Shown: positions 1 to 64,000 of the stretch, piece by piece
Numbering within the stretch: the first letter of the stretch is position 1
How the letters are laid out: every line of letters begins with the position of its first letter
DNA from: Cyanidioschyzon merolae
Lineage: Eukaryota
DNA length: 64,000 nucleotides
Strand: one strand, 5' to 3'
Assembly (NCBI GenBank): GCA_000091205.1
Contig: AP006502.2
Made by a program: the position numbers and the translations under genes
The notes under the pieces: model-generated
Databases searched by the model: none
Told to the model about the DNA's origin: nothing
Seen by the model: the letters and a program-made list of their open reading frames with translations, nothing else

Positions 1-3000
1 GGCTCCAGCGGCACGCCACCAGTCGTGGTGTGGGTCAGCGCGTCGGTGCCTCGCGCCTCGGGTGTCCCACCGGTCTGCGTGTTCTCAAGCAAATAAAAAA
101 GGGCATCACCGCACCCTTGCAGTGAAGCTAACAGCGTCAGAACATATTTCTCTTTCGGGGCGGTGTACTTGGGCTTGCTCGCTTTGAGAACCGCTGCCTC
201 GACGTCAGAGGAAAACGCCGCGGAGATCTTGCGTGTCAGTCTCTTCGTCGTATTCCCCAGCGTCGTTGCTTGAAGCGGCTTCCCCGGTGCCGACGTTCTG
301 GTCCAATCGGACACCTCGCTTCCTGACGGAACAGGAGCCCTGCCCGGGTGCGTAGAAGCGCTCGTGCCAGTGAGGTCACCGGGTGGTAAACCTGCTCGCA
401 GCGCCCTATCAGTTGTTTCACTCGTTGTACCCAAGTTTTTCCGAGGTGTCACTGAGTTCTTTTCGTATTGTACGTTCATGAAGAAAACTCGTGTAGCTCG
501 CAGCTTCACCGTGCCCTGCTTCTGTTCGAAGGAGAAAATATGGAATTCATGCCGTTTTTGGCATCGACGCGCGCCTATACGGCGCTGCTCCGGCACAGCT
601 GATGCGACATGGTCGTATCTTCTATAAAAGGTAAGTTTTGAATCTATTTTGACAGATTTATCTAGCCGATGCGCATCCGTGACGCACATCGTCATGGCAG
701 TCATAGGACCTGCGCCTGGAGATACCATCTCGGACGCTGCTTCTGTCTATCCAGTACGCGCAGGTGCCTGGAGCCATGGATATGACTTGCTAGCGCTGAT
801 CCTCTTCTAGTTGCAGGCTGCACGAGTTGGTATGATGTCACGCGTGACGCCGCGTCCCGCAAGGTGTCTGCTGGACGGCACTGTCTGCGGGTAACGGGTA
901 TGGCGTGCTGCTACGGGTTGCTGTTACAGTGGACGCGCACCGCACAGGGGTTTTCAGTGCAGGTTTTGAGCGGGGCTCTGCGAATGCAAACACGAATGCT
1001 TGGGCGTCAGTGTGACTTGGCGTCACGTTCGTGCAGACCGAGCTTATCGGGAACGGGTGCACGATACACGCTGCCATTAGCTTCTGATCGCCCGGCGGAG
1101 GAGGTTGGTACGACGCAGTCTTGGTCGTTTCTCCTCAAGCCGTCGTTTCTTCTGAGGCACTTACTAAGACTCTTTACGGCTCGTCGGCATTCGTTTGGTG
1201 CAGCGGTAAAGCATCCAGGCGGCTTTTGGTGCACCAAGCGGTCCGTTTCGAGACTTGTTCACAGTGCGTTGCGCTTGTGACCGGGTTGCTTCGCATCCTT
1301 GGTCAATTGATATCGGAATATGTGTCACGCTTGTGTGGCCGCGCAACGACGTTGCCGGTTGATTGAAGACTCTCTTGACGGAGGCAAACATCGACGAGCG
1401 AGAAGTTTCCATTTGCTGCGATCGATTGCTTGAGTCTTTCGGAATCAAGCCTTGGTGTATATCTAGTTAATTCAGGCAATCGTGATCGCTATCTGCGAAA
1501 TTCCCGCTGTCTCGCCAACATCATCCGATTTGGGCTTCTGAGGCAGTGCGGGAACCATAGCAGTGGACGAACTTTGCGAATGGCCGTCCTCACGTCTGAG
1601 AACGACAAAGGAGTAACACCACACGCGTCAAGCATCCTAGCTGGAACTCTATGCAGTGTGGAACGATGTGGCATGCTCGCGAATACCGAATCATGGAAGA
1701 GCATTATCGTTTGTCCATTTTCTGAGCAAAGCGTTCCCGGTTTATGTATATTGGACTGCATCCTTGCTGGTTTGTTGATCATTCTGTACCAGAGGATTGC
1801 TCCGGGCGAGAAGAAGTTGTCCGGCGCTTGGCCACGTATCCCTTTTCATCAAAAGTCTTCAGCATTTTAGCAAAATGCACTTACTGATTGCTTAGAGATT
1901 TCCGCGAAAGTTCGCTCGACACAAAACCGCGGGACGTTTCGGATACATGTGAAATTTCCGAATGTTGTTTCCAAGGTGTTCGAGTCCTGGTGCGGAAAGT
2001 GCCTGCGCGCATAGTTGCTAGAGAAACCGCACCATCACAAGCCACTGAACTGCGTTTGCCTCATAATCTGTCATTCGGTGAGCTCACTGCACACCTTCCC
2101 GTGCACCTGTCTCTATTTCGTGCTCTGTCTCTGTGACGGTGTCAATGTACACCTGGAATCGTGGTGCATGTATGGCGCCCAGAATTTTTCGATAGGTAAC
2201 CTGCGGAATCGGGTACTGGAGTCGCCGTCATCGTCGTCCGCTCTCGTCCGAGCAGGAGTGCAGCCTGTGCGCGCTGGAGCACGTCCAGCCCAATACGATA
2301 CCAGGAAACGACGCGACGTATTGGTCATTTTCTTAGCCAGCACGTTGAACGCTTCGGCGAATACGCGTTTCGTGCTTCCGCGTTACCGAAGAAGTTCTCG
2401 ACCGCAGCGCGGTCTCATGGTTTTCTACCAAAGATCGTCCGCATGTGCGATTTCGACGCTCGTTTTCGCTTTGAATCAAGAATGCAATGCATCCGTCTTC
2501 GCTCAGTACGGTGCTCCGAGCGTCTAGATGGGCAATGAGTGCGCCTATCCGCTTGGTAATATGCCTGCTGGCGTCGTGCATGCGTGACTCCCGACAAAAT
2601 CCTGGCATGGAAAAGAAGAGCAGCATCATTTGCTTCCCGTTCAGATCTTCGGGTCCGTCCTCATGATTTAGAAGTACGACAACGGCCAAGACATCTTTCA
2701 ACTCAGGAGTTTTACGCTCTATCAAATCTTTCTCTTCATCTACCTGGATCAGTTGAACATGAGTTTCGTTGGTTTTCTTATAACTAGGTTTCATAAAGTG
2801 CATGCAGATAGATATTCCATCGTTCTCCATGGGCCATGTACATTGCTGTCGAGTTCCTCCCTGTAGATGAAGATCCTTGATAGAGCTCGTCGAATACGCT
2901 TTGGAAAGCGGTTTGAGTGCTTCGTATTTGGCCGCAGAGGCCATCCATCGTTCACTGGCAAGTCCATATAGTCAAGTACACAAATCTCGCTGGCGGTATC

Positions 3001-5623
3001 ATGGGCACTGTTCTCACACATACCGACAACATCGAATGGAGAACCTTGGGGAGGCTAGGGCGCCCGCATACTGCACTTAGATAGTCTGCTTTGCTCTGGG
3101 CAGCTATCATCAGAAACACGCAGCATCGCAAGGTGCAAGCAAGGTAGGCAAACATCATGTTTGATCCATCGTTTGGATGCCACGTCCGCCGATCCGAGGC
3201 CGCGAACAGTGCCATAAGCTCGGATGATCCGAAGCGACTTTCGCTCTTGTCACAACATGCCGTCCAAAGTCGCCACATTCTAGTTCCACCGCCGCCACTA
3301 GCCCATCATTTGCATGAATAGACATCCCGAAGATGCATTCCACCAATCCCCATTTTTCTGGACACGCGGCGTGATGCTACAACGTCTTCAGAGTATCCCA
3401 TGTGAGGCGTTCGATATTCACCGGCATGTAGTGTCTGAGGTTGATTTGATACTTTTTGGAACCTGTGCTCCAGATGCTCCGATCGCCCACGTCGCCCAGC
3501 TACGATTCAGGGGTGCTCCGGAAACCACCAGGGCTTTTCTTTGGTCATCGAATCTGGCAGTATGGCATCTTATTTCTAGGGCATCTTTTGCGTCCTCGCA
3601 AGGAATTGATTGAAAAATTTGCGAATAATCTGGATAGCGGGCAACTCTGGGCCCGGAACTCCCACCTGCAGTTGCTTGAACAGAGGCTTCAAGGCGAGGA
3701 AGTCTAGTAGAGCGTTCCGCGGATAAGCAGCTTCGCGATCTGGAATCGTATCCTGCGATCTTCGGCGTCATGATGTCGAACGACCCGTCTACGAGCTCCT
3801 GAGCCTCATACGGCATTCGATATCGGAGAAGACGCCTGTGGCTGAATTGTGCTATGGAGAATAGACTGGAGCGGAGAGCAGCTCAACGTCGATCCGAGCA
3901 ACGTGTTCCTTGACTACGCTCGAGTGACGAAATGCGACCTTGTCTGAAAGCATCATTGAGGAATTTGGATAGAGGAAGCCCCGAAAACTGCTTCAATGAA
4001 CGATGCAGTTTTGACGAATCCAATATCTTTTGCGATTCTGGAGGAGGACTATATGATTGCATATTAGCTAAGGCTGATGTTTGTCGTACGGCTCGCTTGT
4101 CGCTTCTTAACGAACACCGATCTGTATCGGTTTGGGAATCCATTTCCAGGACAAGCATCTCCCTTGGATGAGGTCTCATCGAGTGAGACGAAGACTCGTT
4201 CCTCCTGTGCTCATTTTCGCGTTCCAATTCGAAATCGATAGCGTGTTGATCAAAGCGCGATCATCAGTTATAGAAGCGTGCTTCTTTCTTTGTTCATCCG
4301 TGTCTTGCTATTACCGATCGTATCAAAGGCCCGGAAACTTTACATTCTATGGGTTATTTCATGGCCTTTCTTCGAGAATAAATGGAATGGAATGAACTGA
4401 TCAGGAGATCGTAGTGTCAACAGAGATTCATACCTTCCGTTTTTAACTTACGACAGGCAGAACAGGGACCAGGAAAAGTACGGTTTAGCTACCTGCTGAA
4501 GGTAGAACAAATTAATTGTAAGTGTCCGGGCATCTCCCACAAGCTAGCAGTGACAGCATAACGTCTCGTCGCGACATGTCCCCAACTGCAATGTACATTT
4601 CTTCTGTTGAATACATTCCATCATAAACAAACCAAAAGAAAAGTGCCTGCTAGTACAGGCATTCCAGAATGCTGTTCCCCAAGTACAATCGTGTTTGACG
4701 GTACGGCTGATAGCCACCACGCTCGCTGGGCATTCCACGACGCCGCAACAGGCATGCTGGTTTCGCAACGACACCTGTTAGCATGTCGATAACCAAACTG
4801 ACATGGTGAGGATATTTCAATAAAACATCAAAGCGTCTTACTTTGAAGGGAATACTGCCGGTTGTCCGGGGCGCTTTTCGTCCGAAAGGCTGCAAACTGT
4901 CCAGGTGCCAACCATCAAGGACGCAACGATGATTTCTTCCTACCCAATGCGTATACGACCGCGAAAGACGTGCTTCGATCCTCGCTAACCACGCACTGGA
5001 CCATGCCGTTCTGCATGAATCGGAGAAACACCGATGATCAAGAGAAGCTTGCCGCTAACCAGAATGGAGCCGGAGTAGCTCCTCGGGGAGCCACAAAAAG
5101 CACTGGGAACATGGGCACAATATAGTCCGGCTGGGTGACAAGATCACGTAATGTTCGGACACACACGGTATCGCGTGGCAACCGTGCCGCATCAAGTCCG
5201 ATATCGTCAAGAAGAACCTGTTTCCAAGTGCCTTGCTCCTCTGGAGGTAACAGGGAGCCACAAAACTCGTTATCCTGTACTCTTGTCAGGTCACGTAAGA
5301 GCGCTGGGTCGCCGACATCGACCAGCGTTCGGGTCCATTGCGTTGCATACCTGGCGTGCAGAAGTGCATCTCACTGGGCGGTTAGTTCTGTGTTCTGCAT
5401 ATCGCGGTGGTCACTCTACGAGCATCACAGTATACGTTTCGCTCTCAGACGGGTAAACGGCGTTTCGGGGTGCGAGGGCAACGCGCGTCGAAGCGCCCGT
5501 TGCAAAAGACTTGCGCAACGCATCACGGACCCGTTCTCTACTCACGGGTCAGATATGATCAAGTCCGTCATCCTCGAACGGGGTCCAGTTGGGCAGCATG
5601 CTCGCTGCCTGATGCGAAGAAAC

Positions 5624-6625
5624 TTACCAAAAAGCAACTCGATCGCAGCGATATCGTCCTTCTGGGTCGAAGGTTAACGCAGGCGGTCCCTCAACGGGTA
5701 ATAGATCAGAAAAGAGCGCTTGCAGCTCTGCGTCATCGTCAACGTTTTCGAAAAAATCGCTTTGTTGAACTAACGGGTACACCACCATGAACGGCCAGCT
5801 GAACTTGATGGACACAGTGCTTTCCGAATCAGGATTGGGCTCGTCCCGTGCCACGGGTACGGGTTTCGGTTGCCAGTTTGAGACTTTTTTCTGTTGCGCA
5901 AATAGCGGCATCCCGAGGCGAATTCGCTGGCGTTCTAGGGTATCGAGCAAGCGCTGACTCTGGTCGACTCGCTGCTGGAGCAGGGCGTCCTTCTCAGCGA
6001 GCAAGCGCTGGGCACGTACCATCTCCTCGGCGATTCGTTCTTCGAGACGCTGAAGCGCTCTGCGCTCGAGCACATGTTCCGGGGCTTTGGTGCGTTCCAA
6101 GCCCTGTTCGCAAAATGTTCGCGCTTCAGGCAGCTTGCCCAGAGCTAGAGCACACGCACTTGCCCGATAAAAGGCTTTCGGGTGTTCCAGACCGCACGAA
6201 CGGATACACTGCTGTGCATCATGCAGGCCTCGCGCATAGTTTCCAAGTCGTCGATGTACCTCCGCTCGGTTTAGGTAGAGTGCACCTCGAACGGTTGAGG
6301 AGACTCCTGGTAAAGCTAGTGCTTCCGTGTACGACGCCATCGCCTGATGGAACAACGCGTGAGCACGTTTTCGTAACGTCGCCACGCTTTGCTCACCGCC
6401 AGGGAGTGTTAAATCTGCACCGGGATCATTTCCGCGGTCGAGTAGACGGCAGCCAAGGCGGTATCTCTGGTTGCCACGTTGACGCAAAAGCTCGGCCTGC
6501 TCATCAGCGGTCTCGTCGCCTTGTATCAGACGTCGCAGGGCCGAGTCAGCCGGAAGCTCTTCAGCGTTCTCAGCAAAAAGGTCTGGAAGTAGATCGTTAT
6601 TCTCGGAAAACGAGTGCTCTTTCAT
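5624..6625 (-). CDS. TTC4: TPR-repeat co-chaperone, TTC4/Cns1-like
   Basis: 333-aa ORF. The TPR region ALYLNRAEVHRRLGNYARGLHDAQQCIRSCGLEHPKAFYRASACALALGKLPEARTFCEQGLE aligns with human TTC4 (LYTNRAAAQYYLGNFRSALNDV...AIIRGALCHLELKHFAEAVNWCDEGLQ). The C-terminal block VSIKFSWPFMVVYPLVQQSDFFENVDDDAELQALF matches the TTC4/Cns1 C-terminal domain (RLSWPVLFLYPEYAQSDFISAFHED). Homology was recalled from memory, not searched. Confidence 0.7.
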   Translation of the reverse strand: MKEHSFSENNDLLPDLFAENAEELPADSALRRLIQGDETADEQAELLRQRGNQRYRLGCRLLDRGNDPGADLTLPGGEQSVATLRKRAHALFHQAMASYTEALALPGVSSTVRGALYLNRAEVHRRLGNYARGLHDAQQCIRSCGLEHPKAFYRASACALALGKLPEARTFCEQGLERTKAPEHVLERRALQRLEERIAEEMVRAQRLLAEKDALLQQRVDQSQRLLDTLERQRIRLGMPLFAQQKKVSNWQPKPVPVARDEPNPDSESTVSIKFSWPFMVVYPLVQQSDFFENVDDDAELQALFSDLLPVEGPPALTFDPEGRYRCDRVAFW

Positions 6626-8232
6626 GGACGTTCTCGGATGCCGAACGCTCCGAAGCCGGCCGCCGCCGTGCAGCTGTAGTTGCTGAACCTCACGGATACC
6701 GAGCGGTTACGCTGCACCGCCTTTTTTGACGCGTTCTGAAACCCTCTTTCGCTTTACAAACCGCTGAATTATCGCCAACCCACTTTATGGCACTTGTCAA
6801 TGCCGCAACTAAAGCCGCTCGGCACGAAGATCCGACTCCCTATCCCTACACAGTACGTATCAAGGGGTGCAGGGAATACCAGCGGATCGAAATTGTCGCT
6901 CAGCGGCTGGCGATGCATTGCTGCAGCGGCGCGAGCGCCCAGCTTCGTACGGGCGCGCTCATGTGATTCTCCCGAGTGCGCCTTCATTGAGGCCGGTGCA
7001 CGACGAGCAGTCCCTGCAACGAATGCGACGAGCATTTTCCAGTATCAGCAACGACTATGATACCAGGAGTACGTGTTCGACTCCCGATCAAGGTCTGACA
7101 CGGTGAAGCGACACCGACGCTGCGCGCTTTACAAACTACACTAGTGTTTATTCAGCTAGTCCACATTTGTACAAGATTCAAGCAATTTGTTGCGGAAGAA
7201 AGATTTTTGTGTGTGCCTCAAAAAAGATTGCACCTCATATCAATGAGACAAATGCTAAGGTATCACCCGGGAGCTGGGATAGTCGTTGAACCACTGCAAT
7301 CAGTGTCTGGTTTCATGACGTGTTCACCTGAAGCGGCGATCAGCGTTCGTTTCGCATGCGGTCTCGGATACCTGCACCAAGGCAATCGTGGCAAGCATTT
7401 GTTTATTCTGTTTTATAGCTGGGAAGGAGAGATTTGGGAACGATTTTCCCACAACGAGCAGCATCGCATGGGTTGCATCAGTGTGCTCCAAATGAACCAG
7501 AGGCTATGAGAATGCTTTGTTTCCGAGTGGATAGAGTCAACGGCGACCTTGTATGCTGCTGCTTACCTGTACCCCAAAGTAGCCGAATGCCAGCGCAAAA
7601 GCCTGCTGGACTGTCTGCGTGCGATGTTTCACATGCATGTAAGCGTATCCATAGAACCTGGCACACATACGCCTTGTGGAGGTACCCGCAAGGGCCCCGC
7701 CACACTGTCCTGTTACCATTCGGCGACCGCGAAGGCAGCGCACCCAGGATCGAAGCAAGCGCCTAGGGCAGGCTCAGGGCTCGCCAATAGGTCGTTGAAG
7801 CTTTGATGACTCTGTCGAAGAGGGAAAATCTGGAACGAGCTTACAGAAGGTGTTAGCCTCTGCGCACGAACGGATATCTCTTGCTCGCATATCAGCAGCA
7901 GCACCAGCAGCAGCACTTGAACATACTGTAGCGTCTGTTCGAATCATCGAAACGTGTCCGGGATGCAGGATCCCATCAACGATCCTGGATATCCCCGACT
8001 GCGCAATGGGCATCGGTATCTGGGAAATCATCTATCCTTCCCCAAAGTACCTTTAAGAGATCCTCCACTCCATCACCAACGCTACCTCATCGTGCTACCT
8101 TGCTTGCTTTTCGCATCAACGATGCAGCGCGCTGGGCACCGACACGCCGGCCGCCGGCGTTCAATAGAGCTCCCCTAGGCTCGATATACGACCGCGTTGT
8201 GTTACGATTATTTTTTGCGTAGGTGAGTTTCC

Positions 8233-10494
8233 ATGAAACAATTCGCATTCGTGGAGCACGCTGCTTTCGTTTACCCGGCGCTTCGACACACTCCGCGTCC
8301 AGAGAAGACTTGGAGTGCTTCACTCGCGTGCGGTGCGATCCCAGGGAACACTGGTCAGGTTCCAGGCTCTCGGTTGTTGCCGCGCTGGAGACACCGTGGC
8401 CTCGGTCTGACAACCGGCGTACACAAACGCACTGCCAAATACCGATCTCACAGGGGTACAAGCTCCCTGCACTCCGCTCAAGAGAATGCGAACTCGGCAA
8501 AGCCACTAGAGCCCGTGAGCGAGCACCGGCCGCTGCGCATCATTTTGGCTGGCCCGCCGGCTTCTGGAAAGGGTACCCAAGCTGCTCTTTTAGTTGAACG
8601 GTATGGTCTCGTACATATATCTACAGGGGATATGCTTCGGGCTGCCGTCGAAGCGGGCAGTGAGCTGGGCCTCGCTGCCAAAAAGTACATGGACGCGGGG
8701 GAGCTTGTCCCCGACGAGCTTGTCATAGGGCTCATGCAACAGCGCATGGCTGCGCCTGATGTGCAGACAAGTGGTTGGCTCCTGGACGGCTTTCCTCGAA
8801 CCGCTGCGCAGATTGTAGCTATGGATGCGGCGGGTATCGAACCTGACCTGGTGATCAGCTTGGATGTGCCCTTCGAGATCCTCAAGGAGAGGGTCTCCGG
8901 TCGCCGGCTGGATCCGGAAACTGGTCGGATTTATCACCTGCGTTTCGATCCACCGCCAGCGTCGGACAAAGCCCTTTTAGATCGTCTCATCCAGCGTTCA
9001 GATGATGATGTGCAAAAGCTTGCCGTGAGGTTTGAGAACTACCGGGAGAACGTGGATGCGCTAAGGCAACGATATGGCGCGATTATGGCGGAGATCGACG
9101 GGCGTCGCTCAAAAGAGCAAGTCTTCGAAAATATTACCCGTGCAGTTGGCATGCTACGAATGCGACGTAGCTGGCAGATGAAGCGCTCGAGGCCGCCAAG
9201 AATCATCCTCCTTGGACCACCGTTATCGGGAGTGGAAAAGTACGCCGCGAGGCTCTGTAAAGATCTCGGCTGTATCCGCATCTCTACGGAACAAGTCATT
9301 CGAGATGCAGCAGCAGCAGAGCAGACGAGAACGGGTCTCATGATCCGGCAGCATTTGGAGAATAACGAGTTGGTGCCGGATCATCTGGTCGCTCATGTGC
9401 TTGGGAAGCGCCTCGCCGCCGCAGATGTGGAGCAACACGGATGGCTGCTCGACGATGTGCCGCGACGTATCATGAAAGCCAGTTCGCTACTGGATGCAGG
9501 TATCGAACCTGATCTCGTTTTGTTGCTCTATTTACCACATGAAGATCTGGAAGAACGAATGGTTCAACGTCTCTGGGACCCGGAAACCGGTCGCTACTTC
9601 CATGAGAAATATGATCCGCCCTCAGCAGATGATGCAGCCCTCAGAGCGCGATTGATTCACCGCACCGATGAGGATGAGAATCTGGCGCGATGGTTACTCG
9701 GAACGTACTACGTCGTAGAGTCAGAGCTTGAGGCTCAATACGCCGGTAGAATTGTTCAGATCGATGGGCTTGCCCCCGACGAGGAAATTTACAAGCAAAT
9801 GACAGCGGCAATAGAAGCGCGAGGGATTCCTCTGCTGTCCGACTTGACACGCGCCACCTTCGAGGACCTGGAACTCGGGAGTGCATTCATGGTGCTCTAC
9901 CGTGATCCCAAGCCCGCCACAATCCATGAAGTCCGTTGGCGAGGCAAAGGCGCATGGCCAGACCTTTTTACACGGCCACTGCTTGCGATTGGTGATCTGA
10001 TTGCGCTCTTGGTTGCGAGTAGCGTGTTGCGTCTGCTTTATGGCGGCAGACTCATCTTGGATGCGATCGTTTGGAAAACAGCTGCACCGTTTATCATTGT
10101 GTGGATCGTTGGCGCCCCGTACATAGACGCTTTCACGCAGAATGCCCTTCGAGATCGCCGGGAAGCTTTGCTATCTCTATTTCGAGCCTGGCGAGTCTGC
10201 ATGCCCTTTGCGGTCTTTGTTCGAGCGCAGTCCATGGGCTTCGCGCCACCTCTACATTTCATCGTCGCGTTGCTTCTGCTCACCTACGTATTCTTGGCTC
10301 TGTGGCGTCTCTGTTATGTCATTTTTCTACAGGGCGAGTATGATTCAGAGGGTAATAGGACGCTGAGCCTTCGGGATTTGGGGCCATGGCGTCGACCAGT
10401 CGACAGGGGGGCGCCCTATCCCGGCAGCGTTCGTTCCCAGACGCCTCCGTTGACCGACTCTTCATTGTTTCGCGAAACTCTAGGACCAACGTGA
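8233..10494 (+). CDS. Tandem adenylate kinase: one intact AK domain, one degenerate AK-like domain, then a hydrophobic C-terminal domain; the N-terminal ~100 aa resemble an organellar presequence
   Basis: Domain 1 has an intact P-loop (ILAGPPASGKGTQAALL), the NMP-binding motif (GWLLDGFPRTAAQ) and an LID region (GRRLDPETGRIYHLRFDPP). Domain 2 repeats the architecture, but its P-loop is GPPLSGVEKY (the Lys is lost) and DGFPR has become DDVPR. The C-terminal ~200 aa are strongly hydrophobic (LIALLVASSVLRLLYGG..., FIIVWIVGAPYIDAF..., FIVALLLLTYVFLALW) and probably form 3-4 TM helices. The N-terminus is rich in S, R and A. Confidence 0.8.
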   Translation: MKQFAFVEHAAFVYPALRHTPRPEKTWSASLACGAIPGNTGQVPGSRLLPRWRHRGLGLTTGVHKRTAKYRSHRGTSSLHSAQENANSAKPLEPVSEHRPLRIILAGPPASGKGTQAALLVERYGLVHISTGDMLRAAVEAGSELGLAAKKYMDAGELVPDELVIGLMQQRMAAPDVQTSGWLLDGFPRTAAQIVAMDAAGIEPDLVISLDVPFEILKERVSGRRLDPETGRIYHLRFDPPPASDKALLDRLIQRSDDDVQKLAVRFENYRENVDALRQRYGAIMAEIDGRRSKEQVFENITRAVGMLRMRRSWQMKRSRPPRIILLGPPLSGVEKYAARLCKDLGCIRISTEQVIRDAAAAEQTRTGLMIRQHLENNELVPDHLVAHVLGKRLAAADVEQHGWLLDDVPRRIMKASSLLDAGIEPDLVLLLYLPHEDLEERMVQRLWDPETGRYFHEKYDPPSADDAALRARLIHRTDEDENLARWLLGTYYVVESELEAQYAGRIVQIDGLAPDEEIYKQMTAAIEARGIPLLSDLTRATFEDLELGSAFMVLYRDPKPATIHEVRWRGKGAWPDLFTRPLLAIGDLIALLVASSVLRLLYGGRLILDAIVWKTAAPFIIVWIVGAPYIDAFTQNALRDRREALLSLFRAWRVCMPFAVFVRAQSMGFAPPLHFIVALLLLTYVFLALWRLCYVIFLQGEYDSEGNRTLSLRDLGPWRRPVDRGAPYPGSVRSQTPPLTDSSLFRETLGPT

Positions 10495-11931
10495 AGCTCG
10501 TGCGATCAAAGCAGCTCCGTCAGGGGGTTATCGAGGTGCTTGTGCGGGCGTGTTCCGTTGGTAAGCGCGGGACTATGCGGGTGCTTCAGCGGTGGCAGGT
10601 GGTTCACGCAGTGCTGTTCGCGTTCGCAAGCGCTCCACCCCGAGACCAGAGCGCCAGCAAAAGGCCTTGGGCGCCTCGAGCAACAAGCAGGCCAATGACC
10701 ACTAGCAGACTCGCATAAAGCGTGCAGTGAATGGGGTTGCAGTGTTCCGAGCGAGCCGCATTAAGTGTCAGCGTACTGAGAGCTTGAAGCGCGTTGCAGA
10801 TACGGTAGCGAGCAGCAACAACCAAGTACTCGACGTACTCCGAATAGAAGAGATTTCTGCCAGCTGCATCCGTCTAGCAGCGTTCGTATAACGACCTGTC
10901 AAGCAGCTGTTCTGCCGCCGACCTGCTCAGCAACGAGCAAAGCGTTTTGGATGACCTGTTCCGCAACGATATTTCAATGACACTGGGCTTTTTAGGAGTC
11001 GTTCGAGCCTTTATTTGTGGAAGCGGGTAAGCAGAATCGCGGCACCAAATTGCACGTTTACTTGAGCGCTCCTAGCCAGGCATGCTTTCTTCGAAATGAC
11101 GATAGACAACGAACGTTCCAATGATGCTTTGGTGCCGTCCAGAACAGGTCACTTTCGAAGCGTTTTCACACTCTTCGCTGGACTCGGCAGCAAATTTGCT
11201 GCTCTGTGATCCTGTTGCGTCCACGAGAGCGCCCGGCGGCGGAACTTTCACCCAGGCTCACAACCTGCGATTCAGGTTGGTAGTCACATTCTTTTCCGTT
11301 GACCTCCTGCTGCATCGTCGCAACAGCGGTGGATGTTCCTCTAAGCAAGCCAACCTGCCTGCGCAGATGCGAGCACGCGCTACGTCCAAGGTCCATAGAC
11401 ACCGTATCGTGCGAAATGCTCTCGTCTGAAACGAGCCGGGCGCTTTCGTTGCGCAGGCTCCCAACTGGAGTACGCTGCTGCAGCGTAGCGCTCATAAGCG
11501 CGCGATTCCCTCAGAGTGAACACGCTGCACATGCGCAAAACCTTCGACAAGCGCCGAATCCGACTACGGATCAACGACGATAGGTGGAAAACGCATCCAT
11601 AGTGAAGTCGTCTTTGGAAATGATCTGTTTTGGTATCGAGGTGAGCGTCGCGCTTCCTATCAAGTTCGCTACGATGAGAAACGGTTGCTGCCACGAGCGG
11701 GAGCATGCGCTCCTGGACGTTGCCCGGGATACTGCCAGCATGGTCGCAAGAGCACCGTTCTAGGTCTGCCTTCTTTGCACCTATCCAGAACTTGTCAGTT
11801 CATCAGAAATACTGCTTTGAGTGACGTGTGCAGTGCTGGACAATAGCACCAGGGCGCCCGATGCTCCCCAGAAGATGCACCCGGGCTGCCTCCATAGCAT
11901 CTATCCAGAACGTGCCAAGTCGTCAGGGACA

Positions 11932-13257
11932 CTACTGTGAGCCTCGCATCCACTGCTGGACGAGGGCACCAAGGCGCCGGATGCTCGCCAGCGGATGCTC
12001 GGGACCGAACCTTGCTCGTGCTGTACTGCCTTTGCTCTCGAGCGCCTGGTGAACAGCTCTTCGCCAACATCCGGAACGCAACTCCTCGATGGTGAGCTCT
12101 ACACATAGTCCCTGGAGGTCGCGACGGAGCGCCTCTTCTTCCAAGAAGAGCGGTCGCCGAACATACACCAGCGGTGTACCAGCTGCGAGACATTCCGCAC
12201 TGATCCCGTATCCGAGTTTACCGAGTACCACGTCCGCTGCCTGGATCAAGTCCGGTACATATGTCGCTGCGCTAGGATGTACGAAGCGTACCCTGGGCGA
12301 TGATGATACCGCGTCGTATTCGGTGAGCAGCATCATTCGCCAAGGCGAGCCCGGTTCCCGAATGAGGTCCACTTGTTCCAGAAACGAGTGCAACGGACAG
12401 CCTTGCTCCCCGAATAGCGTCTTACAGTCGAAACTACCAAAACAGACCAACAAAACACGGGCGGATAGCGAAATGCCCAGACGACGACGCGTTTCAGCTC
12501 TTGTCGACTTCCACGGACGCGATACAGGCCCAGCTGAGAAGCATCGACCGCCAAATGACCGCAACGGAGGCACCAGCCCTGGCGACAGCTGAACCCAAAC
12601 GGGTGCCTCAGACTCATCCATGGCCATGCGCTCGACCAGTGCCCGGTTCTGAGGCGTGTTCAGGCTCGGGATTTCTGATAGAAATTGGTCATAAATAGCA
12701 CTGAACAAGAAGTTCGTGACAAAGACGAATCGATCGGAGAGCGCAGCAGCTTTCGCGGCAGCCGCTGCAAGCGCAACGGCATCGGCAAGAATGAGCTGCG
12801 GCTGCAACCTCCGCAGCATAGCAGACTCGACTCGGATGAGTGTCTGGCGACGTTCATTGATCTCTCGATAAGCCGTCAGTGTAGCCGCTGCGTCGATCGT
12901 GAGTGCATCGCTTTGGATGCAACCAACGTCAAGCTTGACCGCGCGAACGCGCAGCTGCTCTTCAGGACGTAAGCTTTGCGGGAACTCGACGGCGTGCGTT
13001 CGGTAGGCCCCGAGGAGCAGCAGCAGCTGTGCATGAACCGCATCTGGAGACACAGGCGTGCAGAGGAGTACGCAGAACTGGTGCGTGAGCAACTCACAAG
13101 CCAAAGCCAAGGATCGAGTCAAGTGCCCCCAACCGTGACCAGAAACATAGTAGGCTACCAAGCCTCGGGCTTTGTGTAGAGCACCCCAGTCCAAGAAGTC
13201 CTGCTCGCCGTTTTCCGGGGATACCACGGAGCTTTCACGATACCCGTCCGATATCAT
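11932..13257 (-). CDS. GT-B fold glycosyltransferase-like protein, homologous to the N-terminal non-kinase domain of plant L-arabinokinase (ARA1); no GHMP kinase domain is present
   Basis: LVAYYVSGHGWGHLTRSLALACELL vs ARA1 VFAYYVTGHGFGHATRVVEVVRHLI. LDVGCIQSDALTIDAAATL vs LDCGAVQADALTVDRLASL. FVFVTNFLFSAIYDQF vs SVCVTNFSWDFIYAEY. ADVVLGKLGYGISAECLAAGTPLVYVRRPLFLEEEALRRDLQ vs SDCMLGKIGYGTVSEALSYKVPFVFVRRDYFNEEPFLRNMLE. The ARA1 sequence is recalled from memory. Confidence 0.6.
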   Translation of the reverse strand: MISDGYRESSVVSPENGEQDFLDWGALHKARGLVAYYVSGHGWGHLTRSLALACELLTHQFCVLLCTPVSPDAVHAQLLLLLGAYRTHAVEFPQSLRPEEQLRVRAVKLDVGCIQSDALTIDAAATLTAYREINERRQTLIRVESAMLRRLQPQLILADAVALAAAAAKAAALSDRFVFVTNFLFSAIYDQFLSEIPSLNTPQNRALVERMAMDESEAPVWVQLSPGLVPPLRSFGGRCFSAGPVSRPWKSTRAETRRRLGISLSARVLLVCFGSFDCKTLFGEQGCPLHSFLEQVDLIREPGSPWRMMLLTEYDAVSSSPRVRFVHPSAATYVPDLIQAADVVLGKLGYGISAECLAAGTPLVYVRRPLFLEEEALRRDLQGLCVELTIEELRSGCWRRAVHQALESKGSTARARFGPEHPLASIRRLGALVQQWMRGSQ

Positions 13258-14944
13258 AGATTGGGCGAGCAGGTCTCTGGAAGCGGCCAGAGTCTGAAAG
13301 AATGGCGCATATTCGATCTTTATGGATCATGGATCTGTCCCGCTGGTCCACGCCAGTGGGAAGCACGCTGGTCAAAGTCCCGCCCGCGCTACGCCCAAGT
13401 CGAACTGGCATAGAACAGGTCCTTTCGCACTGACGTACAAGTCCATGTTTGGGTCTCCTCTGACCGTCATCAGCGCCGGCTGCTGCGGGGCTATTTCTGG
13501 GACTGCCTCGTTTGCTTTTCTTATATCTGCGGCTTTCAATTCGCCGGTTTCCCCGGTTCTTCCATATCCGTTCATAGCAGTCGATTTCGAGATTTGATGG
13601 CAGCATTCAAATCCCAAATTCGCAGCTTCCAGTTGTTCCCGACACACTGCACGCAAAGACGCTAGTCGTGCACTACGCTTCGCTTACCCGTTTTGACTTA
13701 TTCGTGTATAGCCTTCAGTGTGCACGTCGCAGTGGCGATATCTGGCTGTGATCAGGTATTCCCATGCAGCCGCCGGACATTTTCCGCCCCTGAAGGCTGC
13801 CCTGCTGCCCGTGAACGCTTGCTTCATCGATTGGCGCATGCGTTTGACGGGTAAACAAGATGCTCCTGGATGTCGTTCTCCATAGTCGCGCCCAGTACCG
13901 CGTCCTACGATGACGGGCGCTTCTTCTAGCCGATCGTCTCGAAATGTACGCCGTCCGCTGCTAGTGCAAACGCACGCTGTCTCATGCGGTAGAGGATTTG
14001 TGGAACGCGATGTCGTCCACAATGAAACAAGTACCGAGAAGAAAACCCAGGCTGGCGACTGCGTAGAGAAAACTCGATCCGTTGGCGTTCCCGTCGAGCA
14101 TAAGCGCTGATGCATTCTCCACTGGGAGTGAGCGATGCGACGAAGCAAGTCCGAGTCCAAGACCCTATTCGATGTAAACAAAAGAGAGGGCGGCGCCTGA
14201 GCGCATATCGCGTAAGAGGTATCGAGCTGCTGTGAAATGCGGTTTCGTAGATGGCTACCAATACAAGAGGGGAATTTCGGCATTCGAACGTCATCGATCA
14301 CTTGACATGACAAGTCTGGCAACTTTGTGGCATGTGTTTGTGAAGATGTCGTCGAGCGACGGAATCGACATTGTTTGATAGTCAATTCAGCGACGCAAAA
14401 TGCTCCACTCATGTGTTGCCTTGAAACGGTACGACCGACCAACCTGAAGACCATATGATTTGACCATACTGCACATTGGGAACGAAAAACGTCTGCAGGC
14501 TTCCACCTATGCATAGGATCCATACATCAGTTCTCTTATGAACCAGTTTTTTCGAGGTTGACGCGAATCATCTTGATTCCGATAGCGTTACCAAATCCAG
14601 CGAAGAAGCCTGGACGGAGCCTCTCCGAAAAGACACCCGAGCATTCCCCAAAACTACGTATATATATATATACGTACGCTCTCCTTGCTGCATTTTGAAT
14701 CTCGAAGCTGCACATCGAAGCATCTTCGGAAAAAGATGTCAAGGCAGGAACAGAGCGACCAGTACAGTGTTACATGTGAATGCCCAATGGGTGTAGAACT
14801 CGACAGCGCAGCGCTATAGCGCTATGCCACCGATCCCGTGTTGGGAGCACTGGCTCCAGCTCCTTCCCCTATGCTCCGAATATCACATCATGCCTCATCC
14901 AGAGCTGTTTGTATTGATCTCGGCACAAATTCCGATAAAAAACG

Positions 14945-16408
14945 TTGCCTGATGCTGCAGTGGATGTGCTCGCGAAACGACGCCATGCCGTCTTGACCAC
15001 TCCTGGTACGTTGTCGTTGCCTCCGGTTTCTCAAGCAACTGCTGCGTGTAGAATGACAGCGGCTAGGCCAGTCAAAGCATTTTTATCGGTTTCGAATTGT
15101 TGGTACCTTTCATCTAGAGATCATTCCTCACGCCGCTCGACTTCTGGAAACAGCGACTTGCATCGAGCGCGTTCTCAGCAGGCAGTGCGCTTCCCTCGGA
15201 CACGTTGCCTACCGAGTCGCTGCGTTGGCCGAGTCAGACGCCACGGACTTGCCCTTGAAACGCTGCTCCTACAGTTGCAAGGCTTGGGGCCGCAGAAATC
15301 GCCCTTGGGAAGACAGCAGCTTCAAGTCCCAAACGACAGGGGCACAGACTTAGCTCCGACGCTCGCTGTTGCTTCTGGTGACGATGGCGGTTGCGGGGGC
15401 CGGATCAGCACGCCCGGTCGAGGATGGTACTATCGCTGGGGAGCTGGTGGGTACGCATCTTCGTCCGATGAAAGGGACAACGGCGATGCGGAGCACCAGA
15501 GCTTCGAGCAACCAGGACAGGAGGCTGCCGGTCACGCGAGCTCCGGTACCGGGAGTGACGCGTCCGACCACGAACAGCTGCTGCGAAAGATGAACCGCCC
15601 TGTGGAATCTGTGCCACGGGAACTCTTTACTCTAGACCTGAAAACTGCGCAAACGTACCTTGTAGCAACGGCAAGCGGCCTACCTCGGTTCCTCACCGAC
15701 CGCTTTCCCGCATGGCAAGCGAAAATGCTCGCTGATCCGAACTTTTTCTTCAAACTTGTCATGGAGGAAACCGTCGGCATGGGCCTCTGTCTGACTGGGG
15801 TCGTTCTTGCTCGTGGCGATCGTCTCATGAAAGAACTAGATTTTGTGCTCATCGACACCCTGGTGGGCGCAGCGCTCAGCTTCGTGCTCCTGTGGTTGCT
15901 CGCACCCAGTGCAACGATGCAGTCGCTTCATCAGAGACATCTATCGAGTTCGTCAAATGCAGGACCAGTGAGCGCTCTGCAACATTATTTTCGCACACTT
16001 CCATCATGTGCGTTGGCACCAGCATCGTCAGCGACGTCCTACTCATGGAGTCAACGAGCGGTTGCCTTTCTCTACAAGGGATCGCTCTTTGCAATCGCCG
16101 GTTTCATGGCCAGTGTGATTGGCACCTCCATGGGCTACGCTTTATTGGCTCTACGGAAGCGCCTCACCGGAAAGGAACCGGAAAACCGAATGCCTCCCAT
16201 TCTCATCATGAGTCTGGGTTGGGCAAGTTTCATGTTCGTTTCCGCGAATCCTCGGTACCAGGTGGTGACGGCGGCAGAGCTTTTCATTTATGAAAAGGCG
16301 TCACCTGCGGTTGCCAAAGCCAGCACGGCTATTCTGCGCACCGTAAACAGTATTGCCGGAGGTGCAACTTGGGTGCTCTGGGCTCGAGCGTTTGGACTCA
16401 ACCAGTAG
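14945..16408 (+). CDS. RETICULATA-related / DUF3411 membrane protein, probably plastid envelope; the S/R/A-rich N-terminal region may be a targeting peptide and the true start may lie downstream
   Basis: The block ADPNFFFKLVMEETVGMGLCLTGVVLARGDRLMKELDFVLIDTLVGAALSFVLLWLLAP matches the DUF3411 signature of plant RETICULATA-related proteins (ADPSFLFKV...E.V.D.....A.V..RG..F..E.E....DL.VG.V.......L.AP). Hydrophobic segments continue C-terminally. Confidence 0.55.
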   Translation: MPDAAVDVLAKRRHAVLTTPGTLSLPPVSQATAACRMTAARPVKAFLSVSNCWYLSSRDHSSRRSTSGNSDLHRARSQQAVRFPRTRCLPSRCVGRVRRHGLALETLLLQLQGLGPQKSPLGRQQLQVPNDRGTDLAPTLAVASGDDGGCGGRISTPGRGWYYRWGAGGYASSSDERDNGDAEHQSFEQPGQEAAGHASSGTGSDASDHEQLLRKMNRPVESVPRELFTLDLKTAQTYLVATASGLPRFLTDRFPAWQAKMLADPNFFFKLVMEETVGMGLCLTGVVLARGDRLMKELDFVLIDTLVGAALSFVLLWLLAPSATMQSLHQRHLSSSSNAGPVSALQHYFRTLPSCALAPASSATSYSWSQRAVAFLYKGSLFAIAGFMASVIGTSMGYALLALRKRLTGKEPENRMPPILIMSLGWASFMFVSANPRYQVVTAAELFIYEKASPAVAKASTAILRTVNSIAGGATWVLWARAFGLNQ

Positions 16409-18378
16409 TGTTCGCTCAAGAGCTTCCTCTAGAAGTAAAAGTTTTGGTCTTAGAGGGGAAGCATGTCAAGAAATGGCGGTCGAGGCGCGTTACAGCCTCC
16501 CGGTGCCACACATTGTTTTCCTCTGACTCGTCTCGGAACTCGATGTTGGCACTGCAAAGCCATTTTATGAATGTGGGCCAAGTCGGAATTTATCGCTCTC
16601 GCCCTAGCCGCTTCGAAAATTGACTGGTCTCTGTATTCTAGCGCTTTCCATGGTAAGTTGCGGGTGCTCGTCCAGAAGTGCGCTGCTAGATGCAACAGGA
16701 GACCACCGACAACGATCAGGGCTTGATTCGAAGCGGAACAGGGCGCTCACTGAGTATCCAGAGCACCTGTTTTTTTTTGAGGAAAATTGAGACGTATCAG
16801 CGCCAAGATCCACAAATACGATCGTGCGCGATTCTATTCAGAGCCTCGCATACCCGTTACAGACTTGAATGAAACACTGAACTGCTCGCCCGGTTCCCGC
16901 CATGAGCGTATTTTTCCAGACATTCTTTCGGTGTCGAGACCCCGCATTCCGAGTGCTGCCATGAACGCTTGCAGATCCATGCGTCGTTTTGAGATTCTCG
17001 GTCATTTTTTTCGGATTGGCTCTTTCGACGCTTTAGAACTGGAATTCGTCAAGTCATCGGAATCGCGATGATTCTCGACGTCCTCGTAAAAGGTTCGTAA
17101 AGTGACCAATATCCTTATCCAATACATTCCTAGAAGCCTCCGTTATTCTGCTCTGATTGCAAGCAGCATGCTCGAATCACGCATTCTTCGGGTTTTCGAA
17201 CTTTCTGTTTCGAGGCACGTCGTCGGCGCAGGAATTCATTCCGCTGGATTGACAAGGAAAAGTACACAGCGTCTTCTATTGACGCATGGTTCACAGGCTC
17301 ATGCAGAACATTCACTGAACGTCCCATGTCCAATCATCGATTCCGTTCGAAAGACAAATCGTCCACTCTTTGTGACCATCGATGAAACGGCCTTGGAAAA
17401 CAGCCTGATGCGTCTGACGGCTTATGCTCCATGAGGCTCACTTCTCTTCTGTGTGCATGGAAACGTGTCGTGGACGTGGTCATGCGTCATCGCAACGATC
17501 GCTTCCTGTCGAGCGTGCGCCACAGCTTTGCACGAAGCGGGCGTAGACGGATCGAAATATCTTGACGACTTGGCCAGTTTGTATTTTTCTTCTGGTACGT
17601 GTCTCATCAAGGACGTTCCCGTGTCTCATAGCTCCTCAGTCGAATGGAACAGCATACGACTGCTCATGCAGCCGACAGCAAAGTCGTCAATGGAATCCCG
17701 CAGAAGAAGCCCATGATCGTAGTGTCCGGCATGGAGCACAGTTACGGAGTAGCGCAACCATGGGAGCATTCCGTAGCTAACACGCGCACGTACCGAGCAA
17801 TGAAGCGAGCGTCAATGCGGTACAGGTCAGCGCTCGCAGAAGCAGGTATGGTGTACATCTGGGAACGCTTGACCAGAGCCAAATGTTACCGTTGCGAAGC
17901 ACGCGACGGAGCTACACGCAAAGAACATGAAAACGGCAAGTGAAACGCAGATCGCAACAACTGCCGGTGCTTGGAATGCGTCGAAAACAGCCGGAAGCTA
18001 CGCACTAGGCACTTGCAAGCTGCCATCAATATCCTTTGACCGCTGAAAATGCATCTGTAGGGATCCGAGCGACCAGCGTATTGAGAGCCGGAGCTCGACC
18101 AGAGGAATACCAATCCGTCGCGCAAAAAACCCACAAATGCTGGTTTTCCTGACAGCGGAAAGTGTCCCAAACGTTCGCATGTACGCTCCGCTAGTAGACC
18201 AGTTCCATTTCCCTTCGATCTTGGATCAACGGCTACTGGTACTACAAGAATCTGCACGGCAGACAAACGATTACGATTCCGAAATGCTTTGCATACCTTT
18301 CATGCGTACAGACCAAGATCCTGCTTCATTGCTAGCTCGATCCTTGCCGGCCATTTTCACCGAAACGCTCAGGGAACC

Positions 18379-19725
18379 TCAACTTGCAACATCTACGAAT
18401 GCCGGCACGCTACGCGTCCCCGTTGAGTCATCTGCATTCTCGAGTAGCTGCTTCTCTTTCGGAGACTCGCTACTCGGCGAACCGCTACTCCTCAATCGCT
18501 GTTCCGTGTCTGGGTTGCTTCCTTTAGACGACTTCGCTTGTCGTTCGGCTTTCTCAGCCGATCGCAGCCGGGCAGCGCGTCGCTTCTGTTTCTTTGTCGA
18601 CCTGGCTGCAGCGCGTTGCTGCTGTTGTTTCTCCATCTTGACTAAATCGCGTTCCCAGATGTCCGCCATCAGCTTGTAGATTCGCAACGCGGTGGTTGCA
18701 TCCTCTACGGAATCGTGACCCGGCCCGTGGGCGGTCCCCTTCTGAATTACCTGATCCAGGAGTTCTGCAGCGAGCGTTCGAAGGGACGGCGTTCGAAAGG
18801 TCCGCATGGGCAGCAGCCTCCGTAACCGCAGATAATGGGCAGTGTCCCGAATGTGTCGACGAGGATGACTCAGTTGCAGAACCGTGAGATCCTTGCGAAG
18901 CTCGTGACCCACAATGATCCGACCTTTCATTAACGAGGCTACTGCGCGTTGTGCCTCCGCAAACGGGACGCAGCTCGGATCTTGCAAATGATGAGGCTGG
19001 ATCCCACTGTAGGGAGTACGAAAGTCAACCACTCGGGTATCCACCTGCACAAAGCGATCATAGAGCACGGCCTCATCGTAGTCAACGACGGATATGCGGG
19101 CAAGTGCATCCGTGGACCCGCCTGGGCCTATGCCCACAAACTCACCGTCAAGAGCGATAATCGAGCCCAAAGGTGCTGCTCGCTCCTGTGGATAGAGTCC
19201 AAGAGGTCCGGCTTTTCGCAAAGGCTCCTTTTCTGGAGCGTGCAGCTCTGCTCGGACGTTTTCCAAAGAGGAACCCTCCGTGTCGTTTGGTTGTTTCGTT
19301 CCATCCGTGCGAACGCTTGTCGCTACTCGGTCAGAAGAGCGGTGGCGTTCAGGCGATGGCTTGACCTGAGCTGGACTTGCAGCTGGCACGCTTTCGCCAA
19401 GTGATTGGTTGCTAGTGCCCGAGTCTCCCAAGTTACCGATTGCATCACTGTTTTGTTTGGAGACGGAACTTGTTGCAGAAGACCGATGCAGTTGTCGTGG
19501 GGCCTGTCCCGTATTCAGCTGTTGCTTCAGCGCTCTCCAGTTATCGTCCGCAGTTGGCAGACGCTTCTTGCGCCGACCTCGTGGCTGCCCGCTCTCTACT
19601 TGCGGTCGTTCAAGGTCGTCTGCGCTTGCTTCCACTTGCTGGCTACTGCCCGTGAGGCATTTTACCCCCAGGTCCTCTTCGGACACCGTCTTGCCGCTGT
19701 TCTTTGCTGACTTGGACACCGTCAT
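18379..19725 (-). CDS. REX4: RNA exonuclease 4 (REX4/REXO4-like) DEDDh 3'-5' exonuclease; the N-terminus is basic and low-complexity, consistent with a nucleolar protein
   Basis: IIALDGEFVGIGPGGSTDALARISVVDYDEAVLYDRFVQ corresponds to the Exo I motif (ALDCEMVG...) of REX4. HELRKDLTVLQLSHPRRHIRDTAHY is the Exo II region. HDSVEDATTALRIYK is the Exo III motif (H-x4-D). The N-terminus is lysine/arginine-rich. Confidence 0.75.
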   Translation of the reverse strand: MTVSKSAKNSGKTVSEEDLGVKCLTGSSQQVEASADDLERPQVESGQPRGRRKKRLPTADDNWRALKQQLNTGQAPRQLHRSSATSSVSKQNSDAIGNLGDSGTSNQSLGESVPAASPAQVKPSPERHRSSDRVATSVRTDGTKQPNDTEGSSLENVRAELHAPEKEPLRKAGPLGLYPQERAAPLGSIIALDGEFVGIGPGGSTDALARISVVDYDEAVLYDRFVQVDTRVVDFRTPYSGIQPHHLQDPSCVPFAEAQRAVASLMKGRIIVGHELRKDLTVLQLSHPRRHIRDTAHYLRLRRLLPMRTFRTPSLRTLAAELLDQVIQKGTAHGPGHDSVEDATTALRIYKLMADIWERDLVKMEKQQQQRAAARSTKKQKRRAARLRSAEKAERQAKSSKGSNPDTEQRLRSSGSPSSESPKEKQLLENADDSTGTRSVPAFVDVAS

Positions 19726-20292
19726 TGCTGTAACCTGAACTAGGACTCCTACGTTTGCAGGTCGTGTCCGTTACGTTTCGGGAGCGGACCTCCCCAGGGG
19801 ACGCACGCCTCCTCCTGTACCTCCAGGTTGGCACGCGGGTGACAAATGCGTTCTCGACAAGTTGTACTAAAATTAAGGTTTGCAGAGACACTGCTCCACC
19901 TGAAAGAAGCGCGTTTCCGGACGACGCTGCAACGTTAGGTCCGAAATAGAAGCCTGTTCGATGCGAGAGTTCGCACAGCGGATTGCAGAGACAATCCTCC
20001 TCCCGAAAGGTGCGCTTTTTTCGACACAACGCTGCAACGTCCAGTCGAACCAACAGTGCCAACGACAGTGTTCAGGGTAGAGCGTGTCTGCAGACTCGAA
20101 GTCTGCAGCTGTTGCACAACCGACCCTGCTGACCTGCTGACAAGCGTTGCGTTGCGTTGGAGTGCGCCCCGCATCTTCTCGAGGCGTTCGAGACGAAAGC
20201 CGTGTTCCCGTTCGAAATGTCAGTGCTAAAGGCAAAGACAGCACGATGAATCAATGAATTAACTTGACAGTGTGATGTGGAAAGTCTAAAAA

Positions 20293-23200
20293 TTGAACGT
20301 CGCGCGTTCCATGACGCTTTCTCTGGAGTGCTTGGGGGTGCACCTGCCTTGCGAGAGCGTAGAGGTAGCGTTGGTTGCACCGGCGGGCCCTTGCCACTGT
20401 TGGGTGAGCACTAATCGAGAGACCGTGCAGCAATGGTACCGGGAGTCGGCTGAGGGTCTAGATCGTTCATCAACGGGTTCAGAAAGCCCTGTTGGCGTGC
20501 AGAACAAAGACCGAAGCGTTTGGCGGATCGTGGCTGAGTTCCGCGCTCCTGGCAGAGTCGCCTTTCTAGTACACCTGGGCAAACACGGTCTGCTTGCTCA
20601 GACGGCAGACTGCAAGTTCTTGTTCGTGGCTGGTCACTGGCGCAGCGTGAAACTCCCAACATGGAACGAACGCATAACCGCTGTCACAGTGGTCTCAGGG
20701 AGTCTCCGTTCACTGGCGGATGAGCCGGAGAGTCGCACGTCGCCTACCAGGTTTGAGCGAACGCCCCAGGCCTCTACGTCTTCGTTGCACCTTTTGCTTG
20801 GTACGGCGCAGGGAACGCTGTATAGCTGTTTGGTGCCGCAGTTTAAGATGACTGCCATCTGGAGTACAACAACGGCTTGTTCCGGGGCAGAGCCGATCTG
20901 CGGGTTGCGCTATCTGCATGCTGCTCGTACGGGTTCTCCGGGCCACGAGCTTCTGATCCTCAGCACACCAACGAGGTTGTATTACGTCATGGATCCCTTC
21001 TCGGTATCGGAGAGCGCTCGCGAGCGGCTCAACTTGGATCGCTTCATGGAGACGGCGCCGTGTGCATCCGCAGACGCAACGATGACCGCAGCAGGCATGG
21101 TGGAAAGCATCCCGCAGAATAAGATCGGATCCCTCTTTGGGGACTGGAACTGGTTAAGTCGCACCGGTATCTTGCACTTTCAAGTGAATCGCTCGGCGCT
21201 AGCGGCTGGGCAGTTGCCAGTGGTCTGGGAAAAATCCTGGATCGACTTGTCTGGGATTTTCTCTGCATCGAAGGAACCATATGCGGTCTTTGGGGCAGTC
21301 GACATAGAGCCTGGTTGCGTTCTTCTTGGAATCCAAAGTGCTTCTGCCGCCGATGGTGCAGTATTTCCAGCGCAAGGCGAGCGAGCCGTAGTCAGCGACG
21401 ACAATGAACCGTCGCTAGTGACCAGTCTGCAGGAATGTTCGATCACTGAGCACGCTCCGACACCAAGTCGAAACGCTGCACCAGAAGAGTGTTTCGTAGA
21501 GGAGCGTGATTCAGGAGTACGGGTGCTTCCCAGCTCGGAGCGTGGTCACACACGTGGAAGAGATTCTGCATCAGAGGCGTGTACCTCAGATGAGCTGCAC
21601 CCAAACACACGAGCATATAGCGCTTTGGCTTTAGAAAGTGTGACTTCATCGGTGGACCAACTTGATCGCTCTTTAAGCGCAGAGACGGCAGAGATCAGTC
21701 CCGGTGACTGCATGAACATCACTCATGTTGAGCGTTCTTCAGTCTTGCCTTCGGTTCGCGATAGCAACGCCGCATTTGAATCAGAGACCTTCGCATTCAC
21801 GCAAACACCCGCTGCGGATCCACAGCTCCCAGAGGCCGTGTCAGCTGATTCATCGGTATCCTGCGCAGCGTTCGAGCACGCCTTGCCCTCAACGGGGACG
21901 AGGACAGAGCAGGTGTCGCTGGACGCTCGCAGCGAGGCAGCATCAACGGATGTCGACCCGGTGCTTGGATTCATTGCTCTGTACTCCCTGGTAGATGGCC
22001 GTTTGCGCGCTCGCATGGCCGTGCGAAAAGAGCACGGACGACCGCTAGCGCTTCTACCTGGTGGACTGCTCGTGACGAGTCGCGCAACGTACTGTTGTCG
22101 TGTCTCGGGCGACGTACTGAAGGCGGTCCAAGAAGCGTTCGTCGAACGATACCGCCTTGCGGAAGCGCTAGCAAACTGCAAAACGACCGAACAAAAAGAT
22201 GTAGTGTTTCTTCAGTACGCAGAGAAACTTTTCAGTGAACTGGGTGGAATCCACGAGGCAGCCACGGAGGCGGATCTACAAGCACAACGAATCCGCAAGC
22301 AGCAAATTGCTTTCTACCTCGCTCGCTGCCGCTCTTTACAAGTCCAGGATGCACTGAAACGAATGATTGAACATTGCGCTGTCGATGCCGAGATGGTACT
22401 CGCCTACGTCGAGCAACGTGTTCTTGTAGAAGAGGACACGCTCAGTACAGGCGCCCTCGAATCGTTACAAAAGGCGCTCCAAGACTATCGCAGCGGTGCT
22501 GATGCGGAAACGTTTTTATCGCAACCCTGTGTATTACGAGACCAGTCAGCGACGGATGCTATGTACGGGCGCCTCTATCGGCTGATGAAACCGGGCTCCA
22601 CAGCGCAAGTTCAGTTACGAGAGCAGATCTTGCAGCGCGCTCTGGTCTTGCCCCCGATTGCGGAACGAAAGCATGGATCATTTTCAAATAACGAACATGA
22701 GGCGATCAAGTTGCTGCAGTGGGCAGCAGTGCTGCTCGCTGAGCAAGGCAACGAGGCAGATCTGTTCGCCCTTATTCAGAAGCATGCCCCTGCGGTGCAT
22801 GAAGATCGCTCGTTCTCAGGTTTTCTGTTGTGGCTGGTCAACCGATACGGTCTGTGGCACGTGCACATTGAGTTGCTCTTGATGCTGGACAAACAGGTCG
22901 GGTCCGACGCGGGTTATCGTGAGGACGCCTTGGATGTTGCTTTCGAGCATGCCGCAGAAATGGCCCTGGAGGCGAGTCCTCTTCTGGAGCGCCTCCTGGA
23001 TCGGATTTGTGGTGAGGATCGGGCACTCTGGCGCCAAGCGTTGGACCGAGCGCCCGCCTCGTGTCGCACTGCAGTTTGGAGCCGGGCCCTTCTCGAACGC
23101 CGCGTGGTCACGCTTGGTGAAGCGCTCGACGATCGCAGCACCACAAGGACGACTTCGCCCGTGGACTGCCCGTTGCCGGCGCAGGCGCTCAGCCACTTGT

Positions 23201-23688
23201 TTCGTGATATGGAACATTCCCTGGCAATTGAGCAAGCCAAGATACAGGATCTGATTTCAGTCCTCGAGCGCCTGGATCGGGCGCTAGAACACCAGTCTGC
23301 CGTGCGCCATGCAACGGAAGCTGTGTGGCGACGACAGTCCACGAACTGCACGGAATCGACACCTGGTCGAGAAACTCCGCAGACTGCATGGTTCCCTGGC
23401 CACGCTAGATCGCTGCTTCCCGACTGGATGACGCGTTCGCTACAGGCCGACGCGCTTTATGGCGCGAAAGCTGGAGCAAGCAACGCCCCAGCCGAGATGC
23501 AGGCCCGCGCCGCTCTCTGTCGAGTGCGTTCGCGAAACCGGTCGCTATCGAGCGCATGCGTCACCGGCAGCACCAGCGAGGCAACGCAGCAGCCAACCGA
23601 CACAAGTGCATCTGTTGCGACACGTGAACATGATGTTACATGGTTCAGCCCTTTCTGGCTCGAATCCCTGAACGCATCGTACCGCTGA
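20293..23688 (+). CDS. Vps18/Pep3-like HOPS/CORVET core subunit (probable beta-propeller followed by alpha-solenoid); no in-frame C-terminal RING-H2 is visible
   Basis: The 1131-aa ORF has an N-terminal ERITAVTVVSGSLRSLAD and LLLGTAQGTLYSCLV, which resemble human VPS18 ERITSLVVSSNQLCMSL and ILVGTAQGHIFEAEL. The rest is predicted helical. The expected C-terminal Cys/His-rich RING is absent from this frame. Confidence 0.45.
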   Translation: MNVARSMTLSLECLGVHLPCESVEVALVAPAGPCHCWVSTNRETVQQWYRESAEGLDRSSTGSESPVGVQNKDRSVWRIVAEFRAPGRVAFLVHLGKHGLLAQTADCKFLFVAGHWRSVKLPTWNERITAVTVVSGSLRSLADEPESRTSPTRFERTPQASTSSLHLLLGTAQGTLYSCLVPQFKMTAIWSTTTACSGAEPICGLRYLHAARTGSPGHELLILSTPTRLYYVMDPFSVSESARERLNLDRFMETAPCASADATMTAAGMVESIPQNKIGSLFGDWNWLSRTGILHFQVNRSALAAGQLPVVWEKSWIDLSGIFSASKEPYAVFGAVDIEPGCVLLGIQSASAADGAVFPAQGERAVVSDDNEPSLVTSLQECSITEHAPTPSRNAAPEECFVEERDSGVRVLPSSERGHTRGRDSASEACTSDELHPNTRAYSALALESVTSSVDQLDRSLSAETAEISPGDCMNITHVERSSVLPSVRDSNAAFESETFAFTQTPAADPQLPEAVSADSSVSCAAFEHALPSTGTRTEQVSLDARSEAASTDVDPVLGFIALYSLVDGRLRARMAVRKEHGRPLALLPGGLLVTSRATYCCRVSGDVLKAVQEAFVERYRLAEALANCKTTEQKDVVFLQYAEKLFSELGGIHEAATEADLQAQRIRKQQIAFYLARCRSLQVQDALKRMIEHCAVDAEMVLAYVEQRVLVEEDTLSTGALESLQKALQDYRSGADAETFLSQPCVLRDQSATDAMYGRLYRLMKPGSTAQVQLREQILQRALVLPPIAERKHGSFSNNEHEAIKLLQWAAVLLAEQGNEADLFALIQKHAPAVHEDRSFSGFLLWLVNRYGLWHVHIELLLMLDKQVGSDAGYREDALDVAFEHAAEMALEASPLLERLLDRICGEDRALWRQALDRAPASCRTAVWSRALLERRVVTLGEALDDRSTTRTTSPVDCPLPAQALSHLFRDMEHSLAIEQAKIQDLISVLERLDRALEHQSAVRHATEAVWRRQSTNCTESTPGRETPQTAWFPGHARSLLPDWMTRSLQADALYGAKAGASNAPAEMQARAALCRVRSRNRSLSSACVTGSTSEATQQPTDTSASVATREHDVTWFSPFWLESLNASYR

Positions 23689-23827
23689 GGGCACGCGAGC
23701 GACCTTCTGCATGCACCAGCCTCGATACCAGATTTATCCACAAATGTCTCTAATACCACACCGGCACACGCACGAACAGAGCAGAGCCCCGTACCCGCGA
23801 CGCCACAGGATTGGATGCGTATCTCCC

Positions 23828-23857
23828 GGGGCAGGGGCAGGGGCAGGGGCAGGGGCG
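23828..23857. repeat. (GGGGCA)5 hexanucleotide microsatellite
   Basis: ggggcaggggcaggggcaggggcaggggc, read directly, 3' of the Vps18-like gene. Confidence 0.9.
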
Positions 23858-25096
23858 TCTGTGCTCGATGAAAACGGAAAGCGCGCGTGCTGCTGCGTGC
23901 TGTGCCATGCGTGCGTCGTTGCCCGGCTGAAAGTGCACGCATTTTAGAAACAGAACAAATTTGAACATGGTGAATGTGCACGCGCACGGATCAGGTGCCA
24001 GCGCTATCGCTCATTGATTCGTCGCTGTGTCATGCCGTGTCACGTCGAGGCACTGACAGCACCGCTGGGATGTGTCCACGTTGCAGGATCCGTCTATTTC
24101 TGGTGTACGATCGATGCGTAAAACGAGAATCCAGGGGTATGGAAACGCTGCTGGTAAACAGGACAAGGACCATCGCATCCCCGTAGACGTCTCCGTGTAC
24201 GATGGATCTTCGACTATTCCCTCGGTCGAGATGGCAACTACATGCCTCCAGCGACTTTGAGCGTGGCGCGTCTATCCCAAACGCTTGCTTGGACGCCCGA
24301 TGCGCCGCTGCTGCTGTCGCCTGAGGGATACAGGACGGCCCCGCGGCTCGTTTAGGGACATCGGCTCGCGATTCGGAGTAGTCGGTGCGGAGCAAGCGGC
24401 CTCTCGAGGAAGGATGTCTGCGAGCGCTTCGACGCGAGCGCGCGCTGCCTAGACGAATGCTCCTTTGACGCAGTATATGCACGGGCACCGATTATTACCG
24501 TTGTGGTGCGCAGCGGACAACGAGTGTGGCGAAAATGGCCAGTTTCTGTTTCCGCCCGAGAGCGGCATCCGTGATGTTCGTCTACGCTCGAGCCGGTGCA
24601 TGCCTGGGTCCGCAGCCAGCGACACAGCGCATCGTGCACATATTCAAACCACGAGCGCCGACGAGACCGAGTCTGGTGGAAACCAGCCAGGCGCCACCGA
24701 TGAAGTGGCACCGCGCCTAGTATCGCCGCAAGCGCTGGTCGCATGCGATACACTACTGGCGACGGGTGCCGGTGTGCGTATTCACAACTCGTTCGTGTAA
24801 GCGAAGCTTCCGCCGAATAGCAGAGAATCTGGCGAGGGTTTGTCGAGCAAGCTACTAGATTATCGATCGTGACTGCCCGCAGAAACTTCTGATTCGCCAC
24901 ATGTACGTACGTGGACGTGAGGCACCAGTCATCCACCCGCGAGTCTTGATGATCTGCGTTGAGACGCATATCATGAGACGCTTTTTTCGTGCTTGCGGTG
25001 CGACGTCGGGAAGCCTCGATAGATGCATGCGTTGCGGCAGCAGGGCTCGCCATCACCAGCCCTAGCGCCAGTGACACTTGAAAAACACTCTTCACT

Positions 25097-26053
25097 CTAC
25101 ACTTGTCTACTGCAAACGTTCTGTACCGACGGGTCCAACTTGTCCGCATCCACTTCCTCATCGCATGTTGTCGAGCCGGGCGCCGGTGCTGTCTCCACCA
25201 AATCACTTGTCTTGTGCAGCCTCGCGTTTGCGCTCGAAAACCATTCTCGCGGTCGCATTGATGCCGGCAAGTGCACCAGATCCTGCGCTGTGTCCACGTC
25301 GTTGAGCGTTACCGGTAAACATATCGTCCTGACGCCATCATTGCGCAGAGCTTCGACGGTGCGCGCGCATACATCATTCTGACTGAATACGAGGTGTGGG
25401 CCGAACGCAGCGTAGATGACTCTCGCCCAACGGGTTCGTTCTGCTGCCGCAAATGCTAAACCGAGCAAATAATAACCGCCGTCCTGCGCTGGTCCAATCA
25501 CCGCTCCATGACCGGCATGGAGCGCAGCGAATGCCTGCTGTAGCACCGCGGTATCAAGCGCCGGGCAGTCGCTTCCGATGACCACAACGTGCGCATCCCT
25601 CGATTCGTCTACCAGGCTTGTCACCTCCGTAAACGCTTGGATGAGTCGAGAGCCTAGCGGATCCTGCTTTTGATCACCAGTGCTCTGCACTTTAGAGGCT
25701 TTCTGTGGTGCGATCCGAAACGCCGGGTAACGATGACGAACCGAGTCGTCGAGCCAGCGTTCTACGCACTCCGCCTTCGCCTGCTCGCTCTCCACTGGGG
25801 TATAGTATAGGTGGACGGCGCCTGTTCCTCCAGCTTGCAGATCAAGGCCCTGCAACCAGTCATACGCCGTCGCAAGGGTGTTTTCTACCAGAGCGGCACT
25901 GATGCGCGTCGCAAGTGTCGAACCTATCTCCCGACTCAAACGCTGTTTCGTCAGGCCCGCTATCGGAGGCTTGGTGAAAACGACCAGGTGCAGCTCTTGT
26001 TCCGCACTCCACGTGGAGATTGGCTGCGCATGGTCAACATTTTCCCCTTGCAT
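25097..26053 (-). CDS. DUF2064 / TIGR04282-family (MobA-like, GT-A fold) putative glycosyltransferase, bacterial or cyanobacterial type
   Basis: VVFTKPPIAGLTKQRL matches the DUF2064 N-terminal signature (V.aK.P.pG.vKTRL). VVIGSDCPALD and GPAQDGGYYLLGL match the conserved central motifs of the family. The ORF is 318 aa. Confidence 0.6.
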   Translation of the reverse strand: MQGENVDHAQPISTWSAEQELHLVVFTKPPIAGLTKQRLSREIGSTLATRISAALVENTLATAYDWLQGLDLQAGGTGAVHLYYTPVESEQAKAECVERWLDDSVRHRYPAFRIAPQKASKVQSTGDQKQDPLGSRLIQAFTEVTSLVDESRDAHVVVIGSDCPALDTAVLQQAFAALHAGHGAVIGPAQDGGYYLLGLAFAAAERTRWARVIYAAFGPHLVFSQNDVCARTVEALRNDGVRTICLPVTLNDVDTAQDLVHLPASMRPREWFSSANARLHKTSDLVETAPAPGSTTCDEEVDADKLDPSVQNVCSRQV

Positions 26054-26110
26054 ATCGTCATCGACAGCATCAACTCACTCGCTCAGTGCGTCATCCCTAT
26101 AAGCAAACAA

Positions 26111-26137
26111 GAGCAGCAACAGCAGCAGCAGCAGCAC
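26111..26137. repeat. (CAG/CAA)n trinucleotide microsatellite
   Basis: gagcagcaacagcagcagcagcagcac, lying between the DUF2064 gene start and the 79-bp minisatellite. Confidence 0.85.
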
Positions 26138-26257
26138 GGCAAGTGCGCCCTCGTTAGCAAGCGACCGGGTACGCAGGCGGCATCGATGGCACCGTGCACC
26201 GGCGTCCGGCAGAGCGCAAGTGCGCGCTGGCCCCGCGCCGCTGCTAGTCGCCTGAAC

Positions 26258-26810
26258 ATGAACGCGTGTGTGCTCACCAGCGGCAATGCTTTCTCTCCAG
26301 GTGCACGATCGATGAATGGACGCAGATTCCTCGATCATGAACGCGTGTGTGCTCACCAGCGGCAATGCTTTCTCTCCAGGTGCACGATCGATGAATGGAC
26401 GCAGATTCCTCGATCATGAACGCGTGTATGCTCACCAGCGGCAATGCTTTCTCTCCAGGTGCATGAACAATGAATGGACGCAGATTCCTCGATCATGAAC
26501 GCGTGTGTGCTCACCAGCGGCAATGCTTTCTCTCCAGGTGCATGAACAATGAATGGACGCAGATTCCTCGATCATGAACGCGTGTGTGCTCACCAGCGGC
26601 AATGCTTTCTCTCCAGGTGCACGATCGATGAATGGACGCAGATTCCTCGATCATGAACGCGTGTGTGCTCACCAGCGGCAATGCTTTCTCTCCAGGTGCA
26701 CGATCGATGAATGGACGCAGATTCCTCGATCATGAACGCGTGTGTGCTCACCAGCGGCAATGATTTCTCTCCAGGTGCATGAACAATGAATGGACGCAGA
26801 TTCCTCGATA
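26258..26810. repeat. 79-bp minisatellite, 7 tandem copies (unit atgaacgcgtgtgtgctcaccagcggcaatgctttctctccaggtgcacgatcgatgaatggacgcagattcctcgatc)
   Basis: Unit starts at 26258, 26337, 26416, 26495, 26574, 26653 and 26732. Copies carry the variants gcacgatcgatg vs gcatgaacaatg, and ORFs on both strands repeat the same peptide. It lies in the divergent spacer between the DUF2064 and MGMT genes. Confidence 0.95.
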
Positions 26811-26988
26811 ATATGTGCATGGATAGAGCGTGGGAAGAGACTCCAGCTCATTTATCGGTGCTTGAAGCTTGTCATCGCTGCTCGGCTCCGTAGTCGCCCG
26901 TGTAAGAAAAGCGTGATCGATCTGGGAGCATCTTCGGTGCTGGATGCGTTCCCGCCACCTTTCCCGTACGCAGACAAGAGAGCAACAC

Positions 26989-27036
26989 TGTGTCTCTGTT
27001 TCTGTCTCTGTCTCTCTCTGTGTGTGTATGTGTGTG
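26989..27036. repeat. Compound (TC)n/(TG)n dinucleotide microsatellite
   Basis: tgtctctgtttctgtctctgtctctctctgtgtgtgtatgtgtgtg, just upstream of the MGMT coding region. Confidence 0.85.
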
Positions 27037-27141
27037 AACGCTGACTCGAGGACGTTGGCTCCGGAGAGCTGTGTGCTCACTCGGCGCGTCGTCCTGCAAA
27101 ATAAGGGCAGGCGCCAGCACCCGCATGCCGCCTTTGCCCAG

Positions 27142-27780
27142 ATGAACACCGTTGGCGGCTCGAGATATCGGGGCGAGCGTCTTGTTCCTCAGTGCCAACG
27201 CATGGCGAGGTCTACTGGGACCTCTTTTAAGGAGAAACGTAGGCGTTTGGCCTCGGGAAGCGTTCTGTTTTCCAAGTGCTTACGCAAGTCATGTTGCGTT
27301 TGCCTGGACGCGACGCTGTCTGACTTTGAGAAAGCGGTTTATCACGTGGCCGCGAGTATCGAGCCGGGACGTGTCGCGACATACGGCACCATAGCGCAGG
27401 TGATTAAGCCAACGGAAGGCGCGCGAGCTGCTCGAGCCGTTGGCACTGCGTTGCGGAAGAATCCTTACTGGAAAGAGGGCTGCGTTCCTAAAGTTCCTTG
27501 CCACCGTGTCGTAGCGGCAGATCGGACGCTCGGTGGTTACATGGGCGTTAAAGACCCCAAAAGCACGCAGCTGGAGCGGAAACGCTGCATCATGCTTGAA
27601 GAGGGCGTGCCGCTGACGCGAAACAAGCGTGGTCAATGGGTCGTTGTGGAAAACGTCGCTGGAGGCGGCGGCACGAGCGCTGGGCAGCCGCTTCTGAGCC
27701 CCGCAGAGCTGCGCGCAATAGCTGCTACCTTCGCCAGCGCTTCTAGTCTTTCACCTGAAGGGTGTTCGACCCCCAGATGA
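27142..27780 (+). CDS. MGMT: O6-methylguanine-DNA methyltransferase (MGMT/Ogt), mainly the C-terminal catalytic domain
   Basis: Active-site motif VPCHRVV lies in the context TYGTIAQVIKPTEGARAARAVGTALRKNPYWKEGCVPKVPCHRVVAADRTLGGYMG, which matches the canonical helix-turn-helix plus PCHRV region. The listed ORF starts at 26944 but runs through a (TC/TG)n microsatellite; I placed the start at the Met at 27142, which is tentative. Confidence 0.75.
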   Translation: MNTVGGSRYRGERLVPQCQRMARSTGTSFKEKRRRLASGSVLFSKCLRKSCCVCLDATLSDFEKAVYHVAASIEPGRVATYGTIAQVIKPTEGARAARAVGTALRKNPYWKEGCVPKVPCHRVVAADRTLGGYMGVKDPKSTQLERKRCIMLEEGVPLTRNKRGQWVVVENVAGGGGTSAGQPLLSPAELRAIAATFASASSLSPEGCSTPR

Positions 27781-30247
27781 GTGTCATCAAAAGCGTTTTC
27801 GCGGTTTACATTAGATGCGTTCGAAGTGCGTTCCTTTGAAGAAATAAAAATCCAAGGGAGATGTATGAGCGTACAAGTCGGGGATCCTAGCGGGCCGTCC
27901 TAACCAGATTCTACGAAGACATGAAAAAATGCTCATCGCACCGACCCTCGATCGAAGAGGAACATATTCCGAAAAAGATGAAGAAGAGGGGAGACAGGCG
28001 AGAAATGGTGTTTGCTGCACGTCTCGATAACGAGACTGTAGTGGCACAGGGGCCGCGCGTTCGATGAACCCTTGCACTGGTGCGTTCAACCAGCGTCAAT
28101 GCACGCGAGGAGTTCGTGAACCGAGTCTTCAATGCCACCATCAATATCAGACGATGTGTGGTACTAAAGACGAGACCCGCGAAGCTGGCGCCGTTTATGT
28201 TTCTGGGGCATGCTCTCAAACTCGTATCGTGCCTGGATAAACTGGAACCGACACCAGCCGGCCGATCAAAAAAGCGAGAGGCGTCTGCGCATCGATGCAT
28301 ATATACCCGTCATGGGCTGGAAACGTTTTTCGTTTTACGAACTATAACATATAGTATTGCTTGGGCATCGTATTCCAGGGGAATTCGCACTTGTTGCTGT
28401 CAGGGAGCATTGAGCTGTAATGGTGCATCCTGCGCTTCGAGTGATGCGTCGATGCAGCAACCATGCCACCGGAGCATGCGTCTCTACGAGAGGCGGTCAA
28501 TGCTGGGGCCGCACCGCATTGCGACGCGCCCCACGAGCAGACGTGCCTGCTGAGACGCCGCAAACCGGTTCTGAGTCCGTCCAACGACGCATTCAGCATC
28601 GTGTCGAGCGTTCACGGCACGCTGACCACACGAAAGCTCACTGGATGCATCAAGCCGGTAACCCGAACGGAAGTCTGGTCTGGGGTCAGTGAAACGGAGC
28701 GGTGACAGGAGCGGCGTGGCGAGCGCTTCGCACCTTGCGCTCATCAAGCACTCGTGGGTGGAGCTGCTCGTTCGAATCATCGAACGTTTGCCATTACAAA
28801 CTGTGCATCTCTGAACTTATTTCAGTGAAGAATGGCATAGGCCCACTTGGCTGGACCGGGTGTACGCGCTCAGGTTTGGTTCTCATGCTCTGATTGTCAG
28901 TACCAGTTATGGCAGGCGCTTCCTGCGACTGCCTCGGTTTCCTCTCTCACATCTTCGGCTTCCAGTACGTCGAGTTCTCCTTTCCCTATAGATTTGTTAT
29001 CAGCAATCGAAAGATATTGACGGCAGCGTTAAAGCCCCAATGTCGCAGCTTCCTCCCGTTATTCTCCTGAGGTACACTCAGCGAGAAGTTGCGATCTACG
29101 TTTCGCATGTCATTTCTATGCTCTTCGTATGCAGCCGCGGTGCACCTGTTGCAGCGGTACCATCGGGCCGAGTGCAAGCGTTCCCATGTGTATACCATAT
29201 CTTGGCGTTCGGTCGCCGCCCTGTGGCACGTAAAGGACTGCTTCAGCGGTCAGCACACGCCCATGACGGGTTCAGAAGGCTCACTTCGATATCCTCTTCT
29301 GTTTCCGCGCCCGGTGCCGTATCCGACGCTCGCGAGCTTGGTCTGGGCGATCCCCGCAGCGAGAACTCCATCTGCCGCACACGCAAGTGCACGCTGCCCC
29401 GCTCAGGAGAGGATTCGTGGTGCGCGATACTGTCCATAATGAACCCAAGTTTCTGAGGGACAAATGCAGGCCCAGGCAGAAATCGAGGAATTTCGATTTG
29501 TCGAAGCGCGCTTCCCGCAAAGCACTGATACGGTCCATTGGGATCAGTTGTTGCGGGGATCGTCGGTCGAGTCCCAGAAACTCTTGTGCGCAAACGGAAG
29601 ACACGTTAGCCTCTGAGAGAGTATCACGTAACAGGTGTCATGCTGGCGTGGAATTCCTTTTTTCGTCGATGAACAGAAGGAGAGGAGGATTCGTCTGTTG
29701 AACGAAATCCATGATCTAAGGTGACAAGTTCACCAGTTTTTGGGCAGGTGCTTGAGAACAAGTCGACAAGGCCCGACGTCGAGATGCTCTGGTCGTTAGT
29801 GCAGCGGCGGAGAACGCTGCACGCACGAGTTGCGTTGAAACAGAAACATTCAAAATCTCGAAGAATGCATGAGTTGAACATGCTATTCATGAGGAAAGGA
29901 CACGGTCGGAGGCTTCTACGCACGAACCAGATGATGATATCGCTCACTTGACGAATCTCTGTTTGGGGGCTTCACGAAGTATACTGGTGGCGGTGACGAC
30001 ACGAACCCGATGGTGAGCGCCTCGAGGCCACAAGTATCCGCAGCCGCTACTTCATACTGCTGGTGCTGCTGGTGCCGCCCTCGAGTCGCACCAGGGACAC
30101 ACTCGTATGTCTGAGAGGCACCGGGCCTCACGAGCGCATGGACACCCAAGCCTCTGCATATACTCGGGTCGAGTGACTCTGGCTTGTGCTCGCTGCGTGC
30201 ACGCGGTGCAATAACCATGGAGCAGGTCGAATCAAGACGCTTCGTCT

Positions 30248-32311
30248 TTACAGTTCGTCGTGTTCCTCGCTATCCCGATCATCATCTGCCGACGAGTCTG
30301 CTGACGAGTCCTTGCCGGTTCCCTTTGCGGACTCGTAGGTCTTCAGAATAATCGGCTGAACAACGTCTTGGAAGGCCTTCATCCGTTCCTCGATGGCGGC
30401 CGCATCCGAGGCTTCACCGTGCTCGTCCAGCCAGTCCTGAGCGCTCTCAACACTGTCTTTGAGCTTGTCTATATCGTCTGTGCTGAGTTTGGTCTTTTTG
30501 TCCTTGTCCTCGTACATCTGACGCACCTGGTAGATGTAGTTTTCAAAGTTATTTTTGGCGTCCACCTTGCGTTTGAGCTTGGCATCGACCTCGGCGTACT
30601 CCTCTGCCTCACGAACCATTCGCTGGATTTCTTCGTCCTTGAGGCGTCCTTTGTCGTTTCGAATGGTGATCTTCTCGCGTTTGCCTGCCGTCTTCTCCTC
30701 TGCACTGACCTGGAGAATGCCGTTTGCGTCGATCTCAAACGTGACTTCTATTTGTGGAACACCGCGCGGAGCAGGCGGAATGCCCGTCAGTTCAAACTTA
30801 CCCAGCAGATGGTTGTCCTTGGTTGCAACGCGCTCGCCCTCGTACACTTGAATGAGCACGGAACTCTGCCGGTCCACATGGGTCGTAAATATCTGACTCT
30901 TCTTCGTTGGGATGGTGGTTCCGCGGTTAATGATTTTGGTCATGACACCACCAACGGTCTCAATGCCAAGCGACAAGGGCGTCACGTCTAGAAGCAGGAT
31001 GTCTTTGGTGGTTTCCCCACCCTCGCCAGATAAGATCGCGCCTTGCACCGCCGCGCCGTACGCGACAGCCTCGTCAGGATTGATGCCTTTCGAGGGCTGC
31101 TTCCCGTCGAAGAACTCCGTAATGAGTTCCTGTATCTTGGGAATGCGCGTGGAGCCACCAACCAAAACGATCTCGTCGATATCCTTCTTCTCCTTCTTGG
31201 CATCTTTGAGGACGATCTCCACTGGCTTGAGCGTCTTGCGAAACAGATCCATGTTCAGGTTTTCGAAGCGAGCTCGTGTCAGCTCCTCGATGAGATCCTT
31301 CCCATCCATGATGGATTCAATCTCGATCCGCACCTGCGTCTGGTAACTGAGCGCTCGCTTCGCCTTTTCCACTTCGCGCCGAAGCTTAGCCATCGCACGT
31401 TTATCGGTCCGCAAGTCCAAGCCATCGTTCTTCTTCTTGAATTGTTTCACCAAATAATCCATCACCCGCTGGTCAAAATCTTCGCCTCCTAAGTGGGTAT
31501 CGCCGTTCGTCGCGAGCACTTCAAAGACACCGTCATCGAGGGTAAGTAGCGTCACGTCAAAGGTACCACCACCTAGGTCGAAAACAAGAATGTTCTTCTC
31601 AGAGCCGCCCTTGTCGAGCCCGTATGCAATGGCGGCAGCGGTCGGCTCATTGATGATGCGCTGAACCGTCAGGCCGGCGATGGTGCCTGCATCCTTCGTA
31701 GCCTGCCGCTGTGCGTCATTGAAATATGCCGGCACGGTGACGACCGCGTTCTTCACAGGCTTACCTAAATAGTCTTCAGCAATTTTCTTCATTTTGCCTA
31801 GGATCATTGCACTTATCTCTTCGGGCGAGAACGTCTTCACTTCCCCATCGCGCACTTCTACCCGAATGTAAGGTTTGCCGTCCTTGTTCACGACTTTGTA
31901 CGGCAATAACTTTATATCTTTCTGGACAGTCTCTTCATCGAAACGCCTTCCGATGAGTCGTTTCACGTCGAAAATCGTCCGCTCCGGGTTCAGTGCCAGC
32001 TGGTTCTTTGCAGCGTCGCCAATGAGTCGCTCCTTGTCCGTAAAGGCGACATACGACGGCGTAATCCTGTTCCCTTGCTCGTTTGCTATTATTTCGACTT
32101 TGCCGTTTTTAAAAACACCGACACAGCTGTAGGTTGTGCCCAAGTCTATGCCGATTACAGGACCCTCGATTTTACCGCCACCGCTGCTGGCGTCTTTCGC
32201 ACCGACCAACACTGCTCGACCGAACAGACAGCAGCACACGTGCACCAAAACCGCAACGAGTGCCCAGTTCCATATACTTACGCGCCTGTAACTGAACCTG
32301 CGTGTTGCCAT
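30248..32311 (-). CDS. BiP: ER luminal HSP70 chaperone BiP/GRP78 with C-terminal HDEL
   Basis: Carries the HSP70 signatures [24 protein letters not shown] and [14 protein letters not shown], and the C-terminus is ...SEEHDEL. A hydrophobic signal-peptide-like N-terminus begins at [25 protein letters not shown]. The upstream in-frame extension to 32575 passes through a (GCGT)n microsatellite and is probably not coding. Confidence 0.95.
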
Positions 32312-32473
32312 GTCCACCTGGCCTAGTTCCTTTACCCGTCGAGGGACGACGTCGCACACGACGACAACAACCCCAAACGCAGTAGTTGTGTTAGCAGCAC
32401 CGCCGTTTCGAGCGATGCTGTCCAGCGGCTGCAGCGATGCCGATTCGGATTGCTTCCTCAAGCGGCGATGGTG

Positions 32474-32484
32474 CATGCGTGCGA

Positions 32485-32516
<32 letters not shown>
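32474..32516. repeat. (GCGT)n tetranucleotide microsatellite
   Basis: gtgcgagcgtgcgtgcgtgcgtgcgtgcgtgcgtgcgcgc, about 170 bp upstream of the BiP start; a related (CA/CG)-rich tract lies at about 32600-32660. Confidence 0.85.
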
Positions 32517-33961
32517 GCCTCTTGCGCATGTTGATTGAACACACACGCAGCGGCATCGCAGCGATGATGCGCCATGCGCCTTCAGCAGCAGGCGATTTCG
32601 GATGCACGGCAGGCGCATCGTCTGGGCACTGCAGGCGTGGAGCGCGCGCGCACACACGCATACACACCAAATTTGGCATGCAGATTGGCGGCACGCATCG
32701 CTTTGGCCTACGCGTGCCATGCGTTCCAGCGATTGCAGGCAGCGGTGCGACGCTGCGATCAGCGCTGGACACGTATGCAGGCCGATAGGTAGATAAGTTA
32801 GTTGGTACGAATGTACCATATAGTCCTTTCATCGGCAGCAGAGCAACACGCAGGATGCGATGATGCACGGCAGTGCCGCCGGGGCACGCACATTGCACCA
32901 TCGGGCGGTGGCATTGCACAGCCTGCTCGTAGATTGCGGGGAGGCGCATGCTCGAACATTTCTGAGGGCGTCTACGCTTCAGCGGGGGTCTGGCGGAAAG
33001 CCGTTCAGAGTATCGCTCGTCGCTCGGGCGCTTTATGCTCATTCGCTCGGAAGTACTGCTTTCCCGTACGCTTCTCCTTGATATGTTGTCGGGTGCCCGG
33101 ACGAGTCGATAGACCCCTTGACGCTGCACCGTCTGAGAGGTTGTTGGGCGTGCAGGGCGCCCAGCGCATGCCTCTATAATGAGGACACGTAACAAACGGT
33201 TGATATACAGGTACTGTGTCCGGTATCTTCGCGCAGCGTTCGATATTCGGGACAAAGCGTTGAGCGAGAGCGGCGGTGAGTATCCCGGTGCCATCCAGCA
33301 GTGCTCACACAGCGCATCCGTGTGGCTCGCATACCGGCCAACTGCATCCTCGCCGCAGAGACTCTCACAGCACCAGGTTTCAACAGAAATTTTAGAACGA
33401 TTCTAACGTTCTATGCAATTTCGTTACGTTAGCGGAGGGTTTGTATGCTTGAAGCGGCCGCATGTGATGATGCATAGTTTCATTGCTTGATTATCATTTC
33501 TGCACACAGAGGCTCTGTAGAACGTGCCCAGTGACCGCTAACACGTAGGACGGGGCGACCAGCGCGCTTCATCATGGGTGTTGGTGCAGCTCGGGCATTT
33601 TCGTAAAATCTATGATCGATGGGTCTAAGCAGGGATCCCCTTCGATGCACAATTGGTATCGGTACCCAGGGAAGCGGCCACGACTCAATTCCGGATCCTG
33701 CCAGTTCCACTTTTAACTCCCAGACTTGTTTCCGGACGTATCATGACAAGTCCGTGCGATCCTCCGGGTGTCGCGCACAGCATGCACCCCTGTCTCGGGG
33801 CCTGTAGCACCGCAGCGGGCGTCGCACCCAGCCAGAACGGCTTTTTCGTGGCCATGCGGCGGGAGACGGCTCGTGGGCGGCTCAAGCGCGGATTCCGTGT
33901 TGCAAGTTGGAACTGCGATTCCACCGATACTCCAGTAGCGCCAGAAACGTCCCTGCCCTGA

Positions 33962-35971
33962 CTATGGCTCTTCAGCGGGCGTCTCGCTTGGAACATAGGA
34001 CTGCAGCAGCGAATCGAGTGGCAGCTGCTGCGCGATGATCGCGAATGCGCGCCGAAACTCGTGCCGAAGCAGCCGCACCGAATCCTCGCTGCAGACCCGC
34101 CCCAGGTCATGGGTCATGTCAAAAGGATCCTCGATACAAAAAAAGTGGCGTTGCGTTGCGTGCGTTGCGCGTTCGCGTTGTCGTCGCTGGCGCTGCAGCC
34201 GCAATCGCTCTCGCTGGGCTTGCGACGTGACTGCCGCTCGCGGTCGTGGCGCTGTCAGCTCCTGCAGAGGTGCGTTCGCATGATCACCGGATGGGTCCAC
34301 TGAGGCAGACTGCAGATCTACAGCACGTTCAACCGTCTGATGATTGAGCGGTTGCTCGGGTGAGGTACGTTCCTCATCAGCGCCCGAATGGCTTGAGTCA
34401 GTGCCACTCTCTGTAGCGGACATGCTAGCGACCCGTCGTTGGCGCCTCTCGCTGCCATTGCAGGTGCCGACCTCAGCGTCATCGACGGTAAGCTCTTCGG
34501 CCACGTCCTCATGGTCCGTTTCGTCGTCGCTAGCGTGTGTGTACGGATCACCGATGCCGTCGACAACATCATCTGCTTTGTTCTGATCGGTTTGGACGCG
34601 ATCGGATTGATCCCATCCTCTTCTCTTCTTGCTAATGAGGCGCCCGCAGCGAACACTCACCACCATCTCATCGTAATTGAACTGGTATCCGTAGAAGTAA
34701 AAGAATCCAGCAAGGAGAAGCGTGACAGACATTTCGTTGCAAACTGGCATCTGAATATCCGTACGATCCAAAAAATAGTCATCTACGAGGGTTTCGTCGG
34801 GAACCTCGGGCTCCTGAGGGTGTTCCACTAGTTTTTCTATGTGCTGGACACTGCCGCCATTCGAAACTGGTATTCGTTCAAGACGCAACGCCTGCAGACA
34901 CGGTAACACAGGCGGGTTCACAATCTGCAAATACTGAATAAGAAGCATGAGGTACGCGTAGCTGCTTAGGGTCCCTGCGAAAGGCTCATTCAGATCCCGC
35001 GCCACTGCCCAGCGTTTGATGAAGATCGCGAGTGGTCGAACGCGCGGATCCAGACGCACGTATGCGCGCAGCAAGGCCGTGTTTCGGACCACAAAGTCAT
35101 TGTTCACTTGCACATCGACTTCAATGTCGCTGCGTAAATCATGAAACTTAACAAGGGGCACCCTAGTTTGCGTGATGATCTGGACATTGACAAACTCGTG
35201 ACGTCGACGCCGAAGGAGGCGTCCCAGGTCACCTACGACGTCCCGACGAAAGTCATCGATAGAGTATTCCTCGTCTTGGTATTGGGCGCGCAATACTTCC
35301 AGAGGAGCCATCGGCGCCACAAAGTTGACGTCGAGATCTCCGCCTTTGAGCAGCACGCCCGTCGCGGTGCTGCCGTACACGTCAACCCGGCATCCGCGAA
35401 ACCGAGAGGAAGCCACATTCCGCAAATGCCGAGCCAACCGCGATCTTCGTTCGTATTCGGCTACCCAGTCGGGATAAGACGACTCTGCGACGAGCTCGTG
35501 GAAGCGTCGCACTTGTCTTTTTAAGTGTTCCGCCGAAACGTTCCACGAGTCCGTGAACGTCAGCGCGGAGCGAAGTGCCGCCCCCCGAGCCAGCACTTCG
35601 ACACGTTTTCTTCGCAACCTTTCCAGCGTCGCTCTCTCTGGGGTGGGTCGCTGCAGAGCTCCTGTCTTCCTGGAACTCTTTCCCTGCAGCAGCATTCCGC
35701 GCTCTTTTCGTTCGTAGTAGCGTCGCGAAGAGCTCTCGCGCACCTGCACCCGCGCCAACTGCTCCGTCACAGCGCTCACCTGCTCCGTATCATAGGGTTC
35801 TGAGGTATTAGAGGCCCCGTCAGATCTCAAACCGGATAGTTTGGGAGCATGTACGTCCGCTTGGCTCCTGTTGGCACGCTCATCGCCGTGCCTGGCGTTG
35901 CCGTTCGGAAACGCGCCGCTTCCACCGCTGTCGTGACGCGGACCCCGCGACTCCGTTTCCATGAATGGCAA
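33962..35971 (-). CDS. Cid1/Gld2-family non-canonical poly(A) polymerase or terminal uridylyltransferase (NTase plus PAP-associated domain); N- and C-terminal regions are long and low-complexity
   Basis: The nucleotidyltransferase motif is CRVDVYGSTATGVLLKGGDLDVNFV (GS...DxD). It is followed by TRVPLVKFHD and a PAP/25A-associated region, IFIKRWAVARDLNEPFAGTLSSYAYLMLLIQYLQ. Confidence 0.75.
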   Translation of the reverse strand: MPFMETESRGPRHDSGGSGAFPNGNARHGDERANRSQADVHAPKLSGLRSDGASNTSEPYDTEQVSAVTEQLARVQVRESSSRRYYERKERGMLLQGKSSRKTGALQRPTPERATLERLRRKRVEVLARGAALRSALTFTDSWNVSAEHLKRQVRRFHELVAESSYPDWVAEYERRSRLARHLRNVASSRFRGCRVDVYGSTATGVLLKGGDLDVNFVAPMAPLEVLRAQYQDEEYSIDDFRRDVVGDLGRLLRRRRHEFVNVQIITQTRVPLVKFHDLRSDIEVDVQVNNDFVVRNTALLRAYVRLDPRVRPLAIFIKRWAVARDLNEPFAGTLSSYAYLMLLIQYLQIVNPPVLPCLQALRLERIPVSNGGSVQHIEKLVEHPQEPEVPDETLVDDYFLDRTDIQMPVCNEMSVTLLLAGFFYFYGYQFNYDEMVVSVRCGRLISKKRRGWDQSDRVQTDQNKADDVVDGIGDPYTHASDDETDHEDVAEELTVDDAEVGTCNGSERRQRRVASMSATESGTDSSHSGADEERTSPEQPLNHQTVERAVDLQSASVDPSGDHANAPLQELTAPRPRAAVTSQAQRERLRLQRQRRQRERATHATQRHFFCIEDPFDMTHDLGRVCSEDSVRLLRHEFRRAFAIIAQQLPLDSLLQSYVPSETPAEEP

Positions 35972-36276
35972 TTAAGCCCCTGGAAGAGAAACTGATCAGC
36001 CGCTGTAAGCAATCAGCGCTGATTTGGACACCAAAATGCTCTACGCTAGTGGAGTAGGTGTTCAGCTTCCGTGGAAACCTGTAGCTGTTGCTGGTATGCG
36101 CTGCTGTCGACCAGCACGCATTATCGTTCGCTGCGTGCATGCAACAAATCAGCGCGCCGCTACGGCCGGCCTTCTTGCCGCGATCGCCGCTCGAGAGCGT
36201 AGCAGCCGACGTGGCAATCGATCTGCATCCGGGGATGCTGCGTGTCTGCGCGTGCACGCTAGCGCGATTGTGCCCT

Positions 36277-36540
36277 GCGCAGCGGTGCGATAGGCAGGTG
36301 GCATCCTTCCGATCTCTTTCGATCGACAGAACGTTTCCATGGACCAGAGGTGTGTGGACGTCGCTTCGCTGCGCAGCGGTGCGATAGGCAGGTGGCATCC
36401 TTCCGATCTCGTTCGATCGACAGAACGTGTCCATGGACCAGAGGTGTGTGGACGTCGCTTCGCTGCGCAGCGGTGCGATAGGCAGGTGGCATCCTTCCGA
36501 TCTCTTTCGATCGACAGAACGTTTCCATGGACCAGAGGTC
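36277..36540. repeat. 94-bp minisatellite, about 2.8 tandem copies
   Basis: The unit gcgcagcggtgcgataggcaggtggcatccttccgatctctttcgatcgacagaacgtttccatggaccagaggtgtgtggacgtcgcttcgct restarts at 36277, 36371 and 36465 with a few substitutions. It lies about 300 bp upstream of the Cid1-family gene start (35971, minus strand). Confidence 0.9.
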
Positions 36541-38665
36541 TGGCATTGCGCGCGTTGTTATCAGCGATCGGGAAGCGTCCTTCGTTCCATAGATATCCCA
36601 CTTCCCATATGTCGAGTTCCCGTCGGAGATCGTGGTCGTTTCGTAGATAGTATCGAACGCCGAGCCTGCTGTGAGCGTTCACCTTGGTGCCTCCAGTGCC
36701 GGAGAGAACGCAACACGGAAAACGATCCGCTTTTTGAAGTCACTGGGAGCGTTGGCTCGAGGTATGCGCTCCATGATGCGATGCCTTGAGCAGGCGAGCG
36801 TTCTTCAAGGCATCCCGAAGCTGTCCGCCATTTCCGCAGGGACGTCTGGCTCGTGATTCGTGGTCCACGCCGGGTTCCGAGCGGGATGATGGCAGCTTCT
36901 CTGGATGCCGATAACCTGCACGTACTCTCGGAGATTCTGGCTTAGTTGTATCGATTCCAAAGCATAAAACGCAACTACAAAGCTGCTCTCCCTTCGTACG
37001 ACGGCCGCGGTAACCGCGCATTCGGTGTTGCGGCACGCGTCCACGGCAGGTTCCAGAACTCGGAGAGCCGCTGGACCCATCCGGGACTCTGTCTATCTCT
37101 CCCGGGAATACTGGTCTATGATCCATAGACCGCAGTCATTATCGGGAAGGAACGGCGGCCTGTTCGCTGTTTCGCGAGCGCGTTTCTGCATCCAGAGGAC
37201 TCCCGTTCCAAGAATCGATCTTGAACAAAAAATTCCACAGTGGAGATCAGGTCCTTGGTCGGCGACATGCACGAAGGCTACAGTCTGCGGCAGGTACTGC
37301 TTCCATGGCAATAACCGATGATTCTGGACACAGTGTCTACGAATCTGGAGGCACCGCCTCGAACCAGGTCCTCAGCCTACATGCCGCGGTACAGGGTTTT
37401 TCGGGAAACGTTCGAGCCTTGCGTGCCTGGCTGTACACAGCACATAGCAATGCTTCAGCGTCTGGAATGTGCTCAAGTGGTTGCTGTATTTCCTTGCCTT
37501 GGTCGTACCGGGGAGCGTGCGCCGACGCTTCTATTGCGAAACTGCTGGGAAGTTTTCTTTTCCCGCATTTATTCGACGGATGACGGAATTTGGCACGGCT
37601 GTCGTTAACTACACGATTCGACAGCGATTCGAAAGCTATGCAAACTGTGTCTAAGCGCTAATTTCAAGCAACTGCACCATCGTCATGTGTGAATAGCCAA
37701 CCTGGTCGATGACACGGGCCAACACCTTGATTCGGCGCATGTTTGAAACCCCACGCTAACACTCAAGACGTGAGCGCTTCAGAGCGGTGTCCTCTGGGCC
37801 AAAACACGGATCCGCGAGTTGTGGCGGTCGTCCAGGCGCCGCTACCTGCGCCTGAACCTTCAGCGCTGCGCCCGCAACACAAAGCCGCATGTGGATGTGC
37901 ACCTGACGTGGAACTCCGAAACTTTCTCTTCGTTCTTTTTTGTCCAAGTGACGCGGGTCCCTAATAAGCTACCTATACGAACCGCTTGGCTGTCGTGAAC
38001 CGCCTTGCCAAACGTTTGTGAAGCTCCATGCGCCCTCACAAGCGTGCTCGAATGCTCCGGCGCTGCACCATTGTTGAGTGTATAGATCGTGGCCGTTGTA
38101 AAAAGCTTTCACCGACCCAGCGAGCGGCCCAGTATACTTTGCGTCACACTGGCACGCCATTCTCCGGCATGCCGTAACGAACCCCCGAGCAACAAGGACG
38201 CTCAGCACAAACCGTCCCGACAAGCGCCTCGTAAAGAGCGATGTGCAGTTGTGCAGGCTCTGGGGATCCTGGCGTCTACGACAACGACAACGACGACGCC
38301 AGCGGGCGACCTCGATACGCTCAGCCTTGGAAAAGTCCGCGTTTGACATAACGAATATTTACCGTCGACATCATGATCCAGCCGTTGTTGCCGTGTCCAC
38401 CAGGTGTTGCTTCCGAAGCAACCGAGATATCGTATCGCCCGCGGGGTTCGCAACGCGTTCACTTGACGTAGGTTCCGGGTGCCGCGTCTCCGAGTGCGAG
38501 GCAGGTACCGCGCTTCCTGCCTCCGCTAAGACGTGTCGACGTCCAGCGCTCGTCTTCAACAGCTCGCAATCAAGACTCTATCTTGTTTCATGCGCTTTTC
38601 GATCAACTTTGGTATAAAATTTGACCCCTATACGCAGATCACAAGCTTTCACCGTACACCACAAG

Positions 38666-40741
38666 TTAATAAACCCGTTGCGCCGGTGGAAAAGGCGTCT
38701 GCTCGCTCTCGTCGAGGCTCCAGTCGTGGACGGGTCGATAGCCTATCCGCACTGGTGACGCGTTCGCAGGCAGCGCGTCCTGTGCATGTACCCATGCCAG
38801 TGTATGCTTCATCCAGTGCTCATCGTCTCTCTTGGGAAAGTCGTCGCGCGCGTGCGCACCTCGTGACTCCTTGCGTTGCTCTGCGCTGTGCATCGTGGCT
38901 ACGGCATTCTGGAGCAGATTCTGCAGTTCTAATGTTTCGATCAGATCCGTATTCCAGATTAGGGATCGATCGGCAATACGCACCTCATTCAAGTCCGAGT
39001 AGCACTCGTCGATCAGCTTGCATCCTTCTTCCAGTGTGTCTTTCGCCCGGAAGACAGCTGCATGGTTCTGCATGATTTTCTGCATTCTCAGACGCAAGTC
39101 CGCGGTCTTGATGCTCCCGTTCGCGTGGAGAAAGCGATCCAAGTTCGCGATAGCGTCTTCACCGGCATTCGCCGGCAGCGGCTTGTGAGGCATTCCCGGG
39201 CGAACTTGCTCCGCCACAGCATGCGCACAAGCACGTCCAAATACAACAATATCCAGCAGGGAATTTGCGCCAAGGCGATTGGCGCCATGGACAGAAGCGC
39301 AGGCGGCTTCTCCAGCTGCGAGAAGACCCGGCACGACTGCGTCCGGATCCGATGCTGTGGGGCGCAGGACTTCACCTCGCCAGTTGGTCGGGATGCCGCC
39401 CATATTGTAGTGAACCGTCGGAAGGACGGGAATCGGCTCTTTGGTGACGTCGACACCAGCAAAGATGCGTGCGGTCTCCATAATACCAGGAAGACGTTCC
39501 TTCAAAATCTCTGGGGGAATATGATTCAGAAACAGTTGAATATGATCCTTCTGGGGTCCACATCCGCGACCCTCCATGATCTCGAGGGTCATCGCACGCG
39601 AGACGACATCACGACTTGCCAAGTCTTTCGCGCTAGGTGCATAGCGTTCCATGAAACGTTCACCAACGCCATTTCGCAGGATACCGCCTTCACCGCGGCA
39701 GCCTTCCGTTATGAGGCAACCTGCGCCGTAGATTCCTGTCGGGTGGAACTGTACAAACTCCATGTCTTGCAGTGGTATACCAGCACGGACAGCCATGGCG
39801 TTACCATCGCCTGTGCAAGTGTGCGCTGAAGTTGCCGAGAAGTACGCTCTTCCGTAGCCACCAGTGCAGATAATCACCGCATGGGACCGGAAACGGTGAA
39901 TCGTACCGTCCTCTAGACAGAGCGCCATCAGACCGCGGCAGACTCCTTCCTCGTCCATGATCAGATCTAGACCGAAGTACTCCACGAAGAAATCCGCATT
40001 GTGTTTCAGCGCTTGCCCGTAGAGTGTGTGCAAGAGCGCGTGCCCCGTGCGGTCCGCGGCAGCAGCGCAGCGATATGCTTGTCCACCTTTCCCGAACTTC
40101 AAACTTTGGCCACCAAACGCCCGCTGGTAGATACGGCCATCTTCCGTACGCGAAAAAGGCACGCCGTAGTGCTCTAACTCGATGACAACCTTCGGCGCTT
40201 CTCGACACATATAGTGAATCGCGTCCTGATCTCCGAGCCAATCGCTACCTTTCACCGTATCGTACATGTGCCAGCGCCAGTCATCCTCGGTCATGTTCCC
40301 AAGCGCAGCGTTGATACCCCCTTGTGCGGCAACGGTGTGGGAGCGCGTTGGAAACAGTTTCGTGACACAGGCGGTTTTCAAACCGGCCTCAGCACAGCCA
40401 ATAACTGCTCGGAGGCCTGCACCGCCAGCGCCCAGCACAACAGCGTCGTACTCGTGTTCCACCACAGCGTAGGATGGTGTCGCTTGGGTAGCAACGCGTC
40501 GCTTCGCTCGCGCCGGTGACTCGGTGTCTACCGCAGGACGAGCACTTCGCACGAGCTGACCAAGTGCGCGCCTTTGTTGGCCGCACACGAGCGCTATAAT
40601 GCGTTGTTTGGAACGCGCCAGCAGTCGCTCTTCACGCGGAAACGCACCGATGCTGGTGACGTGTCGAGGCAAACGCCTCGCAGCTTCTTTGGTGAAACTG
40701 CGCCTCGACAAGAAAACGCGCAAAGAATGCACGAGTGTCAT
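38666..40741 (-). CDS. SDHA: Succinate dehydrogenase flavoprotein subunit (SDHA), mitochondrial
   Basis: FAD-binding [10 protein letters not shown]. Covalent-FAD histidine context [43 protein letters not shown] and the C-terminal RPVHDWSL-type region are all present. The ~90-aa N-terminal extension looks like a presequence. Confidence 0.95.
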
Positions 40742-42096
40742 CTGACCAGAGACACAACGCTGCTGAACAAATCGTCACCTTTGTACTAGACGAGAGGAGA
40801 CGACCGGGTCGTCGAGATACGCACCCTTGACGCCCCGTGAAGCAACCAACACTGGCGCCTGGCGAGTGAACTCGAACGGCTTACGATGTGGACCGTTTTG
40901 TGATAATTGTATCTAAATTGTCGAGTTTTTCGACTCAAGACATCTGCCCGCACGCTGTAAGGCGCTCATCATGACTGGATTTTCGTTCATGACGTCTAAC
41001 CAGGTTCCAGTAGATCTGTCAGGCCTCAAGCAACCAGAGGATTCTGTCGGGAAACGGAATCTTTACATCGGGACGTCCTGCCCGTTCGAGTCGAACAGCA
41101 ACCGCTAAAGCAATGAATCATTGTACACGTTGCCTTATCGATGCTTGTCCTGGTCGGTTTCTGGCCGAACTGCGATGTATCTGGGAAGCGACATCGCCCT
41201 TGAGTGGCTCACGCGTTCTTCGGATACTGCTCAACCATCTCGAGTAGGGCGGCGTGGTGGCGAGCGTGCACCAGCTTGCGACCTGGACGAAAAACAGAAC
41301 GAGGTATCGAGTCATTTTGGGGATTCCGAACCCAAACGCGCTGGGTCTGTTTATGTCCGGATCGACTGGCCGTGCAGCGCTACCAGACGGCGACTTCACC
41401 CACATATTAAAGTTCCCGGTAATGCGTCTAAGAGCTCTTGTTTTCGCGCACATCCTGAAGCACCTGTTTCCGTTCAAAGCCAACCTCTGCTTCGTCTTAC
41501 CGAGAATCTGTGGGTTTCTGTGGGATTCCTGGTCGCTGAATCTCGAGGTCGACAACATGCAGGCACATCGTGAACGAGTCGTGTCAGACTGGTTTTGATT
41601 CACGCTGCAGCTCGCTTGCAGCTTCCTACGCGATACGCTACCCTGCCTAGGGACTGCAACCGCGCATCGAGCGCAAGCTGGCTAGAGGCATCGATCTTAG
41701 GCCATAAAAAGATCGTTTAGCAATACGCTCGCTTGCTCGGTAGGCGATTCACATTCGGCTGGAGCAACTCATGATCCCCTGCTTCAGACAATGAGGCTGG
41801 TGGCAAACGGGTTCATGAAAGGATCCGTGTGCGTGTTCAGGTCCGAGCGTTCCGGGGCAGTTCAACGCTGCCTATTGCTAGCATGCTCCACTGAGATCGG
41901 GTCATGTTCCTCGGATCAGTTCCAACGAAACAGGTAGTCTCGGCTTCCGAATGTACCAACCCGGTAACCACGTCGTTGAACCAATGCCATGGCAACCAAA
42001 CCTCAGCGAAAAGGCTACAACGTCTGGTTCATGGGCTCGCCATTCCGTCGCGACGAGCAGCGGCAGCGTCACGTAAACCTAACAAGGCTCGCACGT

Positions 42097-42579
42097 TCAC
42101 TCAACGAGCGCTGCCAAGTCACGAAGAAGTTGACCCAGCACGTCATCGTCCAACTTTCCCTTCAAACTCGGAATAATGGCCTTCGCTTCTGCAGGTGTCT
42201 CCGGCAGCAGGTTTGCGAGCTGCGCACGCTCGAACGGGTGCAGTTCGGGATGGCGTTCGAGTCGCACCCGCACAACTTTCGCAACCTCTGCAGACCGGAA
42301 CTGGTTAAAACGCTCGACATAGGCTTCCGACTTGACGAAGATGGGACCTAACGAGCTCTGCAGTTCGGCTGGTAGCTCTGCGCGCTTCTGCCGTAGCAGT
42401 TCCGCAACTTCGCAGATCAATAACGGTTGACAGTGTTCATTGTCGCCAAATAGCTCCCCAAACTTGAGGTTTTCAGCGTTCTCTTCTTGATCCACGCCCA
42501 GGTCCATAGACGGAACCCAGCAGGTCGTGCCCGGTACAGCCTCAGCAGATAGCGCTGGAGAAAACCCAGCAGACAGCAC
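42097..42579 (-). CDS. RPB4: RNA polymerase II subunit RPB4
   Basis: LLICEVAELL...ERFNQFRSAEVAKVVRVRLERHPELHPFERAQLANLLPETPAEAKAIIPSLKGKLDDDVLGQLLRDL aligns along its length with human POLR2D (LLISEVFLLLEH...[66 protein letters not shown]). The true start may be the internal Met (MDLGVDQ...). Confidence 0.75.
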   Translation of the reverse strand: MLSAGFSPALSAEAVPGTTCWVPSMDLGVDQEENAENLKFGELFGDNEHCQPLLICEVAELLRQKRAELPAELQSSLGPIFVKSEAYVERFNQFRSAEVAKVVRVRLERHPELHPFERAQLANLLPETPAEAKAIIPSLKGKLDDDVLGQLLRDLAALVE

Positions 42580-42968
42580 TCGTTTTCGTCGACGCCACGG
42601 TGCAGGTAGCTGACACGGCCCGGCACAGCGCCGCAGCCGCCAGGACGCGAGGCTGGGCTTGCGGTTGACGCGGCTTCTGCGACAGCGACGCCAGGCGTTT
42701 GTGTTGCTGCTGCTGCTGCTGCTGCTGCTCGGCGGTACAGTGCAGACTTGGCGGCAGTTTAGGGACCAAGGACGGCGACCAGAGCCTATTTTGTGTCGTG
42801 TAGACGAGGCGATGCGTTCCTCGCTGTTCTGAAGTAGGGGGAACCTTCAGTCGGCTTTGCGGGTACCTTCACGCCCCAGCGTCAACATCGCTGCATAGCC
42901 TACAGGTAAACAGGGAGTGCAGTGAGTCTGCAAACCGACTGACAGAACGCTTGTCTCGCTTGTAGCTC
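42580..42968. promoter_or_regulatory. Putative bidirectional promoter region between divergently oriented RPB4 (minus) and dihydroorotase (plus)
   Basis: A 389-bp spacer between two head-to-head start codons, containing a (TGC)8 tract. Based on arrangement only; no motif was verified. Confidence 0.2.
42705..42729. repeat. (TGC)8 trinucleotide microsatellite in the RPB4/dihydroorotase divergent spacer
   Basis: gttgctgctgctgctgctgctgctgctgctc, read directly. Confidence 0.9.
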
Positions 42969-44126
42969 ATGGCCATGAAAGCAACGCTACGGGTGCGTAT
43001 GCGTCGACCGGATGACTGGCATGTCCACTTTCGCGACGATGCTATCTTGCGGGCTGTTGCACCGCTAACTGCGCGCCAGTTTGGGCGAGCACTGGTCATG
43101 CCGAACCTGGTTCCACCTGTTTGCACGGTGGCACAGGCGCGCGCTTATCGCGAACGCATTCTGGCTACCGTGCGAGCAGCAGACCCGGCGAACAGCTTCG
43201 AACCTTACTTGGCGCTCTATCTCACCGAGCGTACGAGCGTGGAAACCGTGCAACAGGCGAAAGAGAGCGGCTTTATTCTCGCTTTTAAATGGTACCCTGC
43301 AGGTGCAACCACGAATGCCGAACAAGGCGTTCGGTCGATAGAGCGACTGAACGCCGTACTGGCGGCTATGGAAACGCTAGGCGTTGTCCTCTGTGTCCAT
43401 GGCGAATCGACAGATCCTGCCGTAGATGTCTACGATCGCGAGGAGCATTTCATTCGCCATGAACTTGAACCCGTTCGAAAGCGCTTCCCTCGTCTCCGAA
43501 TCGTCGTGGAGCATGTTTCCACGGCGTTTGCGGCTAAATGGGTGCTCGACAACGCCAACGGGTACACCGCAGCGACGGTTACAGTGCAGCACTTGCTTTG
43601 TAACCGAAACGATCTGCTTGTCGGAGGACTCAAACCGCATCTCTACTGTCTGCCGGTTCTAAAAAGCGAGCAAGATCGTTTGGCGATAATCGAAGCTATT
43701 CGCCAGGATAACCGAGGTTGTTTTTTCCTTGGCACAGACTCGGCGCCGCACCCGCGCTTCCGCAAGGAGTCAGCGTGTGCCAGTGCGGGTTGCTTCACGG
43801 CGATTGCCGCCATGGAGCTCTACGCGGAAGCGTTCGCCAAAGCCGGTATGCTCGATCGACTGGAACGATTCGCTGCAGAGAATGGTGCGAGATTCTACGG
43901 ACTCCAGCCGAGCACGGAGTATGTTCAAGTTCTGAACTGGCCTGAGGCAGTGCGCACGATTCCCGAGTATGTCCTCGTCGACAGCGTCGCCGAGCGTGAG
44001 CCCCAGCGTACCCCCGAAACCCGCACTGAATCGATGCTAACGTCCACAACGCTGCAACCATTTCAGGCTGGTGCGCGTCTTATGTGGAGCATGGAGAGGC
44101 TGGGTATCTCCGATGCAGATCGCTGA
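42969..44126 (+). CDS. pyrC: Dihydroorotase, E. coli PyrC (class II) type
   Basis: RRPDDWHVHFRDDAILRAVAP...ALVMPNLVPPV matches PyrC [21 protein letters not shown]...AIVMPNLAPPV. KWYPAGATTN matches KLYPANATTN. Also present are LCVHGES, VVEHVST, LYCLPVLK, FLGTDSAPH and KESACASAGCF. Confidence 0.9.
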   Translation: MAMKATLRVRMRRPDDWHVHFRDDAILRAVAPLTARQFGRALVMPNLVPPVCTVAQARAYRERILATVRAADPANSFEPYLALYLTERTSVETVQQAKESGFILAFKWYPAGATTNAEQGVRSIERLNAVLAAMETLGVVLCVHGESTDPAVDVYDREEHFIRHELEPVRKRFPRLRIVVEHVSTAFAAKWVLDNANGYTAATVTVQHLLCNRNDLLVGGLKPHLYCLPVLKSEQDRLAIIEAIRQDNRGCFFLGTDSAPHPRFRKESACASAGCFTAIAAMELYAEAFAKAGMLDRLERFAAENGARFYGLQPSTEYVQVLNWPEAVRTIPEYVLVDSVAEREPQRTPETRTESMLTSTTLQPFQAGARLMWSMERLGISDADR

Positions 44127-47100
44127 GTAAACGAGGAATTTTGAAGCTAGGAAAGTTCGAAATGATGCGTAGGAATATCGATGAATGGAACACAACGATC
44201 GTCAACCAATTGTCGAGGAAACTCGTTACCAGAGGGTGTGCACAGGGCCGTCGCATTCTATCTCCCTTGGCTGCTGATTTGTTTCGCATCGAAAGTCTTC
44301 AGCGTTTCAGTGCAATGTCCAAACAGAGCACGAAACGAGCCAATGGAAATTTCTCTCGATGCAAAGCTGCTGGCCGCTTCGACTGCATAAGGCATTTCCG
44401 AATGCTGACCGCGACATTCAAGTTTCGGTGCAGAAAACGCTTCCACATATCGCTGCTTGTGGCGTGACAGCATTGCGAATCCTGTCGCCTTCGATTCGCG
44501 TGCCGCTTGAATTGCGCTCAGCTTACCGTACACCATCTCATGCTTCCGTCCGTATTTGACGCTCTTTTTCTCTACCTGTCACAACAACGCTCCCCTGCGC
44601 TCGTGATACGTGCATGCCGTCCTGAAGTTGCCGGTAGGAGTCGTGTAGAATCGATTTCTGGACTCGTTGTACGCTCTCGTTGGAGGAGCACGAGTGCAGC
44701 CTGCGCGTTCTGTAGCACCTCCATCGCCATAGGCTACCAATGAGCAAAGCGATGAGTCGGTTATTTCTTTTCCCAAAACTTTGAACAAAAATGATGAGTA
44801 TATATGGTTCTTGCCTCCATTCAGTGGACGTGGTCGGCGCTCGGAACGCGGCCTCACGAACTCCCTCCAATGAAGGTCCGCTTGAGGCGTTTAAAAGCGC
44901 TTGCACTCTCTGCATAATGTGTACAGAGCATGCCGTTCTGCTAATAGCGGAGCCCGTTGCGTCGAACCGGGTCCGAACACCGTCATTCCAATCACTGGTC
45001 TGGCTCCTGGTATCGCTCATGACTGACGCTCGACAACGCCGATCCCGGGGAGACTTGAGCCGCTTCAGACGCTTCTCGTTCACGTCTCTGGCACTGTCGT
45101 TTGATTTAGAGGCATGGCGACTGCCATGATGTACTGGAACACGGGACCCACGCTGCTAACGAGTTCTTTCTTTTCATCTGCCGCGAATGAATGAAAATGA
45201 GTCTCGTTGCTAAACTCAGGCCGATGCTTCGCAAACCGCGTGTAGATTGATATTCGAACAGTCTATATCCTGGTTGTACGCTTGTTAACATTTCCGGTTG
45301 GTGAACAAGTAAACTTGGAAGAATTCTGCTAATGCGCTTTGCGAAGTTGTCCGAGTGCTTCATATTTATGCGCAGAGACCAGCACCTGCATCGCCTGCTG
45401 CTCACCGCGGTTCCATGGATGTGATCGCTATACTCCATATTCGTGTTTTTCTCTAGATCGAGATGTACTGGTGGGCGTTAGGACCGGGACTTGCCTCCTC
45501 TGTGAATGTACATTTGGACTGTTCCCCGGGTACGTTAACGTCACCTTATGCGTCGCGTGCACGCGCTCGAGCCGCAGTCAGCCTTTTTGCTCCTGCTCGC
45601 GCAGCAGGATATCACCAGCAACAGGGCACGTCAGGGCTGGTGCAGGTGAACACAAGTTTCATCTAATGACGGTGATACGAATATGAACGACGTGTTTGTT
45701 GATCCTTGAATGTCGAACTGGCATTAGACGACAGAGAAGACCCATTGGACCGATGGGAACCGCACAGGGTCAGTTGGCACGAACAGCACATGCACCTCAA
45801 TCTCAGCGATGTATTCTTGGACCGCTTTTTATTGATGAGAAGCGACGTTGTCTAAGAGCAAGAGAGAAGAATCTGGCACGGGGAAGGCAGGAAGTGCTTC
45901 GACGACGAATGAGCTCCTGAGCCTGGCTTCCCGTTTCGGGAGTCGCACGCGACCACACAAAGCCATCCCGCTGGTGCTGATGTTTTTGGAACACCCGCTT
46001 GTCTCTTCTTTGCAACCAGCGGAATTTCTTCATTGTAAGTACCTATGTACAAGTCTTCCGTTTCTGCCGCATAGACTCTCATTGAATAAGACGAGAGCCC
46101 ATCGCTCGTTTCATGAGTGTTTGAGATTCGCCACAAAATTTCCAGGACGTTGTTGAATGCACTGCGGTCGCCCGTAAAAGCGTGCATATCCCTATGTCCA
46201 TCCTTCTCTCTTCATCAACGCCCAGATAAACGATACGCAGACTTCAGAGCATGTGGCAACTCTGGTAGAATTCTGTAGAGAACTTATGCTTGGAATCCAT
46301 TGATGTGGAGACGATCGTGTAGGCAGAGTTTCACAAGTTCAGATGTAGGTGTATGACGTCCTCGTTAAGGAGTGCGCGAAGCGTGGTTCTTCCACCCACC
46401 GCTCGTAGATTGGCGAACGCGTGGAATCAAGGTCGTTTTTCGCATATTTGCGGTGATAGCATAAAGTATCTTAACGAGCGCGCTCTCCAATCAACTGGAT
46501 AAATTCCTTTTGCTGAACACCTACGAAAACAATAAACGAAACAACGAAGCGTGTCGCCGCATGTCATCCATTACTGCAATACGCTTTGCGTATAGCGGTA
46601 ATCAAGGTGGCCTCTGGCGGCTTTCGCGTGCGTCCTTAGCGATGGTGAAGAGTCGAGGCTTTGAACCGACCAGCCACGTCGTGGACCGCAACAATGCGGA
46701 TACATCTGCCTTCAACGAGCATCATGTACGGGATCCATTCTTTATTGGATGTTCGGTAGAGCGATCGCACGGCTGGCGTGCAGTCCGGCTGATACCAGCC
46801 ATGCAACCACCAGCGAAACGGCACTGAAAAGCGCACATCTTACTTACACTACGTATCTGGGATGTAGGGTGGTAGTGCGTACCGGACCAGCACGAGGTAA
46901 TGTGCTTTGCGCAAGGACTGGGGCACGTCAACTGTTTTGGCGAATGTATCGAAAGATGCATCGCGTTGATGCCGGAAATGCTCTTCGAAGATTCAGAGCT
47001 TCCAACTGCTAGAGAATGCGCGCTATGAAACCAGCCATATACCCCTGTTCGCTGAAACCGAGGACCTCAGGAACACCGCCACGGCAAGCGGTTACGAGCC

Positions 47101-47259
47101 TGCGTCCGAATGTAACGCCAATGACGCGTCGGACTCGTGCGACCGGTTCATTTTGTACCACGCGAGCGCTCTAACCCAGTCACGCGACGATGCAATCGAG
47201 AAGCCGAATAATCGCTGGATCTTGAGTCACGAATGTAGGGAACACCCGCATGAACGCGC

Positions 47260-47820
47260 TCAGCGACGCGGACGTACGATGCGCGGTCGCACGCCCGGGA
47301 GGCCTCGTCGTTGGTTCGGATTCAGCATGAACAACTCCATTTGCTGTGCGTTTTGAGGCAATGGCAAACCCTCTTGCAGTCGCGCCCGGATCCAGTCGTG
47401 TAAGAACTTAGCTTGCGTTAGTCTATCCACTAGAGTCTCCACAAGGTGTTCCTCCTTGCCGATCGCCTGTGCCAGTGAACGCCGTTCCGCACGTCGCATC
47501 TGCAATAGACGCGCTTTCTGTTCAGCAGTTAGAAGCCGGATGAGCTCTTCCTGCTCATTTACATCTTTTAAAAACGGATCACTCTGGGCGTTCGAAAGTC
47601 GATTCCAGAGACTGCTGCCAAAGCCGGCGGCGTCCCGCAGTTTCCGCAAGAGTGCACCGTACTCGTCCGGTCCGAAACGCTCACACGCCGACAAGTGCTC
47701 CATTTGTGTACGGAACATGTCCTTTTCACGGAGCGCTTGTGTCTTTTCCTGTGTTCGCTCAAGCCACGAGCGCCAGAAACGAGCAGGGCCCGCTAACACG
47801 CCCCGTGTAGGACGCAGCAT
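47260..47820 (-). CDS. Hypothetical protein; charged and helical in character, with an LTAEQKARLLQMRR motif
   Basis: The 186-aa ORF has coherent protein-like composition. I recognised no family. It could be a spurious GC-rich ORF. Confidence 0.25.
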   Translation of the reverse strand: MLRPTRGVLAGPARFWRSWLERTQEKTQALREKDMFRTQMEHLSACERFGPDEYGALLRKLRDAAGFGSSLWNRLSNAQSDPFLKDVNEQEELIRLLTAEQKARLLQMRRAERRSLAQAIGKEEHLVETLVDRLTQAKFLHDWIRARLQEGLPLPQNAQQMELFMLNPNQRRGLPGVRPRIVRPRR

Positions 47821-48968
47821 GTCGTGCGAACCAGACGCGGCTTCACGCCTCGTTCCTTAAAAACAACTACGACTCAAGGATACTAGACGGTACAGGCACA
47901 GCGTATAGAAACTCCAACACAGGCATACAAGTCGTTCGAAGCACAAATGCCAACCAACTTTTCGCTTAAGAACGCGAGTTGTACAAAAGCCCGTGCGCGC
48001 CTTCGATGGCGTTCAGTGAGGCGCGTTTGGTAAAGCACCCGCACGCTTCTGCGTGAACGCCTCGCCGCACGTTTCTGTTTCCCAGAACGTTTCCAGGGAC
48101 CATGGATGGCGGCTTTCGGGATGGAATTTGGCATTCATGAAAGCATCCATCATGCTACACCCCATGTTCAAGCTCCATCACTCATACGTTGCCATGGATA
48201 TTCTGGTCGTTTCATACGTTCTATCGTTCGCAGTGTGACTGACTTGCTGCACCCGCCTTGGTGCCTAGACTGCTGATGCGAATGCAGCACGGAGACGGAA
48301 CGGCTTGGCCATACCGCTGAAGGCGTCAGCTTGAGGCATCATTTCTATGGCATGGGGTCGTCGGAACTCATCCTTCTTCTGGGAGCCTGGAAACTGCGCA
48401 GACGGACACACTGCCTGCGATTACGCGAAGCGATACGCTAGGAGTCCACCGCGTCCAGGGCGACGCCGAGACGCAGCCTTACCACTCCGAATCCCAGCGT
48501 GAACTGCGTAATGGACGAGCTGCTCAGATCTCGTTCTATCGTCTGGCACCGCAGAGGCACCTGGAGCACGAACCCGGCAGACTCGTCCGGCTCGCCGGAC
48601 CTGCCGCCTAGAAGGTAAACAATCGAAAAACCGAAAAACGTTTCCCCCTTTCAACGCTCACCTCAGAGGTGCAACGAAATTCTTCTCGAATCGATCGCAA
48701 GTGTTTCGTCTCTGTTCCTCTTTGCCTAGCGGTAATGCCGTCGCATCGACGTGCTGCAATGCTGCACCACCACAACAACGACGAACGCGGACGCTCACGG
48801 CGGACTCGGCGCACAATACAACGTCAGAAACGACCAGTATGTCGACGCGAGCGATGGACCGTACAACTTGGAGGCAGCATGCATCATGATGGACGCGTCT
48901 CCCATCCCGGATGTTCATTGCGTTATCGGTGATCCGGGGCCGCGGCAAACGCACTGCTGCCGCCGCAC

Positions 48969-49200
48969 GAAAGCATCCAGCGCCAGTGGCAGGCTGCATC
49001 GGAAAAGCACCCACACCCTGGGCGAGGAAAGCATCCAGCGCCAGTGGCAGGCTGCATCGGAAAAGCACCCGCACCCTGGGCGAGGAAAGCATCCAGCGCC
49101 AGTGGCAGGCTGCATCGGAAAAGCACCCGCACCCTGGGCGAGGAAAGCATCCAGCGCCAGTGGCAGGCTGCATCGGGAAAGCACCCGCACCCTGGGCGAG
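48969..49200. repeat. 58-bp minisatellite, 4 tandem copies
   Basis: The unit gaaagcatccagcgccagtggcaggctgcatcggaaaagcacccgcaccctgggcgag starts at 48969, 49027, 49085 and 49143. It lies about 115 bp upstream of the eIF2A start codon (49315). Confidence 0.9.
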
Positions 49201-49314
49201 TGCCGACGGCCTCGTTGCCATGCACGCTGCCCAGCGGCAGCGCTTGCAAGCTGTAGCGCGCTACCGGTGATACCACGCTGGGCTAGAGGCGTCCGTTGAG
49301 AGCGTTTTCAAGGC

Positions 49315-51129
49315 ATGGATAGCGTACCTCCAGTCGCGTCGGAGCTGTTCATTAGGAGTCGCGAGTCCGCTCAAATAGTGCGGTTGCGACGACTCGCGTC
49401 TATCGAGGAAGACGCAGCGCGGCTGCAGCTCAGCGCTGACGCGGGGCTCGACACGGCAACGAGCTTACCCGGTGTGCCACCTGGCCTGGCGTCGAGTACG
49501 GTAGCGCAGTTTTCACTACCTGACGGCAACTTGTTGCTCTGGGTCGACCCCGACACCCGAGCCTGTACCGTTTTTCGAGTTGGTGCCCCGGGCGAGCCGC
49601 TCGAGCCGGTGACCCGAGTCGGTGGCACTGCCCAGGACGAGTTTATACAGGATGCCGCCTTTTCCCCGTGCGGGGCCTTCTTGGTGACCTGGTCTCGGCC
49701 GCACGAACGTTTGGCAGACGGAAACTTACGGATCTGGCGGTGCGCAACTGGCGAAGCGGTGCGGGCGTTTCCGCATCGACACCACAGCGCTACTGCGTTT
49801 CCGTACGTCCAGTGGACAGCCGACGAACGGTATGCCTTGCACGCAGTCGCCAACGCACTTGACGTCTACGATGGCTCAAAGCTGGAGCAACCACCCTTGT
49901 TGCGCATCGCGATCCCTGGTCTTGTGCAGTTTGCCGTCGCGCCGGAGGCAGTTGCTGCTGCGGTCGGAGCGTTGGACCTAGCGTACGTCGCTACTTTTGT
50001 TCCCGAAAGTGCGAACGGGGCACCCGCTGTAATTCAGGTCTGGGCGATCGGGTCCAGCAGTGCCATTCGTTCTCGACATGGAGAAGTGGACGGCTTGCCG
50101 GCTAGCGGCAAAGAGGCGCGCTGCGCCGTTCCTGTTGCGAGTCGGCGAGTATACCGAGCACAACATGTAGAATTCTACTGGTCACCGAAAGTTTACGGTT
50201 CTGGTAGCAGCCCGTCACTGGTGATACGCACTAGTCACGATTACGATGTACATGGTCGCTCGTACTACGGCGAATCGAGCGCCCACTTCCTGTACCTGGG
50301 GAATAAATCGGAACAGAGCAGGGAGCCTGCCAGAGATCCGGCATCGATGCCGGAGGGACCCATCCACGACATCGGTTGGTCACCGACTGGACGCGAGTTT
50401 GTGATCGTCCATGGGACAACGCCGGCGCGGGCGACCCTCTTTCACGGGACAGGCACGGCAACCTTTGATTTTGGAACCGGACCTCGGAACCGTGTCTCTT
50501 GGTCACCACACGGGCGCTTCTTAGCACTGGCCGGGTTTGGCAGCATGTCAGGGAACGTGCAGATATGGGATCGGAACAAGAAGAAACTGATCGGTCAGTT
50601 TCAGGCCGAATGCACCACGCACTGGCAGTGGTCTCCGTGTTCGCGCTTTTTCCTCGTGGGCGTTTGTTATCCGCGAATGAAGGTCGACAATGGATTTCGC
50701 ATTTTCAAGTATGATGGCACGCTCGTCTATGAGCGCAAAATGCCCACCACACAGCTCTATCAGGTCGAGTGGCGAGCACGAGTCCCGGAGCAGTTTCCGG
50801 ATCGGCCAGTGTCTCCGCAGGTATTAACGAGTATGCGCAAAATGGCAGAGCAGATGACTGCCAACACGGATGCTTCGCAAAAGGGAAATGGTTCCGTCGC
50901 CAGTGCAGTAGCGGGAAACCAGACGCGTCCGAGTGGCGCCTATATCCCACCGCATCTTCGACGGCAGGTTATTGAGAACGGTGTTTCGATGCCCCCGCTG
51001 AAACTCCACGAACACGAGGCACCTCAGAGTCTCGTGTCTGGGCCGTTCCTGACCAAATCACAACGCAAGAATCGGAAGAAGAAAGAACGGGAAGCTCGGC
51101 AACAGCAGCAGGATATACCGTCGGTTTAG
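49315..51129 (+). CDS. EIF2A: Eukaryotic translation initiation factor 2A (eIF2A), WD-like beta-propeller
   Basis: WSPTGREFVIVHGTTPARATLFH...FDFGTGPRNRVSWSPHGRFLALAGFGSMSGNVQIWDRNKKKLIGQF...WQWSPCSRFFLVGVCYPRMKVDNGFRIFKYDGTLVYE...LYQVEWR aligns almost residue for residue with human eIF2A (WSPTGREFAVVYGFMPAKATVFN...FDFGTGPRNAAYYSPHGHILVLAGFGNLRGQMEVWDVKNYKLI...RLRVNNGYKIWHYTGSILHK...LWQVSWQ). Confidence 0.85.
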   Translation: MDSVPPVASELFIRSRESAQIVRLRRLASIEEDAARLQLSADAGLDTATSLPGVPPGLASSTVAQFSLPDGNLLLWVDPDTRACTVFRVGAPGEPLEPVTRVGGTAQDEFIQDAAFSPCGAFLVTWSRPHERLADGNLRIWRCATGEAVRAFPHRHHSATAFPYVQWTADERYALHAVANALDVYDGSKLEQPPLLRIAIPGLVQFAVAPEAVAAAVGALDLAYVATFVPESANGAPAVIQVWAIGSSSAIRSRHGEVDGLPASGKEARCAVPVASRRVYRAQHVEFYWSPKVYGSGSSPSLVIRTSHDYDVHGRSYYGESSAHFLYLGNKSEQSREPARDPASMPEGPIHDIGWSPTGREFVIVHGTTPARATLFHGTGTATFDFGTGPRNRVSWSPHGRFLALAGFGSMSGNVQIWDRNKKKLIGQFQAECTTHWQWSPCSRFFLVGVCYPRMKVDNGFRIFKYDGTLVYERKMPTTQLYQVEWRARVPEQFPDRPVSPQVLTSMRKMAEQMTANTDASQKGNGSVASAVAGNQTRPSGAYIPPHLRRQVIENGVSMPPLKLHEHEAPQSLVSGPFLTKSQRKNRKKKEREARQQQQDIPSV

Positions 51130-52400
51130 TATATATGCAGCATGTGTCGTTGGAAGTTCACCGGGTCGAACGCGAACGCCACCGAAAGACCAAGCGAGCA
51201 GGTTGCGGACGAAAGGGGGCAGGGCTATTGCCGTTGCGCTTATCCTGCATCAAGAGGCCTGCATACAAACACACACAAAAGAATAGATACACACATACAC
51301 ACAGATGTGTTTTTATCTTGCTTCTGTGAGCACATGGAGCGTGGATCTGGTAGCTTGCCTCGTGTCTCGGTCGCGACTCGCGTCTCCAGTGGGAGTTTTT
51401 GCCTTGCTCGCCACCACAGTAGCTCGCTGTTGTCCTTCATGTTCAGCACACGCGACACTGAGGTCGGGCGTTGCAGCGGATACTGAGCTGCTCGATGAAT
51501 ACCCTCGTCCTGTTGTTAAACGCTTTCCAACACGTCAGCAGGCAACTTGCTGATGGGCGTTATGGGCGTCACGCTGCTCCATAAATGCCTGATTCTTTGT
51601 GTGAAACGCGTTCCATCATGTCCATGAGTGAAAAGCGGTGCACTGCGAAAACCCCATGGTCTCCAAGTACGATCCAGTGGCGACCGCTCCGCATGCCGTG
51701 CTTCCAGGATGATTACCCTGGTACGCACCTGCTGCGCTTGTTCGATGCCTCGTCGCGTACAGGCTCTTGCACTCGGTCGTCGGCATCGTCTGAACTCCAA
51801 GCGCACAGTTCGTCTTGTCGAGACGCGGATACATCGGGAGCAGGCTAATGCACCAGGCTACTGAGCCAGGCACGATAGCAGGGCACGCCCTGCCTTCACT
51901 GGATAGTGCCTCAACCAATTCTGTTCGTTTGATTCTAGGTCGCGTGTATAATCACCGGCGGGTGTTTCGCTCAAGATAGAACGGAAACGCTCACGAGATA
52001 GAAAACAAGCCTTGCAGCACGAGCAGCAGCAGCACAAGCAGCTTGCTTTCGAAGTCTATCTTGCAAGCCAAGGCGCTCTTGTTCCGGTTGTGCCTCGACT
52101 CGCAGCGCCTCCTGCTCGTGCTGGTGACGCTCGAGACGCTGTCATGACTGCACGTCTACTATCCAACATCTGCGTCAGTCGAAGCGGTACCCGAACACGA
52201 CAATTCGGTGCTCAATGAGGATCCAGTGCGGGCTCGGGCCGGCCTCGACAACACGTCCCAACACGCGACCACGCTCTCTTCATCGTCGTTGCTATCGCGG
52301 AGGCGTTGTCTCGAGCCGGTGCTGCTCAGAGGCGTCTGCGGAGGATAAGCGGCCTTCGTCGCGTTGGTCAGGTGCCTTCAAGCTGATCCAGTGCCGTTTG

Positions 52401-53230
52401 GTTCGCTTCGATAGCGTCTGTGTGGAACACGGTATTGTACATAGCGAGCCAAGTACTGGCAGGAAGGTAGGTGAATCTACAGTGGAGATCAAGTCGAGAA
52501 ATGCCGATGTGTCCATACCCATTTGGTGCAACGCTGAGACGCACACCACCCTGGATGTGATCGCTGCTGTGACTCGAGCGCAAGTCCGTATCCCCTGTCT
52601 GTGCAGACGGAAGCTTCTCGGAGCGTCTGGGAGCGTCTGGGAGCTTCTGGGAGCGTCTAGGAGCGTCTAGGAGCGTACCACGTTAGCGGTATCGTGGTGG
52701 TGCTGTCGGATATCGTGACGTCGATGGCCACCAAGAGCGGAGCATTTGCCTTTCGAGCGGAGTCGATTTTTCCACGACAAGTTGAGTGAGCGCTCAGCAG
52801 CAGACGCGTATGAAAGAACGCCCCGTCGAGCAACAATATCGAGTGTGTTTCGTCGCTCGTCTAGGAGCACGAATCGCTGCGCCCCCTAGTTGCGTTGAAA
52901 CACCCGGGCTCAACATTTGAGCCGTGCATGCCCTGAGCATGCTACGCGTACCGGAAAGAGACGCGTGGACGCTTGTACGTATGCACTGGCTACTGGTGTT
53001 GGTTCCCGTACGAGTGCTTGCCCGATGACGCTGCACATGATGGTGATTTCGGTCACATAACAACGTCCCGTTGCAGATAGCTCCAGTAGCCACGCCAAAG
53101 CACCGACCCGGACTGCCGACACCACCCCTGCATCCATCATTGCTGGTTGCTGCTCTCGGAATCCCAATGCTTTACATCTAAACGATTCAGAAAGCATCCA
53201 AACTCGGAATAAGCGCACATCATTCAATAT
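52401..53230. repeat. Left copy of a ~0.82 kb direct repeat (more than 97% identical to 57898..58706)
   Basis: It begins ttcgcttcgatagcgtctgtgtggaacacgg and ends ...gcgcacatcattcaatat. It contains an internal 10-bp array (ggagcgtctg) with 6 copies here vs 4 in the right copy. Identical minus-strand ORF translations appear in both copies (MVCVSALHQMGMDTSAFLDL..., MATGAICNGTLLCDRNHHHV...). Confidence 0.9.
52618..52680. repeat. 10-bp tandem array (ggagcgtctg)x6 inside the left direct repeat
   Basis: Direct reading: gagcgtctgggagcgtctgggagcttctgggagcgtctaggagcgtctaggagcgtacc. Confidence 0.85.
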
Positions 53231-53255
53231 TCCATTTTACGCCAAACCGCGCGTC

Positions 53256-54554
53256 CTAGCCGGAACTCTGGGTGCCAACGACAGCCTCTGTATCCGTCGA
53301 CACTGGCACTCGCTGACGCCATGCATTGGCGCCTGCGATACCCAGCAACAGCACGAGTCCAGTAAGCGGCATACGACGAAAATGTCGCATACAATCCGCG
53401 GGATCATCGAGACGAACTCGCTGTATTTGATGGAAAAGCTGCGCACCTACCAACGTGACGCCCGCATAAAACGGCCACGGCTGTTCAGAAACTACCCCAA
53501 CGAGCGTCAAGCTTGCAACCATGCCAGCAGCAAAGCCCCGTAACCAGGTCTTGGCATGCACTTCGCCAAAACGCAGCGCAGTGGAGCCTACACCCAGCCG
53601 TCTATCCGTGTACTTGTCCTGGTGTGCGTAGATGGTATCGTAGACCAGGGTCCAGCACCAGCCGGCACCGTACAACGGGAGTACAACGCGCCACGCCATG
53701 GACCCGTCCGTAGCCGCAGACCAACCCAGCAACACACCCCAGTTGAAGGTGAGTCCAAGGACAGCCTGAGGCCACATGGTGACCCGCTTCGCCAGCGGAT
53801 ACAACGTCGCCGGCACCAACGCTGTGACACCCGTCAGAAACGTTGTCGAGTGGAGTAGGTCGCGGATCTGGTGCACCCCGAAGCGTTGAGCCCGCTGCTG
53901 AGCTGGCGTCGATATCCAGAGCAGGATCGGAAACCCCGCAAGCGTCTGTGCAGCCGCGAAACCGAGTCCCTGGCCTAGGTGAAGGCGTCCAGAAGCGAGC
54001 GGTCGTTGGCGAGTTCGGATAGTCTGCTTGTCGATGTCCCGGTCCCACAAGTCGTTTATGGTACAGCCGGCACCCCGTAGTAGGAATGCACCAGCCAAAA
54101 ACGCGCCTTGTAGACGGAGACTGCCCACAGGCGAAGTAGTCGGCTGTACTGGCGGCTCGGTGCCGTGGCCTGCGCTCGTTGTCGACTCGAGTCCAGCGGC
54201 CAGTGCGATGCTCCAGGCTCCTGGCAAGTAGAGCAGCCAGACACCAGTTGGTTTGTCCCAGCGGGCAAGCTGCGCGTAGGGCGCAACCCGTTGCACCAGT
54301 CTTGTCCAGAGTGACGGAGCAACCTGAACCATGACGCCAGCCGGACCGCGGCTACGCTCGTAGGGTAGACGACGAGTCGTCAGCAGAACGCCAGCGTCCG
54401 AGAGGTCGCGCACGTTTCCCCAAGGCTGACGACGTCCAACAACAACAACAACAACAACAAAAACAACAGCAGTGCCTATGGGTGTCGTTTCCCATGGTCT
54501 CGTGTGGAAGCACAGACGATGTTGCCGGAACCTGGCTGACTTCCAGTGAGGCAC
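53256..54554 (-). CDS. COQ2: 4-hydroxybenzoate polyprenyltransferase (COQ2/UbiA family), mitochondrial ubiquinone biosynthesis
   Basis: Carries the UbiA motifs [23 protein letters not shown] and [26 protein letters not shown] (COQ2: [25 protein letters not shown]) and has multiple TM segments. The N-terminal ORF extension runs through a (CAA)n microsatellite, giving poly-Val; a more likely start is the Met at about 54332 (MVQVAPSLW...). Confidence 0.85.
   Translation of the reverse strand: [432 protein letters not shown]
54438..54471. repeat. (CAA)n microsatellite; it encodes poly-Val in the minus-strand N-terminal extension of the COQ2 ORF
   Basis: caacaacaacaacaacaacaaaaacaacagcag, read directly. 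Confidence 0.9.
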
Positions 54555-54693
54555 TTATCGTTGCGGGAGAAAGCGTCCGAATAGCGAGAACGTTGACCCG
54601 GTACTCGAGTCGTCAACGACACCCTTGACGGAGCACAGCGCTTTTTGCGGTATATGAGCGCAACTTGCGCGACGCTCGCGAGCCAGCCGCGCC

Positions 54694-57093
54694 CTACGGG
54701 TCATCACACGAGAGACTAGCGTGCTCCACGAGCCAGGTTTCGCAAGCGAGGGCAACCTCTGCTGCAGTTGGTCGCTCCTGTACACTCGGCTGCACACAGC
54801 GCCGTATCCAGTCGATAAGAAACGACAGCACCAGGTTCGCATCGGTCGAGGTCTCCCCAGGCGCTGCAGTGAGTGCGTCCAGGCGGTCAAGTCTGCCTGC
54901 ACGCAGTGCCTGCCACTCGTCTCCCTTTGTTGGTAACGGCTGCTCGGTAAGCAGCTCGTATATTGAGATGCCAAGTGCAAAGACGTCGACGGGGACGAGC
55001 GAGCCTAGCGGCGCCTCGCTCAGAACACTTTGACAGAGATAGCGTGAATCGCCTTCGCTACCGGTAAAGTCCGCGCCATCTAGACGACATGCAAGCCCAA
55101 AGTCCGCGAGCTTGAATACTTCCTGTTTCGTGGGCTGCTTCCGGAGCTGGAGTTGCTGATGCGGCTTCCGTACGCTGCCGATGAGCATGTTCTCTGGCTT
55201 GACGTCCATATGGGCAATGCCGTGCGCATGGCAGTGTGCCAGCGCAGCGGCTACATGCCCCAGCAGACGGACGAGTCGCAAATAATGCGGTAGCTTGGAT
55301 GCTGTGGTGAGACGCGTTCTGCCGGACAGCTGCATGCTGCCACCAGCACAGTACTCGAGCTGCAAGTAGAGACGCGTATCGTGCTCCTCGAACCAGGCCG
55401 TGTGATAGCGAACGATATTCTCATGGGCACCAACGGCAGCCAAGGCGTGTACTTCGCGCAACGCGTCGAGGCGATCGGTGCGACTCAACAGCGGTCTGGT
55501 GGTGCGTTTCACGGCGTACAGGCATCCGTCTGTACGATGGCGTGCCAACAGTACCTGGCCTTTGACACCGGACCCGAGGATCTGTACTTCCTCGAACTGT
55601 TGAAGGAAACGCGAAGGCGAAGAGGCTACCTCTGGGAGAAGCTGATTCGGGCGCAGCTGCGCGGACGACATCTCCGCTTTCGATGGCGTCTCGGGTTCAT
55701 CCGTACAAACCAGAAACGGATTGATAATGGGCGCACTCGTTGGCTGTGCTTCGCGATGACGCCCATTTTCTGTGCACTGGATCACATCACCCATGGCAAG
55801 AAAGGAATCCCTGAGCTCAGCAGCAGTAGCAGTAGCAGGTGCACGCCTTGATCCCCACAGGCTGCGGTGGATGCGCTCCGCCGCTAGTCCGTTTCCTGGA
55901 CCTGCTTCCGTCTGCGACTGGGTGCGCGCATCCGTATTCGCCCAGAGCGGGTTCTCAGTCGGACGTCGGGCTGATCGCGCCGGCACCTGGGATGTAATCA
56001 TCATCGCGTGATCGCGAACAAGTGTTGGGATTCCTGCTGTCACGGGACGTAGCTCGCTGAGCGACCCACCTGGTGCGCTATTGCCGTTCGCTACGGCCTC
56101 ATCGTCGCCAGCCTGGCTAAAGGTAATTCTTCCGACCACATCGGTCGATGTTCGTGCTGCCTGAACTGCCCTGCGACGTGCCAGTAGCATCCCGAGTGTA
56201 TCCTGAGACAAGACGGACGTCTGTGTATGCATCTGGGATGAGAAGGTGCTGCTCTCGGGAGCGTCCATATCAGCGGTGGCTACGGCTTGCGTTTGGTACT
56301 CGTGTCGCTGACTCTGTAGAGGCGGTCTTGGTGCAGAGAAATTGCTCTCTCGAGCTGGACACCAACGGCCGTTTGCACTGCCGTTTAATAGGTGCAGCCG
56401 TTTGAGCGCAGGCGATGGCGATGGTGGAGGTTGGCTCGCGCCCGCGCCCTGCTCCGGCGCGAGTGTACTCGACGCGTTCGAGTCCTCGTCTGCTGCTGAC
56501 GCCGCCTGCGAGTTCATCCAATTCGCATTGACCGCTGTTGCAATCGTGAACGTTGGTGTGCGATATATTCCAGCATCTAGTCCCATGGCTGCGTCCCGGG
56601 AGGCGCCCTCGCCGAGGAATGGAGTCGCCACAAACTCGGCACTGTTGACCGGGGTTTCGATGTCGGCAGCCTCGGGCGTGAGTCGCCGTGCCCCATGCGG
56701 TGTCGTGCCCCAGCTTATCAAGTCCAATCGAGGGAGCTCAAGTTTCGGTGTACTGACCACGAGTCCGGCTTTACGCTCGAGAACTTCTGGAATCGTGCGC
56801 TGGCGGCTGGGTCCGGCGCTCTCGGTCGTCGACCCCAAGGCTCCGAGGCGTGGTCGCTCCTCAGTCCGAGACAAGCGTCGTTTGCGTCCAACAGACGCTT
56901 CCGCAATGCTGTCCGTGTCCAATTGTTGACCAGGCGCCGCACTGGAGGTCACCAGCGCTGCTGGAAGGCGGGGCGTACCCAACCGGGAGGCACGTCGCAT
57001 CTTGAGCACTGCCGTAGGCGGCGGGCCCTGCTGGGCCTGCGTCTTCGACCTCACACCGACTCTACCCATATGAAGTGCAGGCCTCACCGTCAA
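54694..57093 (-). CDS. WEE1: Wee1-family protein kinase: long low-complexity N-terminus and C-terminal kinase domain
   Basis: FEEVQILGSGVKGQVLLARHRTDGCLYAVKRTTRPLLSRTDRLDALREVHALAAVGAHENIVRYHTAWFEEHDTRLYLQLEYCAGGS matches human WEE1 ([85 protein letters not shown]). The catalytic loop is IAHMDVKPENMLI, followed by FKLADFGLA, then GDSRYLCQSVL (WEE1: GDSRFLANEVL) and PTKGDEWQALRAGRL (WEE1: PRNGDQWHEIRQGRL). Confidence 0.8.
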   Translation of the reverse strand: MTVRPALHMGRVGVRSKTQAQQGPPPTAVLKMRRASRLGTPRLPAALVTSSAAPGQQLDTDSIAEASVGRKRRLSRTEERPRLGALGSTTESAGPSRQRTIPEVLERKAGLVVSTPKLELPRLDLISWGTTPHGARRLTPEAADIETPVNSAEFVATPFLGEGASRDAAMGLDAGIYRTPTFTIATAVNANWMNSQAASAADEDSNASSTLAPEQGAGASQPPPSPSPALKRLHLLNGSANGRWCPARESNFSAPRPPLQSQRHEYQTQAVATADMDAPESSTFSSQMHTQTSVLSQDTLGMLLARRRAVQAARTSTDVVGRITFSQAGDDEAVANGNSAPGGSLSELRPVTAGIPTLVRDHAMMITSQVPARSARRPTENPLWANTDARTQSQTEAGPGNGLAAERIHRSLWGSRRAPATATAAELRDSFLAMGDVIQCTENGRHREAQPTSAPIINPFLVCTDEPETPSKAEMSSAQLRPNQLLPEVASSPSRFLQQFEEVQILGSGVKGQVLLARHRTDGCLYAVKRTTRPLLSRTDRLDALREVHALAAVGAHENIVRYHTAWFEEHDTRLYLQLEYCAGGSMQLSGRTRLTTASKLPHYLRLVRLLGHVAAALAHCHAHGIAHMDVKPENMLIGSVRKPHQQLQLRKQPTKQEVFKLADFGLACRLDGADFTGSEGDSRYLCQSVLSEAPLGSLVPVDVFALGISIYELLTEQPLPTKGDEWQALRAGRLDRLDALTAAPGETSTDANLVLSFLIDWIRRCVQPSVQERPTAAEVALACETWLVEHASLSCDDP

Positions 57094-57897
57094 CAGACTC
57101 GTTCAGGGACAGAATATGCGCCTTTCAAGTGCGTTCCGCGAAGAGGTAGACGCTGCTCGGCAAGCAAGCGCCAGAGCAGCGCTCAGAGAAAGCAGGCACA
57201 GCGCCGCACACGCCGTCCGGTCATTGGATTTTCGCGCGCGCCTCCAGACACGCGCAGGCGGCGATACGAAAAGCGCTGGCGGAGCGCGTCATGAGCCTAT
57301 GGATCGTTTTTTTGGATAAAGCAGGTAGGTACAGGTATCCTGGAGCATACTTACTCGTACAAGTCTAGGCCCGTTGTTATCAGAGCAAGATTTTGCTGGT
57401 TGTATCTGCAACTGCTCTCTGTTTCTCGCTTTTGGATCAGGTTTTACATACGATCGTCGCTTTGTTCTCTCGAGCTCTCGTATGAGCAGTGGGGGCATGG
57501 TGGTGGTGGCAGCAGCAGCAGCGCAAGTCCCGCTTCCGCTGCCTCCGGACGCTGGTTATGCGTTTGATATAGAGACCAAAGTCGCGATCGATGCTTCATT
57601 TGCAGCGTTCATCTGCATTGCTCGCAGTCTGGGTACGCCATTCGGTGCGGTGAGGCTTGCCAGCGATCCAGTACGCTGGTATGTCCATCACAGCTTTTGC
57701 ACTGGGGGCTGGCGCGCCTCTGCGGCGTGAACGCTTGCTTCATCGCTCGATATATGCAATTGATGTGTATAGGAGGTGGCGTCATATACAAGCTGCCTCC
57801 TTTCGGCACCTTGTGCCGTACGCTCTGATGACCAGCGTCTTCTAGGTGACGTCACCGACGAGTTCTCTGGATGTTGGGCGTGCAAGTGCACGCCCTA

Positions 57898-58706
57898 TTC
57901 GCTTCGATAGCGTCTGTGTGGAACACGGTATTGTACATAGCGAGCCAAGTACTGGCAGGAAGGTAGGTGAATCTACAGTGGAGATCAAGTCGAGAAATGC
58001 CGATGTGTCCATACCCATTTGGTGCAAAGCTGAGACGCACACCACCCTGGATGTGATCGCTGCTGTGACTCGAGCGCAAGTCCGTATCCCCTGTCTGTGC
58101 AGACGGAAGCTTCTCGGAGCTTCTGGGAGCGTCTAGGAGCGTCTAGGAGCGTACCACGTTAGCGGTATCGTGGTGGTGCTGTCGGATATCGTGACGTCGA
58201 TGGCCACCAAGAGCGGAGCATTTGCCTTTCGAGCGGAGTCGATTTTTTCCACGACAAGTTGAGTGAGCGCTCAGCAGCATACGCGTATGAAAGAACGCCC
58301 CGTCGAGCAACAATATCGAGTGTGTTTCGTCGCTCGTCTAGGAGCACGAATCGCTGCGCCCCCTAGTTGCGTTGAAACACCCGGGCTCAACATTTGAGCC
58401 GTGCATGCCCTGAGCATGCTACGCGTACCGAAAAGAGACGCGTGGACGCTTGTACGTATGCACTGGCTACTGGTGTTGGTTCCCGTACGAGTGCTTGCCC
58501 GATGACGCTGCACATGATGGTGATTTCGGTCACATAACAACGTCCCGTTGCAGATAGCTCCAGTAGCCACGCCAAAGCACCGACCCGGACTGCCGACACC
58601 ACCCCTGCACCCATCATTGCTGGTTGCTGCTCTCGGAATCCCAATGCTTTACATCTAAACGATTCAGAAAGCATCCAAACTCGGGATAAGCGCACATCAT
58701 TCAATA
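57898..58706. repeat. Right copy of the ~0.82 kb direct repeat (pairs with 52401..53230)
   Basis: Same orientation and same sequence as the left copy apart from a handful of substitutions and two fewer 10-bp units. Together the two copies bracket the COQ2 and Wee1-like genes. Confidence 0.9.
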
Positions 58707-58887
58707 TGCTGTACGCATTGGACTCGAGGGTTCAGTGCACTGCGCCTGACGCGCGCGTTACGCACAAACGCCAGCATGGATTCGATTCGGAATCCACCGC
58801 TCATCTACCTATGAAACTGCGCATCTTTCAAAGCATGTAAATCCACTTGCTGACACGGAACGAGATCAAGAGCTTCACGGGTAAGTA

Positions 58888-59508
58888 ATGGCTTGTTCGG
58901 CCTATACCCGCGCTTTAACCTATGTTGCTGGTGCCGCTGCTCAGCGTCCCTGGCGGGCTGCGCGCACGCACCGCGGCTCGTGGCGAACGCGTCGACAGCC
59001 GCGAGCGCACCCTCGTACATCGACCTGCTTCGCACAGCGAACTCGGTACAGGAGCGTTCGTCTGCAGGCCCCGTCTCCCGAAAATAACAAGAGCAACCGC
59101 GCGAACTCGCGACCTTCGACGAACCAAAAAGCGTCGTTGACGCCCAGCTTCCTGAGAGACGTCACTGATAGCAGCTTCTTCGCGGATGTGCCGTACCGGG
59201 AGTTCCAACAGATAGGACGGCTCTACCGCACGGTGGACGAATTTCTTGGCCGAAAGGAGAATCTCTTATTCTGGGGCTCGTGTGCGCTGCTGTTCGGAGC
59301 GTTTTCGGCTACGTCGATCTCAACGATCGTCGGTGCACTCGCCGAATGGGATCCCATAGCTGGCGCCGTCATCGTCTTTATCATGGAATGGATTGCTACA
59401 CAGTACTATCGCCGTCCTCGACCAAGCAATATCATTCGAATTTTGAATGCATACCAGGTCGGTCTGACTTTTGGGTTTATATTAGATGCGCTCAAGCTCG
59501 CTGGCTAG
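58888..59508 (+). CDS. Possible Ycf20-like (DUF565) small membrane protein with an N-terminal extension
   Basis: The C-terminal 100 aa (LLFWGSCALLFGAFSATSISTIVGALAEWDPIAGAVIVFIMEWIATQYY...NAYQVGLTFGFILDALKLAG) have two hydrophobic helices and a TxIPxxxGDW-like core reminiscent of DUF565. The N-terminus is R/A/S-rich. Family recognition is weak. Confidence 0.35.
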   Translation: MACSAYTRALTYVAGAAAQRPWRAARTHRGSWRTRRQPRAHPRTSTCFAQRTRYRSVRLQAPSPENNKSNRANSRPSTNQKASLTPSFLRDVTDSSFFADVPYREFQQIGRLYRTVDEFLGRKENLLFWGSCALLFGAFSATSISTIVGALAEWDPIAGAVIVFIMEWIATQYYRRPRPSNIIRILNAYQVGLTFGFILDALKLAG

Positions 59509-60100
59509 CTGTTCTTCTCGGAACGATGCTTCGTCTCGTGGCGCAGTTGACGCTCTCGTGGCGGAGCCCGGCACCTCGATACGCATCAAATGCCGATCAT
59601 TCATGTCGCGTATAGCAGCGTCCAAGCATGTGCAGCATTCAATCAGAGTACGTGTGGAAGCGCATGGGTGTAGGCCCGTTCGATGGACCGAGTCGAAAAC
59701 GACAACGCGGAGATAAGGTACAGGCATAGAGCGCCCAGGCGCTGCCGCGTTACCAGACATGTGTTGCCCCATGTGGAACAAGGAGCGGCAAAGGCGCTGT
59801 ATGCGCTCGATAACTACCGCGGGGAACACATTGATTCGTTGGCCAGGAGCGAGGCACAGGTACGAGTGCCGTGGCGATGCACCCAGGTATCCTGCTTTAG
59901 ACAGCCGCGGCCGCTGCGATTACGATGGATAGCATGTCTTGGGGGTTCAAAACCAGCGCGCCTTTTACCGTGTAGTCATCTCAGACTGCATCCCTGGTTT
60001 TCTGGATATGCCTTCATTCAGCAAAGATCCCAGAGCATCCTGGCAGAAAGGCGTGCGACAGCGACTGCTTTACGCGCGCAACTTTCGATTGCCGCCACGC

Positions 60101-63100
60101 TCAGCGAGAGTCGAAAGCACCTTGCGCGGCCGCTGTGGGCTTCAACCCTGACGCCGGTGCATAGACGCTGTCAAGCATCTGCGACAGCGGCTTGCGAAGC
60201 ATCTCGTATGCATAGAACGATACGGCCACGGTAGGCCATGCTTTGAGAATATTCGGAACGAGGCCGCGATAGAGGCCACGAATACCCTCCTCCTTGAGCA
60301 CGGTTCGAAACACCTGCCGAAAGCGTCCGCCGCTGCCCTCATCTACCTGCATGCGAACACGGCACGTATCGAACGGGTAGGCAGCCATCTGGCCCAGCGT
60401 CGAGGCGATGAATCCCGACAGAATCAGGCCGCCAGCAGTCGGACGCCCGCTGCCGTCGTTGCGGCGGGGCATAATCGGACGCAGCGTCTCATAAACTGCA
60501 AAGTTAATTCCCACGTAGGGAAAGACACCAAGGGTGCTTGACAGGAGACCTCGGTACAGGCCAGGCACGCCTTGTTGCTTGCGCACTTCTCGCAGGCATT
60601 GCAGTACGCCATGGTAGCGCTCGGCAATGCCCCGATGCTGAACGGTTAAACGAGCTCGCGCCGTGTCCAGTGGATACGTTATCGTTGCTGCAACGATACC
60701 ACCGAGGCCAGCAATCACGACCGTGTCCCAGGCGGCAAAGCCAAGGGATCGTCGTGCATTCTCCGGGCGGTGTGCTTCGATATACTCCTTCGCTAGGGCA
60801 ATCGTTGCACTCTGGATGATCGTCGCCGGGAGAATTCGGAGAGCATTGGCCCCGTTGCCTCGATACATGCCCAGGATACCGTCTTGAGCAATCATGTTTC
60901 GAAATCCTCGCCATACGCTTGAATAAATGCGTTTCGATCGCGGATTCGGAGCTATGCGCTCATCCTTCAACAGCTCCGGCCGTACCTTGACCACGATACT
61001 TTCGGTTTGCATGAGCACTTTCAGACGATCGAGTGGTGCAACCAGGGTTCTCGCCAGTACACCAGCAACGGCAACACCGGCCACATGACCAATCAGGACG
61101 CCGCGGTGTGTGGGCGCTATTCCAGAAAACTGTGGCGTTCCGGCGAGCAGCGAGCTCGTCGAAAGCAGGATCTCGTCGTCGAGGGCGTTCGACGACGGCG
61201 CACGCGCAGCCTGCTGTTGCATATGTGCTTTCAGGCGATGAATATCGGCTAGGAACTTTGCTGGAAGCTTTCCCTCGCTTGCTGCGGTAAAGTCCCGAAA
61301 GTTCAGCTTTCGATCACCGCGCTTTCCAAAGAGTTGACGCAGCAGCGGTGATCCATCCTCAACCATGGCTTCAATCTCGCGATCGCCATTGGCGTACTCC
61401 AGGAACATCTCCTGGAACTCTTGCATGCCGACTTGTCCGGTGTTATCGCGATCGCATAACCGGAATATGAGCTGGCTTTCGGCATCTGGCTGATTCAGTA
61501 GTAGATCGAATCGGACGAATTCCCAAAAGTCGATCAGCGGTGCGCTTTGTTGCGAGGTCTTCCGCTGTGGCGCCGTCAGTGAGCCGCTGTTGTTGTTGCT
61601 CACCAGACGCAGCAGCAGATTGGATAGCCGACGGTAGTCCTCTGGTGATTCCTTAAAGGCATCCGCTCGCGCGAATCGCAGAAAGTCTTCGGGGGTCATA
61701 AAGTACTCATAGGGGTCGCCATCATCCGTACGCTGTGATTTTTCGCGCTTCACAGACGCGTATTCTTTGAAGATGCGCTCTAGATAGCAGGCTCCGCCTC
61801 CTAAATGAAGTCGATGGAAGGATTCGGCGCTGATGGCCCAGAGCTCTACGTCAGTGCGTGCGCGTACGGTCGCTCCACGTGGTGCATTGTACATGAGCGA
61901 GAGTTCACCGAAACTGTCGCCAGGTTGGAGCGTACCAGCAAGTTTCGGCTGGTGTCCTGGTTTGGAGATCCAACGTTCCAGCACGCCGCTTTTCACGATA
62001 TAGAAGTTATCACCCTTTTCTCCTTGTTCGAAGACGGTCTCACCGGGTCTGAAATTCACCGTGAAGAAACTCTCGAGTTCCTTCGGGCCAATACGATCGA
62101 GTCGCGAGAAGAGGAAATGCTTCTTCAATAGGGCGCGGAGCTGGCGACTCTCCGCGGCATTCTCGATGACGGATGTTTCGCCAAAGTCCAAGGCGAAACG
62201 TTCGAACGTGGCGCGATCGAGTCTCCAGAGCAAGGAGCGCTCGCGGGCTCGGATTGTGCTCGAACGCCCGGCTGCGTTGAAGAAAAGCGCAGTAAGGCCA
62301 AACGAGTTGCGCGGACCCAGTGTAGATACTTGAATGGGCTCCTGGCCGTCCTTGGCGATATAGCGATCAAGTGATCCGCTTTCGACCACGTAGAAGGCAT
62401 CGCCATAGTCTCCCTGGTGGAAGACGTAGTCTCCGGCTTCGACGATGACTGGCCGGAAGCTCTTCACGAGGTGATTGCGCGTGTACTCATCAGGCAAGGC
62501 AGCGAATATCGGGGTCCTTTTGAGGGCGTCACGGATCAGTTCACGCGATTCTCCTCGGGGATATGCGGGTTGACCGCTTGCATCCGACACGGGGCTTGCT
62601 CCTGCGGCATTCGCGTCGGTTCCGGGTACAGCCTCGTCTGCGGGATTGGTGCCAGTGGCCTCGGTTGTAGTCCTGTCTTGATTGGAGTCGGAGCCCAGCA
62701 AGCTGGCAAACCACCCTTGTTTCTGTGTTGGCAGTCGCCGAATGAATTCCTCATTCCCGAGACGAGCATTTTTCAAAAGGTGTACTCCCGGTGGGTTCGC
62801 CTGCTCTGTACTGAAATCTTTTGGTACGTAGCTATCCGCCGGCGGAAAGGAGCTCAACAGTCCTAGCCGCTGATACGCCGCCGCCACCAGTTCCGAGCAA
62901 AATACACGACTGAGATCGTTCGAGCCTTCGAAGAAGCCGCCTTTCGTAGCGGCAAGCTCGCGACGGAGAACCTCTTCAATCTTCTCCTCCGATTGCAGGA
63001 GAATGCGACGTTGCTCGAGAAGCGAGTTGCGCTGGAATGCAGTGAGTGCAGCTTCGCGCAGCTCGCGCTCTACTTCCATGCGCTGCGCACGACGACTCAC

Positions 63101-63802
63101 GAGCAAGGCATGAAGTCGCTCGCGTTCCTGCATATCGGCGGGGTGGATCACGCTTACCAGCATAGCGCCAAGATCATTCTTGTATGGCGTCTCGAGTACC
63201 TGTTCCGCAAAGTGCAGCAGCTCGGTGCGAAAGCGCTCCGTGCGAATAATAGAGAGTCTTCGGAACGCGATCTCGTTCGAGCGCGAGCGCCGTATTCTCT
63301 CGTCAAGCGGTCGCAATGTTACGCCAGAAAGGTTCGCCTCGAGAAGGTGCAACGAGCCGTCCTCTTTGCGAACAACGATGCCGACGTGGTCCCACCGAGA
63401 ATTGGACATGGCTTTCGCCACCGCACAGATTAGCGCTCCGAGCGGCGCCATGGCCAGGCAGCGCCGGTTAAAAAGCACAATGTCTCCGGCATCCAACCCT
63501 GGTGGCAGCGTCACTCGACGTTCACGTTTCAATTCCGTTCCACCAGTGGAAGAGCGCACCTGGGACTGCACCGTTTCTCCCTGGTGCTTCCGGTCCGGTG
63601 GGGCCGGCGGCACCGGCCGCTGGGGTTGCTGCTGCTGTAGCGCCGCCTCCCCTGAGACCCGTTTTTCCGACAGCGCAGCTTCCGGCTTTTCTATTGCCCT
63701 GCCATTCTCTTTCACTGTGGAAGAGTCCGTAGAAACCTTCCGAGTCTCGGCTGACTGCCCGTTACCCATAGAGTCCGCGAAAGACGGTCGCTTGCGGAAC
63801 AA
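60101..63802 (-). CDS. Multidomain protein: N-myristoylation-like MGNGQS, permuted NlpC/P60 (YiiX-like) domain, two cyclic-nucleotide-binding domains, an EF-hand, and a three-repeat mitochondrial carrier (SLC25) domain
   Basis: N-terminus ...MGNGQSAETRK. The YiiX-like pattern is GDIVLFNRR...SNSRWDHVGIVV plus a downstream FCSELVAAAYQRLGL, giving His-then-Cys order. cNMP domain 1 is FAALPDEY...VIVEAGDYVFHQGDYGDAFYVVESGSLD...FGLTALFFNAAGRSSTIRARE. cNMP domain 2 is FSRLDRIGPKELESFF...GETVFEQGEKGDNFYIVKSGVLE...GDSFGELSLMYNAPRGATVRAR. The EF-hand loop is DRDNTGQVGMQEF. The carrier repeats are PLDRLKVLMQ, PLDTARARLTVQ and PFDTCRVRMQV, with six hydrophobic helices. The ORF is continuous over 1233 aa. 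Confidence 0.85.
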   Translation of the reverse strand: MFRKRPSFADSMGNGQSAETRKVSTDSSTVKENGRAIEKPEAALSEKRVSGEAALQQQQPQRPVPPAPPDRKHQGETVQSQVRSSTGGTELKRERRVTLPPGLDAGDIVLFNRRCLAMAPLGALICAVAKAMSNSRWDHVGIVVRKEDGSLHLLEANLSGVTLRPLDERIRRSRSNEIAFRRLSIIRTERFRTELLHFAEQVLETPYKNDLGAMLVSVIHPADMQERERLHALLVSRRAQRMEVERELREAALTAFQRNSLLEQRRILLQSEEKIEEVLRRELAATKGGFFEGSNDLSRVFCSELVAAAYQRLGLLSSFPPADSYVPKDFSTEQANPPGVHLLKNARLGNEEFIRRLPTQKQGWFASLLGSDSNQDRTTTEATGTNPADEAVPGTDANAAGASPVSDASGQPAYPRGESRELIRDALKRTPIFAALPDEYTRNHLVKSFRPVIVEAGDYVFHQGDYGDAFYVVESGSLDRYIAKDGQEPIQVSTLGPRNSFGLTALFFNAAGRSSTIRARERSLLWRLDRATFERFALDFGETSVIENAAESRQLRALLKKHFLFSRLDRIGPKELESFFTVNFRPGETVFEQGEKGDNFYIVKSGVLERWISKPGHQPKLAGTLQPGDSFGELSLMYNAPRGATVRARTDVELWAISAESFHRLHLGGGACYLERIFKEYASVKREKSQRTDDGDPYEYFMTPEDFLRFARADAFKESPEDYRRLSNLLLRLVSNNNSGSLTAPQRKTSQQSAPLIDFWEFVRFDLLLNQPDAESQLIFRLCDRDNTGQVGMQEFQEMFLEYANGDREIEAMVEDGSPLLRQLFGKRGDRKLNFRDFTAASEGKLPAKFLADIHRLKAHMQQQAARAPSSNALDDEILLSTSSLLAGTPQFSGIAPTHRGVLIGHVAGVAVAGVLARTLVAPLDRLKVLMQTESIVVKVRPELLKDERIAPNPRSKRIYSSVWRGFRNMIAQDGILGMYRGNGANALRILPATIIQSATIALAKEYIEAHRPENARRSLGFAAWDTVVIAGLGGIVAATITYPLDTARARLTVQHRGIAERYHGVLQCLREVRKQQGVPGLYRGLLSSTLGVFPYVGINFAVYETLRPIMPRRNDGSGRPTAGGLILSGFIASTLGQMAAYPFDTCRVRMQVDEGSGGRFRQVFRTVLKEEGIRGLYRGLVPNILKAWPTVAVSFYAYEMLRKPLSQMLDSVYAPASGLKPTAAAQGAFDSR

Positions 63803-64000
63803 TACCGAGTACGAGACGTCCGGTGCGAACGCTGTAGCGCTTCGCTTGTTCTCGGCTGCGGAATGCCGCGGCGGCGGTGAGCCAGTGTCCGCGGACGCTA
63901 CGCTTGGTTGTAGCTGGGAGGCGGCCTACGTACCGTTCAGGAGGACAGTCCTGGAGTTGGATTCTCGTTCAGGACAGAGGACGTCGGGGCGAAGTGTTTG

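Follow-up and report, generated by a model that had tools for sequence, protein, structure and literature searches.

A predicted membrane-tethered adenylate kinase of Cyanidioschyzon merolae with a probable pseudo-kinase module, belonging to a red-algal AK-DUF3054 family

Adenylate kinases (AKs) set the ATP/ADP/AMP balance of plastids. The maize chloroplast AK (PDB 1zak) is a plant enzyme of this kind, and the Arabidopsis AMK2-type protein is another. Tandem AK domains are known from AK5 and AK8, the latter being a soluble ciliary component in which both domains are catalytic; red algae have no flagella. AK-like pseudo-domains occur in large ciliary proteins (Hydin_ADK, PF17213). DUF3054 (PF11255) is a family of plastid-associated membrane proteins whose conservation extends from chromerids to land plants and of which an exhaustive profile search returned 1539 members; our literature search found no study of DUF3054 function, and the one mention of the family concerned an unrelated matter. 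The literature searched likewise contained nothing on the C. merolae gene described here or on a red-algal membrane AK, and did not discuss a red-algal fusion of AK and DUF3054.

The gene lies in a 64,000-nucleotide stretch of C. merolae DNA (the window; contig AP006502.2), and its features are collected in Table 1. It is already annotated: the product is identical to XP_005539518.1 of Cyanidioschyzon merolae 10D, whose reference-genome entry reads "probable adenylate kinase, chloroplast precursor". From the N-terminus onwards the protein comprises a disordered basic extension, two AK domains (AK1 and AK2), a linker, a DUF3054 domain (residues 582-700) and a tail. Pfam recognizes ADK twice (217.5 bits for the whole protein, cut-off 26.8; best stretch 105-281). 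A longer reading frame on the 5' side was ruled out by the stops immediately upstream and by the Cyanidiococcus protein, which starts alike. Two genes or a mis-assembly were also rejected, given the continuous frame, the occurrence of the fusion in other red algae and the synteny of the locus, which matches a second cyanidiophyte-like contig.

Table 1. Features of the AK-DUF3054 gene and its product; positions are those of the window.
Feature	Residues (aa)	Position	Strand	Basis
Open reading frame	753 aa	8233..10494	+	single uninterrupted frame, ATG start, in-frame stops just upstream
N-terminal extension, probable plastid transit peptide	1-99	8233..8529	+	start MKQFAFV; pLDDT <50
AK1, canonical AK domain of the long type (activity predicted)	100-312	8530..9168	+	Pfam ADK; 1zak E 2e-61; pLDDT >90
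AK1 P-loop GPPASGKGT	107-115	8551-8577	+	Walker A GxxxxGK[GS]T with catalytic Lys (E. coli K13)
AK1 DGFPRT	185-190		+	motif read in translation
AK1 GRRLDPETGRIYH	223-235		+	motif read in translation
AK1 RSDDD	255-259		+	motif read in translation
AK2, AK-fold domain, probable pseudo-kinase	320-530	9190..9822	+	second Pfam ADK stretch; phmmer vs E. coli Adk E 5e-22
AK2 degenerate P-loop GPPLSGVEK	328-336	9214-9240	+	alignment to E. coli Adk
AK2 DDVPRR	407-412	9451-9468	+	counterpart of DGFPRT
AK2 LID-like segment QRLWDPETGRYFHEKYDPP	445-463	9565-9621	+	motif read in translation
Linker, poorly ordered	531-577	9823..9963	+	pLDDT <50 over 541-569
DUF3054 (PF11255) membrane domain, four TM helices		9964..10332	+	Pfam, Kyte-Doolittle, AF2
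C-terminal tail	701-753 + stop	10333..10494	+	divergent; AF2 confidence low over 725-753

In an alignment to E. coli Adk, AK1 is canonical at all of the 30+ inspected sites, here and in all orthologs, and R36, R88, Q92, R123, R156, D158, D159 and R167 are identical to the E. coli enzyme. The first domain is thus as intact as the preliminary description had it, and we infer that it is an active adenylate kinase. The same alignment gives another picture for AK2. Its P-loop carries G10L, K13V, G14E and T15K, and changes beyond it comprise G32E, D33Q, G85D, F86V, Q92K and G122Q as well as R124L, D159E, R167L and K200A; T31, R36, D84, R88, R119, R123, R131, R156 and D158 are kept (E. coli numbering). 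The AF2 model nonetheless folds confidently as an AK, with AK secondary structure and a pLDDT of ~90. The earlier proposal of a second duplicate that had lost the P-loop lysine, changed its DGFPR motif and kept the AK fold is therefore borne out (K13V, G85D/F86V, AF2 model); the loss of catalytic residues it described is real and had been understated, as R167 and Q92 are gone too. Since the AK fold persists although the P-loop is destroyed and other catalytic residues are missing, the term pseudo-enzyme is justified, and AK2 is very probably not a kinase.

The fusion of AK and DUF3054 is found in more than 25 red-algal proteins, among them those of Cyanidiococcus, Rhodosorus, Porphyridium, Erythrolobus, Gracilaria and Agarophyton together with many red-algal-like proteins. 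This recurrence places the C-terminal hydrophobic region in the same gene, and not in a separate downstream one. The AK2 domains form a natural series from kinase to pseudo-enzyme under selection. In Rhodosorus, Porphyridium and Erythrolobus the catalytic residues of AK2 are fully intact, so that both AK domains are competent by sequence; AK2 is partly degenerate in the proteins P0009 and P0028, has lost its P-loop in Cyanidioschyzon and Cyanidiococcus, and is absent from florideophytes, which have one AK domain. Degenerate AK2 domains occur only in the cyanidiophyte clade and on one unplaced contig. Because most non-cyanidiophyte red algae have two catalytic AKs, and florideophytes one, the pairing of an active with a dead domain is a lineage-specific derived state rather than the design of the family. 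What had been presented as a non-textbook arrangement is one local form of a fusion that recurs throughout the red algae. C. merolae, one of the P-loop-less members of the series, is genetically tractable.

The degenerate domain has not been left to drift. Searching for orthologs of the dead domain, as had been proposed, shows its degeneracy conserved in Cyanidiococcus, and because the same state is shared with this sister genus it does not reflect random decay. The two genera share 77% identity in AK2, as compared with 83% for AK1, 65% for DUF3054, 20-32% for the termini and 20-57% for the true linker and termini; judged by the 77% identity, AK2 is under constraint and kept as a folded module. 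Among the listed members of a 28-member strain cluster, one polymorphic site was found in the 211 residues of AK2. The strains differ at seven residues or fewer, and between the genera, at 65% amino-acid identity, divergence has reached saturation.

The C-terminal part was earlier described as several hydrophobic helices spread over ~200 aa. The helices are present and belong to the same gene; the length was overestimated, as there are exactly four (582-604, 611-631, 642-668 and 674-700; AF2 pLDDT >90, with concordant Kyte-Doolittle peaks). They are also more than a generic anchor, since they form a recognizable member of the conserved DUF3054 family (residues 585-694; E 1e-9; 39.2 bits, cut-off 25; positions 1-109 of the 110-position profile), which stands alone in other plastid-bearing eukaryotes. 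These stand-alone homologs span the whole C-terminal module in land plants, streptophyte algae, stramenopiles and chromerids, and others occur in green algae and in Chloroflexota and Actinomycetota. Marchantia has such a stand-alone gene, MARPO_0039s0075. A word-index homolog search, a method of limited power for this TM family, gave no matches with the C-terminal region alone and six, Closterium included, with the DUF3054 alignment. As for bacterial gene neighbourhoods, ccmB-ccmC lies upstream in 16 Ktedonobacteria-type loci, but Chloroflexaceae and Actinobacteria have unrelated neighbours there. A ccm-linked function for DUF3054 was dropped, the linkage being too clade-restricted. On two metagenomic contigs the neighbourhood was uninformative.

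The C. merolae DUF3054 keeps D588, T616, P619, F620, W624, R664, W691 and R692. The cyanidiophyte copies lack near-invariant residues of the family (F595A, G599L, H603Y, G632D and the C-terminal L..RW), and the ancestral function may have gone, leaving an anchor alone. The tail is without the '...LLRRW' end of the family and is 32% identical to that of Cyanidiococcus. In the alignments, the linker is the counterpart of a segment that reads 'VSEFVRRAEEAYE..NWSGQAG' in other red algae.

Our main reading, to which we assign a probability of roughly 0.6, is that the C. merolae protein belongs to a family of AKs that red algae tether to a membrane, most probably in the plastid, and carries a lineage-specific pseudo-kinase module. 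A transit peptide of ~95 aa would direct import, after which the four-helix DUF3054 domain would insert into a plastid membrane, either the inner envelope or the thylakoid. The even number of helices would put both AK domains and the C-terminal tail on the same side, presumably the stroma. Lysine and arginine are concentrated on the AK-domain side (97 versus 11 summed over 14 orthologs, a count confounded by segment length), so this asymmetry is a weak argument for the membrane side of the AK domains. AK1 would interconvert ATP + AMP and 2 ADP beside the membrane, and a tethered enzyme implies that adenylates are buffered locally, at one particular place on a membrane. AK2 would have begun as a second, originally active AK domain. 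In the cyanidiophyte lineage its P-loop lysine would have gone, along with several residues that serve the substrates and the transition state, and with them phosphate transfer. Kept folded by purifying selection, it may have a structural or regulatory role as a spacer, a dock or possibly a site of residual nucleotide binding through R36, R88, R123 and R156.

Food for reflection is what such a module might be kept for. It could be an allosteric adenylate sensor, as the preliminary description suggested for an organelle envelope, binding AMP or ADP without turnover and regulating AK1 or the DUF3054 module. T31, R36, R88 and the L58/V59 region of the NMP site are kept, the NMP-bind segment HLENNELVPDHLVAHV is highly conserved in cyanidiophytes, and a domain under constraint is fused to a predicted active AK on one side and to a conserved membrane protein on the other. 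However, Q92, the determinant for the adenine of AMP, and G85 are changed, T31 is replaced in Cyanidiococcus (I) and P0009 (L), and the core function of the family needs no sensor, given that other red algae have two active domains or one. We regard a sensor as doubtful.

Alternatively, AK2 and the divergent DUF3054 might be no more than a passive spacer plus anchor, the sole selected function in cyanidiophytes being that AK1 is held at the membrane. In the cyanidiophyte clade, family-invariant residues are lost from AK2 and from DUF3054 with AK1 untouched, AK2 sits on a long branch, and florideophytes manage without it. Nonetheless, a passive spacer usually needs less constraint than is seen here, where the identities of AK2 and DUF3054 between genera (77% and 65%) are far above the 20-57% of linker and termini; moreover, three intramembrane residues (D588, R664 and R692) have been retained, as has the P619/W624 motif. 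This makes the spacer unlikely.

A further idea regards the membrane domain itself. The red-algal fusion is a 'Rosetta-stone' link, and from it follows a testable hypothesis of adenine-nucleotide coupling for DUF3054. The family might consist of conserved plastid-membrane proteins dependent on adenine nucleotides (for example transporters or regulators, whether for a nucleotide, for phosphate or Mg2+-linked) that were hard-wired to an AK in red algae, and the dead cyanidiophyte AK2 might have been turned into a non-catalytic AMP/ADP-binding module, gating either AK1 or the membrane domain. This combination is speculative and unlikely to hold as a whole. If it were true, the fusion would be the first functional handle on an uncharacterized family found in every land plant.

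Returning to the membrane-tethered plastid AK, its location is read from the N-terminus, which had been taken for an organellar presequence. This is plausible, and the organelle is probably the plastid. Residues 1-96 have an AF2 pLDDT <50, and the first 100 residues contain 15 K/R, five E and no D. The N-terminus is only 20% identical to that of Cyanidiococcus, yet the MK(Q/R)F start is common to both, and the extension has the features of rhodophyte plastid precursors (a Phe near the start in MKQFAFV, basic, hydroxylated, unstructured). Ortholog starts read MAFV or MAFL, the phenylalanine motif described for red-algal transit peptides (PMC2222254). The C. merolae start is not a textbook MAFV, with F at positions 4 and 6, and five Glu lie in the region.

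In favour of a mitochondrial or dual-targeted protein, the N-terminus is Arg-rich and looks amphipathic, and the Ktedonobacteria DUF3054 genes adjoin ccmB/ccmC of System I, which plants and red algae have in their mitochondria. However, that linkage is limited to one bacterial order, and the remaining evidence points to the plastid: AK1 is nearest to plant chloroplast AK (best single-domain PDB match 1zak, E 2e-61, versus 6e-42 for mitochondrial AK2, 1ak2), the orthologs have MAFV-type starts, several DUF3054 copies of stramenopiles and chromerids have at their start a signal peptide and then an F, like bipartite plastid signals, and the reference annotation reads "chloroplast precursor". We therefore hold a mitochondrial location to be improbable.

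Finally, it is very improbable that AK2 is still an enzyme, with the relocated K336 (GPPLSGVEK) and R36, R88, R123 and R156 serving AK or other phosphotransfer/NTPase activity by way of a non-canonical P-loop. In its favour, D84, D158 and five of six core arginines are kept, the VEK motif is the same in Cyanidiococcus and AK2 is strongly conserved (77%). Against it, G10L and G14E put bulky or acidic side chains into the loop that binds phosphate, the residues R167, Q92, G85 and K200 have been lost as well, in E. coli Adk R167A by itself leaves <1% of activity and K13Q affects both kcat and KM (PMC8297476), and the syntenic relative P0009 has the P-loop Lys but not D84, R156, D158 or R167. With P0009 included, the members of the clade thus have no one catalytic set in common. 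A small chance of residual or non-canonical AK2 activity comes from the arginines that are kept and from the Lys of GPPLSGVEK, which lies two positions downstream.

How does the proposed membrane-tethered AK compare with the known systems? With the Hydin_ADK domains it shares an AK fold without a catalytic P-loop, and AK2 gives a weak, sub-threshold match to PF17213 (23.1 bits, cut-off 27); those domains, however, belong to the ciliary central pair, whereas AK2 clearly derives from a plastid-type AK duplicate. With the stand-alone DUF3054 proteins it has in common the four TM helices, GD in TM1, TAAPFxxxW in TM2, the R that ends TM3 and WR in TM4. A pre-TM 'W-SGQAG' segment is common to the eukaryotic stand-alone proteins and non-cyanidiophyte red algae. 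Unlike the C. merolae protein, the stand-alone proteins are not fused to an AK, and the cyanidiophyte copy lacks the FAxIGRxxH motif, G632 and the C-terminal L..RW. Axonemal AK8 (PDB 9fqr_G8) is the best PDB match to the whole protein (phmmer E 1e-62; Foldseek E 5e-26 over 445 columns), and AK8 and AK5 likewise have two consecutive AK domains per chain. The orthologs of Rhodosorus, Porphyridium and Erythrolobus resemble them in having two domains competent by sequence, whereas in C. merolae the second domain, without P-loop Lys and R167, appears dead and the protein is predicted to be membrane-anchored and organelle-targeted. Closest to AK1 are the plant plastid AKs: it aligns with maize 1zak from end to end, its long LID bears no zinc cluster, every catalytic residue is present, and it follows an N-terminal targeting extension as in plants. 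The plant enzymes are soluble and single-domain, whereas the C. merolae protein adds to this plastid-type kinase a second AK-fold domain and a four-TM DUF3054.

The adenylate kinase (AK) gene of Cyanidioschyzon merolae is a single ORF in a window of ~55% GC, with an ATG start and in-frame stops directly upstream. Its translation is identical to C. merolae 10D XP_005539518.1 / BAM83482.1, annotated as "probable adenylate kinase, chloroplast precursor" and encoded on a 1.62-Mb chromosome; the full-length members listed for its 90% cluster are mostly environmental and differ from it by 3-7 residues. Pfam matches comprise two ADK domains and DUF3054 (PF11255), both above gathering thresholds, and all motifs quoted in the preliminary description were found where it had placed them. 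An AlphaFold2 model from 40 homologs (mean pLDDT 80) contains two AK folds (AK1 and AK2) and four C-terminal helices that match Kyte-Doolittle peaks; the C-terminal module modelled separately from 65 family members agrees (pLDDT 87.7, pTM 0.80). Several ORFs of 70-135 aa overlap the gene in other frames or antisense to it (8478-8885 (-), 8590-8937 (-), 9039-9341 (-) and others), most likely spuriously, because the sequence is GC-rich.

Features of the AK gene, its product and the downstream ORF (window positions in nt, protein positions in aa)
Feature	Position	Strand	AlphaFold2 model or remark	Identity to Cyanidiococcus
AK gene	8233-10494	+	753-aa product	
N-terminal region	aa 1-99		disordered over aa 1-96	20%
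AK1	aa 100-312		confident AK fold, pLDDT about 90-97	83%
AK2	aa 320-530		confident AK fold, pLDDT about 90-97	77%
Linker	aa 531-577		low confidence over aa 541-569	57%
DUF3054	aa 585-694		Pfam match	65%
Four long helices	aa 582-604, 611-631, 642-668, 674-700		pLDDT >90	
C-terminal tail	aa 701-753		disordered from aa 725 on	32%
441-aa ORF	11932-13257	-	downstream of AK gene; conserved in syntenic contig	

We aligned both AK domains of C. merolae and of 14 orthologs to E. coli Adk, whose numbering is used here. AK1 is canonical at all sites inspected (G7-T15, T31, G32, D33, R36, D84-R88, Q92, R119, R123, R124, R131, R156, D158, D159, R167). AK2 retains T31, R36, D84, R88, R119, R123, R131, R156 and D158 and carries G10L, K13V, G14E, T15K, G32E, D33Q, G85D, F86V, Q92K, G122Q, R124L, D159E, R167L and K200A, a larger loss than the catalytic degeneracy that had been proposed from the sequence and that the alignment bears out. 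In E. coli Adk, R167A lowers kcat 137-fold, leaving <1% activity, and K13Q alters kcat as well as KM (PMC8297476). Together, these losses and mutant effects argue that AK2 is very probably not a phosphotransferase.

The degeneracy is shared by the full-length ortholog of Cyanidiococcus yangmingshanensis (745 aa, 65% identity), in which the GPPLSGVEK and DDVPR motifs are the same. Judging from the per-region identities between the two proteins, AK2 appears to be under strong purifying selection though predicted to be non-catalytic. A third relative, P0009, is encoded on a cyanidiophyte-like contig of 67% GC and is 48% identical; its AK2 keeps the P-loop Lys and has lost D84, G85, Q92, R156, D158 and R167. 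The changes common to AK2 of P0009 and C. merolae (G32x, G85D, Q92x, G122x, R167x) suggest that inactivation was already under way in the ancestor shared by all three, with P-loop decay later. The P0009 locus is syntenic with window 5624-19725: in both, a TPR/Wheel gene (Cns1/TTC4-like) lies upstream of the AK gene, followed by genes for a 441/460-aa protein lacking Pfam hits, a RETICULATA-like protein and an exonuclease of the RNase_T type. The 441/460-aa pair (40% identity, E 1e-70) has a GHGxGHLTRS motif near the N-terminus, and the 441-aa ORF had no Pfam match at E ≤ 0.001. The RETICULATA-like gene lies on opposite strands in the two loci.

Red algae broadly carry the AK-DUF3054 fusion, with tandem AK domains in Rhodosorus marinus, Porphyridium purpureum (labelled "Adenylate kinase 8"), Erythrolobus and several further proteins, and a single AK in the florideophytes Gracilaria and Agarophyton and further proteins of like architecture. 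AK2 is fully canonical in the non-cyanidiophyte tandem proteins (GAPGSGKGT, DGFPRT, all arginines) except P0028, which has K13R, G14R, T15A and D84S (GAPGAGRRA, SGVPR). The degenerate AK2 domains form long branches in a neighbour-joining tree. This distribution and these branches point to the active plus dead pair as a derived, lineage-specific state; the ancestral form would have been one or more active AK domains tethered to DUF3054. The P0028 gene (3001-5328 on a 72% GC Logan SRR31152685 contig) keeps canonical DUF3054 motifs and the RW tail, and its AK2 is degenerate in a manner unlike that of C. merolae; its inactivation may be independent.

Searching 1.84 billion representatives with a profile built from the C-terminal module of red algae returned 1539 proteins (663 at E ≤ 1e-10). 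All the long matches are fused to AK and have red-algal-type N-termini; the remainder stand alone and are about 140-340 aa long. In the eukaryotic stand-alone proteins, which have either no name or the label 'DUF3054 domain-containing', the match extends over the whole module and takes in both the pre-TM 'W-SGQAG' segment and the '...LLRRW' tail (Vitrella, Chromera, Fibrocapsa, Nemacystus, Chlorokybus, Closterium, Netrium, Marchantia, Calypogeia, Diphasiastrum, Cuscuta, Sesamum). In several members from stramenopiles and chromerids an N-terminal signal peptide is followed at once by Phe, e.g. MATLFLTAGCCLAFAPP, which is the bipartite type of signal used by complex red plastids. Two green-lineage DUF3054 entries resemble artefacts of gene modelling or assembly: P0159 (380 aa) contains about six repeats of the TM4 segment, and in P0303 (Chlorokybus, 585 aa) the same ~190-aa N-terminal block stands at both ends. 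Bacterial members, of about 145 aa, come from Chloroflexota and Actinomycetota. ccmB and ccmC, for heme export in System I cytochrome c maturation, lie directly upstream on the same strand in 16 of 17 Ktedonobacteria-type loci (DUF3054 at about 4001-4470; gap about 175-360 bp); neighbours in Chloroflexaceae and actinobacteria are unrelated (e.g. MGDG synthase, alpha/beta hydrolase with cNMP-binding domain, LPG_synthase_TM). The C. merolae protein is a bona fide yet divergent member. Compared with the family, it keeps D588, T616, P619, F620, W624, R664, W691 and R692 and lacks the C-terminal L..RW motif and the near-invariant F595, G599, H603 and G632. Cyanidiococcus and P0009 have lost the FAxIGRxxH motif too (alignment, by inspection). 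These losses indicate that the entire C-terminal half has drifted from the family consensus in cyanidiophytes, unlike AK1.

The N-terminal 99 residues are unstructured, poorly conserved and basic (15 K/R, 5 E, 0 D). MK(Q/R)F opens the protein in both C. merolae and Cyanidiococcus, and florideophyte and Porphyridium orthologs have MAFV/MAFL; Phe near the N-terminus is typical of glaucophyte and red-lineage plastid precursors (PMC2222254). The closest match of AK1 is the maize chloroplast AK. Four predicted TM helices would put the tail and the AK domains on the same side of the membrane; K/R residues number 97 on the AK-domain side against 11 on the other over 14 orthologs, a count confounded by segment length. 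We infer that the enzyme faces the stroma from a plastid membrane, either envelope or thylakoid.

The best-supported reading, to which we assign a confidence of about 0.6, is a plastid-membrane-tethered adenylate kinase in which AK1 would do the chemistry, AK2 would serve structure or regulation as a conserved pseudo-kinase module, and DUF3054 would be the anchor and possibly a functional partner too. That AK2 is a nucleotide-binding sensor, as the preliminary description proposed, strikes us as unlikely, and a passive spacer plus anchor as marginally more so, given the selection that AK2 appears to be under. A location outside the plastid is improbable alongside the N-terminal Phe and the maize match, and residual non-canonical catalysis by AK2 slightly more improbable still.

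Existing annotation already records the gene as an AK, and the architecture is readable from public domain databases; our literature search found no paper on the AK-DUF3054 fusion, the pseudo-kinase domain or DUF3054 function. The fusion offers a Rosetta-stone link from adenylate metabolism to a plastid membrane family that is plant-wide and uncharacterised, and AK2 inactivation across red algae provides a graded natural series. Among known systems, the C. merolae protein would work as a membrane-tethered counterpart of the plant plastid AK (1zak). It shares tandem AK domains with AK8 and AK5, and differs from them in cellular context and in that its two domains are predicted not to be both catalytic. 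AK2 resembles the Hydin_ADK-type AK-like pseudo-domains in concept only, since the Pfam match is sub-threshold.

What the first reader, a model, noticed from the sequence alone, without database searches (positions are those of the whole stretch)
60101..63802. Unusual fusion: permuted NlpC/P60 (YiiX-like) + 2x cNMP-binding + EF-hand + mitochondrial carrier in one 1233-aa ORF
One uninterrupted minus-strand ORF encodes four parts. First, an N-terminus with an MGNGQS myristoylation-like motif and a His-before-Cys (WDHVGIV ... FCSELV) arrangement typical of permuted papain-fold lipid or amide hydrolases. Second, two complete cyclic-nucleotide-binding beta-barrels, each with the G-E-L-A/R-A-T style phosphate-binding cassette. 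Third, a canonical EF-hand loop (DRDNTGQVGMQEF). Fourth, a full three-repeat SLC25 carrier (PLDRLKVLMQ, PLDTARARLTVQ, PFDTCRVRMQV). Ca-regulated carriers (SCaMC, Aralar) are well known, but I am not aware of carriers fused to cNMP sensors plus a putative hydrolase. This architecture would put a mitochondrial transporter directly under cAMP/cGMP and Ca control. It is either a novel signalling-transport module or a lineage-specific gene fusion.
Basis: partly seen in the sequence, partly recalled or inferred. Interest (0 to 1): 0.75.

Follow-up and report, generated by a model that had tools for sequence, protein, structure and literature searches.

The report
Hydrolase–cNMP–calcium sensor fused to carrier
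This is one real red-algal gene that joins a lipid-type cysteine hydrolase, two cyclic-nucleotide-binding domains, a MICU-like calcium sensor and a nucleotide-type mitochondrial carrier; the design is conserved in many algae and oomycetes, yet I found no paper that has studied it.

Summary
The window is Cyanidioschyzon merolae 10D nuclear DNA. The ORF matches deposited protein BAM83499.1 / XP_005539535.1 (1222 aa), which starts at the ATG at 63769, not the TTG at 63802.

- A YaeF/YiiX-type permuted cysteine hydrolase, with invariant His128 and Cys291, conserved Glu144 and Tyr196, and an inserted helical hairpin.
- CNB-A, whose phosphate-binding cassette lacks the ribose-binding Glu in all red algae examined.
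- CNB-B, with a canonical cassette.
- An EF-hand lobe whose closest solved relatives are MICU and Aralar, not the calmodulin-like SCaMC domain. It has one canonical Ca2+ loop.
- An intact SLC25 carrier with adenine-nucleotide-type contact points (R / G-V-x-x-Y / K).

It is not a lineage-specific accident. The architecture recurs in at least nine red-algal genera, Chlorokybus, Mesostigma, oomycetes and Nannochloropsis, and in part in Chrysoparadoxa and Euglena. Some of these sequences come from single transcripts. The sensors decay differently in different lineages, while the hydrolase–carrier pair persists.

The most likely function is a nucleotide or CoA-type carrier gated by Ca2+ and cNMP, with an attached and probably co-regulated acyl hydrolase. 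Localisation, ligands and substrates are untested. I found no paper describing it. Verdict: a new variant of the Ca2+-regulated carrier theme, of moderate to high interest.

The parts
60101..63769 (-). Complete CDS (1222 codons plus the stop codon at 60101-60103); start ATG at 63769
   Evidence: ORF. (100% identity to the 1222-aa protein P0001). (BAM83499.1 / XP_005539535.1 / M1VD17). (ATG GGT AAC GGG CAG TCA at 63769).
63521..63769 (-). N-terminal tail, aa 1-83, low complexity and predicted disordered; carries the MGNGQS N-myristoylation-like motif
   Evidence: pLDDT is below 50 for the modelled part. The MG-x-x-x-S motif is present only in P0001-P0003.
62696..63520 (-). YaeF/YiiX-type permuted NlpC/P60 (Peptidase_C92) domain, aa 84-358; catalytic His128, Glu144, Tyr196, Cys291
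62948..63139 (-). Antiparallel helical hairpin of about 64 residues (aa 211-274), inserted between the catalytic Tyr and Cys
62180..62572 (-). CNB-A, aa ~400-530; phosphate-binding cassette aa 489-508 is degenerate (FGLTALFFNAAGRSSTIRA: Glu replaced by Leu, one-residue insertion, Arg kept)
   Evidence: Pfam cNMP_binding, first of two stretches. Alignment to Plasmodium PKG CNB-A. The Glu is absent in all red-algal and Chlorokybus members and present only in Phytophthora; Lagenidium has Asp.
61754..62179 (-). CNB-B, aa 531-672; canonical phosphate-binding cassette aa 619-637 (FGELSLMYNAPRGATVRA)
   Evidence: Pfam best stretch. E about 1e-34 to PKA RI-alpha and PKG. F-G-E and R are invariant in the family.
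61190..61753 (-). MICU/Aralar-like EF-hand lobe, aa 673-860: one canonical Ca2+ loop (aa 773-784, DRDNTGQVGMQE; window 61418-61453), a degenerate partner loop (FGKRGDRKLNFRDF) and a conserved helix (aa ~837-856)
   Evidence: phmmer: MICU3 1.7e-6, Aralar1 2.8e-5. Family profile: 9k6m 7.5e-14, Aralar2 3.5e-10, Aralar1 6.2e-10. 9k6m is Dictyostelium MICU. Loop conservation. Helices in the model. L-P-x-x-F-x-x-D is nearly invariant.
60140..61117 (-). SLC25 carrier domain, aa ~885-1210: three repeats, six predicted transmembrane helices
   Evidence: Mito_carr x3, E 1.1e-62. ADP/ATP carrier 4c9g, E 1.2e-29. pLDDT is mostly 90-96. P-x-[DE]-x-x-[KR] is present on H1, H3 and H5. Contact points are R / G-V-x-x-Y / K.

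Best explanation
This is a single, real, intron-less nuclear gene of Cyanidioschyzon merolae. It encodes a five-module membrane protein: a YiiX-type permuted cysteine hydrolase, a degenerate CNB-A, a canonical CNB-B, a MICU/Aralar-like EF-hand lobe and an SLC25 carrier.

Shown here:
- The five modules and their order.
- Conservation of the hydrolase's His/Glu/Tyr/Cys set.
- A canonical phosphate-binding cassette in CNB-B and a canonical Ca2+ loop in the EF lobe.
- An intact carrier with the matrix salt-bridge motifs and adenine-nucleotide-type contact points.
- Wide phylogenetic conservation of the whole arrangement.

Inferred:
- As in the two known Ca2+-regulated carrier families (ATP-Mg/Pi carriers and aspartate/glutamate carriers), the roughly 880-residue N-terminal part lies on the cytosol/intermembrane-space side of the carrier.
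- There, Ca2+ binding to the EF loop and cAMP (or cGMP) binding to CNB-B change its conformation.
- These changes open or block the cytoplasmic side of a carrier that moves an adenine-nucleotide-like substrate (adenine nucleotides, CoA or a related compound).
- The hydrolase probably acts on a fatty-acyl amide, ester or thioester at the same membrane. It is either a second output of the same sensors or is functionally coupled to transport.
For: One gene:
- The ORF is uninterrupted.
- It is 100% identical to a deposited 1222-aa protein on a 1.62-Mb contig.
- The neighbouring genes are also single ORFs.
- Transcriptome-derived homologues from Eucheuma and Gracilaria carry C92 + cNMP + Mito_carr on one complete ORF.

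Modules:
- Pfam.
- The tandem CNB region aligns end to end with PKA-R and PKG tandem CNB-A/B.
- The catalytic residues match those defined in PMC3142127 and are conserved.
- The EF lobe matches MICU and Aralar. From general knowledge, both act as Ca2+ sensors on the intermembrane-space side.

Carrier:
- All three P-x-[DE]-x-x-[KR] motifs are present.
- [YF][DE]xx[KR] is present on H4 and H6.
- The contact points R, G-V-x-x-Y and K correspond to R88, G192/I193/Y196 and R287 of the ADP/ATP carrier as described in PMC7611774.
- The nearest named carriers are APC/SCaMC, ADNT1 and CoAc.

Precedent for the mechanism: APC regulation by an EF-hand domain plus an amphipathic helix placed just before the carrier (PMC6283063). 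Here a conserved helix sits between the EF lobe and the carrier.

Selection on the whole arrangement: it is present in red algae, Chlorokybus, Mesostigma, oomycetes and Nannochloropsis.
Against: - No experiment of any kind was found on this protein or its orthologues.
- Localisation is unknown. No presequence is evident, and the N-terminus carries a cytosolic-type myristoylation motif in this clade only.
- CNB-A lacks the ribose-binding Glu.
- I could not establish whether C. merolae makes cAMP or cGMP.
- The EF-hand scores below the Pfam cut-off in this species, and the partner loop is degenerate.
- The cytoplasmic network motif on H2 is missing.
- The relative placement of domains in the model is unreliable (pTM 0.51), so no gating contact is demonstrated.
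- Sensors are lost or degenerate in some lineages while the hydrolase and carrier stay. This argues that sensing is an accessory rather than the core function.
Confidence: 0.55

Rival explanations
1. Enzyme-centred reading. The conserved functional core is the hydrolase-carrier pair. The carrier either anchors the YiiX-type acyl hydrolase to the membrane or supplies or removes its substrate. The CNB and EF sensors tune the enzyme rather than transport, as in neuropathy target esterase, where CNB domains precede a lipid hydrolase.
For: - C92 + carrier proteins without CNB or EF exist: Chrysoparadoxa P0220 and P0224. Their carriers fall inside the family clade, and they keep His/Glu/Tyr/Cys.
- Nannochloropsis and the oomycetes have degenerate EF and/or CNB-A but an intact triad.
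- The same C92 subtype is fused to membrane-lipid-binding C2 domains in Stenamoeba P0057 and in P0059.
- YiiX binds a fatty acid in its active-site pocket (PMC3142127).
- P0060 is a CNB + acyltransferase + patatin protein, so CNB-lipid-enzyme fusions exist.
Against: - The carrier keeps every mechanistic motif needed for transport, which a mere anchor would not need.
- Two family representatives, P0198 and P0207, have lost the catalytic His, Cys and Tyr but keep the CNB, EF and carrier modules. The carrier-sensor part can therefore stand without the enzyme.
- In the Euglena transcript only the Cys-bearing stretch of C92 aligns, so that protein is probably incomplete and uninformative.
Confidence: 0.2
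2. Not a mitochondrial protein. The carrier sits in another membrane (plastid envelope, peroxisome or an endomembrane), as some SLC25 members do, with the large N-terminal region in the cytosol and held at the membrane by N-myristoylation.
For: - The MGNGQS motif sits at the true start.
- No presequence-like N-terminus is evident. An 880-residue, multi-domain N-terminal extension is far larger than in the known Ca2+-regulated carriers.
- A review title and abstract (PMC7408384) note increasing examples of non-mitochondrial carriers in plants.
Against: - The EF lobe's closest relatives are MICU and Aralar. From general knowledge, both face the intermembrane space.
- The myristoylation motif is confined to one small clade.
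- Carriers normally lack presequences anyway (general knowledge).
Confidence: 0.2
3. The CNB domains are not cyclic-nucleotide sensors here. They bind another ligand, or act only as a structural or dimerisation scaffold, so the protein is regulated by Ca2+ alone or not at all.
For: - CNB-A has lost the conserved Glu throughout the red algae and has an insertion in C. merolae.
- Trypanosome PKA regulatory subunits in the PDB list are 'cAMP-independent' and bind nucleosides (entries 6hyi, 6hyq, 6flo). CNB folds can therefore switch ligand.
- I found no evidence for or against cyclases in C. merolae.
Against: - The CNB-B cassette is invariant (F-G-E-L...P-R-x-[AS]-T) across about 50 homologues. 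This is the pattern of cAMP- and cGMP-binding sites in PKA-R and PKG.
- Such conservation is hard to explain without a phosphate-ribose ligand.
Confidence: 0.2
4. Annotation or assembly artefact: two or more neighbouring genes read through as one ORF.
For: Some homologous gene models elsewhere are clearly merged: Porphyridium P0021 (1989 aa, with unrelated domains) and P0296 (carrier + RIIa + CNB).
Against: - There is no stop codon in 3.7 kb.
- The same order and spacing occur in more than 50 proteins from independent genomes and transcriptomes.
- The linkers are short.
- The deposited protein is identical.
Confidence: 0.02

Closest known systems
Mitochondrial ATP-Mg/Pi carriers (APC / SCaMC; SLC25A23/24/25/41)
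   Same: - An N-terminal Ca2+-sensing EF-hand region, then a helix, then a nucleotide-type SLC25 carrier in one chain.
- The carrier shares G-[IVM]-x-P-Y at contact point II and Lys at contact point III.
- They are among the nearest named stand-alone carriers, at 30-37% identity.
- This is the name given by database annotators.
   Different: - APC has four calmodulin-like EF-hands (PMC6283063). This protein has one canonical loop in a MICU/Aralar-like lobe, and no SCaMC N-domain appears in the 60 PDB rows shown for the profile search.
- Contact point I is Arg rather than Lys, and H5 reads P-x-D rather than P-L-Q.
- The carrier domains form a separate clade in a rough NJ tree.
- APC has no CNB domains and no hydrolase.
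Aspartate/glutamate carriers (Aralar / citrin; SLC25A12/13) and MICU1-3
   Same: The EF-hand lobe is homologous over about 90-155 residues: YMTxxDF..., then the canonical loop, then the FGxxGxxxL pseudo-loop. Profile E-values are 7.5e-14 to Dictyostelium MICU and about 1e-10 to Aralar1/2.
   Different: - Only one lobe is present, whereas MICU has two lobes and Aralar has eight EF-hands (PMC7611774).
- The carrier is nucleotide-type, not amino-acid-type.
- No C-terminal amphipathic helix is evident.
- MICU is a soluble uniporter regulator, not a carrier.
[quoted passage not shown]
   Same: - Permuted order, with His before Cys.
- The Cys/His/Glu triad plus Tyr.
   Different: - It is eukaryotic.
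- It carries an inserted helical hairpin of about 64 residues between Tyr and Cys.
- It is embedded in a multi-domain membrane protein.
- The substrate is unknown here, and unknown for the bacterial enzymes too. A fatty-acyl amidase role was proposed in PMC3142127.
PKA regulatory subunits / PKG tandem CNB-A/B modules
   Same: - Two consecutive CNB domains align end to end, with E about 1e-34. Foldseek gives TMt up to 0.67 to yeast Bcy1.
- The CNB-B cassette is canonical.
   Different: - There is no inhibitor or pseudosubstrate segment, no RIIa dimerisation domain and no kinase partner.
- CNB-A lacks the cassette Glu.
- The output is a transporter and/or a hydrolase, not a kinase.
Neuropathy target esterase (PNPLA6/7)-type CNB + lipid hydrolase proteins (recalled from general knowledge; P0060 has a related architecture)
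   Same: Cyclic-nucleotide-binding domains sit in the same chain as a membrane-associated lipid hydrolase.
   Different: - The hydrolase fold differs: patatin versus permuted papain.
- The domain order differs, and there is no carrier.
- The resemblance is one of design only and was not tested here.

Membership tests
SLC25 mitochondrial carrier family | Three tandem repeats of about 100 residues, each with two transmembrane helices | tested here: met
   Pfam Mito_carr x3, E 1.1e-62. The high-confidence model shows six long helices. E 1.2e-29 to the yeast ADP/ATP carrier.
SLC25 mitochondrial carrier family | P-x-[DE]-x-x-[KR] matrix network motif on H1, H3 and H5 | tested here: met
   PLDRLK, PLDTAR and PFDTCR are present and conserved across the family.
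SLC25 mitochondrial carrier family | [YF][DE]xx[KR] cytoplasmic network motif on H2, H4 and H6 | tested here: inconclusive
   YETLR on H4 and YEMLR on H6 are present. H2 has no such motif, and that region is variable in the family.
SLC25 mitochondrial carrier family | Location in the mitochondrial inner membrane, and transport activity | not testable with these tools
   No localisation or transport data were found.
ATP-Mg/Pi carrier (APC / SCaMC) | [quoted passage not shown] | tested here: not met
   There is one canonical loop. The best PDB relatives of the region are MICU and Aralar. Calmodulins match only the single loop, and no SCaMC N-domain appears in the 60 rows shown.
ATP-Mg/Pi carrier (APC / SCaMC) | Amphipathic helix between the regulatory and carrier domains that acts as a locking pin | tested here: inconclusive
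   A conserved helix (aa ~837-856, L-P-x-x-F-x-x-D) lies between the EF lobe and the carrier. No contact or function is shown.
ATP-Mg/Pi carrier (APC / SCaMC) | Carrier domain orthologous to APC carriers | tested here: not met
   The NJ tree puts the family in its own clade, apart from APC/SCaMC (no bootstrap). Contact point I is Arg versus Lys, and H5 is P-x-D versus P-L-Q.
Aspartate/glutamate carrier (Aralar / citrin) | Eight-EF-hand N-domain, amino-acid-type carrier and C-terminal amphipathic helix | tested here: not met
   Only about 90 profile positions of the Aralar N-domain are matched. Contact point II is G-V, the nucleotide type. The C-terminal tail is short and disordered.
YaeF/YiiX permuted NlpC/P60 (Peptidase_C92) | Circularly permuted papain-like fold, with the catalytic His before the Cys | tested here: met
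   [not shown]
YaeF/YiiX permuted NlpC/P60 (Peptidase_C92) | Cys/His/acidic triad plus the conserved Tyr | tested here: met
   His and Cys align to the catalytic His and Cys of 3kw0, identified from the residue numbers in PMC3142127. His, Cys and Tyr are invariant and Glu nearly invariant in 50-54 homologues. The assignment of Glu and Tyr rests on position and conservation, not on checked geometry.
YaeF/YiiX permuted NlpC/P60 (Peptidase_C92) | Hydrolase or acyl-transfer activity on a lipid-like substrate | not testable with these tools
   Activity is unknown even for the bacterial prototypes. Only a bound fatty acid in YiiX is reported.
Cyclic-nucleotide-binding domain (PKA-R / PKG type) | Beta-barrel with a phosphate-binding cassette containing the conserved Glu and Arg | tested here: met
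   For CNB-B: FGELSLMYNAPRGATVRA, invariant in the family and aligned to the PKG and PKA cassettes. For CNB-A this feature is not met in C. merolae: Glu is replaced by Leu, with an insertion.
Cyclic-nucleotide-binding domain (PKA-R / PKG type) | Actual binding of cAMP or cGMP | not testable with these tools
   No data exist, and the presence of cyclases in C. merolae was not established.
MICU family | Two EF-hand lobes (canonical EF1 and EF4) in a soluble regulator of the calcium uniporter | tested here: not met
   Only the N-lobe equivalent is present: DdMICU residues 53-199 of 371 are matched. The module is part of a carrier polypeptide. This is homology of a module, not family membership.

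The most novel reading that the evidence does not exclude
The hydrolase and the carrier form a single-chain enzyme-transporter unit. The YiiX-type cysteine hydrolase would cleave a fatty-acyl conjugate at the membrane, for example an acyl-CoA, an N-acyl amide or a phospholipid. The attached CoA/adenine-nucleotide-type carrier would then move the nucleotide-bearing product or cofactor across the membrane. Ca2+ and a cyclic nucleotide would set the rate. This would be a previously unrecognised, second-messenger-controlled link between lipid or acyl metabolism and organellar nucleotide or CoA pools, ancestral to red algae, basal streptophytes and stramenopiles. This is conjecture. It is supported only by the persistent co-occurrence of the two modules when the sensors are lost, by the ADNT1/CoAc-like carrier signature and by the fatty-acid pocket of YiiX.
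Probability: 0.15. Interest if true: 0.85.

Novelty: new variant of a known kind. Interest (0 to 1): 0.62.

Why it matters
Only two kinds of SLC25 carrier are described in the reviews read here as having built-in regulatory domains, the ATP-Mg/Pi carriers and the aspartate/glutamate carriers. Both sense only Ca2+.

This family adds three things:
- A cyclic-nucleotide sensor.
- A different, MICU-type Ca2+ module.
- An enzyme, all in one chain.

It is conserved across several major algal and oomycete lineages. If the sensors do gate transport, it would be, to my knowledge, the first carrier of this family controlled directly by a cyclic nucleotide. It would also give a direct handle on how cAMP/cGMP and Ca2+ signals reach organellar metabolism in organisms where such signalling is poorly understood.

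C. merolae is, from general knowledge, genetically tractable through homologous recombination, and it has little gene redundancy, so these questions can be tested. The oomycete orthologues (Phytophthora spp.) add applied interest. From general knowledge, the family is absent from animals, fungi and land plants; this was not tested here.

Tried and rejected
- The TTG start at 63802 is rejected in favour of the ATG at 63769.
- I began by assuming the EF region would be SCaMC-like, as annotated. This is rejected after the PDB searches.
- Sequence search of the hydrolase region against the PDB gave only a marginal hit (3kw0, E 0.81). A structure-based search was needed.
- Foldseek against afdb50 was not available.
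- Model coordinates are not exposed. I could not check active-site geometry, inter-domain contacts or PAE. At pTM 0.51, I draw no conclusion about domain packing.
- Foldseek of the whole model against the PDB returned only tandem-CNB proteins among the rows shown.
- Ten literature searches, by architecture, Pfam names, accession numbers, annotation phrase and cNMP enzymes in Cyanidioschyzon, found nothing on this protein. The Phytophthora zoospore membrane-proteome paper mentions the terms in unrelated contexts.
- P0296 (carrier + RIIa + CNB) and P0021 (Porphyridium, 1989 aa) were considered as further architectures. I set them aside as probable merged gene models.
- P0196 and P0202 (CNB + EF + carrier, no hydrolase) were first taken for truncated family members. 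Their carriers group with APC/SCaMC and their EF-hands are calmodulin-like, so they are probably an independent fusion.
- One coordinate/frame error was corrected. Two paper-reading runs failed on term syntax.
- dN/dS was not attempted. The nearest relative is only 79% identical in protein, so synonymous sites are likely saturated.

Full report
**What is in the sequence**

The ORF listing returns an uninterrupted minus-strand ORF at 60101..63802, 1233 aa from a TTG. The homologue search finds a 100% identical, 1222-aa protein of Cyanidioschyzon merolae strain 10D on a 1.62-Mb contig. It is deposited as BAM83499.1 / XP_005539535.1 / UniProt M1VD17 and named 'similar to mitochondrial calcium-dependent solute carrier'.

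The rest of the window is a run of ordinary eukaryotic genes, each readable as a single ORF: adenylate kinase, HSP70, the succinate dehydrogenase flavoprotein, eIF2A, a protein kinase, UbiA and others. This fits an almost intron-free genome. I number residues from the ATG.

**Domain content**

Pfam finds:
- Mito_carr x3: E 1.1e-62.
- cNMP_binding x2: E 4.6e-44.
- Peptidase_C92: 34.2 bits against a cut-off of 27, covering only profile positions 17-97 of 166.
- One EF-hand: 19.8 bits, below the cut-off of 25.4.

An AlphaFold2 model of residues 23-1222, built with 50 homologues, has mean pLDDT 75.9. The folded domains are confident, and the segments at aa 1-83, about 359-397 and about 858-888 are disordered. 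The pTM is only 0.51, so I draw no conclusion about how the domains pack.

**The N-terminal enzyme**

Xu et al. 2011 (PMC3142127) define this family by four features: a circular permutation, a Cys/His/Glu triad, a conserved Tyr and a hydrophobic pocket that holds a fatty acid in YiiX. They proposed a fatty-acyl amidase or a related lipid-directed activity.

Here the phmmer alignment to 3kw0 places His128 and Cys291 on the chain residues that I equate with the paper's catalytic His49 and Cys154, by a +19 numbering offset that I computed by hand. His128, Tyr196 and Cys291 are invariant, and Glu144 is nearly invariant, in 50-54 homologues. The enzyme therefore looks active. Its substrate is unknown.

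**The cyclic-nucleotide module**

Residues about 395-672 align end to end with the tandem CNB-A/CNB-B of PKA regulatory subunits and PKG, with E about 1e-34. Foldseek gives TMt up to 0.67 to yeast Bcy1.

The two cassettes differ:
- CNB-B reads SFGELSLMYNAPRGATVRA, against Plasmodium PKG YFGERALLYDEPRSATIIA. It is canonical, and F-G-E and R are invariant in the family.
- CNB-A reads SFGLTALFFNAAGRSSTIRA, against PKG SFGEAALIHNT-QRSATIMA. The ribose-binding Glu is replaced, one residue is inserted and the Arg is kept.

The Glu is missing in every red-algal and Chlorokybus sequence. It is present in Phytophthora (FGES...PRRAT), and Lagenidium has Asp at that position.

Most members have P-R-A-A-T in CNB-B. 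From memory that is the PKA (cAMP) pattern rather than the PKG R-T pattern, but I did not test selectivity.

**The calcium module**

The loop DRDNTGQVGMQE (aa 773-784) fits the canonical EF-hand pattern, and D-x-[ND]-N-[ST]-G-x-[IV]-x-x-x-[ED] is conserved across the red algae.

Searching residues 673-882 against PDB sequences gave an unexpected answer. The best matches are MICU3 (1.7e-6), 9k6m (1.4e-5), Aralar1 (2.8e-5) and MICU1/2.

A profile of 14 family members raises these matches:
- 9k6m: 7.5e-14, over 155 profile positions.
- Aralar2: 3.5e-10.
- Aralar1: 6.2e-10.

Calmodulins match only the single loop, and the solved SCaMC/APC regulatory domain does not appear in the 60 rows shown. 9k6m is the MICU of Dictyostelium (PMC12095637).

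The region is therefore one MICU/Aralar-type lobe. It comprises a leading helix (YMTPEDF), a helix-loop-helix with an insertion, the canonical EF-hand and a degenerate partner (LFGKRGDRKLNFRDF). A conserved helix follows (aa ~837-856; L-P-x-x-F-x-x-D nearly invariant), then a disordered linker into the carrier.

From general knowledge, both relatives act as Ca2+ sensors on the intermembrane-space side. That is circumstantial support for a mitochondrial location with the N-terminal region facing that side.

**The carrier**

All three matrix-network motifs are present and conserved (PLDRLK, PLDTAR, PFDTCR). The cytoplasmic-network motif is present on H4 (YETLR) and H6 (YEMLR) but absent on H2.

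The SLC25 review (PMC7611774) assigns substrate class to contact point II and gives the ADP/ATP carrier residues as R88 (I), G192/I193/Y196 (II) and R287 (III). The family has R on H2, G-V-F-P-Y on H4 and K on H6. This is the adenine-nucleotide pattern.

Named carriers retrieved with the carrier domain alone are APC/SCaMC, ADNT1, CoAc1/2 and TPC, at 25-37% identity. Side by side:
- The family shares Arg at contact point I and P-x-D-x-x-R-R on H5 with ADNT1/CoAc.
- APC has Lys at contact point I and P-L-Q on H5.

In a neighbour-joining tree (no support values, so only indicative), the family's carriers form their own clade, apart from both groups. I conclude that the substrate is nucleotide-like (adenine nucleotides, CoA or a relative) and cannot be named more closely.

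**Distribution**

The full or nearly full architecture occurs in:
- Red algae: Cyanidiococcus, Galdieria, Porphyridium, Rhodosorus, Gracilariopsis, Gracilaria, Eucheuma and Rhodochaete (the last is a partial sequence).
- Basal streptophytes: Chlorokybus and Mesostigma.
- Oomycetes: Lagenidium and several Phytophthora species.
- The eustigmatophyte Nannochloropsis/Microchloropsis.
- Many unnamed environmental assemblies.

The exhaustive search of 1.84 billion representatives gives 383 proteins at E ≤ 1e-30. Most of these match single modules.

The Eucheuma and Gracilaria entries are complete ORFs from transcriptome assemblies. They are direct evidence that the modules sit on one mRNA in those species.

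A module-by-module survey shows lineage-specific decay of the sensors:
- Oomycetes keep both CNB cassettes but have a degenerate EF loop, and Trp at contact point I.
- Nannochloropsis has lost the CNB-A cassette and the EF loop.
- Chrysoparadoxa (P0220) and P0224 have only the hydrolase plus the carrier.
- Two representatives (P0198, P0207) keep the sensors and carrier but have lost the catalytic His, Cys and Tyr.
- In the Euglena transcript only the Cys-bearing stretch of the hydrolase aligns, so it is probably 5'-incomplete.

The MG-x-x-x-S motif is confined to the three closest relatives.

Separately, P0196 and P0202 combine two CNB domains with calmodulin-like EF-hands and an APC-like carrier. 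This is probably an independent fusion of the same idea.

**How it most likely works**

Shown: the modules, their order, the conserved functional residues, the intact carrier and conservation of the whole.

Inferred: the design follows the known Ca2+-regulated carriers. In APC, the EF-hand domain captures an amphipathic helix when Ca2+ is bound, and releases it to plug the carrier when Ca2+ is absent (PMC6283063; PMC7611774). Here an EF lobe and a conserved helix sit in the same position, immediately before the carrier, and a PKA-R-like tandem CNB lies immediately before them.

I therefore propose the following:
- The N-terminal region lies on the cytosol/intermembrane-space side.
- Ca2+ at the EF loop and a cyclic nucleotide at CNB-B jointly shift this region between a state that blocks the carrier's cytoplasmic gate and a state that frees it.
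- The hydrolase, probably lipid- or acyl-directed, is either a second output of the same switch or works together with transport.

My confidence in this combined mechanism is about 0.55. My confidence that this is one real gene with these five modules is above 0.95.

**Rivals**

- An enzyme-centred reading, in which the hydrolase-carrier pair is the core and the sensors are accessory. It is favoured by the CNB-less C92-carrier proteins and by C92-C2 fusions elsewhere. It is opposed by the fully conserved transport motifs and by pseudo-enzyme members.
- A non-mitochondrial location. It is favoured by the myristoylation-like start and the very large N-terminal region. It is opposed by the MICU/Aralar kinship of the EF lobe.
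- CNB domains that do not bind cyclic nucleotides. It is favoured by the degenerate CNB-A and by the precedent of nucleoside-binding trypanosome PKA-R in the PDB list. It is opposed by the invariant CNB-B cassette.
- A gene-model artefact. This is effectively excluded.

**Comparison with what is known, and novelty**

The protein works most like an APC/SCaMC or Aralar-type regulated carrier, but it is a member of neither. The defining four calmodulin-like EF-hands of APC, and the eight-EF-hand domain and amino-acid-type carrier of Aralar, were tested and not met.

It is a bona fide member of three families: SLC25, the YaeF/YiiX C92 family and, for CNB-B, the CNB family.

Ten searches of the held literature found no description of the architecture or of the gene. 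The searches used the architecture, the Pfam names, accession numbers and the annotation phrase (among others). The library does not hold most subscription-journal papers, so this is absence in what I could search, not proof.

The gene is already in public databases under an uninformative and partly misleading name. I class it as a new variant of a known kind: a regulated SLC25 carrier with a new set of regulatory and enzymatic modules.

**Verdict**

The finding is real and was correctly read in outline. It is also entirely uncharacterised. Interest: 0.62.

Noticed in passing
window 8233-10494 (+): A 753-aa ORF with two adenylate kinase domains (PF00406, E 1.2e-64, two stretches) followed by a C-terminal DUF3054 membrane-type domain. 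This is an unusual fusion in its own right.
   Followed up: no
window 58888-59508 (+): A 206-aa ORF with a DUF565 domain (E 1.7e-12), convergent with the carrier gene and ending about 600 bp from its stop codon.
   Followed up: no
window 25097-26053 (-): A 318-aa ORF matching DUF2064, described as 'conserved in bacteria', in a red-algal nuclear window. It may be of organellar or horizontal origin.
   Followed up: no
proteins P0196 and P0202 (environmental assemblies; no locus fetched): Proteins of 754 and 766 aa with two CNB domains, strong calmodulin-like EF-hands and a carrier that groups with APC/SCaMC rather than with this family. This is probably an independent fusion of cyclic-nucleotide sensors to a Ca2+-regulated carrier.
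   Followed up: partly
proteins P0198 and P0207: Family members that keep the CNB, EF and carrier modules but have lost the hydrolase's catalytic His, Cys and Tyr. They are pseudo-enzyme versions.
   Followed up: partly
proteins P0220 (Chrysoparadoxa australica CAM9545302.1) and P0224: Proteins of about 590 aa with only the YiiX-type hydrolase (catalytic residues intact) and the carrier. They have no CNB or EF modules.
   Followed up: partly
proteins P0057 (Stenamoeba stenopodia) and P0059: The same subtype of YiiX-like hydrolase (WDHV...FCSELVAAAYQ) is fused to C2 domains, and in P0059 also to a RasGEF domain, in unrelated eukaryotes. This hints at a membrane-lipid context for the enzyme.
   Followed up: no
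proteins P0021 (Porphyridium purpureum, 1989 aa) and P0296 (597 aa): These are likely merged gene models. P0021 adds GTP cyclohydrolase II and 'uracil catabolism protein 4' domains in front of the architecture. P0296 joins a carrier to an RIIa + CNB x2 PKA regulatory subunit.
   Followed up: no
oomycete orthologues P0051 (Lagenidium) and P0183 (Phytophthora): CNB-A is canonical in Phytophthora (FGES...PRRAT); Lagenidium has Asp in place of the Glu. In both, the EF loop is degenerate and contact point I of the carrier is Trp instead of Arg. This suggests a different regulatory logic, and possibly a different substrate, in oomycetes.
   Followed up: partly
window 60504-60914 (-), 61805-62131 (+), 62417-62866 (+), 62993-63433 (+): ORFs of 108-149 aa in other frames or on the opposite strand, inside the carrier gene. 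They are most likely chance ORFs in GC-rich coding DNA.
   Followed up: no
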